Source of the DNA: Clostridia bacterium
GTDB lineage: Bacteria > Bacillota > Clostridia > Lachnospirales > JAOARL01
Direction: 5' to 3'
Length of the DNA stretch: 64,000 nucleotides
Assembly: GCA_025210555.1 (NCBI GenBank)
Contig: JAOARL010000020.1
Location: 5,265-69,264, forward strand
A program made the position numbers and the translations under genes. Under the pieces are notes generated by a model, which was not told where the DNA came from, searched no databases, and was given only the letters and a program-made list of their open reading frames with translations. Positions 1 to 64,000 of the stretch are shown here, one piece after another (positions within the stretch are counted from its first letter, which is position 1; the number at the start of each line of letters is the position of its first letter).

Positions 1-1
1 A

Positions 2-127
2 ACTATAAAAGAGCTTGAAAAAATGTTTGAAAGAGAATTTAAAGATGACTCAAGCAAACAGTATAAAAAATGTTGCCTTAAACTTCTTAATGATATGAGA
101 GGCGAGGTTGTGAAAAAGGACATTTAA
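2..127 (+). CDS. 3' end (41 codons) of an upstream gene cut by the window edge; product unknown
   Basis: Frame 2 open from window edge to TAA 125-127 (...KLLNDMRGEVVKKDI*), followed directly by hairpin plus T-run. Confidence 0.4.
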   Translation, partial: TIKELEKMFEREFKDDSSKQYKKCCLKLLNDMRGEVVKKDI

Positions 128-145
128 GTCCTTTTTTATTTGTTT
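113..145 (+). terminator. intrinsic terminator
   Basis: Stem aaggac(116-121)/gtcctt(128-133), loop attta, then T-run. Confidence 0.6.
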
Positions 146-199
146 TTTTGGGCTATTTACACTATAATATATAAAGAATAAATCATTTAGGAGGACAAA

Positions 200-1921
200 A
201 TGAATTATATAGAAAATTATAATCAATGGCTTGAAAGTGATTATATAGATGACGAAACTAAAAATGAGCTTTTGCAGATTGCAAATGACGATAAAGAGAT
301 AGAAGATAGGTTTTATAAGGAACTTGAGTTTGGTACAGCTGGGTTAAGAGGAATAATTGGAGCAGGTACTAATAGAATGAATAAATATAATATTAGAAAG
401 GTAACACAAGGACTTGCTAATTATATTTGTATGCAAGGTGAGGAAGCGATGGATAGAGGTGTTGCAATAGCTTATGACTCAAGGCATAAATCTAGTGAAT
501 TTGCTGATGAAGCAGCTTTTGTTTTAAATGCTAATGGAATTAAAACGTATGTATTTGATGCTTTAAAACCAACACCAGTTCTTTCATATGCTGTTAGAAC
601 ATATAAGTGTATTAGTGGGATAGTAGTTACTGCTAGCCATAATCCGTCTAATTACAATGGATATAAAGTGTATTGGGAAGATGGTGCTCAAATAGTATAT
701 CCACATGATGAAAAAATAATAGAAGAAGTAAGAAAGATTGAAAGTTTAAGTCAAGTTAAAAGAACTGAAAAAAGAACAGAACTATACAATTCTATAGATG
801 ATAGTTTTGACACAACTTACATAGATGTTGTTAAAAATCAAAGTATTGCACCTGAGCTTATTAAAGAATATGGAGAAAACATGAAAGTTGTATATACTCC
901 GTTTAATGGTACTGGAGCTGATTTTGTACCAAGGCTACTTAAAGAGATGGGCGTAAAAGATATATTTACTGTAAAAGAGCAATTTAAGCCAGATCCAGAT
1001 TTTACAACTACTAAATATCCAAACCCAGAGGAAACTAAAAACTTTGAGCTTGCTCTTAAGTTAGCAGAGAAAAAAGAAGCAGATATAGTAATGGGAACTG
1101 ATCCTGATGCTGATAGATTCGCTTGTTTGGTTAGAGATAATGCTGGAGAGTATGTATCTTTAACGGGTAATCAAGTTGGAGCAATATTCACAGAATACGT
1201 ATTATCTAGATTAGAAGAAAAAGAAATGCTTTCTAACAAAGGATATGTAATAAAAAGTATAGTTACTAGTGAAATGATAAGAACTATATGTGCAGAGCAT
1301 GATGTATTGCTTGTAGATGTATATACAGGATTTAAGCATATAGGAGAAGCTATAAGAAAGTTTGAAGAAACAGGAGTTAATAAATATATATTTGGATTTG
1401 AAGAAAGCATAGGATACCTATTAGGAGATTATGCAAGGGATAAGGATGGAATGGTAGCATCTATGCTTATGACTGAAATTTTAGCTTATGCTAAATCAAA
1501 AGATAAGAATATATTGGATTTATTTGAAGATATGTATCAAAAATATGGTTATTATAAAGAGTTCACGAAATCTTTTGTTTTTAAAGGAATAGAAGGAGAG
1601 CAGAAGATAAAAGGCATAATGGAAAATTTAAGAAATAATCTGCCAACGAATTTTGGAGAGTTTAAAGTTATAGAAACTAGAGACTATCAAATTGGAACAG
1701 CTACAACTATAGCTGGAGAAGAAAGAAAACTTAACTTTAGACCGTCTAATGTTTTATATTTTGAGCTTGAGAATAATGCATGGTTTGCTATAAGGCCATC
1801 AGGTACAGAGCCGAAAGTTAAGCTGTATTTTGGAGTTAAAGGTAAAACAAATGAAGAAGCTAAAAATTTAATGAGCAGCTTATATGAAAAAGTAACAAGT
1901 GAAATTAATATAAAAGAATAG
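200..1921 (+). CDS. pgcA: alpha-phosphoglucomutase / phosphomannomutase family (alpha-D-phosphohexomutase)
   Basis: 573 aa, SD AGGAGG upstream; phosphoserine loop TASHNPSNYNGYKVY, Mg site GTDPDADR, N-terminal FGTAGLRG; length and N-terminus like Bacillus PgcA/YhxB. Confidence 0.85.
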   Translation: MNYIENYNQWLESDYIDDETKNELLQIANDDKEIEDRFYKELEFGTAGLRGIIGAGTNRMNKYNIRKVTQGLANYICMQGEEAMDRGVAIAYDSRHKSSEFADEAAFVLNANGIKTYVFDALKPTPVLSYAVRTYKCISGIVVTASHNPSNYNGYKVYWEDGAQIVYPHDEKIIEEVRKIESLSQVKRTEKRTELYNSIDDSFDTTYIDVVKNQSIAPELIKEYGENMKVVYTPFNGTGADFVPRLLKEMGVKDIFTVKEQFKPDPDFTTTKYPNPEETKNFELALKLAEKKEADIVMGTDPDADRFACLVRDNAGEYVSLTGNQVGAIFTEYVLSRLEEKEMLSNKGYVIKSIVTSEMIRTICAEHDVLLVDVYTGFKHIGEAIRKFEETGVNKYIFGFEESIGYLLGDYARDKDGMVASMLMTEILAYAKSKDKNILDLFEDMYQKYGYYKEFTKSFVFKGIEGEQKIKGIMENLRNNLPTNFGEFKVIETRDYQIGTATTIAGEERKLNFRPSNVLYFELENNAWFAIRPSGTEPKVKLYFGVKGKTNEEAKNLMSSLYEKVTSEINIKE

Positions 1922-1936
1922 AATTGTCAGAAAATA

Positions 1937-1965
1937 TTGACAAATTGAAAGTGAAATAGTATAAT
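1937..1965 (+). promoter_or_regulatory. consensus sigma-A-type promoter (TTGACA-17-TATAAT)
   Basis: TTGACA 1937-1942, 17-nt spacer, TATAAT 1960-1965. Confidence 0.6.
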
Positions 1966-1996
1966 AAGGTAAATGAAAAAAAGGGGAGGGATTTAT

Positions 1997-2095
1997 ATGA
2001 GTTACACTAGAGGTAAAATTAATAAGAAATTAAAGAGAAGATTATTTATAAATCCTATGTTTTTATTTAAAAGTTTCGGAGATATAGAAATATAA
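1997..2095 (+). CDS. small basic protein, 32 aa, unknown function
   Basis: Not in ORF track (short). ATG 1997 preceded by AAGGGGAGGG; MSYTRGKINKKLKRRLFINPMFLFKSFGDIEI; bracketed by consensus promoter and a terminator. Confidence 0.4.
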   Translation: MSYTRGKINKKLKRRLFINPMFLFKSFGDIEI

Positions 2096-2096
2096 G

Positions 2097-2120
2097 AGAG
2101 AGCTTAAAGCTCTTTTTTAT
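2097..2120 (+). terminator. intrinsic terminator
   Basis: Stem agagagct/agctctt with 3-nt loop, then T6. Confidence 0.55.
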
Positions 2121-2141
2121 TTATAGAAAGGAGGAAATGTA

Positions 2142-2651
2142 ATGCTAGGGTGGCTAAGGGCTAGAAAAAAAGAAAAAGATAGAAAGAAACAAGAAGAAGA
2201 AAAAGAAAAATATTTTAGAAAAATAAAAGCACAAGTATTTAAAAATATAATTGAGTTAACAGAAGGCTTCGAAAATGAGTATAGTGGGATGGAAATTGAA
2301 TTTCCAATTGAATGTGGATTAGAAGAAATAGCGGAGATAACTAAGACGGCTAGAGGGATGGCAGATCCTATAATTGAGGCTAGAAGAAAACTAAAAAAAG
2401 AAGATGAAGAGAAAAGAGCTGCGGAAATAGAAGAAGCTAAAAAAGATGAAGAATTATATAGCTTTTTTAAGAAGATTGATGGGATTGCTAAACCAAAAAT
2501 GAATGGAAAAGGGTATTTCTATGACAAAATAACAGATGAAGATTTTAAAATTGCTAAAACTGAAGAGGGTGAACATCTGAAAGGATTTGTTCTAGAAGGT
2601 AAAGCATATAAAATTAAGGCTATAGAAAACTCTTCACCTTTTGAAATTTAA
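2142..2651 (+). CDS. hypothetical protein, Lys/Glu-rich
   Basis: 169-aa ORF with GGAGG SD; no recognisable motif. Confidence 0.5.
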   Translation: MLGWLRARKKEKDRKKQEEEKEKYFRKIKAQVFKNIIELTEGFENEYSGMEIEFPIECGLEEIAEITKTARGMADPIIEARRKLKKEDEEKRAAEIEEAKKDEELYSFFKKIDGIAKPKMNGKGYFYDKITDEDFKIAKTEEGEHLKGFVLEGKAYKIKAIENSSPFEI

Positions 2652-2657
2652 ACAGGC

Positions 2658-2686
2658 TTGACAAATGAACAAAAAGATAGTAAAAT
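2658..2686 (+). promoter_or_regulatory. promoter P1 upstream of veg (TTGACA-17-TAAAAT)
   Basis: TTGACA 2658-2663, 17-nt spacer, TAAAAT 2681-2686. Confidence 0.5.
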
Positions 2687-2697
2687 TCAAAGTTTCA

Positions 2698-2726
2698 TTG
2701 ACACTATGTATAATGTGTGGTATAAT
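2698..2726 (+). promoter_or_regulatory. promoter P2 upstream of veg (perfect TTGACA-17-TATAAT)
   Basis: TTGACA 2698-2703, 17-nt spacer, TATAAT 2721-2726; veg is known for a very strong promoter in B. subtilis. Confidence 0.65.
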
Positions 2727-2759
2727 CGGTATACAAGGTCAGTTTAGGATGGTGTTGAA

Positions 2760-3011
2760 ATGATAGTACAAAAAGATATTTCAAGATTAAGAGACCACAT
2801 AGATGGTTTTGTTGGAGCAAAGGTTAAAGTTAAAGCTAACAAGGGACGTCGTAGAGTGGATGAAAATGTAGGGATACTTGAAAAAGCATATCCTAATGTT
2901 TTTGTTGTGAAAGTAAAAGACGACGAAAGTGCTATGGAGAGAAAGTTATCTTATAGCTATGCAGATCTAATTACTAGAAATGTTGAGCTGACAGTACATA
3001 AAAAGATTTGA
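2760..3011 (+). CDS. veg: Veg family protein
   Basis: 83 aa; aligns by eye with B. subtilis Veg (VKVKANKGRRR..., GILEKAYPNVFVV, SYSYADLITRNVEL). Confidence 0.85.
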   Translation: MIVQKDISRLRDHIDGFVGAKVKVKANKGRRRVDENVGILEKAYPNVFVVKVKDDESAMERKLSYSYADLITRNVELTVHKKI

Positions 3012-3014
3012 TTT

Positions 3015-3044
3015 AAGAACTTACTTATGTAAGTTCTTTTTTTG
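3015..3044 (+). terminator. intrinsic terminator
   Basis: Perfect 10-bp stem aagaacttac/gtaagttctt, 4-nt loop, T-run. Confidence 0.8.
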
Positions 3045-3135
3045 AGCTATAATATATAATTTATTGTAACCAATAGTGATGTGAAAAGTTATATAGTTAG
3101 AGTATAATATAATAAAAAAGATAGAGAGTGATTAT

Positions 3136-3900
3136 ATGGACAATAGACCGATAGGAGTGTTTGACTCAGGGATAGGTGGATTCACGATTTTCGATGAAAT
3201 AAGAAAAGAACTTCCAGGGGAAAACATAATATATTTTGGAGATTTAGCTAGAGTGCCATACGGTAGCAAGACAAAAGAGAACATAATTAAATTTTCGATA
3301 GAAATATGTGACTTTTTAATGGCAAAGAACGTTAAAGCGATAGTAGTTGCTTGTAATACAGCAAGTTCAAATGCTATAGAGATATTAAGTAAAAGATATA
3401 GTGTCCCAGTAATAGGTGTTGTTAAACCGGGAGCAGAATTAGCAATTAGAGAAAGTGAAGATTCTAAAATAGGTTTGATAGGTACTAAAAGTACTATATC
3501 AAGTGGGGCATATTCAAAGTTTTTAGGTGAAAAGCTTATTATGAGTAAGGCTTGCCCGCTTTTTGTTCCTTTAGTAGAAGAAGACTATTTAGATACAGAA
3601 GCGGCTAGATACATAGCAAAAGATTACCTTTTAGAATTTGAAGATAAAGTAGATAGTCTTATTTTGGGTTGTACACATTATCCTCATATAGAAGGGCTAA
3701 TAAAAGAAACACTAGGAGAAAAAATAAAGATTATAAACCCTGCTAAAGAAGTAGTAAGAGTGCTTAGGGAAAGTGTTGATATTAGTGGTAAAAGCCTTGG
3801 AGAATATGAAATATATAGTAGCGATGATAGTAAGGGTATGATAAAATATTTAAAAAGATTGAAGACTTATAAGTATGAAGTTATGACATTAGGGAGCTGA
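3136..3900 (+). CDS. murI: glutamate racemase
   Basis: 254 aa; IGVFDSGIGG, VVACNTAS and LGCTHYP motifs (two catalytic Cys). Confidence 0.9.
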   Translation: MDNRPIGVFDSGIGGFTIFDEIRKELPGENIIYFGDLARVPYGSKTKENIIKFSIEICDFLMAKNVKAIVVACNTASSNAIEILSKRYSVPVIGVVKPGAELAIRESEDSKIGLIGTKSTISSGAYSKFLGEKLIMSKACPLFVPLVEEDYLDTEAARYIAKDYLLEFEDKVDSLILGCTHYPHIEGLIKETLGEKIKIINPAKEVVRVLRESVDISGKSLGEYEIYSSDDSKGMIKYLKRLKTYKYEVMTLGS

Positions 3901-3905
3901 TATAA

Positions 3906-4673
3906 TTGAAAGTTAATATAAATGGACTTGATATAAATTATGATGTAAAAGGTGAAGGTAAAAGTATATTACTTCTTCATGGCTGGGGATGCAGTGTAAA
4001 GACTATGTCAAGAATAGCAGATAATTTAGGTGAAAATTTTAAGGTCTATAATTTGGATCTTCCAGGGTTTGGTATGAGCGATGAACCGGAAAGGCCATTT
4101 TCAGTTAAAGACTTTGCGGAAACTGTAAAGGTATTTATGGAAAAACTAAATATAGATAATCCTATTTTAATAGGTCATTCGCTTGGTGGGAGAATTTCAA
4201 TATATCTTGAGAGTATGGTAGATGTTAAAAAGATAATTCTCGTTGCAAGTGCAGGAATAAAAGATGAAAAATCTAAAGAACAGTTAAAGAAAGAGCAAAT
4301 GGCAAAAGGCGTAAAAAGAATACTTCAAAAGGTATTGGGAAATAAAAGTGAAAAAATAATAGATATGCTTAGAAACAAAGTAGGAACTGAAGACTATAAA
4401 AATTCAAGTAAAATGATGAAAGAAACGCTTAAGTTGGTTGTAAATGAAGATCTTAGATTTTTGTTAAAGGGATTTGAAACGGAAACGCTTCTAATATGGG
4501 GTGAAAATGATACAGCAACACCATTAAGACACGGAAAAGAAATGGAGAGGCTTATAAAGGGATCAGGATTAGTGGTTTTTGAAAACTGTGGACATTATAT
4601 GTTTCTGGAAAATGAATTTTTGTTTTTAAAAGTAATAAATAATTTTTTAGGGGTGGAGCAAAATGACAAGTAA
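3906..4673 (+). CDS. alpha/beta-fold hydrolase
   Basis: 255 aa; TTG start 10 nt after AGGGAG; HGWG oxyanion motif and GHSLGG nucleophile elbow. Confidence 0.75.
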   Translation: MKVNINGLDINYDVKGEGKSILLLHGWGCSVKTMSRIADNLGENFKVYNLDLPGFGMSDEPERPFSVKDFAETVKVFMEKLNIDNPILIGHSLGGRISIYLESMVDVKKIILVASAGIKDEKSKEQLKKEQMAKGVKRILQKVLGNKSEKIIDMLRNKVGTEDYKNSSKMMKETLKLVVNEDLRFLLKGFETETLLIWGENDTATPLRHGKEMERLIKGSGLVVFENCGHYMFLENEFLFLKVINNFLGVEQNDK

Positions 4674-6159
4674 TTATATAATGGCTAAACTTTTTATGTT
4701 TGTATATTTGGCTGTAAAACTTACTAAGGACACACATAATTTTCAGCTTAATTCATATAGACAAAAAAGATATATCAAATGGGGGATTCCGTTTAAATTT
4801 TTGAAAATTAGAGATTTAATACCATTAGGTCTAATACTAATGTTAAATGAAAGGATGCTTTTAGATGTAAGTCTTATGACTATATATGCAGGATTATTGA
4901 TTGTAAGAAGACATGTAAAAGCAAAAAAACCACTTGTCTATACTGCAAGGGTTAAAAGGTTAACGTTAGCATTAATGATGGCAGCTTTAGCGACCATGAT
5001 ATATGTGGATTCATATATTATATGTTCATTAGCAATAGCTTTTTCATTCATGTACGTAATAGTAATAGGAAGTCTAATGAGTCCTATTGAATCTATGATT
5101 AAAAAGAGTTACTACAATGATGCAAAAAGAAAAATGCAAAAAATGAAAAATTTAAAGGTAATAGGAATTACAGGTAGTTATGGAAAAACAAGTACAAAAC
5201 ATGTTGTTGCACATATATTAGGTGAAAAGTTCTATACTCTAATGACGCCAGGAAGTTATAATACCGATATGGGTGTTACTATAACAGTTAGAAATATGCT
5301 TAAACCAATACATGAAGTTTTTGTTGTAGAGATGGGAGCAAAACAAACAGGTGACATAGCTAAAATAGCTAAACTTGTAAATCCGGACATAGGTATATTA
5401 ACATCGATAGGACCACAACATTTAGATACATTTAAAACTTTAGATAATATTAAAAAGACAAAATATGAACTAATTGATAATTTAAAAGAAGAGTCATTAG
5501 CTATATTTAATGAAGAAAATGAAAATGTAAAAGAAGTTTCAGGTAAGAGAGATAAAGATAAAATATATTATGGGTTAAATGAAGTTGAAGATATTAAATA
5601 TACAAAAAGAGGAACAGAGTTTAAATATAAAGGCGAACTTTTTGTAACTAAATTATTAGGAAAGTTGAATGTATTAAACATAGTTGCAGGAATAAAAGTT
5701 GCTGAAAGTATGGGGATGGACCTTAATGAAATATCAGCAGCAGTTAGAACTTTAGAAAGCGTTGAGCATAGATTAGAGCTTTTAAATAAGGGTAATATGA
5801 CAGTCATTGATGATGCTTTTAATTCAAATCCTGAAGGCTTTGAAATGGCTTTAGATGTTCTTAAACATATTGAAGGTAACAACAAGATATTAGTGACACC
5901 AGGTATGATAGAGCTTGGAGATAAGCAATATGAGTTAAACAAAGAAGTTGGAATAAAGGCAGCAAAAGCCTGTGACTATGTTGTGTTGGTTGGAGAAAAA
6001 CAGACAAGACCGATTAAAGATGGGCTTGATGAAGCTGGGTTTAAAAAAGTATATATAGCAAAGAGTTTAAATGAAGCAGTAAATCATGTTAGTAGTATTG
6101 CGTCTAATGGAGATGTAGTTCTTTATGAAAATGATTTGCCAGATACTTTTAATGAATAG
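4663..6159 (+). CDS. murF: MurF-like Mur ligase (UDP-MurNAc-tripeptide--D-Ala-D-Ala ligase family) with hydrophobic N-terminal domain
   Basis: 498 aa; SD GGTGGAG; P-loop GITGSYGKTSTK near residue 169, DDAFNSNPEG (cf. DDxYNANP of MurF); first ~150 aa hydrophobic (several predicted TM helices) instead of the usual MurF N-domain; next to ddl. Confidence 0.7.
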   Translation: MTSNYIMAKLFMFVYLAVKLTKDTHNFQLNSYRQKRYIKWGIPFKFLKIRDLIPLGLILMLNERMLLDVSLMTIYAGLLIVRRHVKAKKPLVYTARVKRLTLALMMAALATMIYVDSYIICSLAIAFSFMYVIVIGSLMSPIESMIKKSYYNDAKRKMQKMKNLKVIGITGSYGKTSTKHVVAHILGEKFYTLMTPGSYNTDMGVTITVRNMLKPIHEVFVVEMGAKQTGDIAKIAKLVNPDIGILTSIGPQHLDTFKTLDNIKKTKYELIDNLKEESLAIFNEENENVKEVSGKRDKDKIYYGLNEVEDIKYTKRGTEFKYKGELFVTKLLGKLNVLNIVAGIKVAESMGMDLNEISAAVRTLESVEHRLELLNKGNMTVIDDAFNSNPEGFEMALDVLKHIEGNNKILVTPGMIELGDKQYELNKEVGIKAAKACDYVVLVGEKQTRPIKDGLDEAGFKKVYIAKSLNEAVNHVSSIASNGDVVLYENDLPDTFNE

Positions 6160-6170
6160 GAGCGTATAGT

Positions 6171-7361
6171 ATGAAAATTAATTTAGGTGTATTTTATGGT
6201 GGAAAATCTGTTGAGCATGAAGTTTCAATTATATCTGCTCTTCAAGCTATGATAAATATAGATAGAGAAAAGTATAATGTGATACCTGTATATATAACAA
6301 AAGATGACGAGTGGTATACAGGAGAAGAACTCTTTGATGTGAATTTATATAGAGACTTAAAAAATCTTAAGAAAACTGCAGATAGAGTTTATATGAAGCT
6401 TGATAAGATTGACACAAGCTTATTTAGACATAAAAATAATAAAAAAAGAGAAAAAATAGATATGGCATTTCCAATTCTTCATGGTGGATATGGGGAAGAT
6501 GGAAGAATTCAAAGTTTTTTTGAAATGATAGATATTCCATATGTAGGATCAGATTATGTATCATCAGCAATTGGAATGGATAAAGAACTTATGAAAAAAA
6601 TATTAAAGGCTGATGGAATAAGACAAGTTGAATATAAAAGTTTTATGTTTAAAGAGTTTGTAAAAAAAGAAGATGAAGTAATAAAAGAGTTAGAAGATGA
6701 AGTTAAATATCCAGTAATAGTGAAACCTTCAAATTTGGGATCAAGTATAGGAATTGCAAAAGCATCAAATAGAGAAGAGTTGATTGACGTAATATTTGAA
6801 GCTGCTAAATATAGTGAAAAGATAATTGTAGAGAGATGTATTGAAAATTTGAAAGAAATTAACATATCAGTATTAGGTGATAGTGAAGAGCAAAGATTAT
6901 CAGTATGTGAGCAACCTTTAACTGATAATGAAATATTATCATATACAGATAAATATGTTGGAGAAAGAAAAACTAAAGGATCTAAAGGAATGGCTAGTTT
7001 ATCAAGAAAAATACCAGCTGATATTTCTGAAGAAATAAAAGGTGAAATTGAAGATTTGGCTATAAAGATATTTAATTCTATTGGCTGCAGTGGTGTTATA
7101 AGAATAGATTTTATGATTGAGGATAATGAAAAAGTGTATGTTAATGAGGTTAATACTATACCAGGATCATTGTCGTTCTACTTATGGAAGCATGATGGAA
7201 TAAAGTATAAAAAGCTTATTAATGATATGTTAAAATTGGCAATTAAAAAATATATGAAAAAAGAAAAATTAACATATGTATATAAAGAAAATGTATTAGC
7301 ACTTGGAGGCGGAATTAAAGGTCTTAAAGGATCTAAAGGTGCTAAGGGGGGAAAGTTTTAA
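6171..7361 (+). CDS. ddl: D-alanine--D-alanine ligase with Gly/Lys-rich C-terminal tail
   Basis: 396 aa; GGKSVEHEVS, ATP-grasp core (KPSNLGSSIGI, EVNTIPGS); tail GGGIKGLKGSKGAKGGKF. Confidence 0.85.
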   Translation: MKINLGVFYGGKSVEHEVSIISALQAMINIDREKYNVIPVYITKDDEWYTGEELFDVNLYRDLKNLKKTADRVYMKLDKIDTSLFRHKNNKKREKIDMAFPILHGGYGEDGRIQSFFEMIDIPYVGSDYVSSAIGMDKELMKKILKADGIRQVEYKSFMFKEFVKKEDEVIKELEDEVKYPVIVKPSNLGSSIGIAKASNREELIDVIFEAAKYSEKIIVERCIENLKEINISVLGDSEEQRLSVCEQPLTDNEILSYTDKYVGERKTKGSKGMASLSRKIPADISEEIKGEIEDLAIKIFNSIGCSGVIRIDFMIEDNEKVYVNEVNTIPGSLSFYLWKHDGIKYKKLINDMLKLAIKKYMKKEKLTYVYKENVLALGGGIKGLKGSKGAKGGKF

Positions 7362-7742
7362 TTGGAAAAGAATATAAAAATAAATGTAAATTTAATTCAA
7401 GTAATGGGCGAAGTTAAAGAAAAAAGTGAATTTGAATATATAGGTACATTAAATGAAAAAGATGGAAAAGTGTACATAAGATATGTGGACAATGGTGAAA
7501 AAAACCTAATAAAAGTGGATAAAAATGAAATAAGTGTTAAAAAAGGACTTAACAAACTTATGTTTAATACTAATAAAGAATATATAACGGCTTATGATAC
7601 GCCGATGGGAAAAATGGAATTAAGAATAGTAACAAATGAGTTAAGTGTTTTTGAAAATAGAATATATATAGATTACGATTTATGTAATGGCCAGGAGTTA
7701 ATGGCTAAAAATAAATTTGAACTAAAGTATAAGGAGATGTAA
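7362..7742 (+). CDS. small beta-rich protein, possibly DUF1934/YwiB family
   Basis: 126 aa; TTG start directly after ddl stop; size and composition only. Confidence 0.4.
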   Translation: MEKNIKINVNLIQVMGEVKEKSEFEYIGTLNEKDGKVYIRYVDNGEKNLIKVDKNEISVKKGLNKLMFNTNKEYITAYDTPMGKMELRIVTNELSVFENRIYIDYDLCNGQELMAKNKFELKYKEM

Positions 7743-7744
7743 AT

Positions 7745-8608
7745 ATGAGAGTAAGAAAAGCTATAATACCTGCAGCTGGTTTTGGAACAAGAATGCTACC
7801 AGCTACAAAATCTCAACCAAAGGAAATGTTACCAATAATTGATAAACCTACAATACAGTATATTGTAGAGGAAGCTTTTGGTTCAGGAATAGAAGAGATA
7901 CTTATAATTACTGGAAGAAATAAGCATTCAATTGAAGACTACTTTGATAAATCTCCAGAATTGGAAGAAGCTCTTAAAAAGGGAAAAAAGATAGAGTTTT
8001 TAAATGAAGTTGAAAAAGTATCAAATATGGATAATATATTTTTTATAAGACAAAAAGAAATGAAGGGACTTGGACATGCGGTTCTTGTAGCAGAAAGGTT
8101 TGTTGGTAAAGAACCCTTTGCAGTATTACTTGGAGACAATATAATGCAAAGTAATGTACCTTGTCTTAAGCAAGTTATAGATCAGTATGATAAATACAAA
8201 AGAAGTATAATAGGAGTTCAAAAAGTTCCAATGGAAGATGTAAACAAGTATGGGATTATAAAAGGACATAAAATAGATGGTGTATATGATATAGATGATA
8301 TGATTGAAAAACCAAGTGTTGAAGAGGCACCATCAGATTTAGCTATACTTGGAAGATATGTATTTACAAATGAAATTTTTGAATATTTGAAAACTCAAGA
8401 ACCAGGAAAAGGTGGAGAGATTCAGCTTACAGACAGTATGCTGAGAATGCTCGAAGACCATGAAATGTATGCTCTGGAATTTGAAGGTAAGTGTCATGAT
8501 GTAGGGGATAAAATGAAATTTTTAATGGCTACAGTTGAACTTGCGTTAAGTAGAGATGATATAAAAGATGAATTCAGAAATTATTTAGTTAATATTCTAG
8601 AAAAATAA
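7745..8608 (+). CDS. galU: UTP--glucose-1-phosphate uridylyltransferase
   Basis: 287 aa; AIIPAAGFGTRMLPATKSQPKEMLPI signature. Confidence 0.9.
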   Translation: MRVRKAIIPAAGFGTRMLPATKSQPKEMLPIIDKPTIQYIVEEAFGSGIEEILIITGRNKHSIEDYFDKSPELEEALKKGKKIEFLNEVEKVSNMDNIFFIRQKEMKGLGHAVLVAERFVGKEPFAVLLGDNIMQSNVPCLKQVIDQYDKYKRSIIGVQKVPMEDVNKYGIIKGHKIDGVYDIDDMIEKPSVEEAPSDLAILGRYVFTNEIFEYLKTQEPGKGGEIQLTDSMLRMLEDHEMYALEFEGKCHDVGDKMKFLMATVELALSRDDIKDEFRNYLVNILEK

Positions 8609-8741
8609 TATGAATATATGTTATAATTAGAAAAACTGAGGAGAAATATTGATGATTAAAACTGAGTTTGAAAAATTAATAAAACAATAAAAGGGATGGG
8701 ATAACTGTCTCTATTTTTTTATATTAAAAGGAGTGATATTC

Positions 8742-9083
8742 ATGACCAAAAAATTTGAAAATGAGGTAGAAATAGAAAAAAGACGGGGAAGTAATTATGA
8801 AAAAGATGGCTGCTTTTTCTGCAAGGAATGGACATATGTTAAGTACGGTGGTAAAAGATATGTTGCAACTGAAGAAGATGCACAAAGTATACTTGATTAT
8901 CATAGTGGAAAAGAAAATAACCTTTCGGAATGGGCGATAAATATTTTAGAAAGTATGACAGAAACTATAATTGAACCAAAGAAATATACTGAAGAAGAAA
9001 AAGATAAGATAAGGACAATCTATAATATGGCTCCGTATAAATGTAAAGAAGTAGAAGTAGAAAGAATCGAATTAAGTAGTTGA
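8742..9083 (+). CDS. hypothetical protein
   Basis: Start moved from 8733 to ATG 8742 (AAAGGAG 8 nt upstream); no motif recognised. Confidence 0.5.
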   Translation: MTKKFENEVEIEKRRGSNYEKDGCFFCKEWTYVKYGGKRYVATEEDAQSILDYHSGKENNLSEWAINILESMTETIIEPKKYTEEEKDKIRTIYNMAPYKCKEVEVERIELSS

Positions 9084-9084
9084 T

Positions 9085-9116
9085 AAAGAGTGTGCCGTGC
9101 ACACTCTTTATTTGTT
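9085..9116 (+). terminator. intrinsic terminator
   Basis: 11-bp perfect stem aaagagtgtgc/gcacactcttt, loop cgt, T-rich tail. Confidence 0.8.
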
Positions 9117-9173
9117 TGGATTTAAAATATAAAAATAAGTTGTGAATTTAACCGAGGAATATAACATTAAAAT

Positions 9174-9202
9174 TTGCATACTAACATATGCAATGTTATA
9201 AT
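9174..9202 (+). promoter_or_regulatory. promoter TTGCAT-17-TATAAT overlapped by inverted repeat ttgcata-N6-tatgcaa
   Basis: TTGCAT 9174-9179, TATAAT 9197-9202; IR 9174-9193 could be an operator for the downstream wHTH protein. Confidence 0.45.
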
Positions 9203-9235
9203 GTAAAAAAATGAGTTATAATGAGGTGAGTAAAG

Positions 9236-10210
9236 GTGGAAGGTATAAAAAAGTATTTAGATAATACTCTTGGTGAAAATGTGTTTTTGGAAGATATAAA
9301 TTATAATTTGTTACCACTAATATTTAAAGATAAATATGATATTAAAAAAATTAGAGTATTAAAAAAAGAATTTATATTGGTTAGTGTTGTAGATCAAAAT
9401 TTTACAGTAGTGAAAATAGTAAAACATTTAAATAAAATAGAAAATATTATGGAAAAAAAACCAATTTTAGTAGTTGATAATTTAAGTAGATATAAAAGAA
9501 GTGAATTAATAAAAAAAAGAATTGATTTTATACAAATAGATAGGCAAATATATTTACCATCTATTTATGTAGAGTTGGAAGAAGTGAGAAATAGAAATAT
9601 AAAAAACGAAATAAAAGAGGCATTTACTCCTTCTGAGCAAGCTATATATTTAACTTTTTTATACAATGAAAAAATTGAATATGAAGCTAATGAGTTATTG
9701 GATAAATTTGGATATAGTCTTATGACTGTTACAAGAGCTCTGAACTCATTAGTTGATAGAAATATATTAAAGTATAGAATAGGCGGTTATAATCAAAGAA
9801 CTAAGATATATAGTTTGGCTCTTAATGAAGGGATTTATGAAAATACAAATAAGTATGTGAAATCACCTGTGTTACGAAAAATAAAAGTTAAGGAAAGTTC
9901 TTGTGAATATCTGAAATCAGGCTACACTGCATTTTCGGAGATTTCAAATTTGAATTCTAATAAAATAGAAGAAAAGGCTGCTTATTTTAAAGATAAGTGT
10001 CTAGATAGTTTGATAGAGGCTGATGAAGACGATATAGAAAAAGGTGACTATATTGAGTTAGAGATTTGGAGTTATGATCCTAAAAAAATATCTAATAGTG
10101 AACTGGTTGATAAGATTTCACTTCTTGCGGTCATTGGAAGAACAAATGATATCAGAGTAGAAAAAGAGATTGATATGATTATGGGGGATGGTAAATGGTA
10201 TATGGAATAG
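9236..10210 (+). CDS. hypothetical protein with central winged-helix-like segment
   Basis: 324 aa; GTG start after GAGGTGA; YSLMTVTRALNSLVDRNILKY resembles MarR/wHTH recognition region. Confidence 0.5.
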   Translation: MEGIKKYLDNTLGENVFLEDINYNLLPLIFKDKYDIKKIRVLKKEFILVSVVDQNFTVVKIVKHLNKIENIMEKKPILVVDNLSRYKRSELIKKRIDFIQIDRQIYLPSIYVELEEVRNRNIKNEIKEAFTPSEQAIYLTFLYNEKIEYEANELLDKFGYSLMTVTRALNSLVDRNILKYRIGGYNQRTKIYSLALNEGIYENTNKYVKSPVLRKIKVKESSCEYLKSGYTAFSEISNLNSNKIEEKAAYFKDKCLDSLIEADEDDIEKGDYIELEIWSYDPKKISNSELVDKISLLAVIGRTNDIRVEKEIDMIMGDGKWYME

Positions 10211-10377
10211 AAAAATTTAAGGATTATTTTGATGGTTTTGAAGAAAATTATATAATTATTGGTGGGAGCGCTCTGAGTATACATTATGAAGCGCTGGGTG
10301 AAGATTTTAAAGAAGAGATAACTGCAAATGAAGAGGATGATGTAATTATTCAAAGGTTTTTAAAAATATACGAATGA
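10195..10377 (+). pseudogene. probable truncated nucleotidyltransferase (AbiEii-like) remnant
   Basis: 60-aa ORF overlapping upstream stop; YIIIGGSALSIH resembles the GG(S/T)AL N-terminus of AbiEii/NTase-type toxins, but frame ends after 60 codons just before a terminator. Confidence 0.3.
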
Positions 10378-10387
10378 ACAAAAAATA

Positions 10388-10424
10388 AAGACGACTTATT
10401 TTAAAATAAGTTGTCTTTTCTTTT
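10388..10424 (+). terminator. intrinsic terminator
   Basis: Long stem agacgacttatttt/aaaataagttgtct then T-run. Confidence 0.75.
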
Positions 10425-10499
10425 CACTAAAATGTAATATTTGGCCGATATATAATATGATATAATATTTAAAGAATAAGTACTTGAGGTGAGTTGTAA

Positions 10500-13337
10500 A
10501 TGAAAAAAATGTTAATAGTATTAACTATATGTTTAGCTCTTATTAATAGTGATGCAAATGCTGCCGAATATAAGGGGCGAATAGATGGTCAGAGTATAGT
10601 AGATACAATAGATTTTAATGATGTGCCAAGGGAATATTGGGCTAGCGAAGCTATAATAAGAGCTGGAGCGCTTGATATGGTTAAAGGTTATAATAATGAG
10701 TTTAGACCGCTTGATGGAATAACTAATGAAGAAGCTTTGGCTTTCATAATGAGGGGATTAGGTTATGAAGATAGAGCTATAGAGCTTGGTATAGAATATA
10801 GAAATGTTTATCCTGATGACTCTTTAGAAAAAGTTTGGTCAGTTGGATATATAGTCCTTGCAGAAGAGCAAGGGATAATAACAGGAGAAAATTTGGGAGA
10901 TGCATTAAGATTAGATCAAGAAAATTTGGATGCTAATGCGTTTGCTAGAAAAAATATAGTAGATAGAGAGACTGTAGCAGTATGGCTTGTTAAATTATTA
11001 GGAGATAAGTTAGAACCAGTTAGTGGATATCATCAAATATTTGAATTTGATGATTGGAAAAATATAGATGAAGATAATTTGATGTTTATAGAAAAGGCTG
11101 TGGCAAATGGAATTATATCAGGCGATGGTAAAAGTTTTAATCCAGATAAATTAATAACTAGAGCTGAAATGGCACAAATGCTTAAAAACATTGAGAAATA
11201 TTATAATGAAGAAGCAAAGATTGAAAAAAAGTCAGGTTATATAAACAGAATAGAAGACATATTAAGTGAAGAAGGTAAAACTAGAAAGTTCTATATCACG
11301 AGTGATGAAGTAGAAGATGTTATAACTGTAACGAAGACAAAATTTGCTAAAGAAGACTTAGTTGTATATAGAAACAATAGAGTTGAAAATTCGGGTGTTA
11401 TCGAGGAACTAGAGAGTATTGGGTACTTAGTAGATTCTGATGGTAGAGTGCTTTATATTTTTGATAAGGGAGAATCTTTATCAAAAGTTATGGGAAGAAT
11501 GATACCAACAGAAGAAGAGGGAATATTAGTAGTTGAAAGGGATGGAAATCTTTACGAATATAAACTAGATACAAATATGTATAGAACTAAAGATACAGGA
11601 AAAGAATTAAGATTTGATGGTAATTTTATGAAAGATGAAGCCTTACCCTATTATAAAAATGTTGAAGTTATAATGACTGGGAGTGTAGTTGTAGATATAA
11701 AAAAAGGAAAAGATGAGGTTGTAGATAAGGAAATAAAAGGTGTAGTAATAGATAATAATCCAATGCTTTCTTATATAACTATTTACACAGAAGATGGGGA
11801 AATAACGAAGAGCTACGAAAGAAATAAAGTTAAAGTTGAAAAACAAGAATATACAGATGAAGAGGATGAAATGGGATATATAGATGAAGTGTTCCCTAAT
11901 TTTGCTTATGACCCTAGAGATACTAAGGTAGAAAATATTGAAGCTGGAGATATTGTATATTTAAGAATGGATGGAGACTTAATTACAAATATAAGTGCTA
12001 AAACAGATTATAGTGTTAAGTATGCTAAAGTAACTAACATAGAAAACAAGGGAAAAACAACATATATATACGTAACTTATGAAGATGGAACGAATGAGAG
12101 ACTTACAGCATCTAAAGGAGTATATGTAAGTAAAGGTGGATATAAGGTTAACCTTTCAGAAATTTTAGATGGGGATTGGCTTAAGATTTTGGTTAATGAA
12201 GCTGTTATTGAAGAAGCTAATGTTATAAAGTCGGTAAAAGAGATAGTAATAGATGATGATAATAAAATCATTAAAAATATATATAGAGGAGAGTTTTCGC
12301 ATTTAAATCATTTACAAGGTAAGGTTGTTTTGAAAGATGCAGAAAAGTATACAAAATCAAGCTGGACAGATTATCAGAATATGATAGAGATTAATCTATC
12401 TAATGAAGTTGTGCCTGTTTTTGTTGATGGGTTAAAGGTTTCTCTTGAATATGCAGAAAATAAGTTATATAACTTTGATGGTTATGTATATGTAGCAACA
12501 GAGAAATATTATGATAAGGAAATTGTTAAAAAGGTTACTTTTAGTAGTGAAAGAGAGTATACTCTTAAAACGGATGAAGTAGTATATGCAGATGGTAAGG
12601 GTAATTTTAAATTGGATTACAAATCAACATTACTTACAGCAGATGATTCGACTATAGTTAGAAGATATGGAAGAATGGTTGATAATATAAGTGTTAAAGA
12701 TGGAGATTATGCAAAAGTTGTTATGAGTGGAGATAAAGCAGCTCTTATAGATATATTTTCAAAAGCTGACACATCAAATATTGATATATACAGAGCAAGA
12801 GTTAAGGATATAGAAACAGGGTCAAGGTTTGAAGTTGAGTCTTTTTCAGAACTTGATGATATGGACTGGGATTACAGCACAGTAGATAAAATTTTCAATA
12901 TGGATAAAGATATAGTTATATATGAAGGTGGAAATGTATTATCAAGGGATAAATTTATTGATTATACAGAAGATAGTAAGGTTGGCGAAATATACACAAT
13001 TGCTACAGATGGAACAGATACTTTAGTTATATCAGATATGCCATATACTAAAGAAGCTGTAAAAGGTGAGGTATATAAAATTGATGGAAGTACAATATAT
13101 ACAAAAGACTCATATGTTTATAGAAGAAGTATAAGTAAGTGGCAAGAAACTAGTATAAAAGATACAAGTGTGTTTATAGAAATAGAAAAAAATGCTATAA
13201 TAGTAAAGGATAATAAAATAATAGATATATCTGAAATTGATGAGGGCGATAAGGTTAGAATTTATACTAATGTAAATTATAAAACTAAATCTGATTCAGA
13301 GGATATAAAAGGATATATAGTATTAGTTGAGGGGTAA
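10500..13337 (+). CDS. SLH-domain cell-surface protein (N-terminal SLH anchor)
   Basis: 945 aa; signal peptide ...DANA/AEY; SLH-like segments in residues ~35-230 (FNDVPREYWASEAI, FRPLDGITNEEALAFIMR, FNPDKLITRAEMAQML). Confidence 0.8.
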   Translation: MKKMLIVLTICLALINSDANAAEYKGRIDGQSIVDTIDFNDVPREYWASEAIIRAGALDMVKGYNNEFRPLDGITNEEALAFIMRGLGYEDRAIELGIEYRNVYPDDSLEKVWSVGYIVLAEEQGIITGENLGDALRLDQENLDANAFARKNIVDRETVAVWLVKLLGDKLEPVSGYHQIFEFDDWKNIDEDNLMFIEKAVANGIISGDGKSFNPDKLITRAEMAQMLKNIEKYYNEEAKIEKKSGYINRIEDILSEEGKTRKFYITSDEVEDVITVTKTKFAKEDLVVYRNNRVENSGVIEELESIGYLVDSDGRVLYIFDKGESLSKVMGRMIPTEEEGILVVERDGNLYEYKLDTNMYRTKDTGKELRFDGNFMKDEALPYYKNVEVIMTGSVVVDIKKGKDEVVDKEIKGVVIDNNPMLSYITIYTEDGEITKSYERNKVKVEKQEYTDEEDEMGYIDEVFPNFAYDPRDTKVENIEAGDIVYLRMDGDLITNISAKTDYSVKYAKVTNIENKGKTTYIYVTYEDGTNERLTASKGVYVSKGGYKVNLSEILDGDWLKILVNEAVIEEANVIKSVKEIVIDDDNKIIKNIYRGEFSHLNHLQGKVVLKDAEKYTKSSWTDYQNMIEINLSNEVVPVFVDGLKVSLEYAENKLYNFDGYVYVATEKYYDKEIVKKVTFSSEREYTLKTDEVVYADGKGNFKLDYKSTLLTADDSTIVRRYGRMVDNISVKDGDYAKVVMSGDKAALIDIFSKADTSNIDIYRARVKDIETGSRFEVESFSELDDMDWDYSTVDKIFNMDKDIVIYEGGNVLSRDKFIDYTEDSKVGEIYTIATDGTDTLVISDMPYTKEAVKGEVYKIDGSTIYTKDSYVYRRSISKWQETSIKDTSVFIEIEKNAIIVKDNKIIDISEIDEGDKVRIYTNVNYKTKSDSEDIKGYIVLVEG

Positions 13338-13341
13338 TTAG

Positions 13342-13626
13342 ATGAGACTAACAAACTTTGAAATTCAATCAATAAAAAAGATAGTTGAAAATAGCGATGA
13401 TGAAGCAGAAGTATATCTTTTTGGTTCGAGAGTCGATAATGCTAAAAGAGGCGGAGATATAGATTTGTTAGTTCTTTCGGATAAATTAAAAAAGATGGAT
13501 ATATATGATATAAAAGAAAAGTTATATATTGAAATAGGGGAGCAAAAGATAGATATTGTTTTATCAAAAAAGGAAGTTGAAGATACTTTTGTTAAATATA
13601 TATTTGAAGAGGCGGTGAGATTATGA
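13342..13626 (+). CDS. minimal nucleotidyltransferase (MNT), antitoxin of a HEPN/MNT pair
   Basis: 94 aa; LFGSR-x10-GDIDLLV motif; ATGA overlap with next gene. Confidence 0.75.
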   Translation: MRLTNFEIQSIKKIVENSDDEAEVYLFGSRVDNAKRGGDIDLLVLSDKLKKMDIYDIKEKLYIEIGEQKIDIVLSKKEVEDTFVKYIFEEAVRL

Positions 13627-14066
13627 GTGAAAAAGAAAAAATATTACTCAAAGAAGAATTACAAAAGCTAAATAAAATGAAAAAGCATTTAAATTATTCA
13701 TATGAAACGTCTAAAGGTGTAATAAATAAAGTTAATAAAGATGAAACAGAGTTAGAAAAATTAGAGGCACTTACTTCTAGATTTGAGAGAATGAGTGACA
13801 TAATAGTACAAAAGATTCTTAGATTGATAGATGAAATAGAGCTTGAAAGAGAAGGTACAGTTATTGATAGGATAAATAAGGCTGAAAAGAGAGGGCTTAT
13901 AGATTCCGCAGAAAGATTTAAAAAAATTAGGAAGATAAGAAATGCGATAACTCATGAGTATATAGAGGATGAATTAGAAGAAATATATGTAATGGTATTT
14001 GAACTTATGCCAGACTTATTAGCTTCTGTAGAAAAAATAAATGATTATTGCAAGAAATACATATAA
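13623..14066 (+). CDS. HEPN-domain protein (HepT/DUF86-like toxin candidate)
   Basis: 147 aa; Rx4H motif in RKIRNAITHEY (R106..H111). Confidence 0.65.
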   Translation: MSEKEKILLKEELQKLNKMKKHLNYSYETSKGVINKVNKDETELEKLEALTSRFERMSDIIVQKILRLIDEIELEREGTVIDRINKAEKRGLIDSAERFKKIRKIRNAITHEYIEDELEEIYVMVFELMPDLLASVEKINDYCKKYI

Positions 14067-14077
14067 AGGAGAAGTCT

Positions 14078-15568
14078 ATGAATAAATTTTTGATTGTTAG
14101 TATTATGATTATTATAAATTTTAGTAGTAGTTATGCTAAAGAAGGTGAAATTGGCTTTTTTGGAGGTATATCAGAGGGATTTAAACTTCCAAAAACAATA
14201 ACAAAGTATGTAACGCCTAAAAAAGCAGACGAGGAACTTGTTTATAAGGAAATGATTTTTTTAACAGGTAAGCCACTTAAATTTGAAGGGAATATAGAAG
14301 TTAAAACAGGAAGTGTTTCAGATACTTCTGATAGTGGAACTTTTAAAGAAGAGTATAAAGTAACTTCGTATAAAAGAAATTTACCAGAAGAGCCTAAAAT
14401 TGATAGAACTATAAAATTTAATACTAATTATTATAAGAAAAATGGTCAGATTGTAAAAGATTCTACGGTTGATAGCTGGAAAGAAACTATAACTTTAGGG
14501 GATAAGGCATATGTTCTAGATGAGGATGAATCATTTTTTCAAAAAAGTATATTTGTAGATACTACTCCAGGTGTTAGTTACTATAGAGGACACATAGACT
14601 ACAAAGCAGTATATTATGCTGGAGATAATGAAAAAGTAGTAGTAAGTGTTACAGGGCCAATATATGGCTATGATCAGCCTTGGTCAAAAACACAAACACA
14701 AAAATTAAAGACTACTGTAGTTAATAAAACTGGTGAAGATACTTTCACAATGGTTGCGAATGTTTCGCCATCAATAAGTGGAAATAAAACGCTTAAATAT
14801 TTTAGTAATGAACCAGATGAAATAAGTTTTGAAGGAAATTATATGGAAGTTATTTCTAATAAAGGTGTATTAAAGTATGAAGTTTTAACATCTCCATTTA
14901 AGTTAACGAGCAAAGAAAAGAAGGGTAGTATAAACTTAGACGGATTTAATCAAAGTGAACAGTTGATGATACCTAAAAATATAGAATATATTGAGGCTTC
15001 ATTTGCAGAAACAGATATAAAGAAACTTTATAGTATGGAGATATTAGAAGAAGATCCAATGTTTTATAATCCAGCAGCTGTTATGACAAGAGCTTCATAC
15101 GTAAGACTTTTATGTAGAGCTATGAATATAGAGCCTGATGAAGTAGAAGAAGGAGAAGATGTAAAGGTATTCTTAGACGTAAATAATCTTCATCCAGATT
15201 ATGGGTATATAAATAAGGCTTTTGAGAAGAATCTGATAAGAGGGGATAGAGGTAGATTTTATCCAACTAAACCGCTTACAAGAGAAGAAGCAATAACTAT
15301 ATATATAAGAATAATAGGATTAGAAAATTTAGGTTTAGGGAAAAGTAATATAACGCCTTTTGCAGATAATGATCAAATAAGCAGCTGGGCTAAACAGGAA
15401 ATATATGCAGCTTATAGATTGGGACTTATTAAAGGAGATTTACAAGGGAAAATAAGACCGAGAGATTATTTGTCAAATCAAGAAGGTGCAGCAATAATTA
15501 ATAGACTTATAGATTATTTAAGATATAACATGGAAAAAAACTATAAAGATAATATAATAAACAATTAA
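14078..15568 (+). CDS. SLH-domain cell-surface protein (C-terminal SLH anchor)
   Basis: Start moved to ATG 14078 (AAAGGAG upstream; signal peptide MNKFLIVSIMIIINFSSSYA); C-terminal SLH repeats (FYPTKPLTREEAITIYIR, IRPRDYLSNQEGAAIINRL). Confidence 0.75.
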   Translation: MNKFLIVSIMIIINFSSSYAKEGEIGFFGGISEGFKLPKTITKYVTPKKADEELVYKEMIFLTGKPLKFEGNIEVKTGSVSDTSDSGTFKEEYKVTSYKRNLPEEPKIDRTIKFNTNYYKKNGQIVKDSTVDSWKETITLGDKAYVLDEDESFFQKSIFVDTTPGVSYYRGHIDYKAVYYAGDNEKVVVSVTGPIYGYDQPWSKTQTQKLKTTVVNKTGEDTFTMVANVSPSISGNKTLKYFSNEPDEISFEGNYMEVISNKGVLKYEVLTSPFKLTSKEKKGSINLDGFNQSEQLMIPKNIEYIEASFAETDIKKLYSMEILEEDPMFYNPAAVMTRASYVRLLCRAMNIEPDEVEEGEDVKVFLDVNNLHPDYGYINKAFEKNLIRGDRGRFYPTKPLTREEAITIYIRIIGLENLGLGKSNITPFADNDQISSWAKQEIYAAYRLGLIKGDLQGKIRPRDYLSNQEGAAIINRLIDYLRYNMEKNYKDNIINN

Positions 15569-15578
15569 GGAGTGAACG

Positions 15579-16979
15579 ATGAAGGGGATTAAGAAAATAT
15601 TAGCATTACTTATGGCATTTAGTTTAACTTTTAATAGCTTAAGTTATGCAGCAGAATTAACAAGTGAGAAAGCAGCAGCAAAAGTAAAAGTTATGATGGA
15701 CATAATAATGGATAGATATGTAGGAGAGGGAAGCGAAGAAATATCAGAAGCGGAACTTATGGATGCGGCGATAAAAGGTATGTTTGATGAACTTGATGTA
15801 TATAGTGAATATTATAATAGAGACGAATATAAAAAGTTTATAGAAAGTGTTTCAGGTAAATTTGGTGGGATTGGTGTATACATAAATGATAATAATGGCG
15901 CAGTTGAAGTTGTAAGACCTATACAAGGAACTCCAGGTTTTGAAGCGGGATTTGCTAAAGGTGACATTATAATTAAAATTGAAGATGAAGACGTGAGAGG
16001 ATACTCAATTAATAAGGTTGTGAGCCTTATAAGAGGAGACGAAGGAACTAGCGTAAGAGTTACAGTTCTAAGAGGAACAGAAGAAGTTGAAATGATAGTT
16101 ACGAGGGCTATAATAAGTGTTCCAGCTATAGAAGTTAAAGAGTTATCAAAAGTTCTTAAGAGAGAAGTTTCAGAGGAAGATACAAAGAAAATAAAGTTTA
16201 TACAACTTATAGATTTTAATGATCATATAAATAAAGAGTTAACAAAAGTATTAAATGAATCAAAGACAGATGGAACTGAAGGAATTATATTCGATGTTAG
16301 AGATAATCCAGGAGGATATTTAGTAGAAGTTGTAAATATCTTAAAGCAATTAGTTCCAGAAGGGCCAATTATTCATACAATAGATAAAGATGGAAATAAG
16401 GAAACAAGAAGTTCATATCTTAAAAACCCACCTTTTAAAATTGTAGTAATAACTAATAATGCATCTGCATCGGCTTCAGAAATTTTTACTGCTGCTGTAA
16501 AAGAAAGTGGTGTTGGTAAAGTTGTAGGAGAAACTACATATGGAAAAGGTGTAGTTCAAGAGATAAAAGTGTTCTTAACAACAGGAGATGCATTTAAAAT
16601 AACAATGCAGGAATACTTAACGAGAGATGAGAATAAAATAAATGGAATTGGTATTGAACCAGATTATAAGGTTGAGGTCCCAACGTATAAAATTAGAGAA
16701 GTTAAAAGACTTAAATTAAATGACAAAGCAGATGATGTAAAAAGAATTAAAAAGATGCTTAAGTATTTAGGTTATGAAATAACAGATGATACGGATGTTT
16801 ATACAAAAGATGTTCTTTTAGCTATTAAGAAATTCCAAAAGGAACAAGGTTTATTCCCATATGGAGTAGCAGATTTCTCAACACAATCTAAGTTAAACAC
16901 TGTAGTAAGAGATAAAATAAAAGAAAAAGATATTCAAGCAGAAAAAGCTTATGAAGTTATGAAAGATATGTTAAAATAG
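15579..16979 (+). CDS. S41 family C-terminal processing peptidase with PDZ and peptidoglycan-binding domains
   Basis: 466 aa; signal peptide; GFAKGDIIIKIEDEDV (PDZ), NNASASASEIF...TYGKG (Ser/Lys catalytic region), C-terminal IKKMLKYLGY...FQKEQGL (PG_binding_1-like). Confidence 0.85.
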   Translation: MKGIKKILALLMAFSLTFNSLSYAAELTSEKAAAKVKVMMDIIMDRYVGEGSEEISEAELMDAAIKGMFDELDVYSEYYNRDEYKKFIESVSGKFGGIGVYINDNNGAVEVVRPIQGTPGFEAGFAKGDIIIKIEDEDVRGYSINKVVSLIRGDEGTSVRVTVLRGTEEVEMIVTRAIISVPAIEVKELSKVLKREVSEEDTKKIKFIQLIDFNDHINKELTKVLNESKTDGTEGIIFDVRDNPGGYLVEVVNILKQLVPEGPIIHTIDKDGNKETRSSYLKNPPFKIVVITNNASASASEIFTAAVKESGVGKVVGETTYGKGVVQEIKVFLTTGDAFKITMQEYLTRDENKINGIGIEPDYKVEVPTYKIREVKRLKLNDKADDVKRIKKMLKYLGYEITDDTDVYTKDVLLAIKKFQKEQGLFPYGVADFSTQSKLNTVVRDKIKEKDIQAEKAYEVMKDMLK

Positions 16980-17009
16980 AAGTAAGATATAATGAGAGAG
17001 GAGGAGCTT

Positions 17010-18740
17010 ATGAAAAAGTTAATACTATCATTACTAATAATGATAATAAGTACTAATGTTCATGCGGAGATACTGACAGTAAAAGATGATGAGAATATAA
17101 TAAAATATGTAGCTGAAGTTAATTCAAAATACAATATAGAAACAGAGCAAAAAAGAGTATATGGAGCATACTTTAGTAATGAAGAATCACAAGAAATTTT
17201 TGATGGAGATAAACTTTTGGTAAGCAAACTCCTAGAAAAGGATAAACTGTTTAGAATATATGATAAGCTTCTTGTTGAAAATAAAAGTGATAATATAGTA
17301 ATTATAGCTTTGAATGATCAAAGCTTCAGAAAAAACAGAGTATATTTTAGAAAAGATGAATATAAAATTTTAAAGGTAACAGATAATATAGAAGAGAAAC
17401 ATTTAGTAGTAAGCACAATTCCTAAAAAATATGAAACTAATGTTAAATTAAATGAAAATATTACAATTAACTTAGAAGAAAAAATAAAATTTATAGACAA
17501 AGATAAAATATATATTTTAACAGGTGATGGAGAAAGTGCTGAAATTAAAGAATTTTACTATATACCAGATTATAATAAGCTTATAGTAGAACCAAAGTTA
17601 AAAGCTGGACTTGGGCATACGGTTGTTTTTGAAGCAGGAGCTCTTATAACAGAAGAAGGAAACAAAAATATAAAATATACTAGTATATTCTATACTAAAG
17701 ATGCTAAACCTTTAAAAATAGAAAAGGTAAATGTAAGTAAAACAAGGTTAGTTGATACTAATAAGAAAATAGAAATTACATTTAATAAAAATATAAAAAA
17801 GCTAGATGGAAGATATTTGTTTAGAAATTTGAATTACGTTATGGGTGTAAAAGAGTTTGAAGTAGAAGGAAATAAACTTACAATAACACCAAAGTATTTA
17901 AGAAGTAATTTTAATTATCTTATAAATGTACCTAGTAAAGCATTAGAAGATGTTGATGGTCTTTCGAATGAAGAATTTGAAATATCATTTAGAACAAAAC
18001 CTATGCCGGTAGTTATTAACTCATATCCAGCAGAAGATATGGAAGATGTAAACTTGGATTCGGGAATAGCTATAATATTCGATGGTAAAATAGAAGAGTT
18101 TGATTTAAGTAAAGTAAATGTATTGGAAAATGGAGAAGAAGTTAAATTTACAGCTACTCCTTTAGAAGATAGAAAAATAATACTTATTGATAATATAAAT
18201 CTTAAAAGTAATAAAACATATAAAGTTAATGTATTAAAAGGTGCTGCAAATGCAGCAGATGGATATATTAATCATGAGCATAGTTTTGAATTTAAAACAT
18301 TAGATTTTTATGATTATACAAATCTAGAAGGATTTTATGGAAGAAATGATATATTGTCATTTGTTAATAAGGGATACTATATAGATTATAAAAATCATGA
18401 ATTTGCTAAGAATGAAGAACTTACAAAACTTGAATATGCAGAGCTTTTAAGTAAAGTACTAAAACTTGAAAGAAAATATACTGATAAAAGTATGTTTGTT
18501 GATATTCCGTTTTCAGATGAAAAGCTAGTATATGCAGTAACGGCAAAAGATTATTTAGCGATAGAAGGTAATACTTTTAGACCAGACGAGAAAGTGACAA
18601 AAAAAGATTTTGTTACAAACTTAGAAATGGCGTATGGTAAAAAACTTAATCTTACTAGTGATTTATCTAGTAAAAACATTACTAAAGCTGAAGCTGTAAT
18701 AATATTAAATAGATTTTTAAATAAAACATCACATGAATAA
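17010..18740 (+). CDS. surface protein with Ig-like repeats and C-terminal SLH-like segments
   Basis: Start moved to ATG 17010 (GAGGAGG upstream; signal peptide ...TNVHA); repeated ~90-aa beta-rich modules; FVDIPFSDEK...FRPDEKVTKKDFV near C-terminus. Confidence 0.6.
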   Translation: MKKLILSLLIMIISTNVHAEILTVKDDENIIKYVAEVNSKYNIETEQKRVYGAYFSNEESQEIFDGDKLLVSKLLEKDKLFRIYDKLLVENKSDNIVIIALNDQSFRKNRVYFRKDEYKILKVTDNIEEKHLVVSTIPKKYETNVKLNENITINLEEKIKFIDKDKIYILTGDGESAEIKEFYYIPDYNKLIVEPKLKAGLGHTVVFEAGALITEEGNKNIKYTSIFYTKDAKPLKIEKVNVSKTRLVDTNKKIEITFNKNIKKLDGRYLFRNLNYVMGVKEFEVEGNKLTITPKYLRSNFNYLINVPSKALEDVDGLSNEEFEISFRTKPMPVVINSYPAEDMEDVNLDSGIAIIFDGKIEEFDLSKVNVLENGEEVKFTATPLEDRKIILIDNINLKSNKTYKVNVLKGAANAADGYINHEHSFEFKTLDFYDYTNLEGFYGRNDILSFVNKGYYIDYKNHEFAKNEELTKLEYAELLSKVLKLERKYTDKSMFVDIPFSDEKLVYAVTAKDYLAIEGNTFRPDEKVTKKDFVTNLEMAYGKKLNLTSDLSSKNITKAEAVIILNRFLNKTSHE

Positions 18741-18756
18741 AATGTGGTGTTTTTTG
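18726..18756 (+). terminator. intrinsic terminator
   Basis: 9-bp stem acatcacat/atgtggtgt enclosing the stop codon, then T6. Confidence 0.7.
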
Positions 18757-18929
18757 TATTAAATAAGTTGGAAAAGAATATTAAATAATAATATGTGATG
18801 TTAATATAGTATGTATAGACAAGATACTACAAAGGAGATAAAATAATTTTGAAGAAATTTGACTTTGTATGAGTGTAAAATATATAATTATTATGACTAC
18901 AAGGGAAAAGAATTAAAGGAGGTGCTGGT

Positions 18930-19394
18930 ATGGATGCAAAATTAATTGCTAAATGGTTTATATTTAGAAATGAACAAGATTTAGATGAAGAAAATATTGA
19001 GTGTATAACTAATTTAAAAATGCAAAAACTGCTTTATTATGCTCAAGGTGTATATCTTGCATATAAAGATAATGAGCTCTTTGGAAATGATATATATGCT
19101 TGGAATCATGGACCTGTTGTAAAAGAAGTTTATGATGAATATAAATCTTACGGTAGACAAGGAATTGATGTAGAAATATCAGAAGGTGAGAAAAGTGAAA
19201 TTTTAAAAGCAATAGGATTTAAAGAAGATTCCCTTGAAGTATTGGAAACGGTTTATAAGAATTATGCTAAGTACTCGGCTTGGCACTTAGTTGAAATGAC
19301 ACATAGCGAAAAACCATGGAAAGAGACTTATAAAGATGAGGTTATAAGTAAGCAGTTGATAAAAGAATATTTCAGAGAAGAAGTATTGGTTTAA
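18930..19394 (+). CDS. Panacea/DUF4065 (SocA/GepA-like) antitoxin-domain protein
   Basis: 154 aa; LKMQKLLYYAQGVYLAY...AWNHGPVVKEVY hallmark of DUF4065. Confidence 0.8.
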   Translation: MDAKLIAKWFIFRNEQDLDEENIECITNLKMQKLLYYAQGVYLAYKDNELFGNDIYAWNHGPVVKEVYDEYKSYGRQGIDVEISEGEKSEILKAIGFKEDSLEVLETVYKNYAKYSAWHLVEMTHSEKPWKETYKDEVISKQLIKEYFREEVLV

Positions 19395-27303: not shown

Positions 27304-28500
27304 ATGATAAGTGTAGGTATAGATGTATCGAAAGGTAAAAGCACTATATGTATACTAAAACCATATGGGGAAGTGCTCCAATCTGCAGTTGATATAGAGC
27401 ATACGGAAAGTGATCTCTTTGAATTAGTAACTAAGATAAAGAAATTTAGTGAAGAAGTAAAAGTTGTCATGGAAGCTACTGGAGCATATCATATGCCAAT
27501 TCTTATGTACTTAAATAATCAAGGTATATTTGTATCAGTGGTTAATCCGCTAGTCATGAAGAAGTATGGAGCTAAGAACTTAAGAAAAGGTAAAACGGAT
27601 AAGTTAGATGCTATAAAGATAGCTAAATATGGATTGGATAATTGGTTTGAACTGAAAGAATATAAATGTGAAGAGTTTAAGTACAAAGAGCTTAAAATAC
27701 TAGGTAGGCAATATGCGCATTACATTGGTATGAGAGTGGAGAGCAAGCAAACTATGAGCAAGATGTTAGATTATACAATGCCAGGAATAAAAAAACTTTT
27801 GAGTAATAACTCGCATAATCCTACAAGAGATAAGTTAAATGATTTTGTAGAGTGCTTTTGGCATTTTGATAATATAACAAAATATAGTGAAGAAGAATTT
27901 GTTGATGTTTATATAAAATGGGCAAAAGAAAAAAGATACCATCAAAGCGCTGCAAAGGCTAGAAAAATACATGCAGTAGCTATAGATGGCATCTCAACAT
28001 TAAGTTCTACTAATAATTCTACAAAATTATTAGTAGAAGAATCAGTTAGAGTTCTTCGCGAAATTGATCAAACTCTACTTAAAATTTTAACACAAATGAA
28101 AGAAATAGCAAAGACGCTTAAAGAGTATGATGTAGTAAGGGATATGGGAGGAGTAGGAGAAGTTTTAGCTGTTAGATTGATAGCTGAAATTGGTGATATT
28201 AATAAGTTTCATAGTAAAAAAGCATTGATTGCATATGCTGGAATAGATGCTCAGCCTTATCAGTCAGGACAATTTACAGGAGAGAGAAGAAGAATTTCTA
28301 AAAGGGGATCATCTGTATTAAGAAAAACAGGCTATGAAGTTATGGCAGCTTTAAAAACAGTTAAACCCAAAGAAGATTCGGCATATAAATACATATTAAA
28401 AAAAGAGTATGAAGGGAAGCCTAAGAAAGTAGCTAAGATAGCAGGATTGAACAAATTTTTGAGAATTTACTACGCGAGAGTAAAAGAAGTTTGTATGTAA
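27304..28500 (+). CDS. IS110 family transposase (DEDD recombinase)
   Basis: 398 aa; SD GGGAGG; MISVGIDVSKGKS N-terminus, MEATGAYH, C-terminal Transposase_20-like region (VGEVLAVRLIAEIGDINKF...AYAGIDAQPYQSGQ...ISKRGS). Confidence 0.9.
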   Translation: MISVGIDVSKGKSTICILKPYGEVLQSAVDIEHTESDLFELVTKIKKFSEEVKVVMEATGAYHMPILMYLNNQGIFVSVVNPLVMKKYGAKNLRKGKTDKLDAIKIAKYGLDNWFELKEYKCEEFKYKELKILGRQYAHYIGMRVESKQTMSKMLDYTMPGIKKLLSNNSHNPTRDKLNDFVECFWHFDNITKYSEEEFVDVYIKWAKEKRYHQSAAKARKIHAVAIDGISTLSSTNNSTKLLVEESVRVLREIDQTLLKILTQMKEIAKTLKEYDVVRDMGGVGEVLAVRLIAEIGDINKFHSKKALIAYAGIDAQPYQSGQFTGERRRISKRGSSVLRKTGYEVMAALKTVKPKEDSAYKYILKKEYEGKPKKVAKIAGLNKFLRIYYARVKEVCM

Positions 28501-28626
28501 AATAAAATAGCTAAATGGTTAGGTTATATTTTGATGACAAAAAATAAAATAATTATAATAACTTGACTTTATTTAGCAGGTTTTTGTGTTATAATATTCT
28601 TAATATAGTGTATTGGAGGAATAATT

Positions 28627-29118
28627 GTGAGAATAGGTAAATATAAGGTTAAATTTAGATTTTTAGTTATAGTAATAACATTACTATTTTTGCTTACTAA
28701 ATGCTTTGGAGGACCTACTAAGGTGTCAGTAGAAGATACTAAAGAGGCTGCTGAAGAAGTTATGTTATTTTATAGTAGTGTATCTATGAATTATGATGAA
28801 AACTTTACAAATCTTAATATTGATGGAGATGTAGAGGGATGGAAAGTTTACTATAAAGAGCAAGTAGAAGCGATAGAAAAATTTACTAGCGAAAATTTAA
28901 TTTATACTACAGATGTTGAGCTTATAGAGTATAAATATCAAAATTATAAAGATATTGCAGATGATCTTAAAAAGTATTCGTTAGAGCTTCTTAAGTTATA
29001 TGATAAAGCTATTGAAGCTGGAGAATATACAGAAGAAGATAGAATTAAAAAGATAGAATACTCTTCTTATATAGAAGATGGAGAAGCTTACATAGAGCGA
29101 AATATAACATTGAAATAG
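28627..29118 (+). CDS. hypothetical membrane-anchored or lipoprotein
   Basis: 163 aa; GTG start after GGAGGA; hydrophobic N-terminus ending LLTKC (possible lipobox). Confidence 0.5.
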   Translation: MRIGKYKVKFRFLVIVITLLFLLTKCFGGPTKVSVEDTKEAAEEVMLFYSSVSMNYDENFTNLNIDGDVEGWKVYYKEQVEAIEKFTSENLIYTTDVELIEYKYQNYKDIADDLKKYSLELLKLYDKAIEAGEYTEEDRIKKIEYSSYIEDGEAYIERNITLK

Positions 29119-29127
29119 GGGTGCGGT

Positions 29128-30324
29128 ATGAAAAAAGTTTTACTATCATTAGGATTATTTGTAGGAATAGTGTTAAGTTCTTATGCAGCTACTGATGTTT
29201 CAAGTAGTCACTGGGCATATGATTCTATCAATAGAGTTGTTAATGCTGGTTATATGAAATTAGATGCATCAGGTAGATTTAATCCAAAAGGAAATATCGA
29301 CAGATTTGAAGTTACTAGAATGTTAGCAAGTGCTGCTGGATATGATAAATTAAGCAGTGAGCAAGTGAATACAGTGTATGATAAGTATGCAAAAGATATT
29401 GATGTTTATGCAAATAGCAGAAGACATTGGCAAAATTCTTCAAATAAGCAAATTGCTTATTTGTTAGAGCAAAAAATATATTCAAATGGAACATTGCCTA
29501 CATTTGTAATTGTTACAGGTGATGGTAAACACTTAATTAGAAATCTTAGAAGAGAAGAGATGGCTGTTTATTTGGTTAGACTTATGGGTAAAGAAGATGA
29601 GGCTAAAAAAGCTAATTACGATATTGATATAACAGATATATCTTCTATCAGAAGTGATAAAGTTCCATACGTTAAGTATTTGGTGAAGGCTAAAATATTT
29701 AGCTTGAATTCAGAGGAGAAGTTTAGACCAAATGAAACTATGAAAAGAGCTGAAATGGCAATAGCATTAGATAAAATTATGAATGGAATAAATGTAAAAA
29801 CTGAAACAAAACCAGAACCAGTTAAAGAACCAGTTGAAGTTAAAAAAGAATTAGAGCAAGAAATTAATTTAGATGAGTATATTGATGGTAGTATAAAGAG
29901 TATACTTCCAAATAATAAATTTGTAGTAATATTAAATCCAGAAACTAAAAAAACAAAGTTATTTAAATTTGCAGAGGATGTAAATGTTTATATTGATGAT
30001 GTTAAGATGAGCAAAGTTGATTTAGAAGAAGGATCTAAAGTGAAATATATACTAAATGAAAAAAGCGTAAGTGAAATAAGAGTTTACTCTGAAAGTATTG
30101 AAAGCAAGCTTCCAGTAGTAGTTAAAGAAGATTCTAAAAATATGATTGGAGTAGTAAAAAAAGTTGTAATAGCGAGATCACCTATTTTATATGTAGAAGA
30201 AGATGGGATTGTGAGATATTATAAATTTTACGATGATAAAAATATTTTAGGACTTAGAACGGGCACAAAGTTAAGTTATAATAAAAAAGGTAAATTTATT
30301 GAAAATTTTAAAATAATAAAATAA
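29128..30324 (+). CDS. SLH-domain cell-surface protein (N-terminal SLH anchor)
   Basis: 398 aa; signal peptide ...SSYA/AT; TDVSSSHWAYDSINRVV and following SLH-like repeats; KPEPVKEPVEVKKE linker. Confidence 0.75.
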   Translation: MKKVLLSLGLFVGIVLSSYAATDVSSSHWAYDSINRVVNAGYMKLDASGRFNPKGNIDRFEVTRMLASAAGYDKLSSEQVNTVYDKYAKDIDVYANSRRHWQNSSNKQIAYLLEQKIYSNGTLPTFVIVTGDGKHLIRNLRREEMAVYLVRLMGKEDEAKKANYDIDITDISSIRSDKVPYVKYLVKAKIFSLNSEEKFRPNETMKRAEMAIALDKIMNGINVKTETKPEPVKEPVEVKKELEQEINLDEYIDGSIKSILPNNKFVVILNPETKKTKLFKFAEDVNVYIDDVKMSKVDLEEGSKVKYILNEKSVSEIRVYSESIESKLPVVVKEDSKNMIGVVKKVVIARSPILYVEEDGIVRYYKFYDDKNILGLRTGTKLSYNKKGKFIENFKIIK

Positions 30325-30441
30325 GGGCTAGCTCTTATTTTTTTGTTACAAAACAATTGCAATAGTTGAATAATGTAAATATAAATAGTATACTTTAAAA
30401 GTAAACATTTTGTTTACTCTTGAAAGGATGGAGGAGATTTT

Positions 30442-31602
30442 ATGAGTGTTAAGGATATTGGGAATAATATTCTATATTACTTGAAAGAGCAAAAGAAGAC
30501 CCAAGTTGACTTAGCCGAGGGCATAGGAACTTCGAAGCAGATTATAAATAAAATAGTTAAAGGGAAAAAAGCTTTGAGAGTTTCTGAAATATCAAAGATT
30601 GCAAATTATTTAAACGTAGATATAAAATTATTAATTGAAGGTAAGAACGATGAAATAAAAGAATCTTATCAAGCAGCGCTTTTATCAGGGAGAGTTAGAA
30701 AAGAAGATACGGTGAAAAGGATAATAAGTGTTGTAGAAAGATTAGAAGATATGCAAAATTCACTTATAATTAATAAGGTTATGGAAAAGAAAAAAAGCAT
30801 TGAAAATTATACTGATGAATTAGAGTTAGTTGTTAAGTATATAAAAGAGAGTCAGTATGGAATTATAAAGGATGATATATTTAGTATTCTTAAAGCTAGA
30901 GGATATTTGATATTTTTTCCAATGGATGAAGAAGATTTATATGGTATGTATTTAAGTAAGAATGGAGAAAACTATTATATAATAAATAGTTTATTAGAAA
31001 GAGAAAAACAAGTGTTTATAGCAGCGCATGAATTGGCACATAGCTATAAATTTGCTAAAGTTGAAGAAGAAATGATAACTAGTAGAGTAATTGAAAAATG
31101 TGTAAATGCACAGTGCGACAATAAGATTGAAAGTAAAGCCAACGAATTTGCTAGAAAGCTTTTAGTTGATGAAGAAATACTGAAAAAGGTATATAAAGAT
31201 ATTGACGAAAATGATGAAATTTTAAAAACATTAATGATTTCGTCAAAATTTTTAGTACCATATAAAATTATTGTAGAGCGATTATATGAGAGTAAAATTA
31301 TAGAATTAAGTGATAAGAATAAACTTTTAAAAATTGAAAAAGATGAACTTTTACAACTTGCAAGTACTGAAGAGTGTTGTAGATTGAATTATGAGAAAGT
31401 TAATCAAAATGTGGAACTTGGACAATATGTTAAAAAAGCAATAGAAATGTATGATAATGATCTTTACACATATAATAAATTGAAACAAGCATTAGAAATT
31501 ATAGAAAAGAAACCAGAAGAGTATGGAATAAAAGAAGATGAGTTTAATTATTATAGTGAGTTCAGTAAACAGAATAAGGGCGATGGTATATGTGAAAAAT
31601 AG
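30442..31602 (+). CDS. XRE-family HTH fused to ImmA/IrrE (M78, COG2856) metallopeptidase domain
   Basis: 386 aa; HTH TQVDLAEGIGTSKQIINKIVKGKKALRVSEISKIANYL; HEXXH in FIAAHELAHSY. Confidence 0.8.
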   Translation: MSVKDIGNNILYYLKEQKKTQVDLAEGIGTSKQIINKIVKGKKALRVSEISKIANYLNVDIKLLIEGKNDEIKESYQAALLSGRVRKEDTVKRIISVVERLEDMQNSLIINKVMEKKKSIENYTDELELVVKYIKESQYGIIKDDIFSILKARGYLIFFPMDEEDLYGMYLSKNGENYYIINSLLEREKQVFIAAHELAHSYKFAKVEEEMITSRVIEKCVNAQCDNKIESKANEFARKLLVDEEILKKVYKDIDENDEILKTLMISSKFLVPYKIIVERLYESKIIELSDKNKLLKIEKDELLQLASTEECCRLNYEKVNQNVELGQYVKKAIEMYDNDLYTYNKLKQALEIIEKKPEEYGIKEDEFNYYSEFSKQNKGDGICEK

Positions 31603-32200
31603 CGCCTTTATAGATACTGACATAGTAATTAAAATTGGAAACTACGAGGGCGAAGATTTACTGAAAAAAATATTAGGTAGTTATGATTATGATTTATATA
31701 TACATGAGTATATAATAAAAGAAGAATTATTGAGTTCTGAAAATGCAAAGAGACAGATAAATGAAATGATAGAAGAAGAAACTCTAAGAGTATTTCTTGA
31801 ATCAAGTTTAAATTTAGATGAAAAGATAGGGTACAGTCTTACTAAAGATTTACTTAGTAAGGATAGTGATAAAAAGCTGGATGATAAACCTCGAAAAAAT
31901 TTGGGTGAAATATTAAGTATGTCGGCAGCATATGTTAAAGGATACAGTTGTTTTATATCAGATGATAAAGAAGCAAAAATGTTTGCTAAAGATTATTTGA
32001 TATACGATTCAGGTGATAGTATAAAGGTCATAAATATGAAAGACATAGTTAAATATGTTTCAGATAATGAAAGTATGGGGATAAAGAGAAAAACTATGAA
32101 ACACTTATATATATCTTTGGGGTTAGGTTGTGAAGATAGGATTAAAAAATTAAAATTGGAATTTGAACAAATTTGGCCAGCGAAAATATTTAATGCATAA
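31583..32200 (+). CDS. PIN-like domain protein (DUF4411/DUF3368-like nuclease candidate)
   Basis: Overlaps upstream stop; start uncertain (ATG 31538, ATG 31583 or GTG 31592). Acidic PIN-type residues: AFIDTDIVIKIG near N-terminus, NLGEILSMSAAYVKGYSCFISDDKEAKMFAK. Confidence 0.55.
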   Translation: MVYVKNSAFIDTDIVIKIGNYEGEDLLKKILGSYDYDLYIHEYIIKEELLSSENAKRQINEMIEEETLRVFLESSLNLDEKIGYSLTKDLLSKDSDKKLDDKPRKNLGEILSMSAAYVKGYSCFISDDKEAKMFAKDYLIYDSGDSIKVINMKDIVKYVSDNESMGIKRKTMKHLYISLGLGCEDRIKKLKLEFEQIWPAKIFNA

Positions 32201-32226
32201 ATTTATTGAAAATTTTAAAATTATTA

Positions 32227-32256
32227 AGTAGAAGGAATTCCTTCTACTTTTTTTAC
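32227..32256 (+). terminator. intrinsic terminator
   Basis: 24-nt perfect palindrome aagtagaaggaattccttctactt followed by T-run. Confidence 0.85.
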
Positions 32257-32269
32257 AGAAATATTACAG
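32253..32269 (-). promoter_or_regulatory. perfect WalR box (TGTAAT-ATTTC-TGTAAA on minus strand) upstream of M23 hydrolase gene
   Basis: tttacagaaatattaca. Confidence 0.5.
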
Positions 32270-32319
32270 AGAGTACTTAAACCCTTGAAAACACTGGGTT
32301 TTAACAAGACTAAAAAAAG

Positions 32320-32349
32320 TTGCAAAAGCTTTACAAATCATCATATAAA
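32320..32349 (+). promoter_or_regulatory. possible promoter of M23 hydrolase gene (TTGCAA-18-TATAAA)
   Basis: TTGCAA 32320-32325, TATAAA 32344-32349. Confidence 0.35.
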
Positions 32350-32369
32350 TGGTAAAATAATACCGAAGT

Positions 32370-32386
32370 ATTACAGAAATGTTACA
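32370..32386 (-). promoter_or_regulatory. perfect WalR box (TGTAAC-ATTTC-TGTAAT on minus strand), same ATTTC spacer as the first box
   Basis: attacagaaatgttaca, ~40 nt upstream of the start codon. Confidence 0.5.
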
Positions 32387-32425
32387 AAACATTTTAATAA
32401 GTTAATAATTTGGAGGAAATCTATT

Positions 32426-33988
32426 ATGGATAATAATATAGGAAAGTCCCAGTGGAAAACCTATAGTAAAGACAAAGTGCAAACTAAGTCTAAGAAAAAG
32501 GTTAAGGTAAGAAATAAGAACAAATTTAAGTTCGCTGGTATACTTTCAATAGTTGCTTTAATGCTAGTGTGGTATTATAACCCAATAACTAGAACGGCAG
32601 CTTACAGCTTAGATCTTAATGGTGAGGAGGTATTAGTATCATCAGAAATAGAGAAGGCTGAAATACAAAAGAGGGTTGAAACTTCTTTGGAAGAAGAAAC
32701 TGGATACAATGTATCAGTTTCAGATAATCTTAATTGGAAAGATGTGAGAGTGTCTAAATCAAGTAAGATTTATGATATAGATAGTGCAGTTCCTGTTATA
32801 GCAGAAGCTATAGATTATAAAATTAAAGGATATGCAATTTCTGTAAATAAAAAAGAAGAAGCTAGATTCACTGATAAAGAAGAAGCAGAAATGTTAGTTA
32901 ATGAATTAAAAGAAGAGAACATAGAAGCTTATCTTATAAAAGAAGATGAAGAGTTTATTGTATATGCAGATTATGATTTTGTATTAAAGAGTAAAGAGGA
33001 TGCAGAAGGGGTAATTGAAAAGGTTAAATTAAATTCATATACACTAAAAAAAGATGAAAAAGAAGAAGATTTAATTATAGATTTTGAAGAAGATGTTGAA
33101 ATAACATTAGAAGAAGTAAAAGAAGAAGAAATATTAGAAGAAGATTCAGTTTTTGAAACATTAACAGCTGAAGCTTCAAAAGAGAAAAAAGTATATACTG
33201 TAGTAGCAGGAGATCACTTAGATATTATTGCTATAAAAAATAAAATTTCTAAATCAGATTTAATTAAATTAAATCCTGGTGTAACACCAACTAGTATAAT
33301 AAGAATTGGGCAAAAATTTAATTTAGAAGTTCCTAAGCCATTTTTAACAGTTGTTGTTAGAAAGAAAGTGTCTTTAGTAGACGATATTAAACCAGAAGTT
33401 AAAATTATACCTAGAGAAGATAGAAGTAAAGGATATAGTAAAATTATCCAAAAGGGATCTTTAGGAAAAAAAGAAATTGAAAAGTATATAGTATACAGAA
33501 ATGGTATTAAACAAGGTGAAGAAATAATAAAAGAAGAAATAACAAAAGAAGCTAAGACTGAAATTAGAGAAGAAGGAACTATTCCTACAAGCTCTAGAAA
33601 TGCAAAAGGGTCTTTTGAAACTCCAATAAGAGTAAGAAAAGTAATTTCTTCAAGATTTGGATATAGAACACTTAATGGTAGAAGAAATTTCCATTCAGGT
33701 GTAGATTTCGCAATTGATAAAGGGACTAATATATATGCAGCTAAAGAAGGTAAAGTAGCATTTAGTGGATGGAAAACGAATTATGGATATGTTGTTTATA
33801 TTGACCATGCTGGTGGATATCAAACAAGATATGCACATAATAGTAAATTATTAGTTAGAACTGGTGAAAAGGTTAAGAGAGGCGAAATAATTAGTAAATC
33901 AGGTAACTCAGGGAGAAGTACAGGACCACACTTACATTTTGAAATCAAAAAAGATGGTGTGTCTAAGAATCCTTTAAATTATTTATAA
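32426..33988 (+). CDS. M23 family peptidoglycan hydrolase with LysM and G5-like domains
   Basis: Start moved to ATG 32426 (GGAGG 9 nt upstream); TM anchor; LysM YTVVAGDHLDIIAIKN...IRIGQKFNL; G5-like module; HSGVDFA and GPHLHFEI M23 motifs. Confidence 0.85.
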   Translation: MDNNIGKSQWKTYSKDKVQTKSKKKVKVRNKNKFKFAGILSIVALMLVWYYNPITRTAAYSLDLNGEEVLVSSEIEKAEIQKRVETSLEEETGYNVSVSDNLNWKDVRVSKSSKIYDIDSAVPVIAEAIDYKIKGYAISVNKKEEARFTDKEEAEMLVNELKEENIEAYLIKEDEEFIVYADYDFVLKSKEDAEGVIEKVKLNSYTLKKDEKEEDLIIDFEEDVEITLEEVKEEEILEEDSVFETLTAEASKEKKVYTVVAGDHLDIIAIKNKISKSDLIKLNPGVTPTSIIRIGQKFNLEVPKPFLTVVVRKKVSLVDDIKPEVKIIPREDRSKGYSKIIQKGSLGKKEIEKYIVYRNGIKQGEEIIKEEITKEAKTEIREEGTIPTSSRNAKGSFETPIRVRKVISSRFGYRTLNGRRNFHSGVDFAIDKGTNIYAAKEGKVAFSGWKTNYGYVVYIDHAGGYQTRYAHNSKLLVRTGEKVKRGEIISKSGNSGRSTGPHLHFEIKKDGVSKNPLNYL

Positions 33989-34025
33989 AAAGAAGTCAGT
34001 TGGTAATTGCCAGCTGATTTTTTTG
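33988..34025 (+). repeat. 38-bp direct repeat copy 1 (terminator hairpin plus T7)
   Basis: aaaagaagtcagttggtaattgccagctgatttttttg; identical to 34745-34782. Confidence 0.9.
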
Positions 34026-34072
34026 ACAATTAGTTATCTTATATGATAACATTGGTTTGAAGGAGTGATTAT

Positions 34073-34432
34073 TTGAAAAATACTGTAGAATATTATATTG
34101 AGCCGAATGGCAAAATTCCTGTACTAGAGTTTTTGAAGAGCATAACAGCAAAAAATAGAGCAAAAGCAATTAAAGAAATTGAATTGCTAGAAGAGCATGG
34201 ATTTTATTTAGGTATGCCGCATGTGAAAAAGTTGCAAGGTGAAAAGTATAAGGGACTTTATGAATTAAGAATAAGAGTTGGTTCTGATTCTAGTAGAATA
34301 TTTTATTTTGTGTATGATGGTGATAAGTTTATATTGTTAAACGGTTTTATAAAAAAAGATAATAAGACTTCAAAGAGAGAATTGGAAAGGGCAATAAACT
34401 ATAAAAGTAATTATGAAAGAGGGTGTAATTAA
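34073..34432 (+). CDS. Gp49/DUF891-type RelE-fold toxin (HigB-like)
   Basis: 119 aa; TTG start after AAGGAG; NGKIPVLEFL...RIFYFVYDGDKFILLNGFIKK pattern. Confidence 0.7.
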   Translation: MKNTVEYYIEPNGKIPVLEFLKSITAKNRAKAIKEIELLEEHGFYLGMPHVKKLQGEKYKGLYELRIRVGSDSSRIFYFVYDGDKFILLNGFIKKDNKTSKRELERAINYKSNYERGCN

Positions 34433-34717
34433 ATGAAATGTAATAGTGTAAGAGCGAAAGATATTAATAAAGAGTTATTGAAAGATAAGGAAGTTATTAA
34501 GGAATATGATAAATTAAAAGTAAGATATGATATTGTTTCAGAAATTGTTAGAATAAGAGCAAAAGAAAATATAACGCAGGCTGAATTAGCATATAAAGTA
34601 GGAACACAAAAATCCAATATAAGTAGGTTAGAGAGTGGAAATTATAATCCTAGTATTGACTTTTTAAATAAAGTTGCAAGAGGTTTAGGTAAAGAATTGG
34701 TAGTGGAATTTAAATAA
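34433..34717 (+). CDS. XRE-family HTH antitoxin (HigA-like)
   Basis: 94 aa; starts immediately after toxin stop; ITQAELAYKVGTQKSNISRLESGNYNPSIDFLNKVARGLG. Confidence 0.75.
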   Translation: MKCNSVRAKDINKELLKDKEVIKEYDKLKVRYDIVSEIVRIRAKENITQAELAYKVGTQKSNISRLESGNYNPSIDFLNKVARGLGKELVVEFK

Positions 34718-34744
34718 TTAATTAAGAATTAGATAATAGCATAT

Positions 34745-34782
34745 AAAAGAAGTCAGTTGGTAATTGCCAGCTGATTTTTTTG
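34745..34782 (+). repeat. 38-bp direct repeat copy 2 (terminator hairpin plus T7)
   Basis: Identical 38-mer to 33988-34025. Confidence 0.9.
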
Positions 34783-34854
34783 TTTCAAACTATATAAAAA
34801 TAGAGTGAATGGGTGTATAATTAAAGTATATACGGATATTTAAGGGGGGATTAT

Positions 34855-44258: not shown

Positions 44259-45787
44259 AAAAAATAATAACGATGGTTATGATGTTTGCTGCTAGTTTTA
44301 TATTTGCTAATGCTAATACGTATGAAGATTATAAAGTAAATGTAAATGTAGCAAAAGACAATAAATACTATGTAGAAGAATCTTTTAATGTTTATTCACT
44401 TGAGGAAAAAATAAAAGTGAAAAATAAGTATGGATTTGATTATGTAAATGTCATAAGCAAGAATAACAACTACAAAGATCTAGAGTTTACAAATATAATA
44501 GTTAAACCAAAAAAACAAAATGATGAAGCTATAAATGAATATGAGCTATCATATACAATTGAAAAAGGAAGTGTTGATAACAAAGAAATAAGATTTAAAT
44601 TAGGACCATTTGATAAAGGTGTAAATAATTTAAATGTGTCACTTAGCTTAGCTAAGCCAATTGAATTAAAAAACGTTAAGGTATTAATAAATGGTTATAA
44701 AATAACAAAGGGGTTTTATTACAAAGACAGAAGATTTTCGCTAATAATCCCTAGTCTTCAAAAAAGTGATAGTGTTGAAATAAAAATAAAAGATAAAGAT
44801 TATTTTATAAAGGAAGATCAGTTTTTAAAAACAAAAATATATGCAGCTATATTTATAATAGTTATATTCATAATATTATATTTTATAAATAGAGAAAAAA
44901 ATGGAGCAATAGGAACGAAAGCAAAAACTTTAGAAGAAGAATATATAAGTCCTTTTTATATTACATATTTTTCAAGAAAAGATATTAAGTCATTAGATCT
45001 TATAAATCAAATGATTTATTGGGCTAATAATGGATATGTGAAAATTTACGAAAAGGAAGATGGTTATGTATTTAGTAAAATAAAAGCACCAAAAGATAAT
45101 ATGTTTGAAGAAATAGTTTTTGATGAAGTTTTTGGACATCAAAATGAAATTAATTCTGTGGATATTGAAAAAGCTATACATCATATAAAAAGACATCTAG
45201 ATATAAGGGTTGAAAAGTATTTTAATAATGATGCAAATAAAATACATGTATTTTCAGAGAATATATATAAGCTTATAGAATATGTTTTAATATTTGTAGC
45301 AACTACATACATTATGTCAGGATATATAAATATGTATCAGGAAGTAAATATGATTATAGCGGGAGCTGTAATAGCGGTAGGATCTGTTTGTATACCAATA
45401 AAAAGGATTAATAGGGATGAGATAGCTAAAGAAATTATAGAAGTAATTAGCTTCTATATAATTTTTAAAATTCTTTTTGGAATTCATACAATTGATTATT
45501 TAATAATAATAGCAGCAGGTAATTTAATATATGTAATGCTTAAAGCTATGGATGCATATACATACTTAGGCGAGAAAAAGAATGAAGAAATAATAGGTTT
45601 CAAAAAGTATTTAGAAACGTTAGAAGTTGATGAGTTTGAATTAAAATACTTACCATTTTTAAGAACTTTTGATATAGAAAAAGAATTTTTAAGTAGAATA
45701 AACATTGAAAAACCAGTATGGTTTGATGTTAAAGAATATGATAAAAACGAAATTTTAGAATTAAGTGAAGGAAAAGTTAAAAGATGA
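44255..45787 (+). CDS. multi-pass membrane protein, DUF2207-like layout
   Basis: 510 aa; signal peptide, ~190-aa extracytoplasmic domain, several TM helices; layout only. Confidence 0.4.
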   Translation: MKKIITMVMMFAASFIFANANTYEDYKVNVNVAKDNKYYVEESFNVYSLEEKIKVKNKYGFDYVNVISKNNNYKDLEFTNIIVKPKKQNDEAINEYELSYTIEKGSVDNKEIRFKLGPFDKGVNNLNVSLSLAKPIELKNVKVLINGYKITKGFYYKDRRFSLIIPSLQKSDSVEIKIKDKDYFIKEDQFLKTKIYAAIFIIVIFIILYFINREKNGAIGTKAKTLEEEYISPFYITYFSRKDIKSLDLINQMIYWANNGYVKIYEKEDGYVFSKIKAPKDNMFEEIVFDEVFGHQNEINSVDIEKAIHHIKRHLDIRVEKYFNNDANKIHVFSENIYKLIEYVLIFVATTYIMSGYINMYQEVNMIIAGAVIAVGSVCIPIKRINRDEIAKEIIEVISFYIIFKILFGIHTIDYLIIIAAGNLIYVMLKAMDAYTYLGEKKNEEIIGFKKYLETLEVDEFELKYLPFLRTFDIEKEFLSRINIEKPVWFDVKEYDKNEILELSEGKVKR

Positions 45788-46263
45788 AAATAAAATTAAT
45801 AAGTGTAGGTAAAATAAAAGAAAAATTTTATAGAGAAGCTATATCAGAGTTTGAAAAAAGGTTAACCAGATATTGTAAGCTTGAAATAGTTGAAGTAGCT
45901 GATGAGAAAACTCCGGATAATGCAAGTGATAAAGAAGAAGAAATTATTAAGAGCAAAGAAGCAGAAAAGATAAGTAAACATATTAAGGATGGAACTTATA
46001 TAGTAGCTCTTTGTATAGAGGGTAAACAATTGTCTTCAGAAGAGTTTGCAAGTACTATAAGTAAGTTAGGCAATGAAGGGAAAAGTGATATAACGTTTAT
46101 AATAGGTGGATCATTAGGTATACATGATAGTATAAAAAACAAAGCTAATTTGAAGCTTAGCTTTTCAAAGATGACATTCCCTCATCAAATGTTTAAAGTA
46201 GTATTATTAGAGCAAATATATAGATCATTTAGAATAACGGCTAATGAACCATATCATAAGTAA
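45784..46263 (+). CDS. rlmH: 23S rRNA (pseudouridine1915-N3)-methyltransferase
   Basis: 159 aa; SPOUT family; IGGSLGIHDS..., C-terminus ...NEPYHK typical of RlmH/OrfX. Confidence 0.9.
   Translation: MKIKLISVGKIKEKFYREAISEFEKRLTRYCKLEIVEVADEKTPDNASDKEEEIIKSKEAEKISKHIKDGTYIVALCIEGKQLSSEEFASTISKLGNEGKSDITFIIGGSLGIHDSIKNKANLKLSFSKMTFPHQMFKVVLLEQIYRSFRITANEPYHK
46247..46263 (+). repeat. direct repeat L: last 17 nt of rlmH (aaccatatcataagtaa)
   Basis: 15/17 identical to 47618-47634. Confidence 0.6.
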
Positions 46264-46265
46264 TT

Positions 46266-46295
46266 AAAGAGTGTAGAGATACACTCTTTTTATTT
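46266..46295 (+). terminator. intrinsic terminator
   Basis: 9-bp stem aagagtgta/tacactctt, loop gaga, T-run. Confidence 0.8.
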
Positions 46296-46407
46296 TGCTG
46301 ATAAAATAATATTTAAATGAATATAACAGTGTGATAAAATAAAAAAGAATTGATATTAAAGTATAAAGAATAAGGAAAAAGGTATATAAGAAATGTAGGT
46401 GGAGTTT

Positions 46408-47541
46408 ATGAGATTAAGTAGAAAGACAGAGGAGTTATTAATAGAGTTACTAAAAAATGAGGATAAGGGTAAATTAGGTGGTTACATAAGTGAATTGTAT
46501 AAGAATAAGTCCCATGCTGAAAAAACAGAAGTTAATCAGAGATTAGGTGATATTAAAAATAGCGGACTAGCTAATGTTCAATATGGAGATGATATTGCTT
46601 ATTTAGTGTCACTTACTCATAAAGCATATGATTATATTGAAGATAACAGATTATATATTAAACTTTTTGATAAGGATAAATTAATAGAGATTCTAAAAAC
46701 TATTGGTAGTTCAAATGGTATAAATAAGATATTGATATATGATATTGGAAGTTGTGGAAAGTCTCAGATTGGTTGGAGACAAAACGATGAGTATGAATGG
46801 CAAATAAAAATAGAAGCAATATCAGGCATGTTGTTAGTTAAACGTGTAGCAGGAGAAGTTGAAAAGGAAATGAGTAAGTATGGGTTCGAAGTGATTGAAA
46901 TAAATGATGATAATTCTACACCTAGGTTTAAGCGTTATATAAAATTTGCGCATGCATCAGTAATTCCTACGGAACCTATTCAATATGGTCAGAAACAAGT
47001 TTTTAACTTCGAAAATTTTTTTAATGATTTCATGAATTCTTGTATTAGGTTACAGGGAAATAAAAGAGCTAGTGAAGGGAACGAAGATGAAAAGACGACA
47101 TATATAAGGGATATGCTAAACGCAGCTAACTATAATGTCTTAGACCAAACTAAAAGAGGACAGTCTGCCACTGGTTTGCAAGCAGGAGAAGTAGATTTAT
47201 TAGTATGCGATTTAGAGTCAATTCCAACAGCAATAATTGAAGCGTTGGTCTTAGAATCAGTTGATTCAGCAAGTATTAAACTTCATATAGATAAATTGTC
47301 AGGTTATGATGCTAATGGTCTTGATAAGAATATTATTTTATCATATGTGTATATTGCTGATTTTAAGAGCTTTACAGAAAGATATAAAAGACATATTGGA
47401 GAAGCTAAGTTTAATTTTCCTTTGACTGACATTGAGGATATATCTAATAAACAATATAGTGAGATAAAAGTGATTAGTTCTAAGTTTAATAGAAGTGGAC
47501 TAGATAGAGAACTGTTTCATGTTCTCCTGAATCTAAAGTAG
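46408..47541 (+). CDS. hypothetical protein; C-terminal third may be PD-(D/E)xK-like
   Basis: Start moved to ATG 46408 (AGGTGGAG upstream); GEVDLLVCD...AIIEALVL resembles the GxxDhhh...hhhExK core but lacks the Lys. Confidence 0.5.
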   Translation: MRLSRKTEELLIELLKNEDKGKLGGYISELYKNKSHAEKTEVNQRLGDIKNSGLANVQYGDDIAYLVSLTHKAYDYIEDNRLYIKLFDKDKLIEILKTIGSSNGINKILIYDIGSCGKSQIGWRQNDEYEWQIKIEAISGMLLVKRVAGEVEKEMSKYGFEVIEINDDNSTPRFKRYIKFAHASVIPTEPIQYGQKQVFNFENFFNDFMNSCIRLQGNKRASEGNEDEKTTYIRDMLNAANYNVLDQTKRGQSATGLQAGEVDLLVCDLESIPTAIIEALVLESVDSASIKLHIDKLSGYDANGLDKNIILSYVYIADFKSFTERYKRHIGEAKFNFPLTDIEDISNKQYSEIKVISSKFNRSGLDRELFHVLLNLK

Positions 47542-47617
47542 ATTGAAAGAACAGTTCAGTTATAGTAAACTCTAGATTATTAAGTGAAGATGTATATAAT
47601 TTTTTAGAGTTAGTAGA

Positions 47618-47634
47618 AACCATATTATAAATAA
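47618..47634 (+). repeat. direct repeat R (aaccatattataaataa)
   Basis: Intergenic; 15/17 identical to the rlmH 3' end at 46247-46263. Confidence 0.6.
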
Positions 47635-47657
47635 ATTATTCTAACATAGGAGGAAAA

Positions 47658-47867
47658 ATGGCTACATATAAAAATATACAGAAATATGTTAAAGATAAAT
47701 ATGGAAATTCAATTAAAACTTGTTGGATCGCAGATATGAAAGAATACCATGGTTTGAAAAAAAGAATAGCACCAAATAGAATTTCAATGGATACAAAAAC
47801 AAATCCATGCCCAAAAGATAAAATGGATATGATAACAGAAGCATTTAAGCATTTTAATATGATTTAA
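47658..47867 (+). CDS. small conserved-looking protein, unknown function
   Basis: 69 aa; SD AGGAGG; YGNSIKTCWIADMKEYHGL...APNR...NPCP pattern. Confidence 0.55.
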   Translation: MATYKNIQKYVKDKYGNSIKTCWIADMKEYHGLKKRIAPNRISMDTKTNPCPKDKMDMITEAFKHFNMI

Positions 47868-47933
47868 TATTTGATATAAATGAATAATAGTGGTATTATA
47901 TTTCAGGATATTTAAGTTGAGGAGGAATATAAT

Positions 47934-48275
47934 ATGGAAAGTTTACCAAATTGTCCTAAATGTAAATCAGAATATGTATACGAGGATGGAAATATGTTAG
48001 TATGTCCAGAATGTTCATATGAATTTACTTTAGAGGAAGTTACTGAAGTTGAAAAAGTATATAAAGATGCTAATGGAAATGTATTAGTTGATGGGGATTC
48101 AGTAACAGTTATAAAAGATCTTAAAATAGATGGTTCTACAACAAATGTTGTAAAGAAAGGAACTAAAGTTAAAAATATAAGATTTATAGAAGAAGTTAAT
48201 GGACATGATATAGCTTGTAAGATAGATGGATTTGGAGCTATGTATTTAAAGTCAAAATATGTTAAGAAAAACTAG
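47934..48275 (+). CDS. yjdM: PhnA/YjdM family zinc-ribbon protein
   Basis: 113 aa; CPKC...CPEC ribbon, then SH3-like C-terminal domain ([12 protein letters not shown]...GTKVKNIR). Confidence 0.85.
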
Positions 48276-48297
48276 AGTTTATTCTAGTTTTTTTTAT
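48269..48297 (+). terminator. intrinsic terminator
   Basis: aactaga-gtttat-tctagtt plus T8; stop codon in stem. Confidence 0.7.
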
Positions 48298-48341
48298 TGT
48301 AATAAGGTATATTTAGAGTATAAAAATATAAGGAGTGAATT

Positions 48342-49172
48342 ATGTTAGAAAATTTAAAGAAATACTTGATGATTTTTACGGGAATATTTTTCCTAACATT
48401 AGCAATAAACAATGTTTTCATACCATTTAAAATATTAAGTGGAGGGATAACAGGATTTACACTTTTTGTGCACTTATTAACGGGTGCAGAAAAAGGAATG
48501 ACATTTTTTTTAATGAACATACCGCTAGTTATAATAGGCTTTATATTTGTAAATAGAAAATTTATGATAGAAACTTTTATAACTATGTTTACACTAAGTT
48601 TAGCTTTAAAATATGGAAGTAGTGTAGATTTAAATATACAATCAAGTTTAAATGCTATGTTTTTTGGTGGGGTTACTTATGGTCTAGGACTTGGAATTAT
48701 ATTTAAAACAGGCGCTTCAACAGGTGGAATAGATATTTTAGCTAAAATAGCTAAAAAATACTTTAACTATAGTATGGGAACGTTTCTTATAACGTTTAAT
48801 CTTATTATAGTTGCCTTATCAGCATACTTCTTTAATATTGATAGTGCTCTTAATACTATGATTGTTATACTTATATATGGACAAGTATCTAACTTAGTGG
48901 TTAGAGGATTTAATAGAGAATGTAATGTTTTTATTATATCTGAAAAAGAAAAAGAGATTGTAATGATGATAGAAAGTATATTTGGAAATGAACCAGTTGA
49001 AATCTTTGAAAAATATGCAGAAGATGAAGATACAAATAAGAAAATGATTTTCTATACTGTGAGATATAGTAAAGTGCCTATGCTTGAAGAAAATATAAAG
49101 GCAATTGATCCAGAAGCTTATGTAACAATCACTGAAACTCTTGAAGTTGTAGGAAAACAAAGACTTATATAA
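48342..49172 (+). CDS. YitT family membrane protein (DUF2179 C-terminal domain)
   Basis: 276 aa; ~5 TM helices, GGxTG motifs, soluble C-terminal domain. Confidence 0.7.
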   Translation: MLENLKKYLMIFTGIFFLTLAINNVFIPFKILSGGITGFTLFVHLLTGAEKGMTFFLMNIPLVIIGFIFVNRKFMIETFITMFTLSLALKYGSSVDLNIQSSLNAMFFGGVTYGLGLGIIFKTGASTGGIDILAKIAKKYFNYSMGTFLITFNLIIVALSAYFFNIDSALNTMIVILIYGQVSNLVVRGFNRECNVFIISEKEKEIVMMIESIFGNEPVEIFEKYAEDEDTNKKMIFYTVRYSKVPMLEENIKAIDPEAYVTITETLEVVGKQRLI

Positions 49173-49239
49173 AAAGTCTGAAAATTTATTAAAAAGTACT
49201 TGATTTTTTAAAAAAAGAGAGTAAAATATGGAATAGATA

Positions 49240-49273
49240 ACAAGTCATCTTGCTATGGCTTGTTTTTGCTTTT
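49240..49273 (+). terminator. intrinsic terminator (probably of the YitT gene)
   Basis: 9-bp stem acaagtcat/atggcttgt (one G-U), 6-nt loop, T-rich tail. Confidence 0.65.
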
Positions 49274-49338
49274 AGAAAAAATAACGCTAAGGCGATTATC
49301 GGATAGATATACAAATAAGATAATTGGAGATGAGAAAA

Positions 49339-49665
49339 ATGGGAAAAAGTATTGAGCAAGAATGCTTAGAAATGGAAAAAGAATTAAATGAAGCAACAGA
49401 AGCATTTGGAGTAGAAGTTATGGAAGGCATATATCCAACAATAAGCATGGAAGGCGATACAACAAAAATAGGGGTTGTATCAAAAAGTAAGAAACCATTA
49501 GATAAGATGAAAAATTTTGCAGTTGGTTTTTTTGGAAGAGAATTGGTTGATTATGTAATTTATACAAAAAATGACAAAGGGAATGTTATGGTAAGAGATG
49601 AGCAAAGGATTGTTCATAGAGATTTTAGTGAGATCCAAAAAGGGATGAATGAATTAATAAAATAA
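49339..49665 (+). CDS. hypothetical protein
   Basis: Start moved to ATG 49339 (GGAGA 8 nt upstream; track start TTG 49324); no motif. Confidence 0.5.
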   Translation: MGKSIEQECLEMEKELNEATEAFGVEVMEGIYPTISMEGDTTKIGVVSKSKKPLDKMKNFAVGFFGRELVDYVIYTKNDKGNVMVRDEQRIVHRDFSEIQKGMNELIK

Positions 49666-49677
49666 TAGGAGGAAAAA

Positions 49678-50208
49678 ATGTTAGGACTTGTAGGAATGAA
49701 ACTTTATATAGTAATATTTGTACTTAAAACAATAGAAGTATCAATAGCTACTTTTAGAATGATACTTAGTGCAAAGGGCGAAAAAATATGGGCATCAATT
49801 ATAGGTTTTTTTGAGATAGTACTGTGGATAGGGCTAGCTGCAACAGTTCTTAATGGAATACAAGAAGATCCAGGAAAGATGATAGCATATTCTTTAGGGT
49901 TCTGTGTTGGTATATATTTAGGAGGAATCTTAGATAATAAATTGGCAGTAGGAAATGTTAAAGTTAATGCTATAGTAATGGAAGAAGATGGAAAAGAACT
50001 AGCTGCTAAGATAAGAGAACATGGTTTTGCAGTTACTAAATTTAAAGGTGAAGGAATGCACCACCCAAGATATATGTTAGTTATGATAATTAAGAGAAGA
50101 AGACTTAACGAGCTTAAAAAATTATTAACTGATTATCAAGAGAATATAGTAATAGATTATCATGATACTAATGCAGCTACATGTATGCATGGATTAGTTA
50201 GAAAATAG
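49678..50208 (+). CDS. UPF0316/YebE-like membrane protein (DUF2179 C-terminal domain)
   Basis: 176 aa; SD AGGAGG; three N-terminal TM helices plus soluble C-terminal domain. Confidence 0.65.
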   Translation: MLGLVGMKLYIVIFVLKTIEVSIATFRMILSAKGEKIWASIIGFFEIVLWIGLAATVLNGIQEDPGKMIAYSLGFCVGIYLGGILDNKLAVGNVKVNAIVMEEDGKELAAKIREHGFAVTKFKGEGMHHPRYMLVMIIKRRRLNELKKLLTDYQENIVIDYHDTNAATCMHGLVRK

Positions 50209-50232
50209 CTATTTATATAGCTATTTTTTTTA
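50204..50232 (+). terminator. intrinsic terminator
   Basis: atagctat-ttat-atagctat plus T8. Confidence 0.75.
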
Positions 50233-50252
50233 TGTTTTGATAAAATTTATTT

Positions 50253-50873
50253 ATGAATATATATGTAGATGGTGGATTTAATAAAAAATTAAATATAGGT
50301 GGATATGGAATTATTAGAGTTGAAGAAAGAGATAAATATTATTATATAGAAGAGCATTTTGGGTATGAGGAAGAAAGAGATAATAATTATATGGAAATGC
50401 TTGCTTATAGTAAGGCAAGAGAACTATATGGAAAAGATATAATTATTTATACAGACTCAAGAGATGTTATATATAAGGCTAATGATAAAAATTTAAAATG
50501 GATTAAGGGACATAAAAATAAGTGGAATATATTGGCAGATAGGGCAGCAAACAATGCTATAGTGAACAAAGTTTCTGGAAGTGAAAAGTATAAGCTTAAT
50601 AATAGTTTTTACATATTGAAAGATAGAGTTTGTGATATTGATATTAGTAAATATGAATATATAAAGAATTTGAGTTATGAAACAAAAGAATTTTTTAAAT
50701 ATATGATATGTGAGCATAATATAAATGTATATGAGCAATTTAATCATATGAGAATATCAGGAATTAATAAAGAAGGTATATATGAAAAATATATAAATAA
50801 AAATTATAGAAAAAAATATATAAAAGGAAATGAGGAAAGTATTAAAGAAATTATAGAAAGGGTTTGGAGATGA
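50253..50873 (+). CDS. RNase H type-1-like domain protein with ~90-aa C-terminal extension
   Basis: 206 aa; DEDD-type residues in IYVDGG, NNYMEMLA, IIYTDS, ILADRAANNA; no obvious SD. Confidence 0.6.
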   Translation: MNIYVDGGFNKKLNIGGYGIIRVEERDKYYYIEEHFGYEEERDNNYMEMLAYSKARELYGKDIIIYTDSRDVIYKANDKNLKWIKGHKNKWNILADRAANNAIVNKVSGSEKYKLNNSFYILKDRVCDIDISKYEYIKNLSYETKEFFKYMICEHNINVYEQFNHMRISGINKEGIYEKYINKNYRKKYIKGNEESIKEIIERVWR

Positions 50874-50877
50874 CAGT

Positions 50878-51207
50878 ATGGCAGAGTTTAGTGATTTTTT
50901 GAAGTTAGATATAAGAGTAGGAACAATAGTTGATTCAAAAGTATTTGAGGGAGTGAAAAGACCCGCATATAAATTATGGGTGGATTTTGGGTCAGAAATT
51001 GGCACAAAGAAAACTAGTGCTCAAATAACAGAAAAATATAAAGTAGAAGAATTGATAGGAAAGCAAGTATTAGGTATAATAAATTTTGATAACAAGCAAA
51101 TTAAGGATTTTATGTCTGAGTTTCTTGTGTTAGGATTATATGAAGAAGGTGGAGTTGTTTTAATAACTCCGGATCAAAAAGTAGAAAATGGAATTAAATT
51201 AGGATAG
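50878..51207 (+). CDS. csaA: tRNA-binding-domain chaperone CsaA
   Basis: 109 aa; near-colinear by eye with B. subtilis CsaA (LDIRVGTIV, AYKLWVDFG.EIG.K.SSAQIT, LVLG, PDQKV.NG.K.G). Confidence 0.85.
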   Translation: MAEFSDFLKLDIRVGTIVDSKVFEGVKRPAYKLWVDFGSEIGTKKTSAQITEKYKVEELIGKQVLGIINFDNKQIKDFMSEFLVLGLYEEGGVVLITPDQKVENGIKLG

Positions 51208-51216
51208 GAGAAAGTT

Positions 51217-51723
51217 ATGGAAATATTAAAGGAAATTGAAGATAAAAAAATAGAAAGCAAAGATTTTTATGCATTTAAAAGAGCTGCAAGAGCAGTTATA
51301 ATAAATGATAATAATGAGATAGGGCTCATGTACATTGGTAAGTATGATTATTACAAACTACCAGGTGGAGAAGTTGATTTTAATGAAGAAATACATGATG
51401 CACTTGGAAGAGAAATTGACGAAGAGGTAGGAAAGTGTGATATTGAGATATTAGATGAAATAGGAGTTGTTGTTGAAACTAGAGAGTTTGATAGAACTCT
51501 TAGTATGTCATATGCATTTTTGGTGAAAATTGTAAGTGATATAGGTCAAAACTTCCTAACTTCAGAAGAGAAGGAGCAAAGACTTGAATTTAAGTGGGTT
51601 GATATTAATGAGCTTGAAGAATTATTTAAAGTGAAAAATAATCATCCAGTAGAGATACTTACAAAAGATAGAGATTATACATTTATAAAAAAAGCATTAG
51701 AAAAAATAGAAGGTGGAAAATAG
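51217..51723 (+). CDS. NUDIX hydrolase
   Basis: 168 aa; Nudix box GGEVDFNEEIHDALGREIDEEVG. Confidence 0.8.
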   Translation: MEILKEIEDKKIESKDFYAFKRAARAVIINDNNEIGLMYIGKYDYYKLPGGEVDFNEEIHDALGREIDEEVGKCDIEILDEIGVVVETREFDRTLSMSYAFLVKIVSDIGQNFLTSEEKEQRLEFKWVDINELEELFKVKNNHPVEILTKDRDYTFIKKALEKIEGGK

Positions 51724-52350
51724 ATGAGAAAAATATTAAGTTTACTAGTATTAATGGCATTAACGTTTAGTTTTAGTTATGCAGAAGAAGATATGGAAAT
51801 AGTATATTTAGACGAAATAGATGGTCAGGAAGTATACGATATTGATGATCACTGGGCAGAAGAAACTATTAGAACATATATGTTAAATGGATATATAAAT
51901 GGATTTGAAGATGGAACATTTAGACCAAATGATACTATAACTAAAGAACAATTTGCAAAAATTGTAGTAGATTATTTGGCTCTTGAAGGTAAGGAATATT
52001 CATTTAGTGATGTTTCAAGTGATAGATGGTCAAAGTCTTTTGTAGGAGTCTTTGGTGGTTACATAGGAGAAAAAAGTGGAACTTTTAATCCAACAAAGGA
52101 ATTGACTAGAGAAGATGTAATAGTATATTTAGTTAAAATCAAGGAAAAATTAGGGGATAAATATTATAAATTTACTATCGATATAGATATTAGAGATGAA
52201 TTTGTAGATGGTGATAAAATAATAGATGCTGATAGAATTTTAAAGGGTGTGCATAATAAACTTGTAGAAGGTTATGAAGATGGAACTTTAAAACCAGACA
52301 AGAAAGTTACAAGAGCAGAATTTTTAACGATACTTGACAGATTACGTTAA
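51724..52350 (+). CDS. small SLH-domain protein
   Basis: 208 aa; signal peptide ...FSYA/EE; three SLH-like repeats (DIDDHWAEETI, FSDVSSDRWSKSFV, LKPDKKVTRAEFLTIL). Confidence 0.75.
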   Translation: MRKILSLLVLMALTFSFSYAEEDMEIVYLDEIDGQEVYDIDDHWAEETIRTYMLNGYINGFEDGTFRPNDTITKEQFAKIVVDYLALEGKEYSFSDVSSDRWSKSFVGVFGGYIGEKSGTFNPTKELTREDVIVYLVKIKEKLGDKYYKFTIDIDIRDEFVDGDKIIDADRILKGVHNKLVEGYEDGTLKPDKKVTRAEFLTILDRLR

Positions 52351-52379
52351 GCTAGTTATAATGATAAAAAATTAAAGCT

Positions 52380-52625
52380 ATGATTAAGAGTAGTAGCAGT
52401 GCTAAAATTTTTAGAGAGCTAAGGGTTGGTGAAACTTAGTAGTTAAAGCATATGTGAATGGACTTATGAGCGAGAGCCGAAACTTAGTAGGTGATACGTA
52501 TGTTCTGCGTTAAAGAAATAGGATGTGATGGCATCTGAAAAAGTGGGAATTCCAATTGAGGTGGTACCGCGGATAGTTTTAATTATTCGTCCTCTGCATA
52601 TACATGCAGGGGACTTTTTTATTTT
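52380..52625 (+). promoter_or_regulatory. T-box riboswitch, Trp specifier (UGG)
   Basis: AGAGA and GGTGAAA stem-I elements (52413-52435), specifier GAA-UGG-A with UGG at 52459-52461, T-box aattgaggtggtaccgcgg 52554-52572, terminator gtcctctgcat/atgcaggggac plus T-run 52588-52625; precedes trpS. Confidence 0.85.
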
Positions 52626-52640
52626 AAGGAGATGATTAGG

Positions 52641-53642
52641 ATGAGTAAGAAAATAATATTAACAGGAGATAGACCTACAGGTAAGTTACATTTAGGGCAT
52701 TACGTAGGATCTTTAAAAAACAGAATAGCTATGCAAGATGAGTATGAACAATATGTTCTTATAGCGGATCAACAAGCGTTAACAGATAACTTTGATAACC
52801 CAGAAAAGGTTATAACAAATGTGCTAGAAGTTGCAAAAGATTATTTAGCTGCGGGACTAGATCCAGCTAAAACAACTATATGCATACAATCACAACTTCC
52901 AGCTATAGCAGAGCTTACAATGTACTATATGAATCTTGTAACTATGTCTAGACTTATGAGAAACCCAACAGTTAAAAATGAAATAAAGCAAAAAAACTTT
53001 GGGGAGAGTACACCAGCTGGATTTGTTAATTATCCAATAAGCCAAGCTGCAGATATAACTGCATTTAAGGCAGAAGTGGTTCCAGTGGGTGAAGATCAAA
53101 AACCAATGATTGAGCAAACAAATGAAATAGTAAGAAGTTTTAATAGAATATACGGTGAAACACTTGTTGAGTGTGAGGCTGTTATTCCAAAAGTTGGAAG
53201 ACTTTGTGGTATTGATGGGAAAGCTAAAATGAGTAAATCTTTAGGTAATGGAATATACATCTCAGATGATAGTGAGACAGTTAAAAAGAAAGTAATGGGT
53301 ATGTATACAGATCCAGATCACATTAGAGTTGAAGATCCAGGAAAAGTTGAAGGAAACGTAGTATTTGAATATCTTGATGTATTTGGAACAGATAAGGAAA
53401 AAATAGAAGAGATGAAAGATCATTATAAAAGAGGTGGACTTGGTGATGTTGTAACTAAGAGATACCTTATTGAAGTTTTAGAAGAAGTTCTTTCACCTAT
53501 TAGAGAAAAGAGAAAGTACTATGATGAGCATGAAGATGAGGTTATGGCTGTCTTAAAATCAGGAACTGAGAAAGCTAGAAAAGTAACAGATAAAACGCTA
53601 GAGGATGTAAAAAATTCAATGGGAATAAATTACTTCAAATAA
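52641..53642 (+). CDS. trpS: tryptophan--tRNA ligase
   Basis: Start moved to ATG 52641 (AAGGAG upstream); HIGH (GKLHLGHY) and KMSKS (KAKMSKSLG) motifs. Confidence 0.9.
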
Positions 53643-53660
53643 AAAAAGTTGAGAATTTTC

Positions 53661-53700
53661 AGAAAACGATATATAATATACATATACGTTTTCTTTTTTT
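53661..53700 (+). terminator. intrinsic terminator
   Basis: agaaaacg...cgttttct stem with AT-rich interior, T7. Confidence 0.7.
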
Positions 53701-53713
53701 AGGAGGAGATTAT

Positions 53714-55423
53714 ATGATAGGATTGTTTTTGAAAACAAAAAGAAGAGGAATAGATTATAGAGTAAGGTCTTTGAGAAAATTTGAAAAGGCTTTTTTTGAG
53801 TTGGGGCTAAAGTTAAATAGAAGAGTACCGCAAAAGTATAAAGGGCAATTTAGAGATTTTTATAGTAAACATATAATGGGATATGATGAGGTTAAATTCA
53901 AAGACGAAAAGTTTAAAGAAAGAATCCTATCAGATTTAAATTCAGTTGGAAAAAAGGTATTTAAAAGGGATTTACTAAATTTTGAAAAATTGAATTTGAA
54001 TTTAGATGAATATGAAATAGGGGATGAATTAAAATACTTTAAAAATCTTATTACTCTAAGTTTGGTAAGTGAGGAAGGTAGAGCCTTTGATTTAAATAAG
54101 CTTTCTAAAAATAGAGGAATTAAGAATATTGATTTTGAAAATATAAAAGGCCTTGATTTTACGTCAATTAATAATGGTTTGCAAAAAATTGTTTTAGATA
54201 AATGTGAAGGTGAAAATCTGGATATTTCAAAAAATGTATTTTTGCATATTGTTGATATAAGAAATTCAAAAATAAGAGACTTAAAAACAGAGGTCGAAAA
54301 TTTGGTTAAAAAGAACGATATAAATTTAAATATAAGTATTAATGATAATAATATGGGGTATTCAATAGAAGAGTTGGATGAGTTAAATAATAAAAATAGA
54401 CGTGGGATAATATTTGAAACACCAGTAGATGATAAAAAAATTGAATTTGAATCTAGTACATTAGTAGAGATGTTTGAAGCAAAAAATAAATTTAGTGAAG
54501 TTGGAAGATTAGCAGAGTTAGATTTGCGAGGTAAAAAGTTATCTAATAAAGAATTGAAATTGATAAACCGAGAAATTGAGGAATTTAGAATGTTAAATAC
54601 AATTCTAATAGATGAAGAGATATTGAATGAAATGAACGAAGAAACAACTTTTGGTAGAGTAAATATTAAGATGAGTAAAGAAGATATCTTAAAGAATAGA
54701 GACATAATTGAAAACTTAGGTGCAGTATTCACATTTGATAATGAAGGAGAATTAGAAAAATATGATTTTAATATGAAAAACGGTGGAGAAATACGTATTA
54801 AAAATCCGCGAATAATTACAGAAGGTTTTGCTAATTTAAACTTAAATAACGATTTTGTTGCTAAGATAGAAGAAATTGAAGAGGAATATGTTAAAGAAGG
54901 AATGACAGTTGAAGAAAAAATTGCAGCTATAATAAAAGGTATAACAGACAACACTTCATATAATAGAGAAGAGTTGGCTCTTAGGATGACTACAGGAGAT
55001 AAATATTTAGATCCTAACGTGCATAATCCGTATGGATTGATAATAAGCAATGGAATTGTATGTAGTGGTGTTTCTAAATTATTTAATTTAATGTGTGAGA
55101 GGCAAGGATATGAGGCTGAATATATTTCTCACGATAGCCTTAAGGCAATTGGACATGCAACAAGTGAAGTTATAATAGATGGTAGAGTTAAGAGGTTTGA
55201 TATATCAAGAGAATTAGAAGTTGAAGAGGATGAAAGCTTAGGGAAATATTCTTTTGTAGACGCAGAAGAACCAGAGAGAGATGTTGATAAGCACAATGAT
55301 GAAGTTGCAAAGTTGTTTATGGCAGTAGAAGACTATATAAAAGATAAAGATGAGAAAAAAGAAGAGTTTGAAATAAAAACTGATGAAAAAGGAAAAAAGA
55401 TAGAACAAGGAGTAGGCGATTAA
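53714..55423 (+). CDS. cytoplasmic protein with LRR-like N-terminal half and transglutaminase-like (Cys-His-Asp) C-terminal domain
   Basis: 569 aa; SD GGAGGAG; repeated LxxLxLxxN-like segments (residues ~90-200); [25 protein letters not shown]...[19 protein letters not shown] fits the transglutaminase-core pattern. Confidence 0.5.
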
Positions 55424-55439
55424 TTTGCCTACTTTTTTT
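55410..55439 (+). terminator. intrinsic terminator
   Basis: agtaggc-N9-gcctact plus T7; overlaps the track start 55425 of the next ORF, supporting the later start. Confidence 0.7.
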
Positions 55440-55475
55440 ATTGGGAGTAAAATGAAAGTAGAGAGGAGTGATATT

Positions 55476-56234
55476 ATGATTGAGTATTTAGGAGTTATAC
55501 TTATTTATTTTACTTTAATATACTTACTCGGATTAAAACTTAAAAACAACGGAATAGTAGATATATTCTGGGGATTAGGGTTTATAGTAACAACATCATG
55601 GCTAATATTAATGCATGGGATAAATAATATAGCAGTTAATTTTATTTACCCAATAATACTTATATGGGGATTGAGATTATCTATAAGGATATATTTAAGA
55701 AATAGAAATAAACCTGAAGATTTTAGATATGCAAATTGGAGAGAAGAATGGGGAATATATGTTAACTTAAGATCATTTTTTCAAATATATATGTTGCAAG
55801 GCTTTGTTATGTTTATTTTGATGATACCTATATATTTTATAGTTGTAAGTAAATCGACAGTTAATATAAGTATTATGCTGTTAGGGCTTGCAGTATGGCT
55901 TTTAGGATTTGATTTTGAAGTAATAGGGGATTATCAACTTGATTACTTTAAAAGGGATAAAAATAATAAAGGTAAAATAATGGACTACGGACTGTGGAAA
56001 TATACAAGACATCCAAATTATTTCGGAGAAGCGACTATGTGGTGGGGAATATTTATAATTTCATATGCAGCTACAGAAAATGTATATGGTATAATTAGTC
56101 CAATGTTAATAACATATTTACTTTTATATGTATCAGGTGTTCCTATGCTTGAAAAGAGATATGAGGGAAATAAAGAATTTGAAGAGTATAAAAAGCATAC
56201 CAATAAGTTTATACCATGGTTTAGAAAGAAGTAG
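55476..56234 (+). CDS. DUF1295 / steroid-5-alpha-reductase-like membrane protein
   Basis: Start moved to ATG 55476 (GAGAGGAG upstream); multi-[14 protein letters not shown] motif. Confidence 0.7.
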
Positions 56235-56242
56235 GTGAAAAT

Positions 56243-57157
56243 ATGGACTTAGTACTTAGAGATAAAGTGAAAATTGGAATTAGTATGTGCTGCTATGGTG
56301 CAAAAGTTAGATATAATAGCAAAGGATGGAACTTGGTAGAAAATTTAGGTAGGGAAAAATCCAATTTTATATGGTATCCAGTTTGCCCAGAGTGTATGGC
56401 TGGTTTAGGAGTTCCAAGAAATCCTATAAAAATAGTCGGCAAGAGTGGAATGGAAGCCATTGAAGGCACTGCAAAAGTTAAATCTTCAGGTGGAGAAAAC
56501 GTAACAGAAAAGTTGGTTAATGCTTCAAAAGTTTGTCTAGATACACTTAAATCTGCAGGAGTATACATATACATATATAAAGAGGGAAGTCCTAGTTGCG
56601 GTGTTTATAGAACAACACTTAAGAATAAAAGGTTAGGAAAACCACCAGGAGTTTTTGGTGCAATGCTTTTGAAGGAAGACTTTTTATTAATATCAGCAGA
56701 TGATCTTGAGAGTCCGATTAAGCGCTGGGATATTAGACGTAGAATACATGCGTATGTATGGGTTAAGGAGTATCAAATTAATAGTAAGTCAGAACTTTAT
56801 GATTTATTCCATTCTGTAAAATTTTTAGTTCAAGAAATAGATGAAGTAGCTGCGAGGAAAATTGGTAGAGAAATTGCCAATGCTGGAAAAATTGATAGTG
56901 AATATGTGGAAAAATTCAAGAAAGAAGTTTTGAATATTATAAGAAAACCTTCAGAACTAAAAAAGATAAAAGGATGGATGTTTAAAAATTATAGTTATTA
57001 TAGAAAAAGAGGGCTTATTAATTATGAGATTAAGATGGAGCCTAGAGCAATTTCAGGTAGTACAAAATTGGCAAATGAAATTATGAAGGTTGAGAAAGAA
57101 CTCTTTAAAGCTGGTTATAGTTTTGGATCTTCGCCAATTTTATATAGAGGGAGATAA
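56243..57157 (+). CDS. DUF523 plus DUF1722 fusion protein (YbgA/YbbK-like)
   Basis: 304 aa; N-terminal KIGISMCCYGAKVRYNSKGW and CPECMAGLGVPR (DUF523), helical C-terminal half; directly upstream of photolyase, as E. coli ybgA-phr. Confidence 0.65.
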   Translation: MDLVLRDKVKIGISMCCYGAKVRYNSKGWNLVENLGREKSNFIWYPVCPECMAGLGVPRNPIKIVGKSGMEAIEGTAKVKSSGGENVTEKLVNASKVCLDTLKSAGVYIYIYKEGSPSCGVYRTTLKNKRLGKPPGVFGAMLLKEDFLLISADDLESPIKRWDIRRRIHAYVWVKEYQINSKSELYDLFHSVKFLVQEIDEVAARKIGREIANAGKIDSEYVEKFKKEVLNIIRKPSELKKIKGWMFKNYSYYRKRGLINYEIKMEPRAISGSTKLANEIMKVEKELFKAGYSFGSSPILYRGR

Positions 57158-57161
57158 TGGT

Positions 57162-58349
57162 ATGATTTATATATGGTTTAGAAAAGATTTGAGAATAGAA
57201 GATAATAAAGCATTATATATGGCTGAAAAAACAGGACAAGAATTGAAATACATATATATAATGGACAAGAATGTGCTATTTGATGAAAATCCAAGAAGAA
57301 AAAAATTTATATTAGATAGAGTGAAAGGGCTTGATGATAAATTAGATGGTAAGCTAATTATAGAAGAAGGAAATCCAATAGATATTTTTAGAAGATTTAA
57401 GAAGCTAGAAGAATTTGAAATATACTTTAATAGGAATTATGAACCTTATGAAATTGAAAGAGATAAAATGGTTGCTGCCGAGTTTGAAACTCATTCTTTT
57501 AAAGATTTTGTTTTACATGAAAGAGATGAAATACTAAAGAGTGATGGAAATCCTTATAAAGTGTTTACAGCATATTACAATAAATGGAAAGAGAAAGACA
57601 AAGATATTGAATATGGAGTAAGTAAAAATGCCATATTGGATGATTTCATAGAAAATGGAGTAATTAAATATGAAACTACTAGAGATTATCCAAACCTTGA
57701 TTCAACATCTAAGTTATCAGCCTATATAAACTGTGGTGCAGTTTCAATAAGAGCAGTTTATTATAGAGCTTATGAAAAGTATTTAGACACAAAAAATGAA
57801 GAAATACTAACTTTTATAAAGCAATTAGCATGGAGGGATTTCTTTATACAGATAATGTATCATTATCCAAGAGCTGAGAAAGAAGCTTTTATAACAAAAT
57901 ATAAGAATATTAAATGGGAAAATGATATGAGTAAGATAGAGGCGTGGAAAAAAGGTGAAACTGGTTTTGATTTTGTAGATGCAGGAATGAAAGAATTAAA
58001 TCAAACTGGTTATATGCACAATAGACTTAGAATGTTGGTTGCTAGTTTTTTAGTTAAAAATTTAAATGTTGACTGGAGAATAGGAGAAGCTTATTTTAGA
58101 GAAAAACTTATAGATTATGATTTGGCACTTAATAATGGAGGATGGCAATGGTCAGCTTCTACAGGTGTAGACAGCGTGCCTTATTTTAGAATATTTAATC
58201 CTAAAAGGCAGCAAGAAAGATTTGATAAAGATAAAGGATATATAAATAAATATTTAAAAAATAATTTTACAAATGGAGAAATTGTAGATTATAATGAAAC
58301 TAGAGATAATTATAAAAACAAGATTAAGAGTATGGGGGAAGAGAAATGA
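57162..58349 (+). CDS. phr: deoxyribodipyrimidine photolyase (short class I-like)
   Basis: Start moved to ATG 57162 (GGGAGA upstream); IYIWFRKDLRIEDNKAL, WRDFF, TGYMHNRLRMLVASFLVKNL, NNGGWQWSASTGVDSVPYFRIFNP. Confidence 0.85.
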   Translation: MIYIWFRKDLRIEDNKALYMAEKTGQELKYIYIMDKNVLFDENPRRKKFILDRVKGLDDKLDGKLIIEEGNPIDIFRRFKKLEEFEIYFNRNYEPYEIERDKMVAAEFETHSFKDFVLHERDEILKSDGNPYKVFTAYYNKWKEKDKDIEYGVSKNAILDDFIENGVIKYETTRDYPNLDSTSKLSAYINCGAVSIRAVYYRAYEKYLDTKNEEILTFIKQLAWRDFFIQIMYHYPRAEKEAFITKYKNIKWENDMSKIEAWKKGETGFDFVDAGMKELNQTGYMHNRLRMLVASFLVKNLNVDWRIGEAYFREKLIDYDLALNNGGWQWSASTGVDSVPYFRIFNPKRQQERFDKDKGYINKYLKNNFTNGEIVDYNETRDNYKNKIKSMGEEK

Positions 58350-58468
58350 AAAAACATGGATTTTTAGATTTGTTATTATGGGTACTTGCTATAGTAGGAC
58401 TTGCATATTATGTTGACTATTTAGTGGATGAAAGCGTTAAAGAAGCGCTTGAGGAAGTAAATAAATAG
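58346..58468 (+). CDS. possible 40-aa single-TM peptide
   Basis: Not in track. ATGA overlap with phr stop; MKKHGFLDLLLWVLAIVGLAYYVDYLVDESVKEALEEVNK; fills the gap to the next gene. Confidence 0.35.
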   Translation: MKKHGFLDLLLWVLAIVGLAYYVDYLVDESVKEALEEVNK

Positions 58469-58477
58469 GAGGACAAA

Positions 58478-59059
58478 ATGAAAATATATTTAATAAGACA
58501 TGGCCAAACAACTGGTGATGTTGAAGGTCGTTTTGGTGGAGATTATGATGATGAACTAACAAGATTAGGGATAGATCAAGCCAATGAATTAGTTAGCAAG
58601 TTGCAAGATAAAGAAATAAAAGCATTATACCATAGTCCTAAAATAAGAGCAGTTCAGACTGTAAATATAATTAGGAAAGGAATTAAAGCAGAGGCCATAG
58701 AGATTGAAAACTTGAGAGAAAGAAATGGTTATGGAGTTTTAACAGGTTTAACAGTTGAGGAGGCTAAACTTAAATACCCAGAGGAACTTATTAAATTTAA
58801 GGAGTTAGGTTATAAGTATCATATATTGGAGTCAGAAGATAATAGTGATTTTGTTAAAAGGGTATCTGAGGTTATGGAATTTGTTGAAAATGTTAATGAA
58901 AATATCGCAATTGTAACTCATGGTGGAGTAATAAGAACTTTTTGCAGATTGCTAGACTTAGGAGAAATATCAAAATTAAGCGATTGTGCAATAATAGAGT
59001 TTGAAAAAAATGAAGAAGATTTAAAAGTTAAAAGTTTAGATGGAGTTAAGTTTGAGTAA
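58478..59059 (+). CDS. histidine phosphatase family protein (phosphoglycerate-mutase-like)
   Basis: 193 aa; SD AGGAGG; LIRHGQT catalytic motif, VTHGG. Confidence 0.8.
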   Translation: MKIYLIRHGQTTGDVEGRFGGDYDDELTRLGIDQANELVSKLQDKEIKALYHSPKIRAVQTVNIIRKGIKAEAIEIENLRERNGYGVLTGLTVEEAKLKYPEELIKFKELGYKYHILESEDNSDFVKRVSEVMEFVENVNENIAIVTHGGVIRTFCRLLDLGEISKLSDCAIIEFEKNEEDLKVKSLDGVKFE

Positions 59060-59073
59060 GTAATATATATAAG

Positions 59074-59100
59074 GGACCTTTGGTTAAAAGGTCTTTTTTA
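59074..59100 (+). terminator. intrinsic terminator
   Basis: gaccttt-ggtta-aaaggtc plus T-run. Confidence 0.75.
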
Positions 59101-59102
59101 TT

Positions 59103-59134
59103 TTCACATATTTTTCACACAAGTTTGGTATAAT
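59103..59134 (+). promoter_or_regulatory. two direct TTCACA(T/C)A boxes 11 bp apart abutting a TATAAT -10
   Basis: ttcacata 59103-59110, ttcacaca 59114-59121, TATAAT 59129-59134; box-to-(-10) spacing too short or too long for a -35, so more like an OmpR/PhoB-type activator site. Confidence 0.45.
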
Positions 59135-59166
59135 ATATAAATAAGATAGGAAAGAAGGTGGTTTAA

Positions 59167-59844
59167 ATGAAGCATATATTTGTTGTAGATGATGAGAAAA
59201 ATATTAGAGATTTAATAGAGAAATACTTGGTCAAAGAAGGATATAAAGTAACTACATTTTTTGATGGAAATACAGTTGCTGGAGAAATACCTAGACTTAA
59301 ACCAGATCTTATAGTACTTGATATAATGATGCCGGGAATAGATGGGCTAGAGTTATGCAAAAATATAAGAAAAGAAACAGATATACCTATTATATTTGTT
59401 TCAGCAAAAGATGAAGAAATAGATAGGATTTTAGGTTTAGAATTAGGTGCAGATGACTATTTATCAAAACCGTTTAGCCCAAGAGAATTAGTGGTTAGAA
59501 TAAGAAATATATTTAAGCGACTAGATAAAGTTAATAGTGGGGATGATAAAGTTATAGATATAAAAGACCTTAAACTTTATCAAAGCAGAAGATATCTTGA
59601 AAAAGATGGAGAAGTAATAAATTTAACCACTAAAGAATACGAACTGATGGAATATTTAATGGTTAATAAGAATATGCCATTTACTAGAGAGAAACTTATT
59701 GATGAGATATGGGGATATGACTTTTTTGGAGAAACAAGAGTAATTGATGATTTAGTTAAGAGACTTAGAAAAAAATTAAAAGAACATAAGTCAGAAGTTG
59801 AAATATCAACTGTTTGGGGTTATGGATATAGGGTTGATGGTTAA
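59167..59844 (+). CDS. OmpR-family response regulator
   Basis: 225 aa; VVDDEKNIRDLI, DLIVLDIMMPGIDG, GADDYLSKPFSPREL; wHTH C-terminus (VWGYGYRV). Confidence 0.85.
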   Translation: MKHIFVVDDEKNIRDLIEKYLVKEGYKVTTFFDGNTVAGEIPRLKPDLIVLDIMMPGIDGLELCKNIRKETDIPIIFVSAKDEEIDRILGLELGADDYLSKPFSPRELVVRIRNIFKRLDKVNSGDDKVIDIKDLKLYQSRRYLEKDGEVINLTTKEYELMEYLMVNKNMPFTREKLIDEIWGYDFFGETRVIDDLVKRLRKKLKEHKSEVEISTVWGYGYRVDG

Positions 59845-61154
59845 TGAAAAAGATAGGTACTAAAATATTTTTAAGTTATATCTCAATAATAGTAATAATA
59901 TTTCTTTTAACAACTGGACTATTTAATATATTTTCAGATATATATTTGAAAAAAGAAGTTAATGCACAATTACAAAAAGATATAAAAGTTATATCTAGCA
60001 ATATTGATAGAATAGAAAAGCTTTCTAGTTTAACTAATCTTAAGAACTTAGATGTTAGAAGAAATTTTGGATTTTTAGGTAGGATAATAAAATCGGAGTT
60101 AGTAGTTCTTGATAGAAATGGAAAGATGTTATACTCAGATTTTGATGTTAAACCTGCGGATAGAAAACAGCTTAATGTTGATAAGTTATTTGAAAATCAC
60201 ATATATGAGAAGATTAAGTTAGAAAGTGGATTTACAGTATATTTGGGAGCTCCAAATAGTGAGTTTGAAAAGTTCAATAATATACTATTTATGGTACAAG
60301 GTATAAGTATACTTATAAGTTCAGGAATTGTTATAATAATAGCTAAATATATGCAAAGTGTATTAGTTAAACCACTTAAAGAACTTAAAAATAAGATGGA
60401 AAATTATGAAATAGATAGAACATATGAAAATGATATATTAACAGGTGATGAGATTGAGATACTTGATAAAACTTTTGTAAATATGTCAGATAGAATAAAT
60501 GTATATAACAAGCAAAGAAAGATGGCCTTTCAGAATGCATCGCATGAACTAAAGACACCACTTATGTCTATACAAGGATATGCAGAGGCTATAAAGGATG
60601 GAATAGTTGAAGGTGATGAACTAACAAACAGTTTAGATATTATTATTAAAGAATCTCAAAGACTTAAGGGAACTGTAGATACAGTTATTCTTATAAATAA
60701 ATTAGAGGATAATATAGAAACATTTAATTATGAAAAAGTTGATTTATCTAATTTAATATTAGATTCGATAGCAGCAGTAGGATACTTGGCTAAAGAAAAA
60801 AATGTAGACATTGAATTTGATGCTAATGTAGAGCATATAGGTGATTATGATGCAGATAAGATAATAAGAGCATTCATTAATATTTTAAGCAATGGAATAA
60901 GATATGCAAATAGTAAAATCAAAATAGATATATTTGAAAAAGAAAACAGTTTAGAAATTCTGATTAAAGATGATGGTAAGGGAATAGATAATCCTGATAG
61001 AGTGTTTGAAAGATTTTACAAAGGTGAAGATGGTAATACAGGATTAGGGCTAGCTATAACTAAGATAATTATAGAGGGACATAATGGTGGTATATCAGCA
61101 TATAACTCTAAAGATGGCGGAGCTGTATTTAATATAACCCTTTCAAAAAATTGA
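59844..61154 (+). CDS. sensor histidine kinase
   Basis: 436 aa; two TM helices, H-box FQNASHELKTPL, N/G boxes (NGIRYA, DDGKGI, GLGLAITK). Confidence 0.85.
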   Translation: MKKIGTKIFLSYISIIVIIFLLTTGLFNIFSDIYLKKEVNAQLQKDIKVISSNIDRIEKLSSLTNLKNLDVRRNFGFLGRIIKSELVVLDRNGKMLYSDFDVKPADRKQLNVDKLFENHIYEKIKLESGFTVYLGAPNSEFEKFNNILFMVQGISILISSGIVIIIAKYMQSVLVKPLKELKNKMENYEIDRTYENDILTGDEIEILDKTFVNMSDRINVYNKQRKMAFQNASHELKTPLMSIQGYAEAIKDGIVEGDELTNSLDIIIKESQRLKGTVDTVILINKLEDNIETFNYEKVDLSNLILDSIAAVGYLAKEKNVDIEFDANVEHIGDYDADKIIRAFINILSNGIRYANSKIKIDIFEKENSLEILIKDDGKGIDNPDRVFERFYKGEDGNTGLGLAITKIIIEGHNGGISAYNSKDGGAVFNITLSKN

Positions 61155-61186
61155 CAAAAAAACACTTGTGTATTACAATGTAATAC
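61151..61186 (+). promoter_or_regulatory. relBE promoter (TTGACA-17-TACAAT) overlapped by inverted repeat gtattac-N3-gtaatac
   Basis: TTGACA 61151-61156, TACAAT 61174-61179, IR 61170-61186: a typical autoregulatory operator layout. Confidence 0.55.
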
Positions 61187-61203
61187 AAGAGGAGGTGTTT
61201 GAT

Positions 61204-61413
61204 ATGTCTATTTCAATGAGACTAAAAGAAGAAGACGAATTACTTATTAAAAAATTTGCAAAAATGAATAATGTTTCTGTTTCTGAGCTAATAAGAAAAG
61301 CTGTAATGGAAATGATTGAAAATGAAATTGATATAAAAGCATTTAATAAAGCTGTAGCTGAAACTAAGGGAACGTACACGATTGATGAAGTTAAAAAGGA
61401 ATTAGGAATTTGA
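61204..61413 (+). CDS. ribbon-helix-helix antitoxin (RelB/DUF6290-like)
   Basis: Start moved to ATG 61204 (AGAGGAGG upstream); MSISMRLKEEDELLIKKFAKMNNVSVSELIRKAV. Confidence 0.7.
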   Translation: MSISMRLKEEDELLIKKFAKMNNVSVSELIRKAVMEMIENEIDIKAFNKAVAETKGTYTIDEVKKELGI

Positions 61414-61691
61414 AAAAACACTGGAAGATAAAATTTTCAGATGTTGCATTAAAATCTCTGAAAAAAATGGATAAGTTTACAGCAGCTATGATATTAGGGT
61501 ATATTGAAAAAAATTTAGGTGGATACATAGATCCAAGATCTATTGGTAAACCACTTGTAGGTAATCATAAGGATAAATGGAGATATAGAATTGGAAAGTG
61601 TAGGATTTTATGTCAAATAAAAGATGATGTAGTCACTATATATGTAGTTCAAATCGGTCATAGGAAAGATATATATAAATATGATAAGTAA
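61410..61691 (+). CDS. RelE/ParE family toxin
   Basis: 93 aa; TTG start overlapping antitoxin stop; WKIKFSDVALKSLKKMD...WRYRIGKCRILCQIKDDVVTIYVVQIGHRKDIY. Confidence 0.75.
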   Translation: MKKHWKIKFSDVALKSLKKMDKFTAAMILGYIEKNLGGYIDPRSIGKPLVGNHKDKWRYRIGKCRILCQIKDDVVTIYVVQIGHRKDIYKYDK

Positions 61692-61717
61692 AAAGCGCTA
61701 AAGATTTAGCGCTTTTT
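61691..61717. terminator. bidirectional intrinsic terminator between convergent genes
   Basis: aaaagcgctaa-agat-ttagcgctttt, with A-run and T-run on either side. Confidence 0.8.
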
Positions 61718-62914
61718 ATTTGTTTTATTATAATGAAAGATTGTTTCCTGTGGTTTTCTTCTTTTCTTTTTAGGTTCATTTGTAAAATCTATTAATTCAT
61801 TACCTTTTAACATTTTTTCAATTACAGTTATATTTAGTTGTTTATTTATATTTTTAATAAAAGATCTTTCTTTTGTTGTTACTAAAGAAATAGTAGTTCC
61901 TTTGTTATTACCTCTAGCTGTTCTTCCAGCTCTATGCAAATATTCGTTATTATCTTTTGGAAGATCTAAGTTAAATATATGCGTAACACCTTTTATATCC
62001 AGTCCTCTTGCAGATAAATCAGAAGATATTAATATATTAGTTTTACCAGTTCTAAAATCTGTTAATATTTTCTTTCTATCTTCTTTCGTAGCACTACCAT
62101 ATATAAATCCAACTTGTAAGTTGTGCTTTCTAAGTATTTCAGCAACCTTTTTAATTTGAACATTGTTATTTAAGAATACGATAGACTTAGTTGGTTTTAA
62201 GTTATAAAGTAATTTTCTAAGAGTAAACACTTTATCCCTTTCATCAACAGTAAGGTACATATGTTTTATATTTTTATTAACTTTATTCTCTTCTAAAAGT
62301 ATTAAAGTTGGGCTTTTCATAAGTTCTGTTGCAGTTTTTATAGCTGCATCAGTAATAGAAGCTGAGAAGAAAACAAGCTGTCTTTCTTTAAGTGTTGTTT
62401 TAATAATACTCTTAATTATTTCAATCTTTCTAACATTAAGAAGTTTATCAGCCTCATCTATTATTATTGTTTTAACATTATGAGCTTTTAGCTTCTTTTT
62501 GTTAATAAGATCTAAAACTCTTCCTTCTGTACCTACAATGATATGAGGTTTGTTCTTTTTTAACTTTTCAATTTGTCTATCAATGTTAACTTCTCCTATA
62601 GCAGTCATCGCAGTGATTTCAACTTCAGAGTTTTTAGATAATGTTAATACCTCATTATATATTTGCATAACAAGTTCATGGGTAGGAGCTAAGATTATTG
62701 CTTGTGATTCTCTTTTTGTAGAATCAATCTTCTCGAAAAGAGGAAGTAGATAAGCCAATGTTTTACCACTACCAGTAACTGATTTTGCAATTACATCTTC
62801 ATTATTTAATTGTGCACCTATCGATTTTTCTTGTATAAGCATAGGTGTAGTTATATTTTCTTTTGATAAACCTGATATTAGGTTTTCACTTATATTTAGT
62901 TCTTTAAAAGTCAT
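61706..62914 (-). CDS. DEAD-box ATP-dependent RNA helicase
   Basis: 402 aa; SVTGSGKTLAY, PTHELV, DEAD, SAS, HRAGRTAR motifs; basic C-terminal tail. Confidence 0.9.
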   Translation of the reverse strand: MTFKELNISENLISGLSKENITTPMLIQEKSIGAQLNNEDVIAKSVTGSGKTLAYLLPLFEKIDSTKRESQAIILAPTHELVMQIYNEVLTLSKNSEVEITAMTAIGEVNIDRQIEKLKKNKPHIIVGTEGRVLDLINKKKLKAHNVKTIIIDEADKLLNVRKIEIIKSIIKTTLKERQLVFFSASITDAAIKTATELMKSPTLILLEENKVNKNIKHMYLTVDERDKVFTLRKLLYNLKPTKSIVFLNNNVQIKKVAEILRKHNLQVGFIYGSATKEDRKKILTDFRTGKTNILISSDLSARGLDIKGVTHIFNLDLPKDNNEYLHRAGRTARGNNKGTTISLVTTKERSFIKNINKQLNITVIEKMLKGNELIDFTNEPKKKRRKPQETIFHYNKTNKKR

Positions 62915-62980
62915 TATATATCCTTTCTAAAATATATTTATAATCATCTAATAGTATATAGTTTAAAGGTTTTTGTCAAC

Positions 62981-63057
62981 TCTTACAAAATTTACATATA
63001 TCAAACAATGTTTTCACATAGTGTGGTTGTAGAATTAACTTGTAATTAAAATTACAA
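62981..63057 (+). repeat. 77-bp promoter-like unit, copy A
   Basis: About 80% identical to 63130-63206; contains ttcacata 63033-63040, TAGAAT 63050-63055 and palindrome cttgtaat-taaa-attacaa. Confidence 0.7.
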
Positions 63058-63129
63058 ATTTAAAAGTAAGGGGTTGATGAATGAAGAGATTTTTAGGTGT
63101 AAGATGCAAAATTAAGACAAATATTTAAT

Positions 63130-64000: not shown

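Follow-up and report, generated by a model that had tools for sequence, protein, structure and literature searches.

A fused two-gene variant of the candidate system PDC-M69 pairs an XRE-M78 peptidase protein with a predicted PIN-like nuclease

The cassette described here lies in a 64-kb window (the whole stretch of DNA analysed, 64,000 nucleotides) and is a fused two-gene variant of the three-gene candidate system PDC-M69. It belongs to a rare family that has already been predicted computationally, which makes the assignment sound, not surprising. We put the probability at roughly 0.6 that this fused form of PDC-M69 is a self-repressed, protease-gated PIN-toxin module, acting in a toxin-antitoxin or abortive infection manner. 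The first-pass annotation had read the pair as a protease-gated toxin module or a phage-sensing defence pair. That reading was supported in its checkable parts, and we infer toxicity, proteolysis and defence. The features of the cassette are collected in Table 1.

Table 1. Positions of the cassette features in the window
Feature	Position	Strand	Description
Left 24-nt direct repeat copy	30291..30314	+	Exact repeat TAAATTTATTGAAAATTTTAAAAT; last codons of the SLH gene
Promoter-like sequence	30366..30394	+	TTGAAT-17 nt-TATACT, 5' of gene 1; consensus match only
Putative operator	30401..30417	+	GTAAACAtttTGTTTAC; perfect palindrome between -10 box and RBS
Shine-Dalgarno sequence of gene 1	30430..30436	+	GGAGGAG, 5 nt ahead of the gene 1 ATG (read from the sequence)
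Gene 1	30442..31602	+	386-aa ORF; PDC-M69A and PDC-M69B joined in one polypeptide
Parts of gene 1			XRE HTH, residues 12-62; linker; M78/ImmA-IrrE Zn-peptidase core, residues 156-281
HEXXH motif of gene 1	31027-31041		FIAAHELAHSY
Shine-Dalgarno-like sequence of gene 2	31577..31581	+	AAGGG, within the 3' end of gene 1 (read from the sequence)
Gene 2	31592..32200	+	202 aa, GTG start; PIN-like predicted nuclease, PDC-M69C family
Right 24-nt direct repeat copy	32198..32221	+	Relic of an SLH-gene 3' end
Intrinsic terminator	32226..32249	+	10-bp stem AAGTAGAAGG/CCTTCTACTT, then T run

When the genes were compared with the PADLOC models, gene 1 matched PDC-M69A (HTH) over residues 4-95 (E = 1.7e-19) and PDC-M69B (M78 peptidase) over residues 137-373 (E = 1.3e-44). 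Gene 2, directly downstream, matched PDC-M69C (E = 3.9e-34), as did all members of its family (49/49). The HTH-M78-C synteny recurs in more than 15 independent loci, with proteins only 28-47% identical. Thus, the association of the two genes is more than chance. The relatives with the complete set (15/15) encode HTH, M78 and C as distinct genes that overlap, with HTH and M78 in different frames, and the HTH and M78 parts share one reading frame only in the window and in the loci L007 and L008. Unfused operons occur, for example, in Aneurinibacillus and on Lysinibacillus pFN9A. PDC-x systems are unpublished candidates in PADLOC (PMC11811056), and no mention of PDC-M69 was found in the literature; its anti-phage role is a candidate one, predicted by computation.

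The PDC-M69C family is rare and was seen in Bacillota only. A word-index homology search with gene 2 returned gene 2 alone, and an exhaustive search was needed to collect the relatives; viral contigs and phage records held no relative of the gene 2 subfamily. The relatives occurred among plasmids, a prophage, recombinases, SoFic, an RM system and other PDC candidates. One was located on a Lysinibacillus plasmid, one on a Bacillus contig of plasmid or phage character that carries ParA, PriCT and AimR, and one between the serine recombinases of a prophage, and several adjoined defence genes (SoFic, type IIG RM, PDC-S31, and PDC-S63). The three parts also stayed together in widely differing surroundings that lacked phage genes. 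In one metagenomic relative (L086), the HTH reading frame was disrupted. The possibility that the pair consists of universally conserved core genes, raised with the first annotation, was set aside by this distribution, which is that of a patchily distributed accessory cassette. A small operon of the autoregulated type, overlapping genes and a patchy, mobile distribution are the marks of type II toxin-antitoxin systems, and all were found here, the autoregulation as a prediction.

For gene 1, the N-terminal XRE helix-turn-helix and central HEXXH motif that had been read from the sequence were borne out by Pfam matches to HTH_3 (residues 12-62, E = 2.4e-11) and Peptidase_M78 (residues 156-281, E = 1.9e-10) and by the invariance of the catalytic residues. 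H196, E197, and H200 were invariant in the family alignment, as was the ANxFA motif, and the catalytic core aligned to the zinc site of IrrE (3DTE). The recognition helix of the HTH (SKQVxNKIxKGKKA) was kept across the family. No GAF-type sensor domain was identified. The C-terminal helical region of about 100 aa (approximately residues 285-386) was family-specific and conserved, and it could be the part that binds the toxin.

The open frame of gene 2 spans 31538..32200 and contains an alternative in-frame ATG at 31583. The GTG at 31592 was the start chosen by the gene callers and was also the best by Shine-Dalgarno spacing. From this start, gene 2 overlaps the gene 1 stop by 11 nt, in agreement with the overlap first described, and the overlapping frames imply that translation of the two genes is coupled. 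In the family alignment, D8, D10, H38, E45, G105-E106, S109, A113, D124, and W195 were conserved. The PIN-type acidic positions originally pointed out (FIDTD and NLGEILSMSAAYVKGYSCFISDD) hold D8, D10, G105, E106, S109, A113, and D124, which proved to be family-invariant or near-invariant. In particular, D8/E45/E106/D124 were invariant or at least 90% conserved among members only 21-45% identical, a pattern in favour of a functional active site. In the predicted secondary structure, D8 comes just past strand 2-7, E45 is the last residue of helix 39-45, E106 lies at the start of helix 104-116, and D124 is placed after strand 118-122. Judged from the alignment and the model, these residues would form an acidic quartet with PIN-like placement along the chain. 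Their spacing is 37/61/18, versus 35/56/21 in Shigella VapC (D7/E42/D98/E119), in which D7 and D98 are marked by mutant PDB entries and E42 and E119 are the further acidic positions.

A single-sequence AF2 model of gene 2 was unusable (pLDDT 34), and the alignment-based model was used instead (pLDDT 93.8, pTM 0.88). When this model was searched with Foldseek, the top PDB matches were mostly VapC toxins, together with the Rrp44 PIN domain, Nob1, AF0591, PAE0151, and HARP, at probabilities of up to 1.00, TM scores of 0.4-0.6, and marginal E-values of only about 1e-2. At these marginal fold-search E-values, the model points to a PIN (Rossmann-like alpha/beta/alpha) fold, and metal-dependent nuclease activity is predicted from the fold and the acidic residues. 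Several features depart from the canonical PIN pattern: the third acidic position is Glu and not Asp, the invariant H38 and W195 are non-canonical for PIN, and an extra helical region of about 50 aa is present at the C terminus.

Searches of Pfam, NCBIfam, PHROGs, and PDB sequences with the gene 2 family returned nothing meaningful. No member (0/49) matched a PIN-family Pfam model (PF01850, DUF4411 PF14367, DUF3368 PF11848, PIN_3, and others) at E <= 10, and the sequence-profile search of the PDB matched no PIN protein. When the family profile was aligned by hhalign with Shigella VapC 3TND (the sequence used being identical to 3TND_A), the beta1 motif alone was aligned, at a nonsignificant probability of 1.2. 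No VapC homologue was found among the ORFs of the relative loci. Of the identities proposed at the outset for gene 2, PIN-like thus stood, by fold and conserved acids, and DUF4411 and DUF3368 were ruled out by the Pfam HMM results.

An upstream region and a strong terminator belonging to the pair itself had also been claimed, and both were located (Table 1). The putative operator has the 17-bp form GTAAAC-N5-GTTTAC and was the sole match in the window; the background was 2 matches at <=1 mismatch in 724 kb of unrelated DNA. The palindrome was present at -56 to -64 before the HTH gene in 10 of the 14 listed relative loci, which represent 12 distinct ones (L002 repeats L001, and L089 repeats L085). 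In the relatives with this placement it overlaps the -35 box, 17 nt upstream of TATAAT, and L005/L006 carry a perfect copy at -86. The palindrome, kept at a fixed place ahead of the HTH gene in nearly all relatives, is described as a conserved putative operator at the operon's own promoter, where we infer binding. The terminator scan returned 2 sites against 0.3 expected, and neither the module nor its surroundings matched an RNA family of Rfam.

The cassette is located, as originally stated, between an SLH protein gene (29128-30324) and a LysM/G5/M23 peptidase gene (32285(32426)-33988). The left-repeat region 30292-30324 encodes KFIENFKIIK-stop, the end of the SLH gene, and 32199-32231 in frame again encodes KFIENFKIIK-stop, with 4 synonymous third-position differences. 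Because the flanking 24-nt repeat duplicates the end of the SLH gene, the cassette appears to have been inserted here. An att-like site belonging to the cassette was rejected, since the direct repeat was absent from 12 relatives. A search of GTDB representatives with the SLH protein, aimed at an empty site, found no genome of a close relative, only SLH domains of 23-38% identity, and the predicted empty-site junction had no exact match in JGI metagenomes. Separate assemblies of several samples yielded the same sequence. The window does not look like a defence island: the only such neighbours are a Gp49/HTH toxin-antitoxin pair and an IS110 element, and within the window the cassette has neither an integrase gene nor phage genes next to it.

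In the mechanism that we propose for the protease-gated toxin module, the XRE domain of gene 1 would bind GTAAACATTTTGTTTAC (30401-30417) and hold the operon at a low level. By analogy with RmrA in RosmerTA, the gene 1 protein might also act as an antitoxin that keeps the cotranslated PIN-like nuclease inactive. Stress or phage attack, signalled by DNA damage or a phage product as it is to ImmA, IrrE, and CapP, would prompt the M78 peptidase to cleave the HTH/linker region, and with the fusion found here this cleavage would take place within or between fusion molecules. The operon would then be derepressed and/or the nuclease freed. The nuclease might cut RNA (most likely tRNA or rRNA, as VapC does) or DNA, and the resulting growth arrest would lead to abortive infection or to post-segregational stabilisation of the carrier element.

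More specifically, the fused XRE-M78 protein might be a single-chain, LexA-like self-cleaving switch that combines repressor, sensor, protease, and antitoxin for a PIN-like nuclease absent from Pfam, an idea that we regard as unlikely. Self-cleavage on a phage cue would simultaneously derepress the operon and release the nuclease, which would have an unusual active-site environment containing His and Trp. A still more remote idea, prompted by the 24-nt repeat on either side, is that DNA is the target of the nuclease, which would contribute to the insertion of its own cassette.

Alternatively, the cassette might be a transcriptional switch alone, in which the HTH represses, DNA damage makes the protease cleave the HTH, and expression level alone governs the PIN-like protein, without protein neutralisation. 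The conserved putative operator overlapping the promoter fits such a CapH/CapP or ImmR/ImmA type of control, as do the matches of gene 1 to the PADLOC models of capP (weak, 9.4e-9) and capH. However, the effector gene is located downstream of the protease gene, overlapping it in the same operon, at every locus. Expression of the repressor and protease thus always brings expression of the effector, an arrangement that a stoichiometric complex fits better. In addition, CapH/CapP, whose mechanism is described, are transcribed divergently from the effector operon (10.1101/2022.04.27.489752), and the conserved extra region of about 100 aa at the C terminus of the protease could bind a toxin. Control by expression alone is possible but rather doubtful. 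It is improbable that the cassette is simply an addiction module, which stabilises mobile elements by post-segregational killing without a dedicated anti-phage role. The Lysinibacillus plasmid, the plasmid- or phage-like Bacillus contig, and the prophage serine recombinases noted above would suit it, and an antitoxin gene placed first and overlapping the next is a layout typical of type II toxin-antitoxin systems. Nevertheless, the present cassette is chromosomal, between cell-wall genes and with no element around it, and several relatives neighbour SoFic, type IIG RM, PDC-S31, and PDC-S63. Addiction and defence roles are mutually compatible.

It is very unlikely that the roles are distributed as in the original COG2856-Xre reading, with the protease as the toxin, the HTH as the antitoxin, and gene 2 as an accessory such as an inactive PIN-like scaffold or sensor. 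COG2856 was listed as a predicted toxin and Xre as an antitoxin (PMC2701414), a Brucella ZnMP/HTH-Xre pair has been studied as a toxin-antitoxin pair (PMC10538038), and the Glu that departs from the canonical residue at the third acidic site of gene 2, together with its invariant His, is consistent with an accessory role. However, all four acidic positions of gene 2 are kept at 21-45% identity, the peptidase protein of RosmerTA is the antitoxin (10.1101/2022.05.11.491447), and the HTH-protease fusion makes a toxin-antitoxin split between those parts awkward. The least probable of the alternatives is a decaying immunity remnant of a prophage or ICE (immR-immA-X) that has lost its function. Pairs of the ImmR/ImmA type are characteristic of phages and ICEs, one relative lies in a prophage, and the HTH frame of L086 is disrupted. 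On the other hand, both ORFs of the cassette are intact, the catalytic and operator motifs are kept, and independent assemblies of several samples returned the same sequence; the three-part module is also conserved as a unit in varied contexts without phage genes.

Modules of an HTH and an M78 peptidase rank with the most widespread means of regulating toxins, prophages, and defence systems. To our knowledge, what triggers the M78 peptidase, and whether it acts as antitoxin, anti-repressor, or both, is known for few cases only. The present family is a compact, testable example, with a 17-bp putative operator, an intact HEXXH, a PIN-like effector with four predicted active-site residues, and natural fused and unfused versions of HTH-M78 for comparison. 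If the LexA-like reading held, the fused lineage would be a natural experiment in which a three-component system collapsed into two. If a role in phage defence held, the PADLOC candidate PDC-M69 would turn into an established system, and with it would come a PIN-like family that Pfam lacks. If gene 2 were nontoxic, the widely repeated prediction of three-component toxin-antitoxin systems would need revision for this branch.

Among known systems, the cassette resembles VapBC in the predicted PIN-like fold of gene 2, with VapC structures at the top of the search, in an acidic quartet of VapC-like spacing, and in an upstream, overlapping partner with a DNA-binding domain. It differs in that the partner is a 386-aa HTH-metallopeptidase protein in place of a small antitoxin of the AbrB, RHH, or Phd type, and in the ~50 aa of extra C-terminal helices and the invariant His38 and Trp195 of gene 2. 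With ImmR/ImmA of ICEBs1, DdrO/IrrE, and CapH/CapP, it shares an XRE repressor and an M78 HEXXH peptidase encoded together, and a palindromic operator (putative here) at the promoter. The order within the ICEBs1 operon, immR-immA-X, is the same as here. In contrast, the repressor and protease are fused here, the third gene encodes a PIN-like nuclease and not an integrase or CBASS operon, and the window offers no adjoining integrase or phage genes through which the cassette would control integration, excision, or lytic genes of a mobile element.

HTH, COG2856/DUF955, and PIN-like proteins were predicted in 2009 and 2017 to form three-component arrangements, in which the same three domains are cotranscribed and the HTH is often fused to the protease (PMC2701414; PMC5499597). 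The PIN-like partners in these Makarova 2009/Matelska 2017 predictions are COG2405/DUF3368, DUF4411, PIN_14, PIN_20, and PIN_26. PIN_26 is a Firmicutes-only cluster, and the gene 2 family was likewise seen only in Bacillota, a likeness of distribution; unlike those systems, the gene 2 family has no Pfam DUF4411, DUF3368, or PIN match. RosmerTA (RmrT/RmrA) systems are HTH/Zn-peptidase antitoxins with swappable toxins, validated for toxin-antitoxin activity and defence (10.1101/2022.05.11.491447; PMC10440598). Deletion of the antitoxin was unobtainable (10.1101/2022.05.11.491447), and PIN-like partners have been noted for RosmerTA/ImmA-type proteins (PMC10440598). The claim that this pairing lacks experimental characterisation thus holds for the present family, for which no such work was found, nor was an experimental paper on DUF4411, but fails for the wider class. 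The two-gene layout and the antitoxin-like protein of ~380 aa with an N-terminal HTH and a Zn-peptidase are shared with RosmerTA. Gene 1 matched six RmrA models weakly (3.9e-7 to 2.4e-3; full-length matches, 3.9e-7 to 7.6e-6), far below its PDC-M69B match, and RmrT models were matched by neither gene 2 nor any of 49 relatives. The best PADLOC match of the cassette is PDC-M69, not Rosmer. The gene order and overlaps are those of the PDC-M69 relatives, from which the cassette differs in having A and B as one polypeptide, these being separate genes in the 15 relatives carrying them, and in having its operator downstream of the -10 box, whereas that of the relatives lies over the -35 box.

The cassette consisted of two ORFs on the same strand; its neighbours were an SLH-domain protein gene (29128-30324) on one side and a gene for a LysM/G5/M23 peptidase on the other. 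For gene 2, the downstream member, public gene callers chose the start GTG 31592, which gives the two genes an 11-nt overlap and makes their translational coupling plausible. The first-pass annotation had described an XRE HTH and an HEXXH motif in the 386-aa product of gene 1, an overlap of gene 2 with its stop codon, an upstream region and a strong terminator belonging to the pair, and a position between an SLH gene and an M23 hydrolase gene. These observations were confirmed in all details (see the table), and the proposed protease-gated toxin or defence pair was supported at the level of sequence comparison.

Features of the two-gene cassette and its borders
Feature	Position	Strand	Basis or remark
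Gene 1	30442-31602	+	ORF, 386 aa
HTH_3 (XRE-type)	gene 1 residues 12-62		Pfam, E 2.4e-11
Peptidase_M78 (ImmA/IrrE)	gene 1 residues 156-281		Pfam, E 1.9e-10
HEXXH motif (AAHELAHS) of gene 1	31027-31041	+	read from sequence
Gene 2	reading frame 31538-32200	+	GTG 31592 start gives 202 aa
Shine-Dalgarno-like AAGGG of gene 2	31577-81		10 nt 5' of GTG 31592
Promoter-like TTGAAT-17-TATACT	30366-30394		5' of gene 1
Perfect palindrome GTAAACAtttTGTTTAC	30401-30417		5' of gene 1
Strong RBS GGAGGAG	before gene 1		
Terminator, 10-bp stem	32226-32249		3' of gene 2
24-nt exact direct repeat	30291-30314 and 32198-32221		brackets the cassette
D8 of gene 2	directly after strand 1		model
E45 of gene 2	end of helix after strand 2		model
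E106 of gene 2	helix N-terminus		model
D124 of gene 2	directly after strand 4		model

Gene 2 had no match in Pfam or NCBIfam, no meaningful match in PHROGs and no sequence match in the PDB. When 1.84 billion cluster representatives were searched exhaustively with HMMER, 55 relatives were returned at E<=1e-3, 16 of them at E<=1e-10; the family is small, rare and patchy. Every named member belongs to Bacillota, with homologues in Bacillus, Priestia, Cohnella and one Clostridia MAG and a further one on a Lysinibacillus plasmid; the full operon was also reached via gene 1 at Aneurinibacillus, Halanaerobiales and Peptostreptococcaceae loci. None of the 49 aligned members carried a Pfam domain, so the DUF4411 or DUF3368 assignment suggested earlier was not borne out. 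In the alignment, H38, E45, G105, E106 and W195 were invariant, and D8, D10, Y81, L88, S109, A113 and D124 were at least 90% conserved; the acidic motifs initially picked by eye (FIDTD, GE..S...A and SDD) coincide with these conserved positions.

A single-sequence AlphaFold model of gene 2 reached a pLDDT of 34, and the model built from the 49-sequence alignment reached a pLDDT of 93.8 and a pTM of 0.88. The top PDB matches of the latter (Foldseek) were VapC toxins (3H87_B, 5X3T_B, 7BY3_B, and 5WZF), the Rrp44 PIN domain, PcrIIC1, Nob1, PAE0151, AF0591 and HARP RNase P, with probabilities up to 1.00, E values of only 1e-2 to 4e-1 and TM scores of 0.4-0.6. The non-PIN matches were tyrosyl-tRNA synthetases with a much worse rmsd, and the top viral structural match was annotated as 'PIN like domain' (E 0.25). 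These matches point to the PIN-like fold that had been predicted. In the model, the four conserved acids D8, E45, E106 and D124 lie at the places of PIN catalytic residues, and their spacing (37/61/18) compares with 35/56/21 for D7/E42/D98/E119 of Shigella VapC (sequence checked against 3TND). PDB entries of VapC D7 and D98 mutants flag both residues as functionally important; E42 and E119 are taken by us to be the other VapC positions. Three features of gene 2 are not canonical for PIN proteins: about 50 additional helical residues at the C-terminus, His38 and Trp195. Both of these family-wide invariant residues lie outside the PIN acidic quartet, H38 (31703-31705) where strand 2 ends and W195 (32174-32176) near the C-terminus.

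In gene 1, an alignment with 15 homologues (28-38% identical) left H196, E197, H200, E210 and the A233-N234 of a downstream ANxFA motif invariant, and the M78 core aligned marginally with the IrrE zinc site (PDB 3DTE, E 0.018). On these grounds, the peptidase looks catalytically competent. The homologues are about 285-290 aa long and lack the HTH. Among 17 related loci with a gene 2 homologue, the 15 reaching far enough upstream all showed the order HTH (113-116 aa), M78 (282-289 aa) and gene 2 type (199-214 aa) in overlapping genes, with HTH and M78 in different frames (tblastn). Apart from the window, a single shared frame was found only in two assemblies made independently from the same population (tblastn), and the contig was seen in 5 samples. 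The fusion is therefore real and lineage-specific rather than a sequencing error. Elsewhere, too, HTH and COG2856 domains are commonly fused (PMC2701414). Unfused M78 proteins of the relatives end in an acidic tail (e.g., EDDYDEED or DDDDEE), and the fused protein ends in QNKGDGICEK without one, a difference that may bear on how the nuclease is neutralised. In one metagenomic relative (L086, 1073-1525), the HTH frame extends to 151 aa with unrelated sequence, probably through a frameshift, an assembly error or decay of the copy.

The palindrome upstream of gene 1 was the only GTAAAC-N5-GTTTAC site with at most one mismatch in the 64-kb window, and 724 kb of unrelated fetched DNA held just 2 such matches. 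At 10 of the 14 relative loci listed, its start lay 56-64 nt upstream of the HTH start codon, with 0-2 mismatches; 12 distinct loci are represented (L002 and L089 repeat L001 and L085). It was perfect at -86 in L005 and L006, lay at -124 in L091 and was absent upstream of the HTH gene in L095; several loci had a second copy 72-105 nt farther upstream. The HTH recognition helix, SKQVxNKIxKGKKA, was highly conserved. In relatives, the right half-site provides a TTTACT -35 box 17 nt 5' of TATAAT or TATACT, so a repressor bound there would block the promoter. In the window, the operator-to-ATG distance is about 20 nt shorter, the relatives' -10 box is gone and the palindrome lies directly downstream of the promoter-like sequence; the regulatory region was thus rearranged around a retained operator. 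We infer that the HTH binds the palindrome, and there is good comparative evidence that it represses its own operon there.

The direct repeat bracketing the cassette can be followed over 71 nt at 73% identity (30291-30361 and 32198-32268). Both copies encode, in frame, the SLH protein's C-terminal KFIENFKIIK-stop, differing in this stretch only by four third-position changes (ATA/ATT, ATA/ATT, AAA/AAG and TAA/TAG), and each continues into a hairpin and a T run. The right copy is thus a remnant of an SLH-gene 3' end that had diverged and brought along a strong terminator of its own. Identity over 24 bases that then gives way to divergence does not match a simple target-site duplication; it looks like the outcome of recombination between two copies of the SLH 3' segment that had diverged. 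No such repeat flanked the cassette in 12 relatives checked; the repeat is therefore no family att site and is the record of this single insertion event. An empty site was not found, there being no close genome among GTDB representatives, and the predicted junction had no exact match in JGI metagenomes.

Relatives occupied varied mobile and defence contexts: beside ISL3 fragments; in a stretch with SoFic (9e-106) and PDC-S63; between serine recombinases with phage capsid genes alongside (Aneurinibacillus); on a Bacillus contig with ParA, PriCT and AimR; beside a resolvase, a CoiA-type nuclease and PDC-S31; and, on Lysinibacillus plasmid pFN9A, beside recombinases, a type II MTase and a type IIG RM enzyme. 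Together with the patchy distribution, this marks the pair as an accessory rather than a core unit. IMG/VR viral contigs and phage records contained no relative of this subfamily.

Between about 27 and 37 kb, the window holds a mixture of envelope, mobile and toxin-antitoxin genes. Among the SLH and OEP-like envelope genes there is an intact IS110-family transposase (27304-28500; DEDD_Tnp_IS110, 6.7e-36, and Transposase_20), located two genes upstream of the cassette. About 1.9 kb downstream, a Gp49-like gene (HigB/RelE-type, PF05973, 2.8e-22), directly followed by an XRE HTH gene (8.5e-11; 34073-34717), forms a second, classical toxin-antitoxin pair; in PADLOC, this toxin also had a match to the C-terminal region of NsnC (1.6e-10). 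A 734-aa ORF (34855-37059) had no Pfam or PADLOC match. By eye, R...STS...EEE can be read at its N-terminus, a pattern that recalls ADP-ribosyltransferase toxins; a PDB sequence search with its first 250 aa gave no match. A short repeat, TTACAGAAAT(A/G)TTACA(A/G)A, occurs in three copies 5' of the M23 peptidase gene (32253-32270, 32361-32388), with a related TGTTACAAAAC upstream of gene 1 (30344-30367; repeat families D4, D6 and D19). It may be a regulator site of the cell-wall hydrolase gene or part of a duplicated intergenic segment.

In CapH/CapP, as in ImmR/ImmA and DdrO/IrrE, an M78 peptidase cleaves a repressor upon DNA damage or another cue (10.1101/2022.04.27.489752), and in RosmerTA the antitoxin is the peptidase protein (10.1101/2022.05.11.491447; PMC10440598). 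The parts of our cassette, their conservation and that of the palindrome were observed directly; what follows is drawn by analogy with these four systems. We favor, at a probability of roughly 0.6, a self-repressed, protease-gated PIN-like nuclease cassette. The gene 1 protein would bind the palindrome, repress its own operon and probably also keep the co-translated nuclease inactive. A trigger would switch on the peptidase, leading to a cut in the HTH or in the linker; since both domains are fused here, a fusion molecule would cut either itself or another one. The nuclease, over-produced and/or released, would then degrade RNA (or DNA) and stop growth, resulting in abortive infection or element stabilisation. 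A switch acting on transcription only would share the repression step and dispense with direct restraint of the nuclease; it is possible, though a distinctly weaker candidate. A pure addiction module, which would confine the outcome to element stabilisation, is rather unlikely. That the protease itself is the toxin seems very improbable next to a partner with conserved PIN-like acids, and a dead remnant, given intact ORFs with preserved catalytic and operator motifs, is the least credible.

In 2009, an HTH, a COG2856/DUF955 peptidase and a PIN-like protein were predicted to make up a three-component toxin-antitoxin system (PMC2701414), which was catalogued in 2017 for COG2405, DUF4411, PIN_14, PIN_20, and PIN_26 (PMC5499597); gene 2 may belong to Matelska's Firmicutes-only PIN_26. 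NetFlax also associated ImmA-type antitoxins with PIN-like domains (PMC10440598). PADLOC has a model of exactly this family, the candidate defence system PDC-M69: gene 1 matched PDC-M69A (HTH; 1.7e-19, residues 4-95) and PDC-M69B (1.3e-44, residues 137-373), gene 2 matched PDC-M69C (3.9e-34), and so did 49/49 of its relatives. The PDC-x entries of PADLOC stand for candidate systems that are neither published nor validated (PMC11811056), and our literature search found no mention of PDC-M69. The cassette thus belongs to a kind known from computation only and is not surprising to specialists. Its interest lies in the lineage-specific HTH-M78 fusion, the conserved predicted operator reported here, the PIN-like family outside Pfam and the clear insertion scar, which make it a compact, well-defined system for asking how M78 peptidase modules gate a toxin. 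RosmerTA shares the architecture of its antitoxin RmrA (HTH plus peptidase) with gene 1, but RmrA models were matched only weakly by gene 1 and no model of the toxin RmrT was matched by gene 2 (PADLOC-DB). In PDC-M69 relatives, HTH and M78 are encoded by separate genes, whereas components A and B are fused in the window.

Follow-up and report, generated by a model that had tools for sequence, protein, structure and literature searches.

Why does the end of rlmH occur a second time in the genome of a Clostridia bacterium, on the far side of the single gene that follows it? In the window (the whole 64-kb stretch of DNA that was analysed), rlmH encodes a 23S rRNA pseudouridine-1915 N3-methyltransferase, residues 1-158 of its 159 aa being covered by PF02590, and its last 17 nt, AACCATATCATAAGTAA, recur downstream as AACCATATTATAAATAA, with 15/17 identical positions. 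The original prediction had located both copies correctly, and had rightly described one terminator and one gene between them (Table 1), although the protein is 377 aa long, the 378 given for it having included the stop. It had further proposed that these copies delimit a recombinase-less cassette of the SCC type. Our analysis leads, with reservations, to a similar view: the segment is rather probably an SCC/ECC-like, ccr-less relic of site-specific integration at the rlmH end. The repeat itself, the acquired cargo and the analogues found in two other Clostridia (loci L012 and L065) sustain this proposal, whereas the degenerate state of one copy and the lack of inverted repeats do not.

Table 1. 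Features of the rlmH region, in positions of the window.
Feature	Position	Strand	Remarks
rlmH, 159 aa, ends EPYHK*	45784..46263	+	PF02590 SPOUT_MTase, E 6e-61, full length; RlmH in the source record
Left repeat copy (putative attL), AACCATATCATAAGTAA	46247..46263	+	last five rlmH codons and stop; has the SCC/ECC core TATCATAA
Intrinsic terminator	46266..46299 (hairpin 46266-46289)	+	10-bp stem, 4-nt loop, T-run; directly past the rlmH stop, inside the repeat-bounded segment
Cargo gene, 377 aa, candidate defence/conflict effector	46408..47541	+	sole ORF between the repeat copies
Right repeat copy (putative degenerate attR), AACCATATTATAAATAA	47618..47634	+	within the 116-nt spacer that separates the cargo gene from the 69-aa gene
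69-aa gene, small	47658..47867	+	phrog_27283, E 2e-17; outside the repeat-bounded segment
yjdM/phnA-like gene	47934..48275	+	PF03831 and PF08274; first neighbour with conserved synteny

The repeat exists, and by statistical measures it is unusual. Indeed, AACCATATTATAAATAA is the only match to the rlmH end with three mismatches or fewer on either strand of the window, and the only one with four or fewer in the 10 kb downstream of rlmH, where the runner-up has five and where no third copy was found past the 69-aa gene. Among 90 long-ORF ends of the window, none but that of rlmH is matched at two mismatches or fewer. The expectation for such a match in 2 kb of the same strand is 0.0012 when bases are drawn independently, while empirically 0.6-0.7% of all 17-mers of the window have a 15/17-or-better match within 2 kb downstream; the chance of order 10^-3 first put forward is thus the optimistic end of a range that spans 0.001 to 0.006.

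Could the far copy nevertheless be fortuitous? It may be a piece of AT-rich spacer, possibly the -10 region of the promoter of the 69-aa gene, the 377-aa gene having arrived by another route, perhaps together with the 69-aa gene, either by homologous recombination via the flanking genes or through the decay of a larger island in the variable rlmH-yjdM interval. We regard this as a serious though less probable explanation. The empirical frequency is not negligible once 64 kb have been scanned for oddities, and all but two of the 15 shared bases are A or T. ATATTATAAATAA-type strings do arise by chance in AT-rich spacers, as with the AGAAATATTATAAATAA found 69 nt downstream of rlmH in another of the Clostridia (L039). 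Moreover, a promoter-like TTTAGA-17-TATAAA arrangement overlaps the far copy; the promoter scan itself was uninformative, with 20 sites against 18.6 in shuffles. Coincidence accounts less easily for the AACC within the match (p about 0.0013 from base frequencies, C making up 8.9% of the repeat strand), for the distance to the second-best match, for the position of the copy, in the spacer that directly follows the gene with the most atypical codon usage of the window, for a target that is exactly the known SCC/ECC attB, or for the perfect analogues in other Clostridia.

The anatomy of the two copies bears on the integration reading in both directions. Both mismatches are GC-to-AT transitions (C to T and G to A) in the non-coding copy, which would read KPYYK* in the rlmH frame. 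The first of them turns the core TATCATAA into TATTATAA, at a position where the L012 repeat and each of the three L065 att copies have a C. The longest exact run shared by the copies is only 8 nt, and no similarity was found between them outside the 17 nt. These features speak against a cassette, as does the fact that the rlmH terminator, the sole terminator-like site in 45700-48400 with both strands reported (shuffles average 0.3), must then be counted as element DNA. Nor were terminal inverted repeats, as expected of SCC and ECC, found joining the ends of 46264-47617. As in SCC and ECC, however, the presumed insertion lies at the 3′ end of a full-length rlmH, of which the frame and stop are kept, and the cargo side starts 3 nt past this stop.

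The gene between the copies is a foreign, horizontally acquired accessory gene, since its codon usage is the most atypical of the 54 genes of the window, its family is rare and patchy (15 homologues among 5.8e9 proteins), none of these 15 adjoins rlmH, and several sit in defence or mobile-element settings, with Shedu SduA_C, HEPN, a type I RM S subunit, IS21, integrases or PIN-TPR-GreABC nearby. Its GC content, initially described as slightly raised, does not differ significantly from that of the other genes (0.307 against a mean of 0.289, SD 0.025, rank 40/54). In the protein, a helical N-terminal region is followed by an alpha/beta middle, and residues ~190-377 form a C-terminal domain (about 185 aa) in which the pattern GEVD...IIEAL...HIDK is conserved. 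No confident match was obtained in Pfam, PADLOC, NCBIfam or PHROGs, no known defence system in PADLOC-DB v2 matched it at E values up to 1, and viral contigs gave no matches. The C-terminal domain is present in 1282 representatives and also forms the tail of ROCO and NACHT NTPases, being fused to Roc-COR and NACHT/STAND NTPases. It is from these fusions and from the neighbourhoods of its homologues that we consider the protein a candidate defence-type effector.

Does the cargo encode its own mobility? It contains no resolvase or recombinase domain, and in this it departs from the ccr genes of SCC and ECC; its AF2 model (pLDDT 85) begins with helices, not with the beta-alpha-beta catalytic domain of a recombinase, and a motif match, FMRLSRKTE, proved to be a false positive. 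More widely, neither a serine nor a tyrosine recombinase was detected by Pfam context or phmmer in the window and about 10 kb past its right end (~74 kb), an observation that, with the missing inverted repeats, agrees with a fortuitous far copy.

What lies beyond this copy also favours coincidence. The 69-aa gene had been taken for a native neighbour of rlmH, but, judging from its 97 homologues, which include archaeal and Chloroflexi proteins, and from their contexts, it is independently mobile and not demonstrably native. These contexts comprise an ICE-like region of Vallitalea guaymasensis, type III CRISPR RAMP genes and TPR giants. The 69-aa protein gave no matches in viral contigs, and no homology was found between the large TPR-containing neighbours of the cargo family and those of the 69-aa family. 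Because the gene beyond it is also mobile, the far repeat copy does not mark a clean border between foreign and native DNA. Furthermore, yjdM is found 4 kb (L055) and 6.6 kb (L046) downstream of rlmH in two Clostridium-like genomes, where the interval holds wholly different genes and no repeats.

Another process could in principle have left the repeat: a transposon that makes long target duplications, a cassette of the integron type, or an integrative tyrosine-recombinase element whose integrase has since disappeared. In its favour, the window carries an IS110-family transposase (27304-28500), three tyrosine recombinase genes stand in tandem next to one cargo homologue (L088), and Cass2, to which the L012 cargo has a match, bears the name ‘integron-associated effector binding protein’. 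We nonetheless judge this third explanation very improbable. The spacer at the right end (47542-47657) shows no attC-like hairpin, folding no more stably than its shuffles (z 0.34), the window yielded neither intI nor another tyrosine recombinase, and both the target and the core motif fit the serine-recombinase SCC/ECC system. As for transposons, target duplications of 17-19 nt are untypical of them, and IS110 elements are not known to mobilise separate cassettes.

Eight contigs with the cargo gene were read and all have the same context, the one that was aligned (L082) being identical over 1851 nt. No relative close enough to reveal an empty site or an alternative cargo was found, the best rlmH identity among GTDB species genomes being 67%, and the next best RlmH among 5.8e9 proteins being 68% identical. 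In metagenome contigs, the fast-evolving DUF2207 neighbour had no matches, and rlmH retrieved 80 loci, none with a repeat of the rlmH end; 52 of the 80 share one identical rlmH-end junction and probably represent one gut species. We also scanned IMG/VR with the 18-mer pattern GAACCNTATCAYAARTAA. The 24 matches, two of which lie on one 52-kb contig (L098, L115), were not retained as evidence, none being in rlmH and their number being about what chance predicts by a rough estimate. One IMG/VR locus (L105/L199) has the element end ATGAGGTTT in common with L065, and no recombinase was found there.

External support for site-specific integration comes from 104 distinct rlmH loci of other Clostridia. 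Within 2 kb downstream of rlmH, the best match to its end is perfect in L012, has three mismatches in one locus and at least four in the rest, while upstream of rlmH it never has fewer than four. Matches with two mismatches or fewer number two in the genome set, both downstream and on the same strand, with none upstream and none on the reverse strand. Altogether, two of these approximately 100 loci, L012 and L065, have perfect downstream repeats of the rlmH end, and repeat-bounded, recombinase-less cassettes do occur at the rlmH 3′ end in other Clostridia.

L012 belongs to Bacillota bacterium OH_SBB_8, whose genome is 28% GC and has murA upstream of rlmH, as in the window. A perfect 19-nt repeat, GAACCGTATCACAAGTAAG, surrounds a single AraC/GyrI-like gene there, in a recombinase-less unit of about 1.1 kb, and this is the closest analogue of the window segment. 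A tet ribosomal-protection gene lies just past the L012 cassette. L065, from uncultured Eubacterium sp. MGBC106873, is a 5.6-kb recombinase-less island with GmrSD-like, HEPN and HTH genes, three att copies, terminal inverted repeats ATGAGGTTTT / AAAACCTCAT and a 34-nt mini-remnant; the left end of this element recurs past the rlmH stop in L013/L122. Three further candidates were set aside. A 128-aa ORF of L065, which by eye resembled the C-terminus of a serine recombinase, was confirmed neither by phmmer nor by Pfam. L022 has a large serine recombinase 6 kb downstream but no rlmH-end repeat, and was not counted. The 12-nt exact match of L014 falls within a coding region and was treated as chance.

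How might the integration favoured here have proceeded? The 377-aa gene would have arrived on a small circular cassette that recombined site-specifically with an attB made up of the last rlmH codons (...CCA TAT CAT AAG TAA), the target of staphylococcal SCC and enterococcal ECC. Because the cassette encodes no recombinase, a Ccr-type large serine recombinase would have acted in trans. Integration would rebuild the rlmH end (EPYHK*), place the terminator of the cassette behind it and leave another att copy beyond the cargo. The far copy would later have gained its two GC-to-AT transitions, one of them within the TATCATAA core; with such decay in the core, the cassette is probably a fixed relic and not an active element. 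Excision at the 17-mers would give the empty site ...GCTAATGAACCATAT[C/T]ATAA[G/A]TAA joined to ATTATTCTAACATAGGAGG, and the excised circle would carry the junction ...GAGTTAGTAGAAACCATAT... to ...TAATTAAAGAGTGTAGAG.

What would such a mechanism mean beyond this locus? SCC spreads methicillin resistance and phage defences in staphylococci, and ECC acts likewise in enterococci. If capture at the rlmH end also works in Clostridia, it would provide a predictable spot at which to look for resistance and defence genes newly gained by anaerobes of the gut and the environment, and would point to serine recombinases whose conserved, portable target site could serve genome engineering. A broader idea, that the rlmH 3′ end is an attB common to the Bacillota (Clostridia and Bacilli) for tiny recombinase-less cassettes of one to a few genes, captured and shuffled in trans by large serine recombinases, seems to us doubtful at present. 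Were it true, the window cassette, the AraC cassette of L012 and the GmrSD/HEPN island of L065 would be instances of an integron-like platform on which genes for defence and resistance are captured. Taken alone, the window offers a smaller gain: an effector-domain protein, as yet uncharacterised, is flagged as cargo of recent acquisition.

Such an element is of a known kind, whose range it would possibly widen to Clostridia. An occurrence outside staphylococci, of which the original prediction speaks, is already documented, since the ECC elements of Enterococcus integrate at rlmH (PMC6222049); a further report describes an SCCmec element in Macrococcus (PMC8354543). The att sites of SCC and ECC have the core TATCATAA in common, and ECC remnants that retain attL and attR but have lost genes are described (PMC6222049). 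In staphylococci, ccr-less tandem cassettes enriched in defence genes are mobilised in trans (PMC11470126). The window segment is like SCC in its insertion at the rlmH (orfX) 3′ end with the gene end kept, in the imperfect direct repeats of this end at both borders, in the TATCATAA of its left copy and in its accessory, defence-like cargo. It is unlike SCC in its host, a Clostridia MAG and not a member of the Bacilli, in the mutated core of its far copy (TATTATAA), in having neither ccr in ~74 kb nor terminal inverted repeats, and in its size, 1.4 kb with one gene against the tandem defence cassettes of ~17 and 26 kb (PMC11470126). ECC differs in its att sites, direct repeats of ~50 bp with internal inverted repeats, and in carrying ccrAB(Ent), whereas the window copies share 17 nt and come with no ccr.

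With no recombinase inside and att-like copies on both sides, the right one degenerate, the segment may be a pseudo-SCC or CIME. CIMEs are cis-mobilisable, each being what is left of an integrative element, flanked by att sites and devoid of a recombination module, and the segment likewise lies between attL-like and attR-like copies and would need its recombinase in trans. Known examples derive from tyrosine-recombinase elements of streptococci and use other target genes, whereas the target here is rlmH, and no parent element is known. In contrast to the 15/17 match of the window, the repeats of L012 and L065 are perfect over 17-19 nt, and L065 has in addition terminal inverted repeats and a third att copy. 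These two Clostridia loci and the window segment are nevertheless built alike: the rlmH end is followed by cargo that encodes no recombinase, and beyond this cargo the rlmH end occurs again in the same orientation.

The last 17 nt of rlmH, a full-length gene (PF02590, E 6e-61), recur downstream where the original prediction had placed them, with two differences, and the segment between the copies holds the one terminator and one gene claimed for it, the ORF being of 377 aa. Both mismatches are GC-to-AT transitions in the non-coding copy, which would read KPYYK and a stop in the rlmH frame, and the likeness of the two copies is confined to these 17 nt.

Features of the window and of the comparison loci L012 (Bacillota bacterium OH_SBB_8) and L065 (uncultured Eubacterium sp. 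MGBC106873)
Feature	Position	Details
Left copy, AACCATATCATAAGTAA	46247-46263 (+)	encodes EPYHK and stop of rlmH
Right copy, AACCATATTATAAATAA	47618-47634	within 116-nt spacer 3' of the cargo gene
Intrinsic terminator	46266-46289, then T-run	between copies; sole one in 45700-48400
Cargo ORF	46408-47541	377 aa; preceded by GGTGGAG; lone ORF between copies
69-aa gene	47658-47867	matches phrog_27283
MNT/HepT-like nucleotidyltransferase pair	13342-14066	small accessory module (Pfam context)
SocA_Panacea protein and partner	~18930-19840	small accessory module (Pfam context)
IS110-family transposase gene	27304-28500	DEDD_Tnp_IS110 and Transposase_20; sole transposase/recombinase seen in window
ParE toxin and DUF6290 antitoxin	~61200-61700	small accessory module (Pfam context)
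L012 cassette	10462-11611 (JAFADP010000075.1)	1.1 kb, one gene; perfect 19-nt direct repeat GAACCGTATCACAAGTAAG
L012, directly past far repeat	12499-15703	MFS transporter gene and tetracycline ribosomal-protection gene
L065 island at rlmH end	6621-12246	5.6 kb; three att (integration-site) copies; terminal inverted repeats ATGAGGTTTT / AAAACCTCAT

The window holds no other match with up to 3 mismatches on either strand, and over 10 kb 3' of rlmH the next best match has 5. From the window base frequencies, 0.0012 matches with at most 2 mismatches are expected in 2 kb; the empirical null is less generous, since 0.61% of the window 17-mers, and 0.69% of those of equal A+T count, have a match of at least 15/17 within 2 kb downstream. 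The chance p is about 0.001 to 0.006, so that the predicted value of about 10^-3 survives as the lower end. The strand asymmetry of the window (C = 8.9% and G = 20% of the + strand over 1-64000, 60 of 63 called genes on that strand, GC skew positive throughout the profiled 42-52 kb) bears on any such estimate for C-containing motifs. Coincidence is a possible, though doubtful, explanation of the repeat: its 17-nt length was picked post hoc, and a comparable chance-looking string exists at another comparison locus (L039). The 2.6-kb region alone contains numerous short two-copy repeats of comparable quality, and this one is remarkable solely because it involves the rlmH end, a target known beforehand. 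Among 90 long-ORF ends of the window, that of rlmH alone has a match with at most 2 mismatches.

What speaks against coincidence is that the cargo between the copies is foreign and defence-associated. Of the 54 window genes with 100 aa or more, the cargo gene has the most atypical synonymous codon usage (~2.7 SD off the mean), which identifies it as a foreign accessory gene and, as such usage usually points there, suggests recent acquisition. Its GC content, thought at first to be slightly raised, is unremarkable (rank 40/54). The protein has no confident match in Pfam, PADLOC, NCBIfam or PHROGs and only 15 homologues among 5.8 billion proteins, the full-length ones 42-58% identical and none of the 15 adjoining rlmH. 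These homologues are accompanied by a Shedu SduA_C protein, a type I RM S subunit and an IS21 element (L086, L087), by three tandem tyrosine recombinases (L088), by a HEPN_LA2681 protein (L090) or by PIN-TPR-GreABC giants of ~1200 aa (L083, L084). A profile search with the C-terminal half (residues ~190-377, 46975-47541) gave 1282 representatives at 50% identity, a family without a Pfam model. Roc-COR GTPases and NACHT/STAND NTPases often end in this domain as their C-terminal module, a position which suggests that it acts as an effector in conflict systems. AF2 gave a confident model of the protein (pLDDT 85), and neither Foldseek against the PDB nor a profile search of PDB sequences returned a match; the predicted fold order (helix, three strands, helix, strand), along with the invariant D263, E278 and K296 of the C-terminal domain, suggests that the cargo may be a PD-(D/E)xK-like nuclease. 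Read from an upstream GTG (46399-46430), it begins MEFMRLSRKTE, resembling the serine-recombinase motif Y/F-x-R-x-S-x-x-x-E/Q; we rejected this as a false positive, the predicted fold starting with helices and no resolvase Pfam match being present.

The 69-aa gene, previously regarded as a native neighbour, is no safe native landmark. Its product has 97 homologues, archaeal and Chloroflexi ones among them, and the nearest are 77-81% identical, a high conservation across distant taxa. The genes for these nearest relatives occur in three differing settings: one is an ICE-like region in Vallitalea guaymasensis, in another the gene lies next to type III CRISPR RAMP genes, and in the third it accompanies a TPR protein of ~1130 aa and a 76-93-aa gene (L196, L198). 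The name 'RNA methyltransferase' that the protein bears in one database entry seems to be a misannotation. Its neighbours showed no connection with the neighbours of the 377-aa family, and no third att-like copy was found 3' of the gene. Conserved synteny starts at yjdM: in two Clostridium-like genomes whose rlmH has murA upstream, it lies 4 and 6.6 kb 3' of rlmH. Entirely different genes fill the interval there, so that the rlmH-yjdM interval is generally variable. All eight contigs read with the cargo gene have the same context, the one aligned (L082) being identical to the window over 1851 nt; the closest RlmH elsewhere has 68% identity.

Pfam annotation of called genes across nearly the whole window and ~10 kb past its right end revealed no serine or tyrosine recombinase, and phmmer with a large serine recombinase (L022) and three integrases (L088) found no match in the window. 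An integron-type origin was rejected because the spacer 3' of the cargo gene has no attC-like structure and the window no intI. That some other repeat-generating mechanism produced the two copies appears very improbable.

Clostridia do have cassettes at the rlmH end, in roughly 1-2% of the loci sampled when 10 kb are considered, as follows from the downstream-only, same-strand recurrences at L012 and L065. In a calibration set of 80 genome loci retrieved with rlmH, the final 17 nt of the gene were sought nearby; copies with at most 2 mismatches were found downstream on the same strand at two loci, L012 and L065, both perfect, and at none upstream or on the reverse strand. In the first 2 kb downstream, the best match had 0 mismatches at one of 104 distinct loci, 3 at one and at least 4 at the others; upstream it always had at least 4. 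The clearest analogue of the window's structure is the L012 cassette, from a MAG of 28% GC which, like the window, has murA upstream of rlmH; its gene encodes an AraC HTH and GyrI-like/Cass2 regulator. The rlmH-downstream region of L012 also contains resistance cargo (tetracycline ribosomal-protection gene, NF012153, 964 bits vs cutoff 775), with no further repeat between the far repeat and the locus end. The L065 island carries HTH (HTH_26), Big_2, HEPN-fragment and GmrSD_N-HNH genes and no recombinase. Its first bases are ATGAGGTTTT and its last ones AAAACCTCAT and a further 17 nt, followed by a 3-mismatch att copy, a 34-nt mini-remnant that again starts with ATGAGGTTTT, a perfect att copy and the chromosome, an arrangement that is the signature of site-specific tandem integration. 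A recombinase is absent from all three clear or candidate cassettes. We consider the perfect cassettes of other Clostridia a more valuable result than the window case.

The ATGAGGTTTT element end (left end ATGAGGTTT) lies 3' of the rlmH stop in Roseburia (L013/L122, 10481-10556; the contig breaks 76 nt on), and the left end also 3' of a core copy outside rlmH on an IMG/VR contig (L105, 3566-3583 = L199, 2635-2652), with no recombinase found in the 12 kb covered. The shared end hints that Lachnospiraceae harbour a family of elements targeting rlmH. Separately, two same-strand rlmH-end-like 18-mers (L098, 2073-2090; L115, 1145-1162) occur on the viral-flagged IMGVR_UViG_2744054584_000001 (52.5 kb); the parts of this contig that were read contain no rlmH, and one of the two copies is flanked by a 340-aa accessory gene and a phage-repressor-like gene.

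With a prior of ~1% for a recognisable cassette within 2 kb of rlmH and a chance level of 0.1-0.6%, the posterior odds are roughly 2:1 to 10:1 for a real att relic, and the foreign, defence-associated cargo exactly between the copies adds support. Coincidence is favoured by the far-copy core, mutated to TATTATAA at a C that all att copies of L012 and L065 have retained, by the absence of inverted repeats and by the mobile 69-aa neighbour. On balance, the window segment has a somewhat better than even chance of being an SCC/ECC-like relic. The observation is confirmed and its SCC-like interpretation supported in part: the repeat, its foreign cargo and the analogous Clostridia cassettes uphold it, and the mutated core, missing inverted repeats and mobile neighbour do not.

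The staphylococcal cassette chromosome (SCC) has its att sites at the rlmH 3' end, and the Enterococcus cassette chromosome (ECC), of which remnants are described, uses this site too and shares its TATCATAA core (PMC6222049). For Clostridia, the literature outside subscription journals yielded no description of such elements. The window segment differs from full SCC and ECC elements in two defining features, having neither ccr (large serine recombinase) genes nor inverted repeats; its 15/17 repeat, with the TATCATAA core in the left copy and TATTATAA in the right, is a putative pair of att sites. Staphylococci also carry tandem ccr-less SCC-like cassettes, enriched in defence genes and excised by Ccr in trans (PMC11470126), and it is the pseudo-SCC elements that the window segment resembles in its working.
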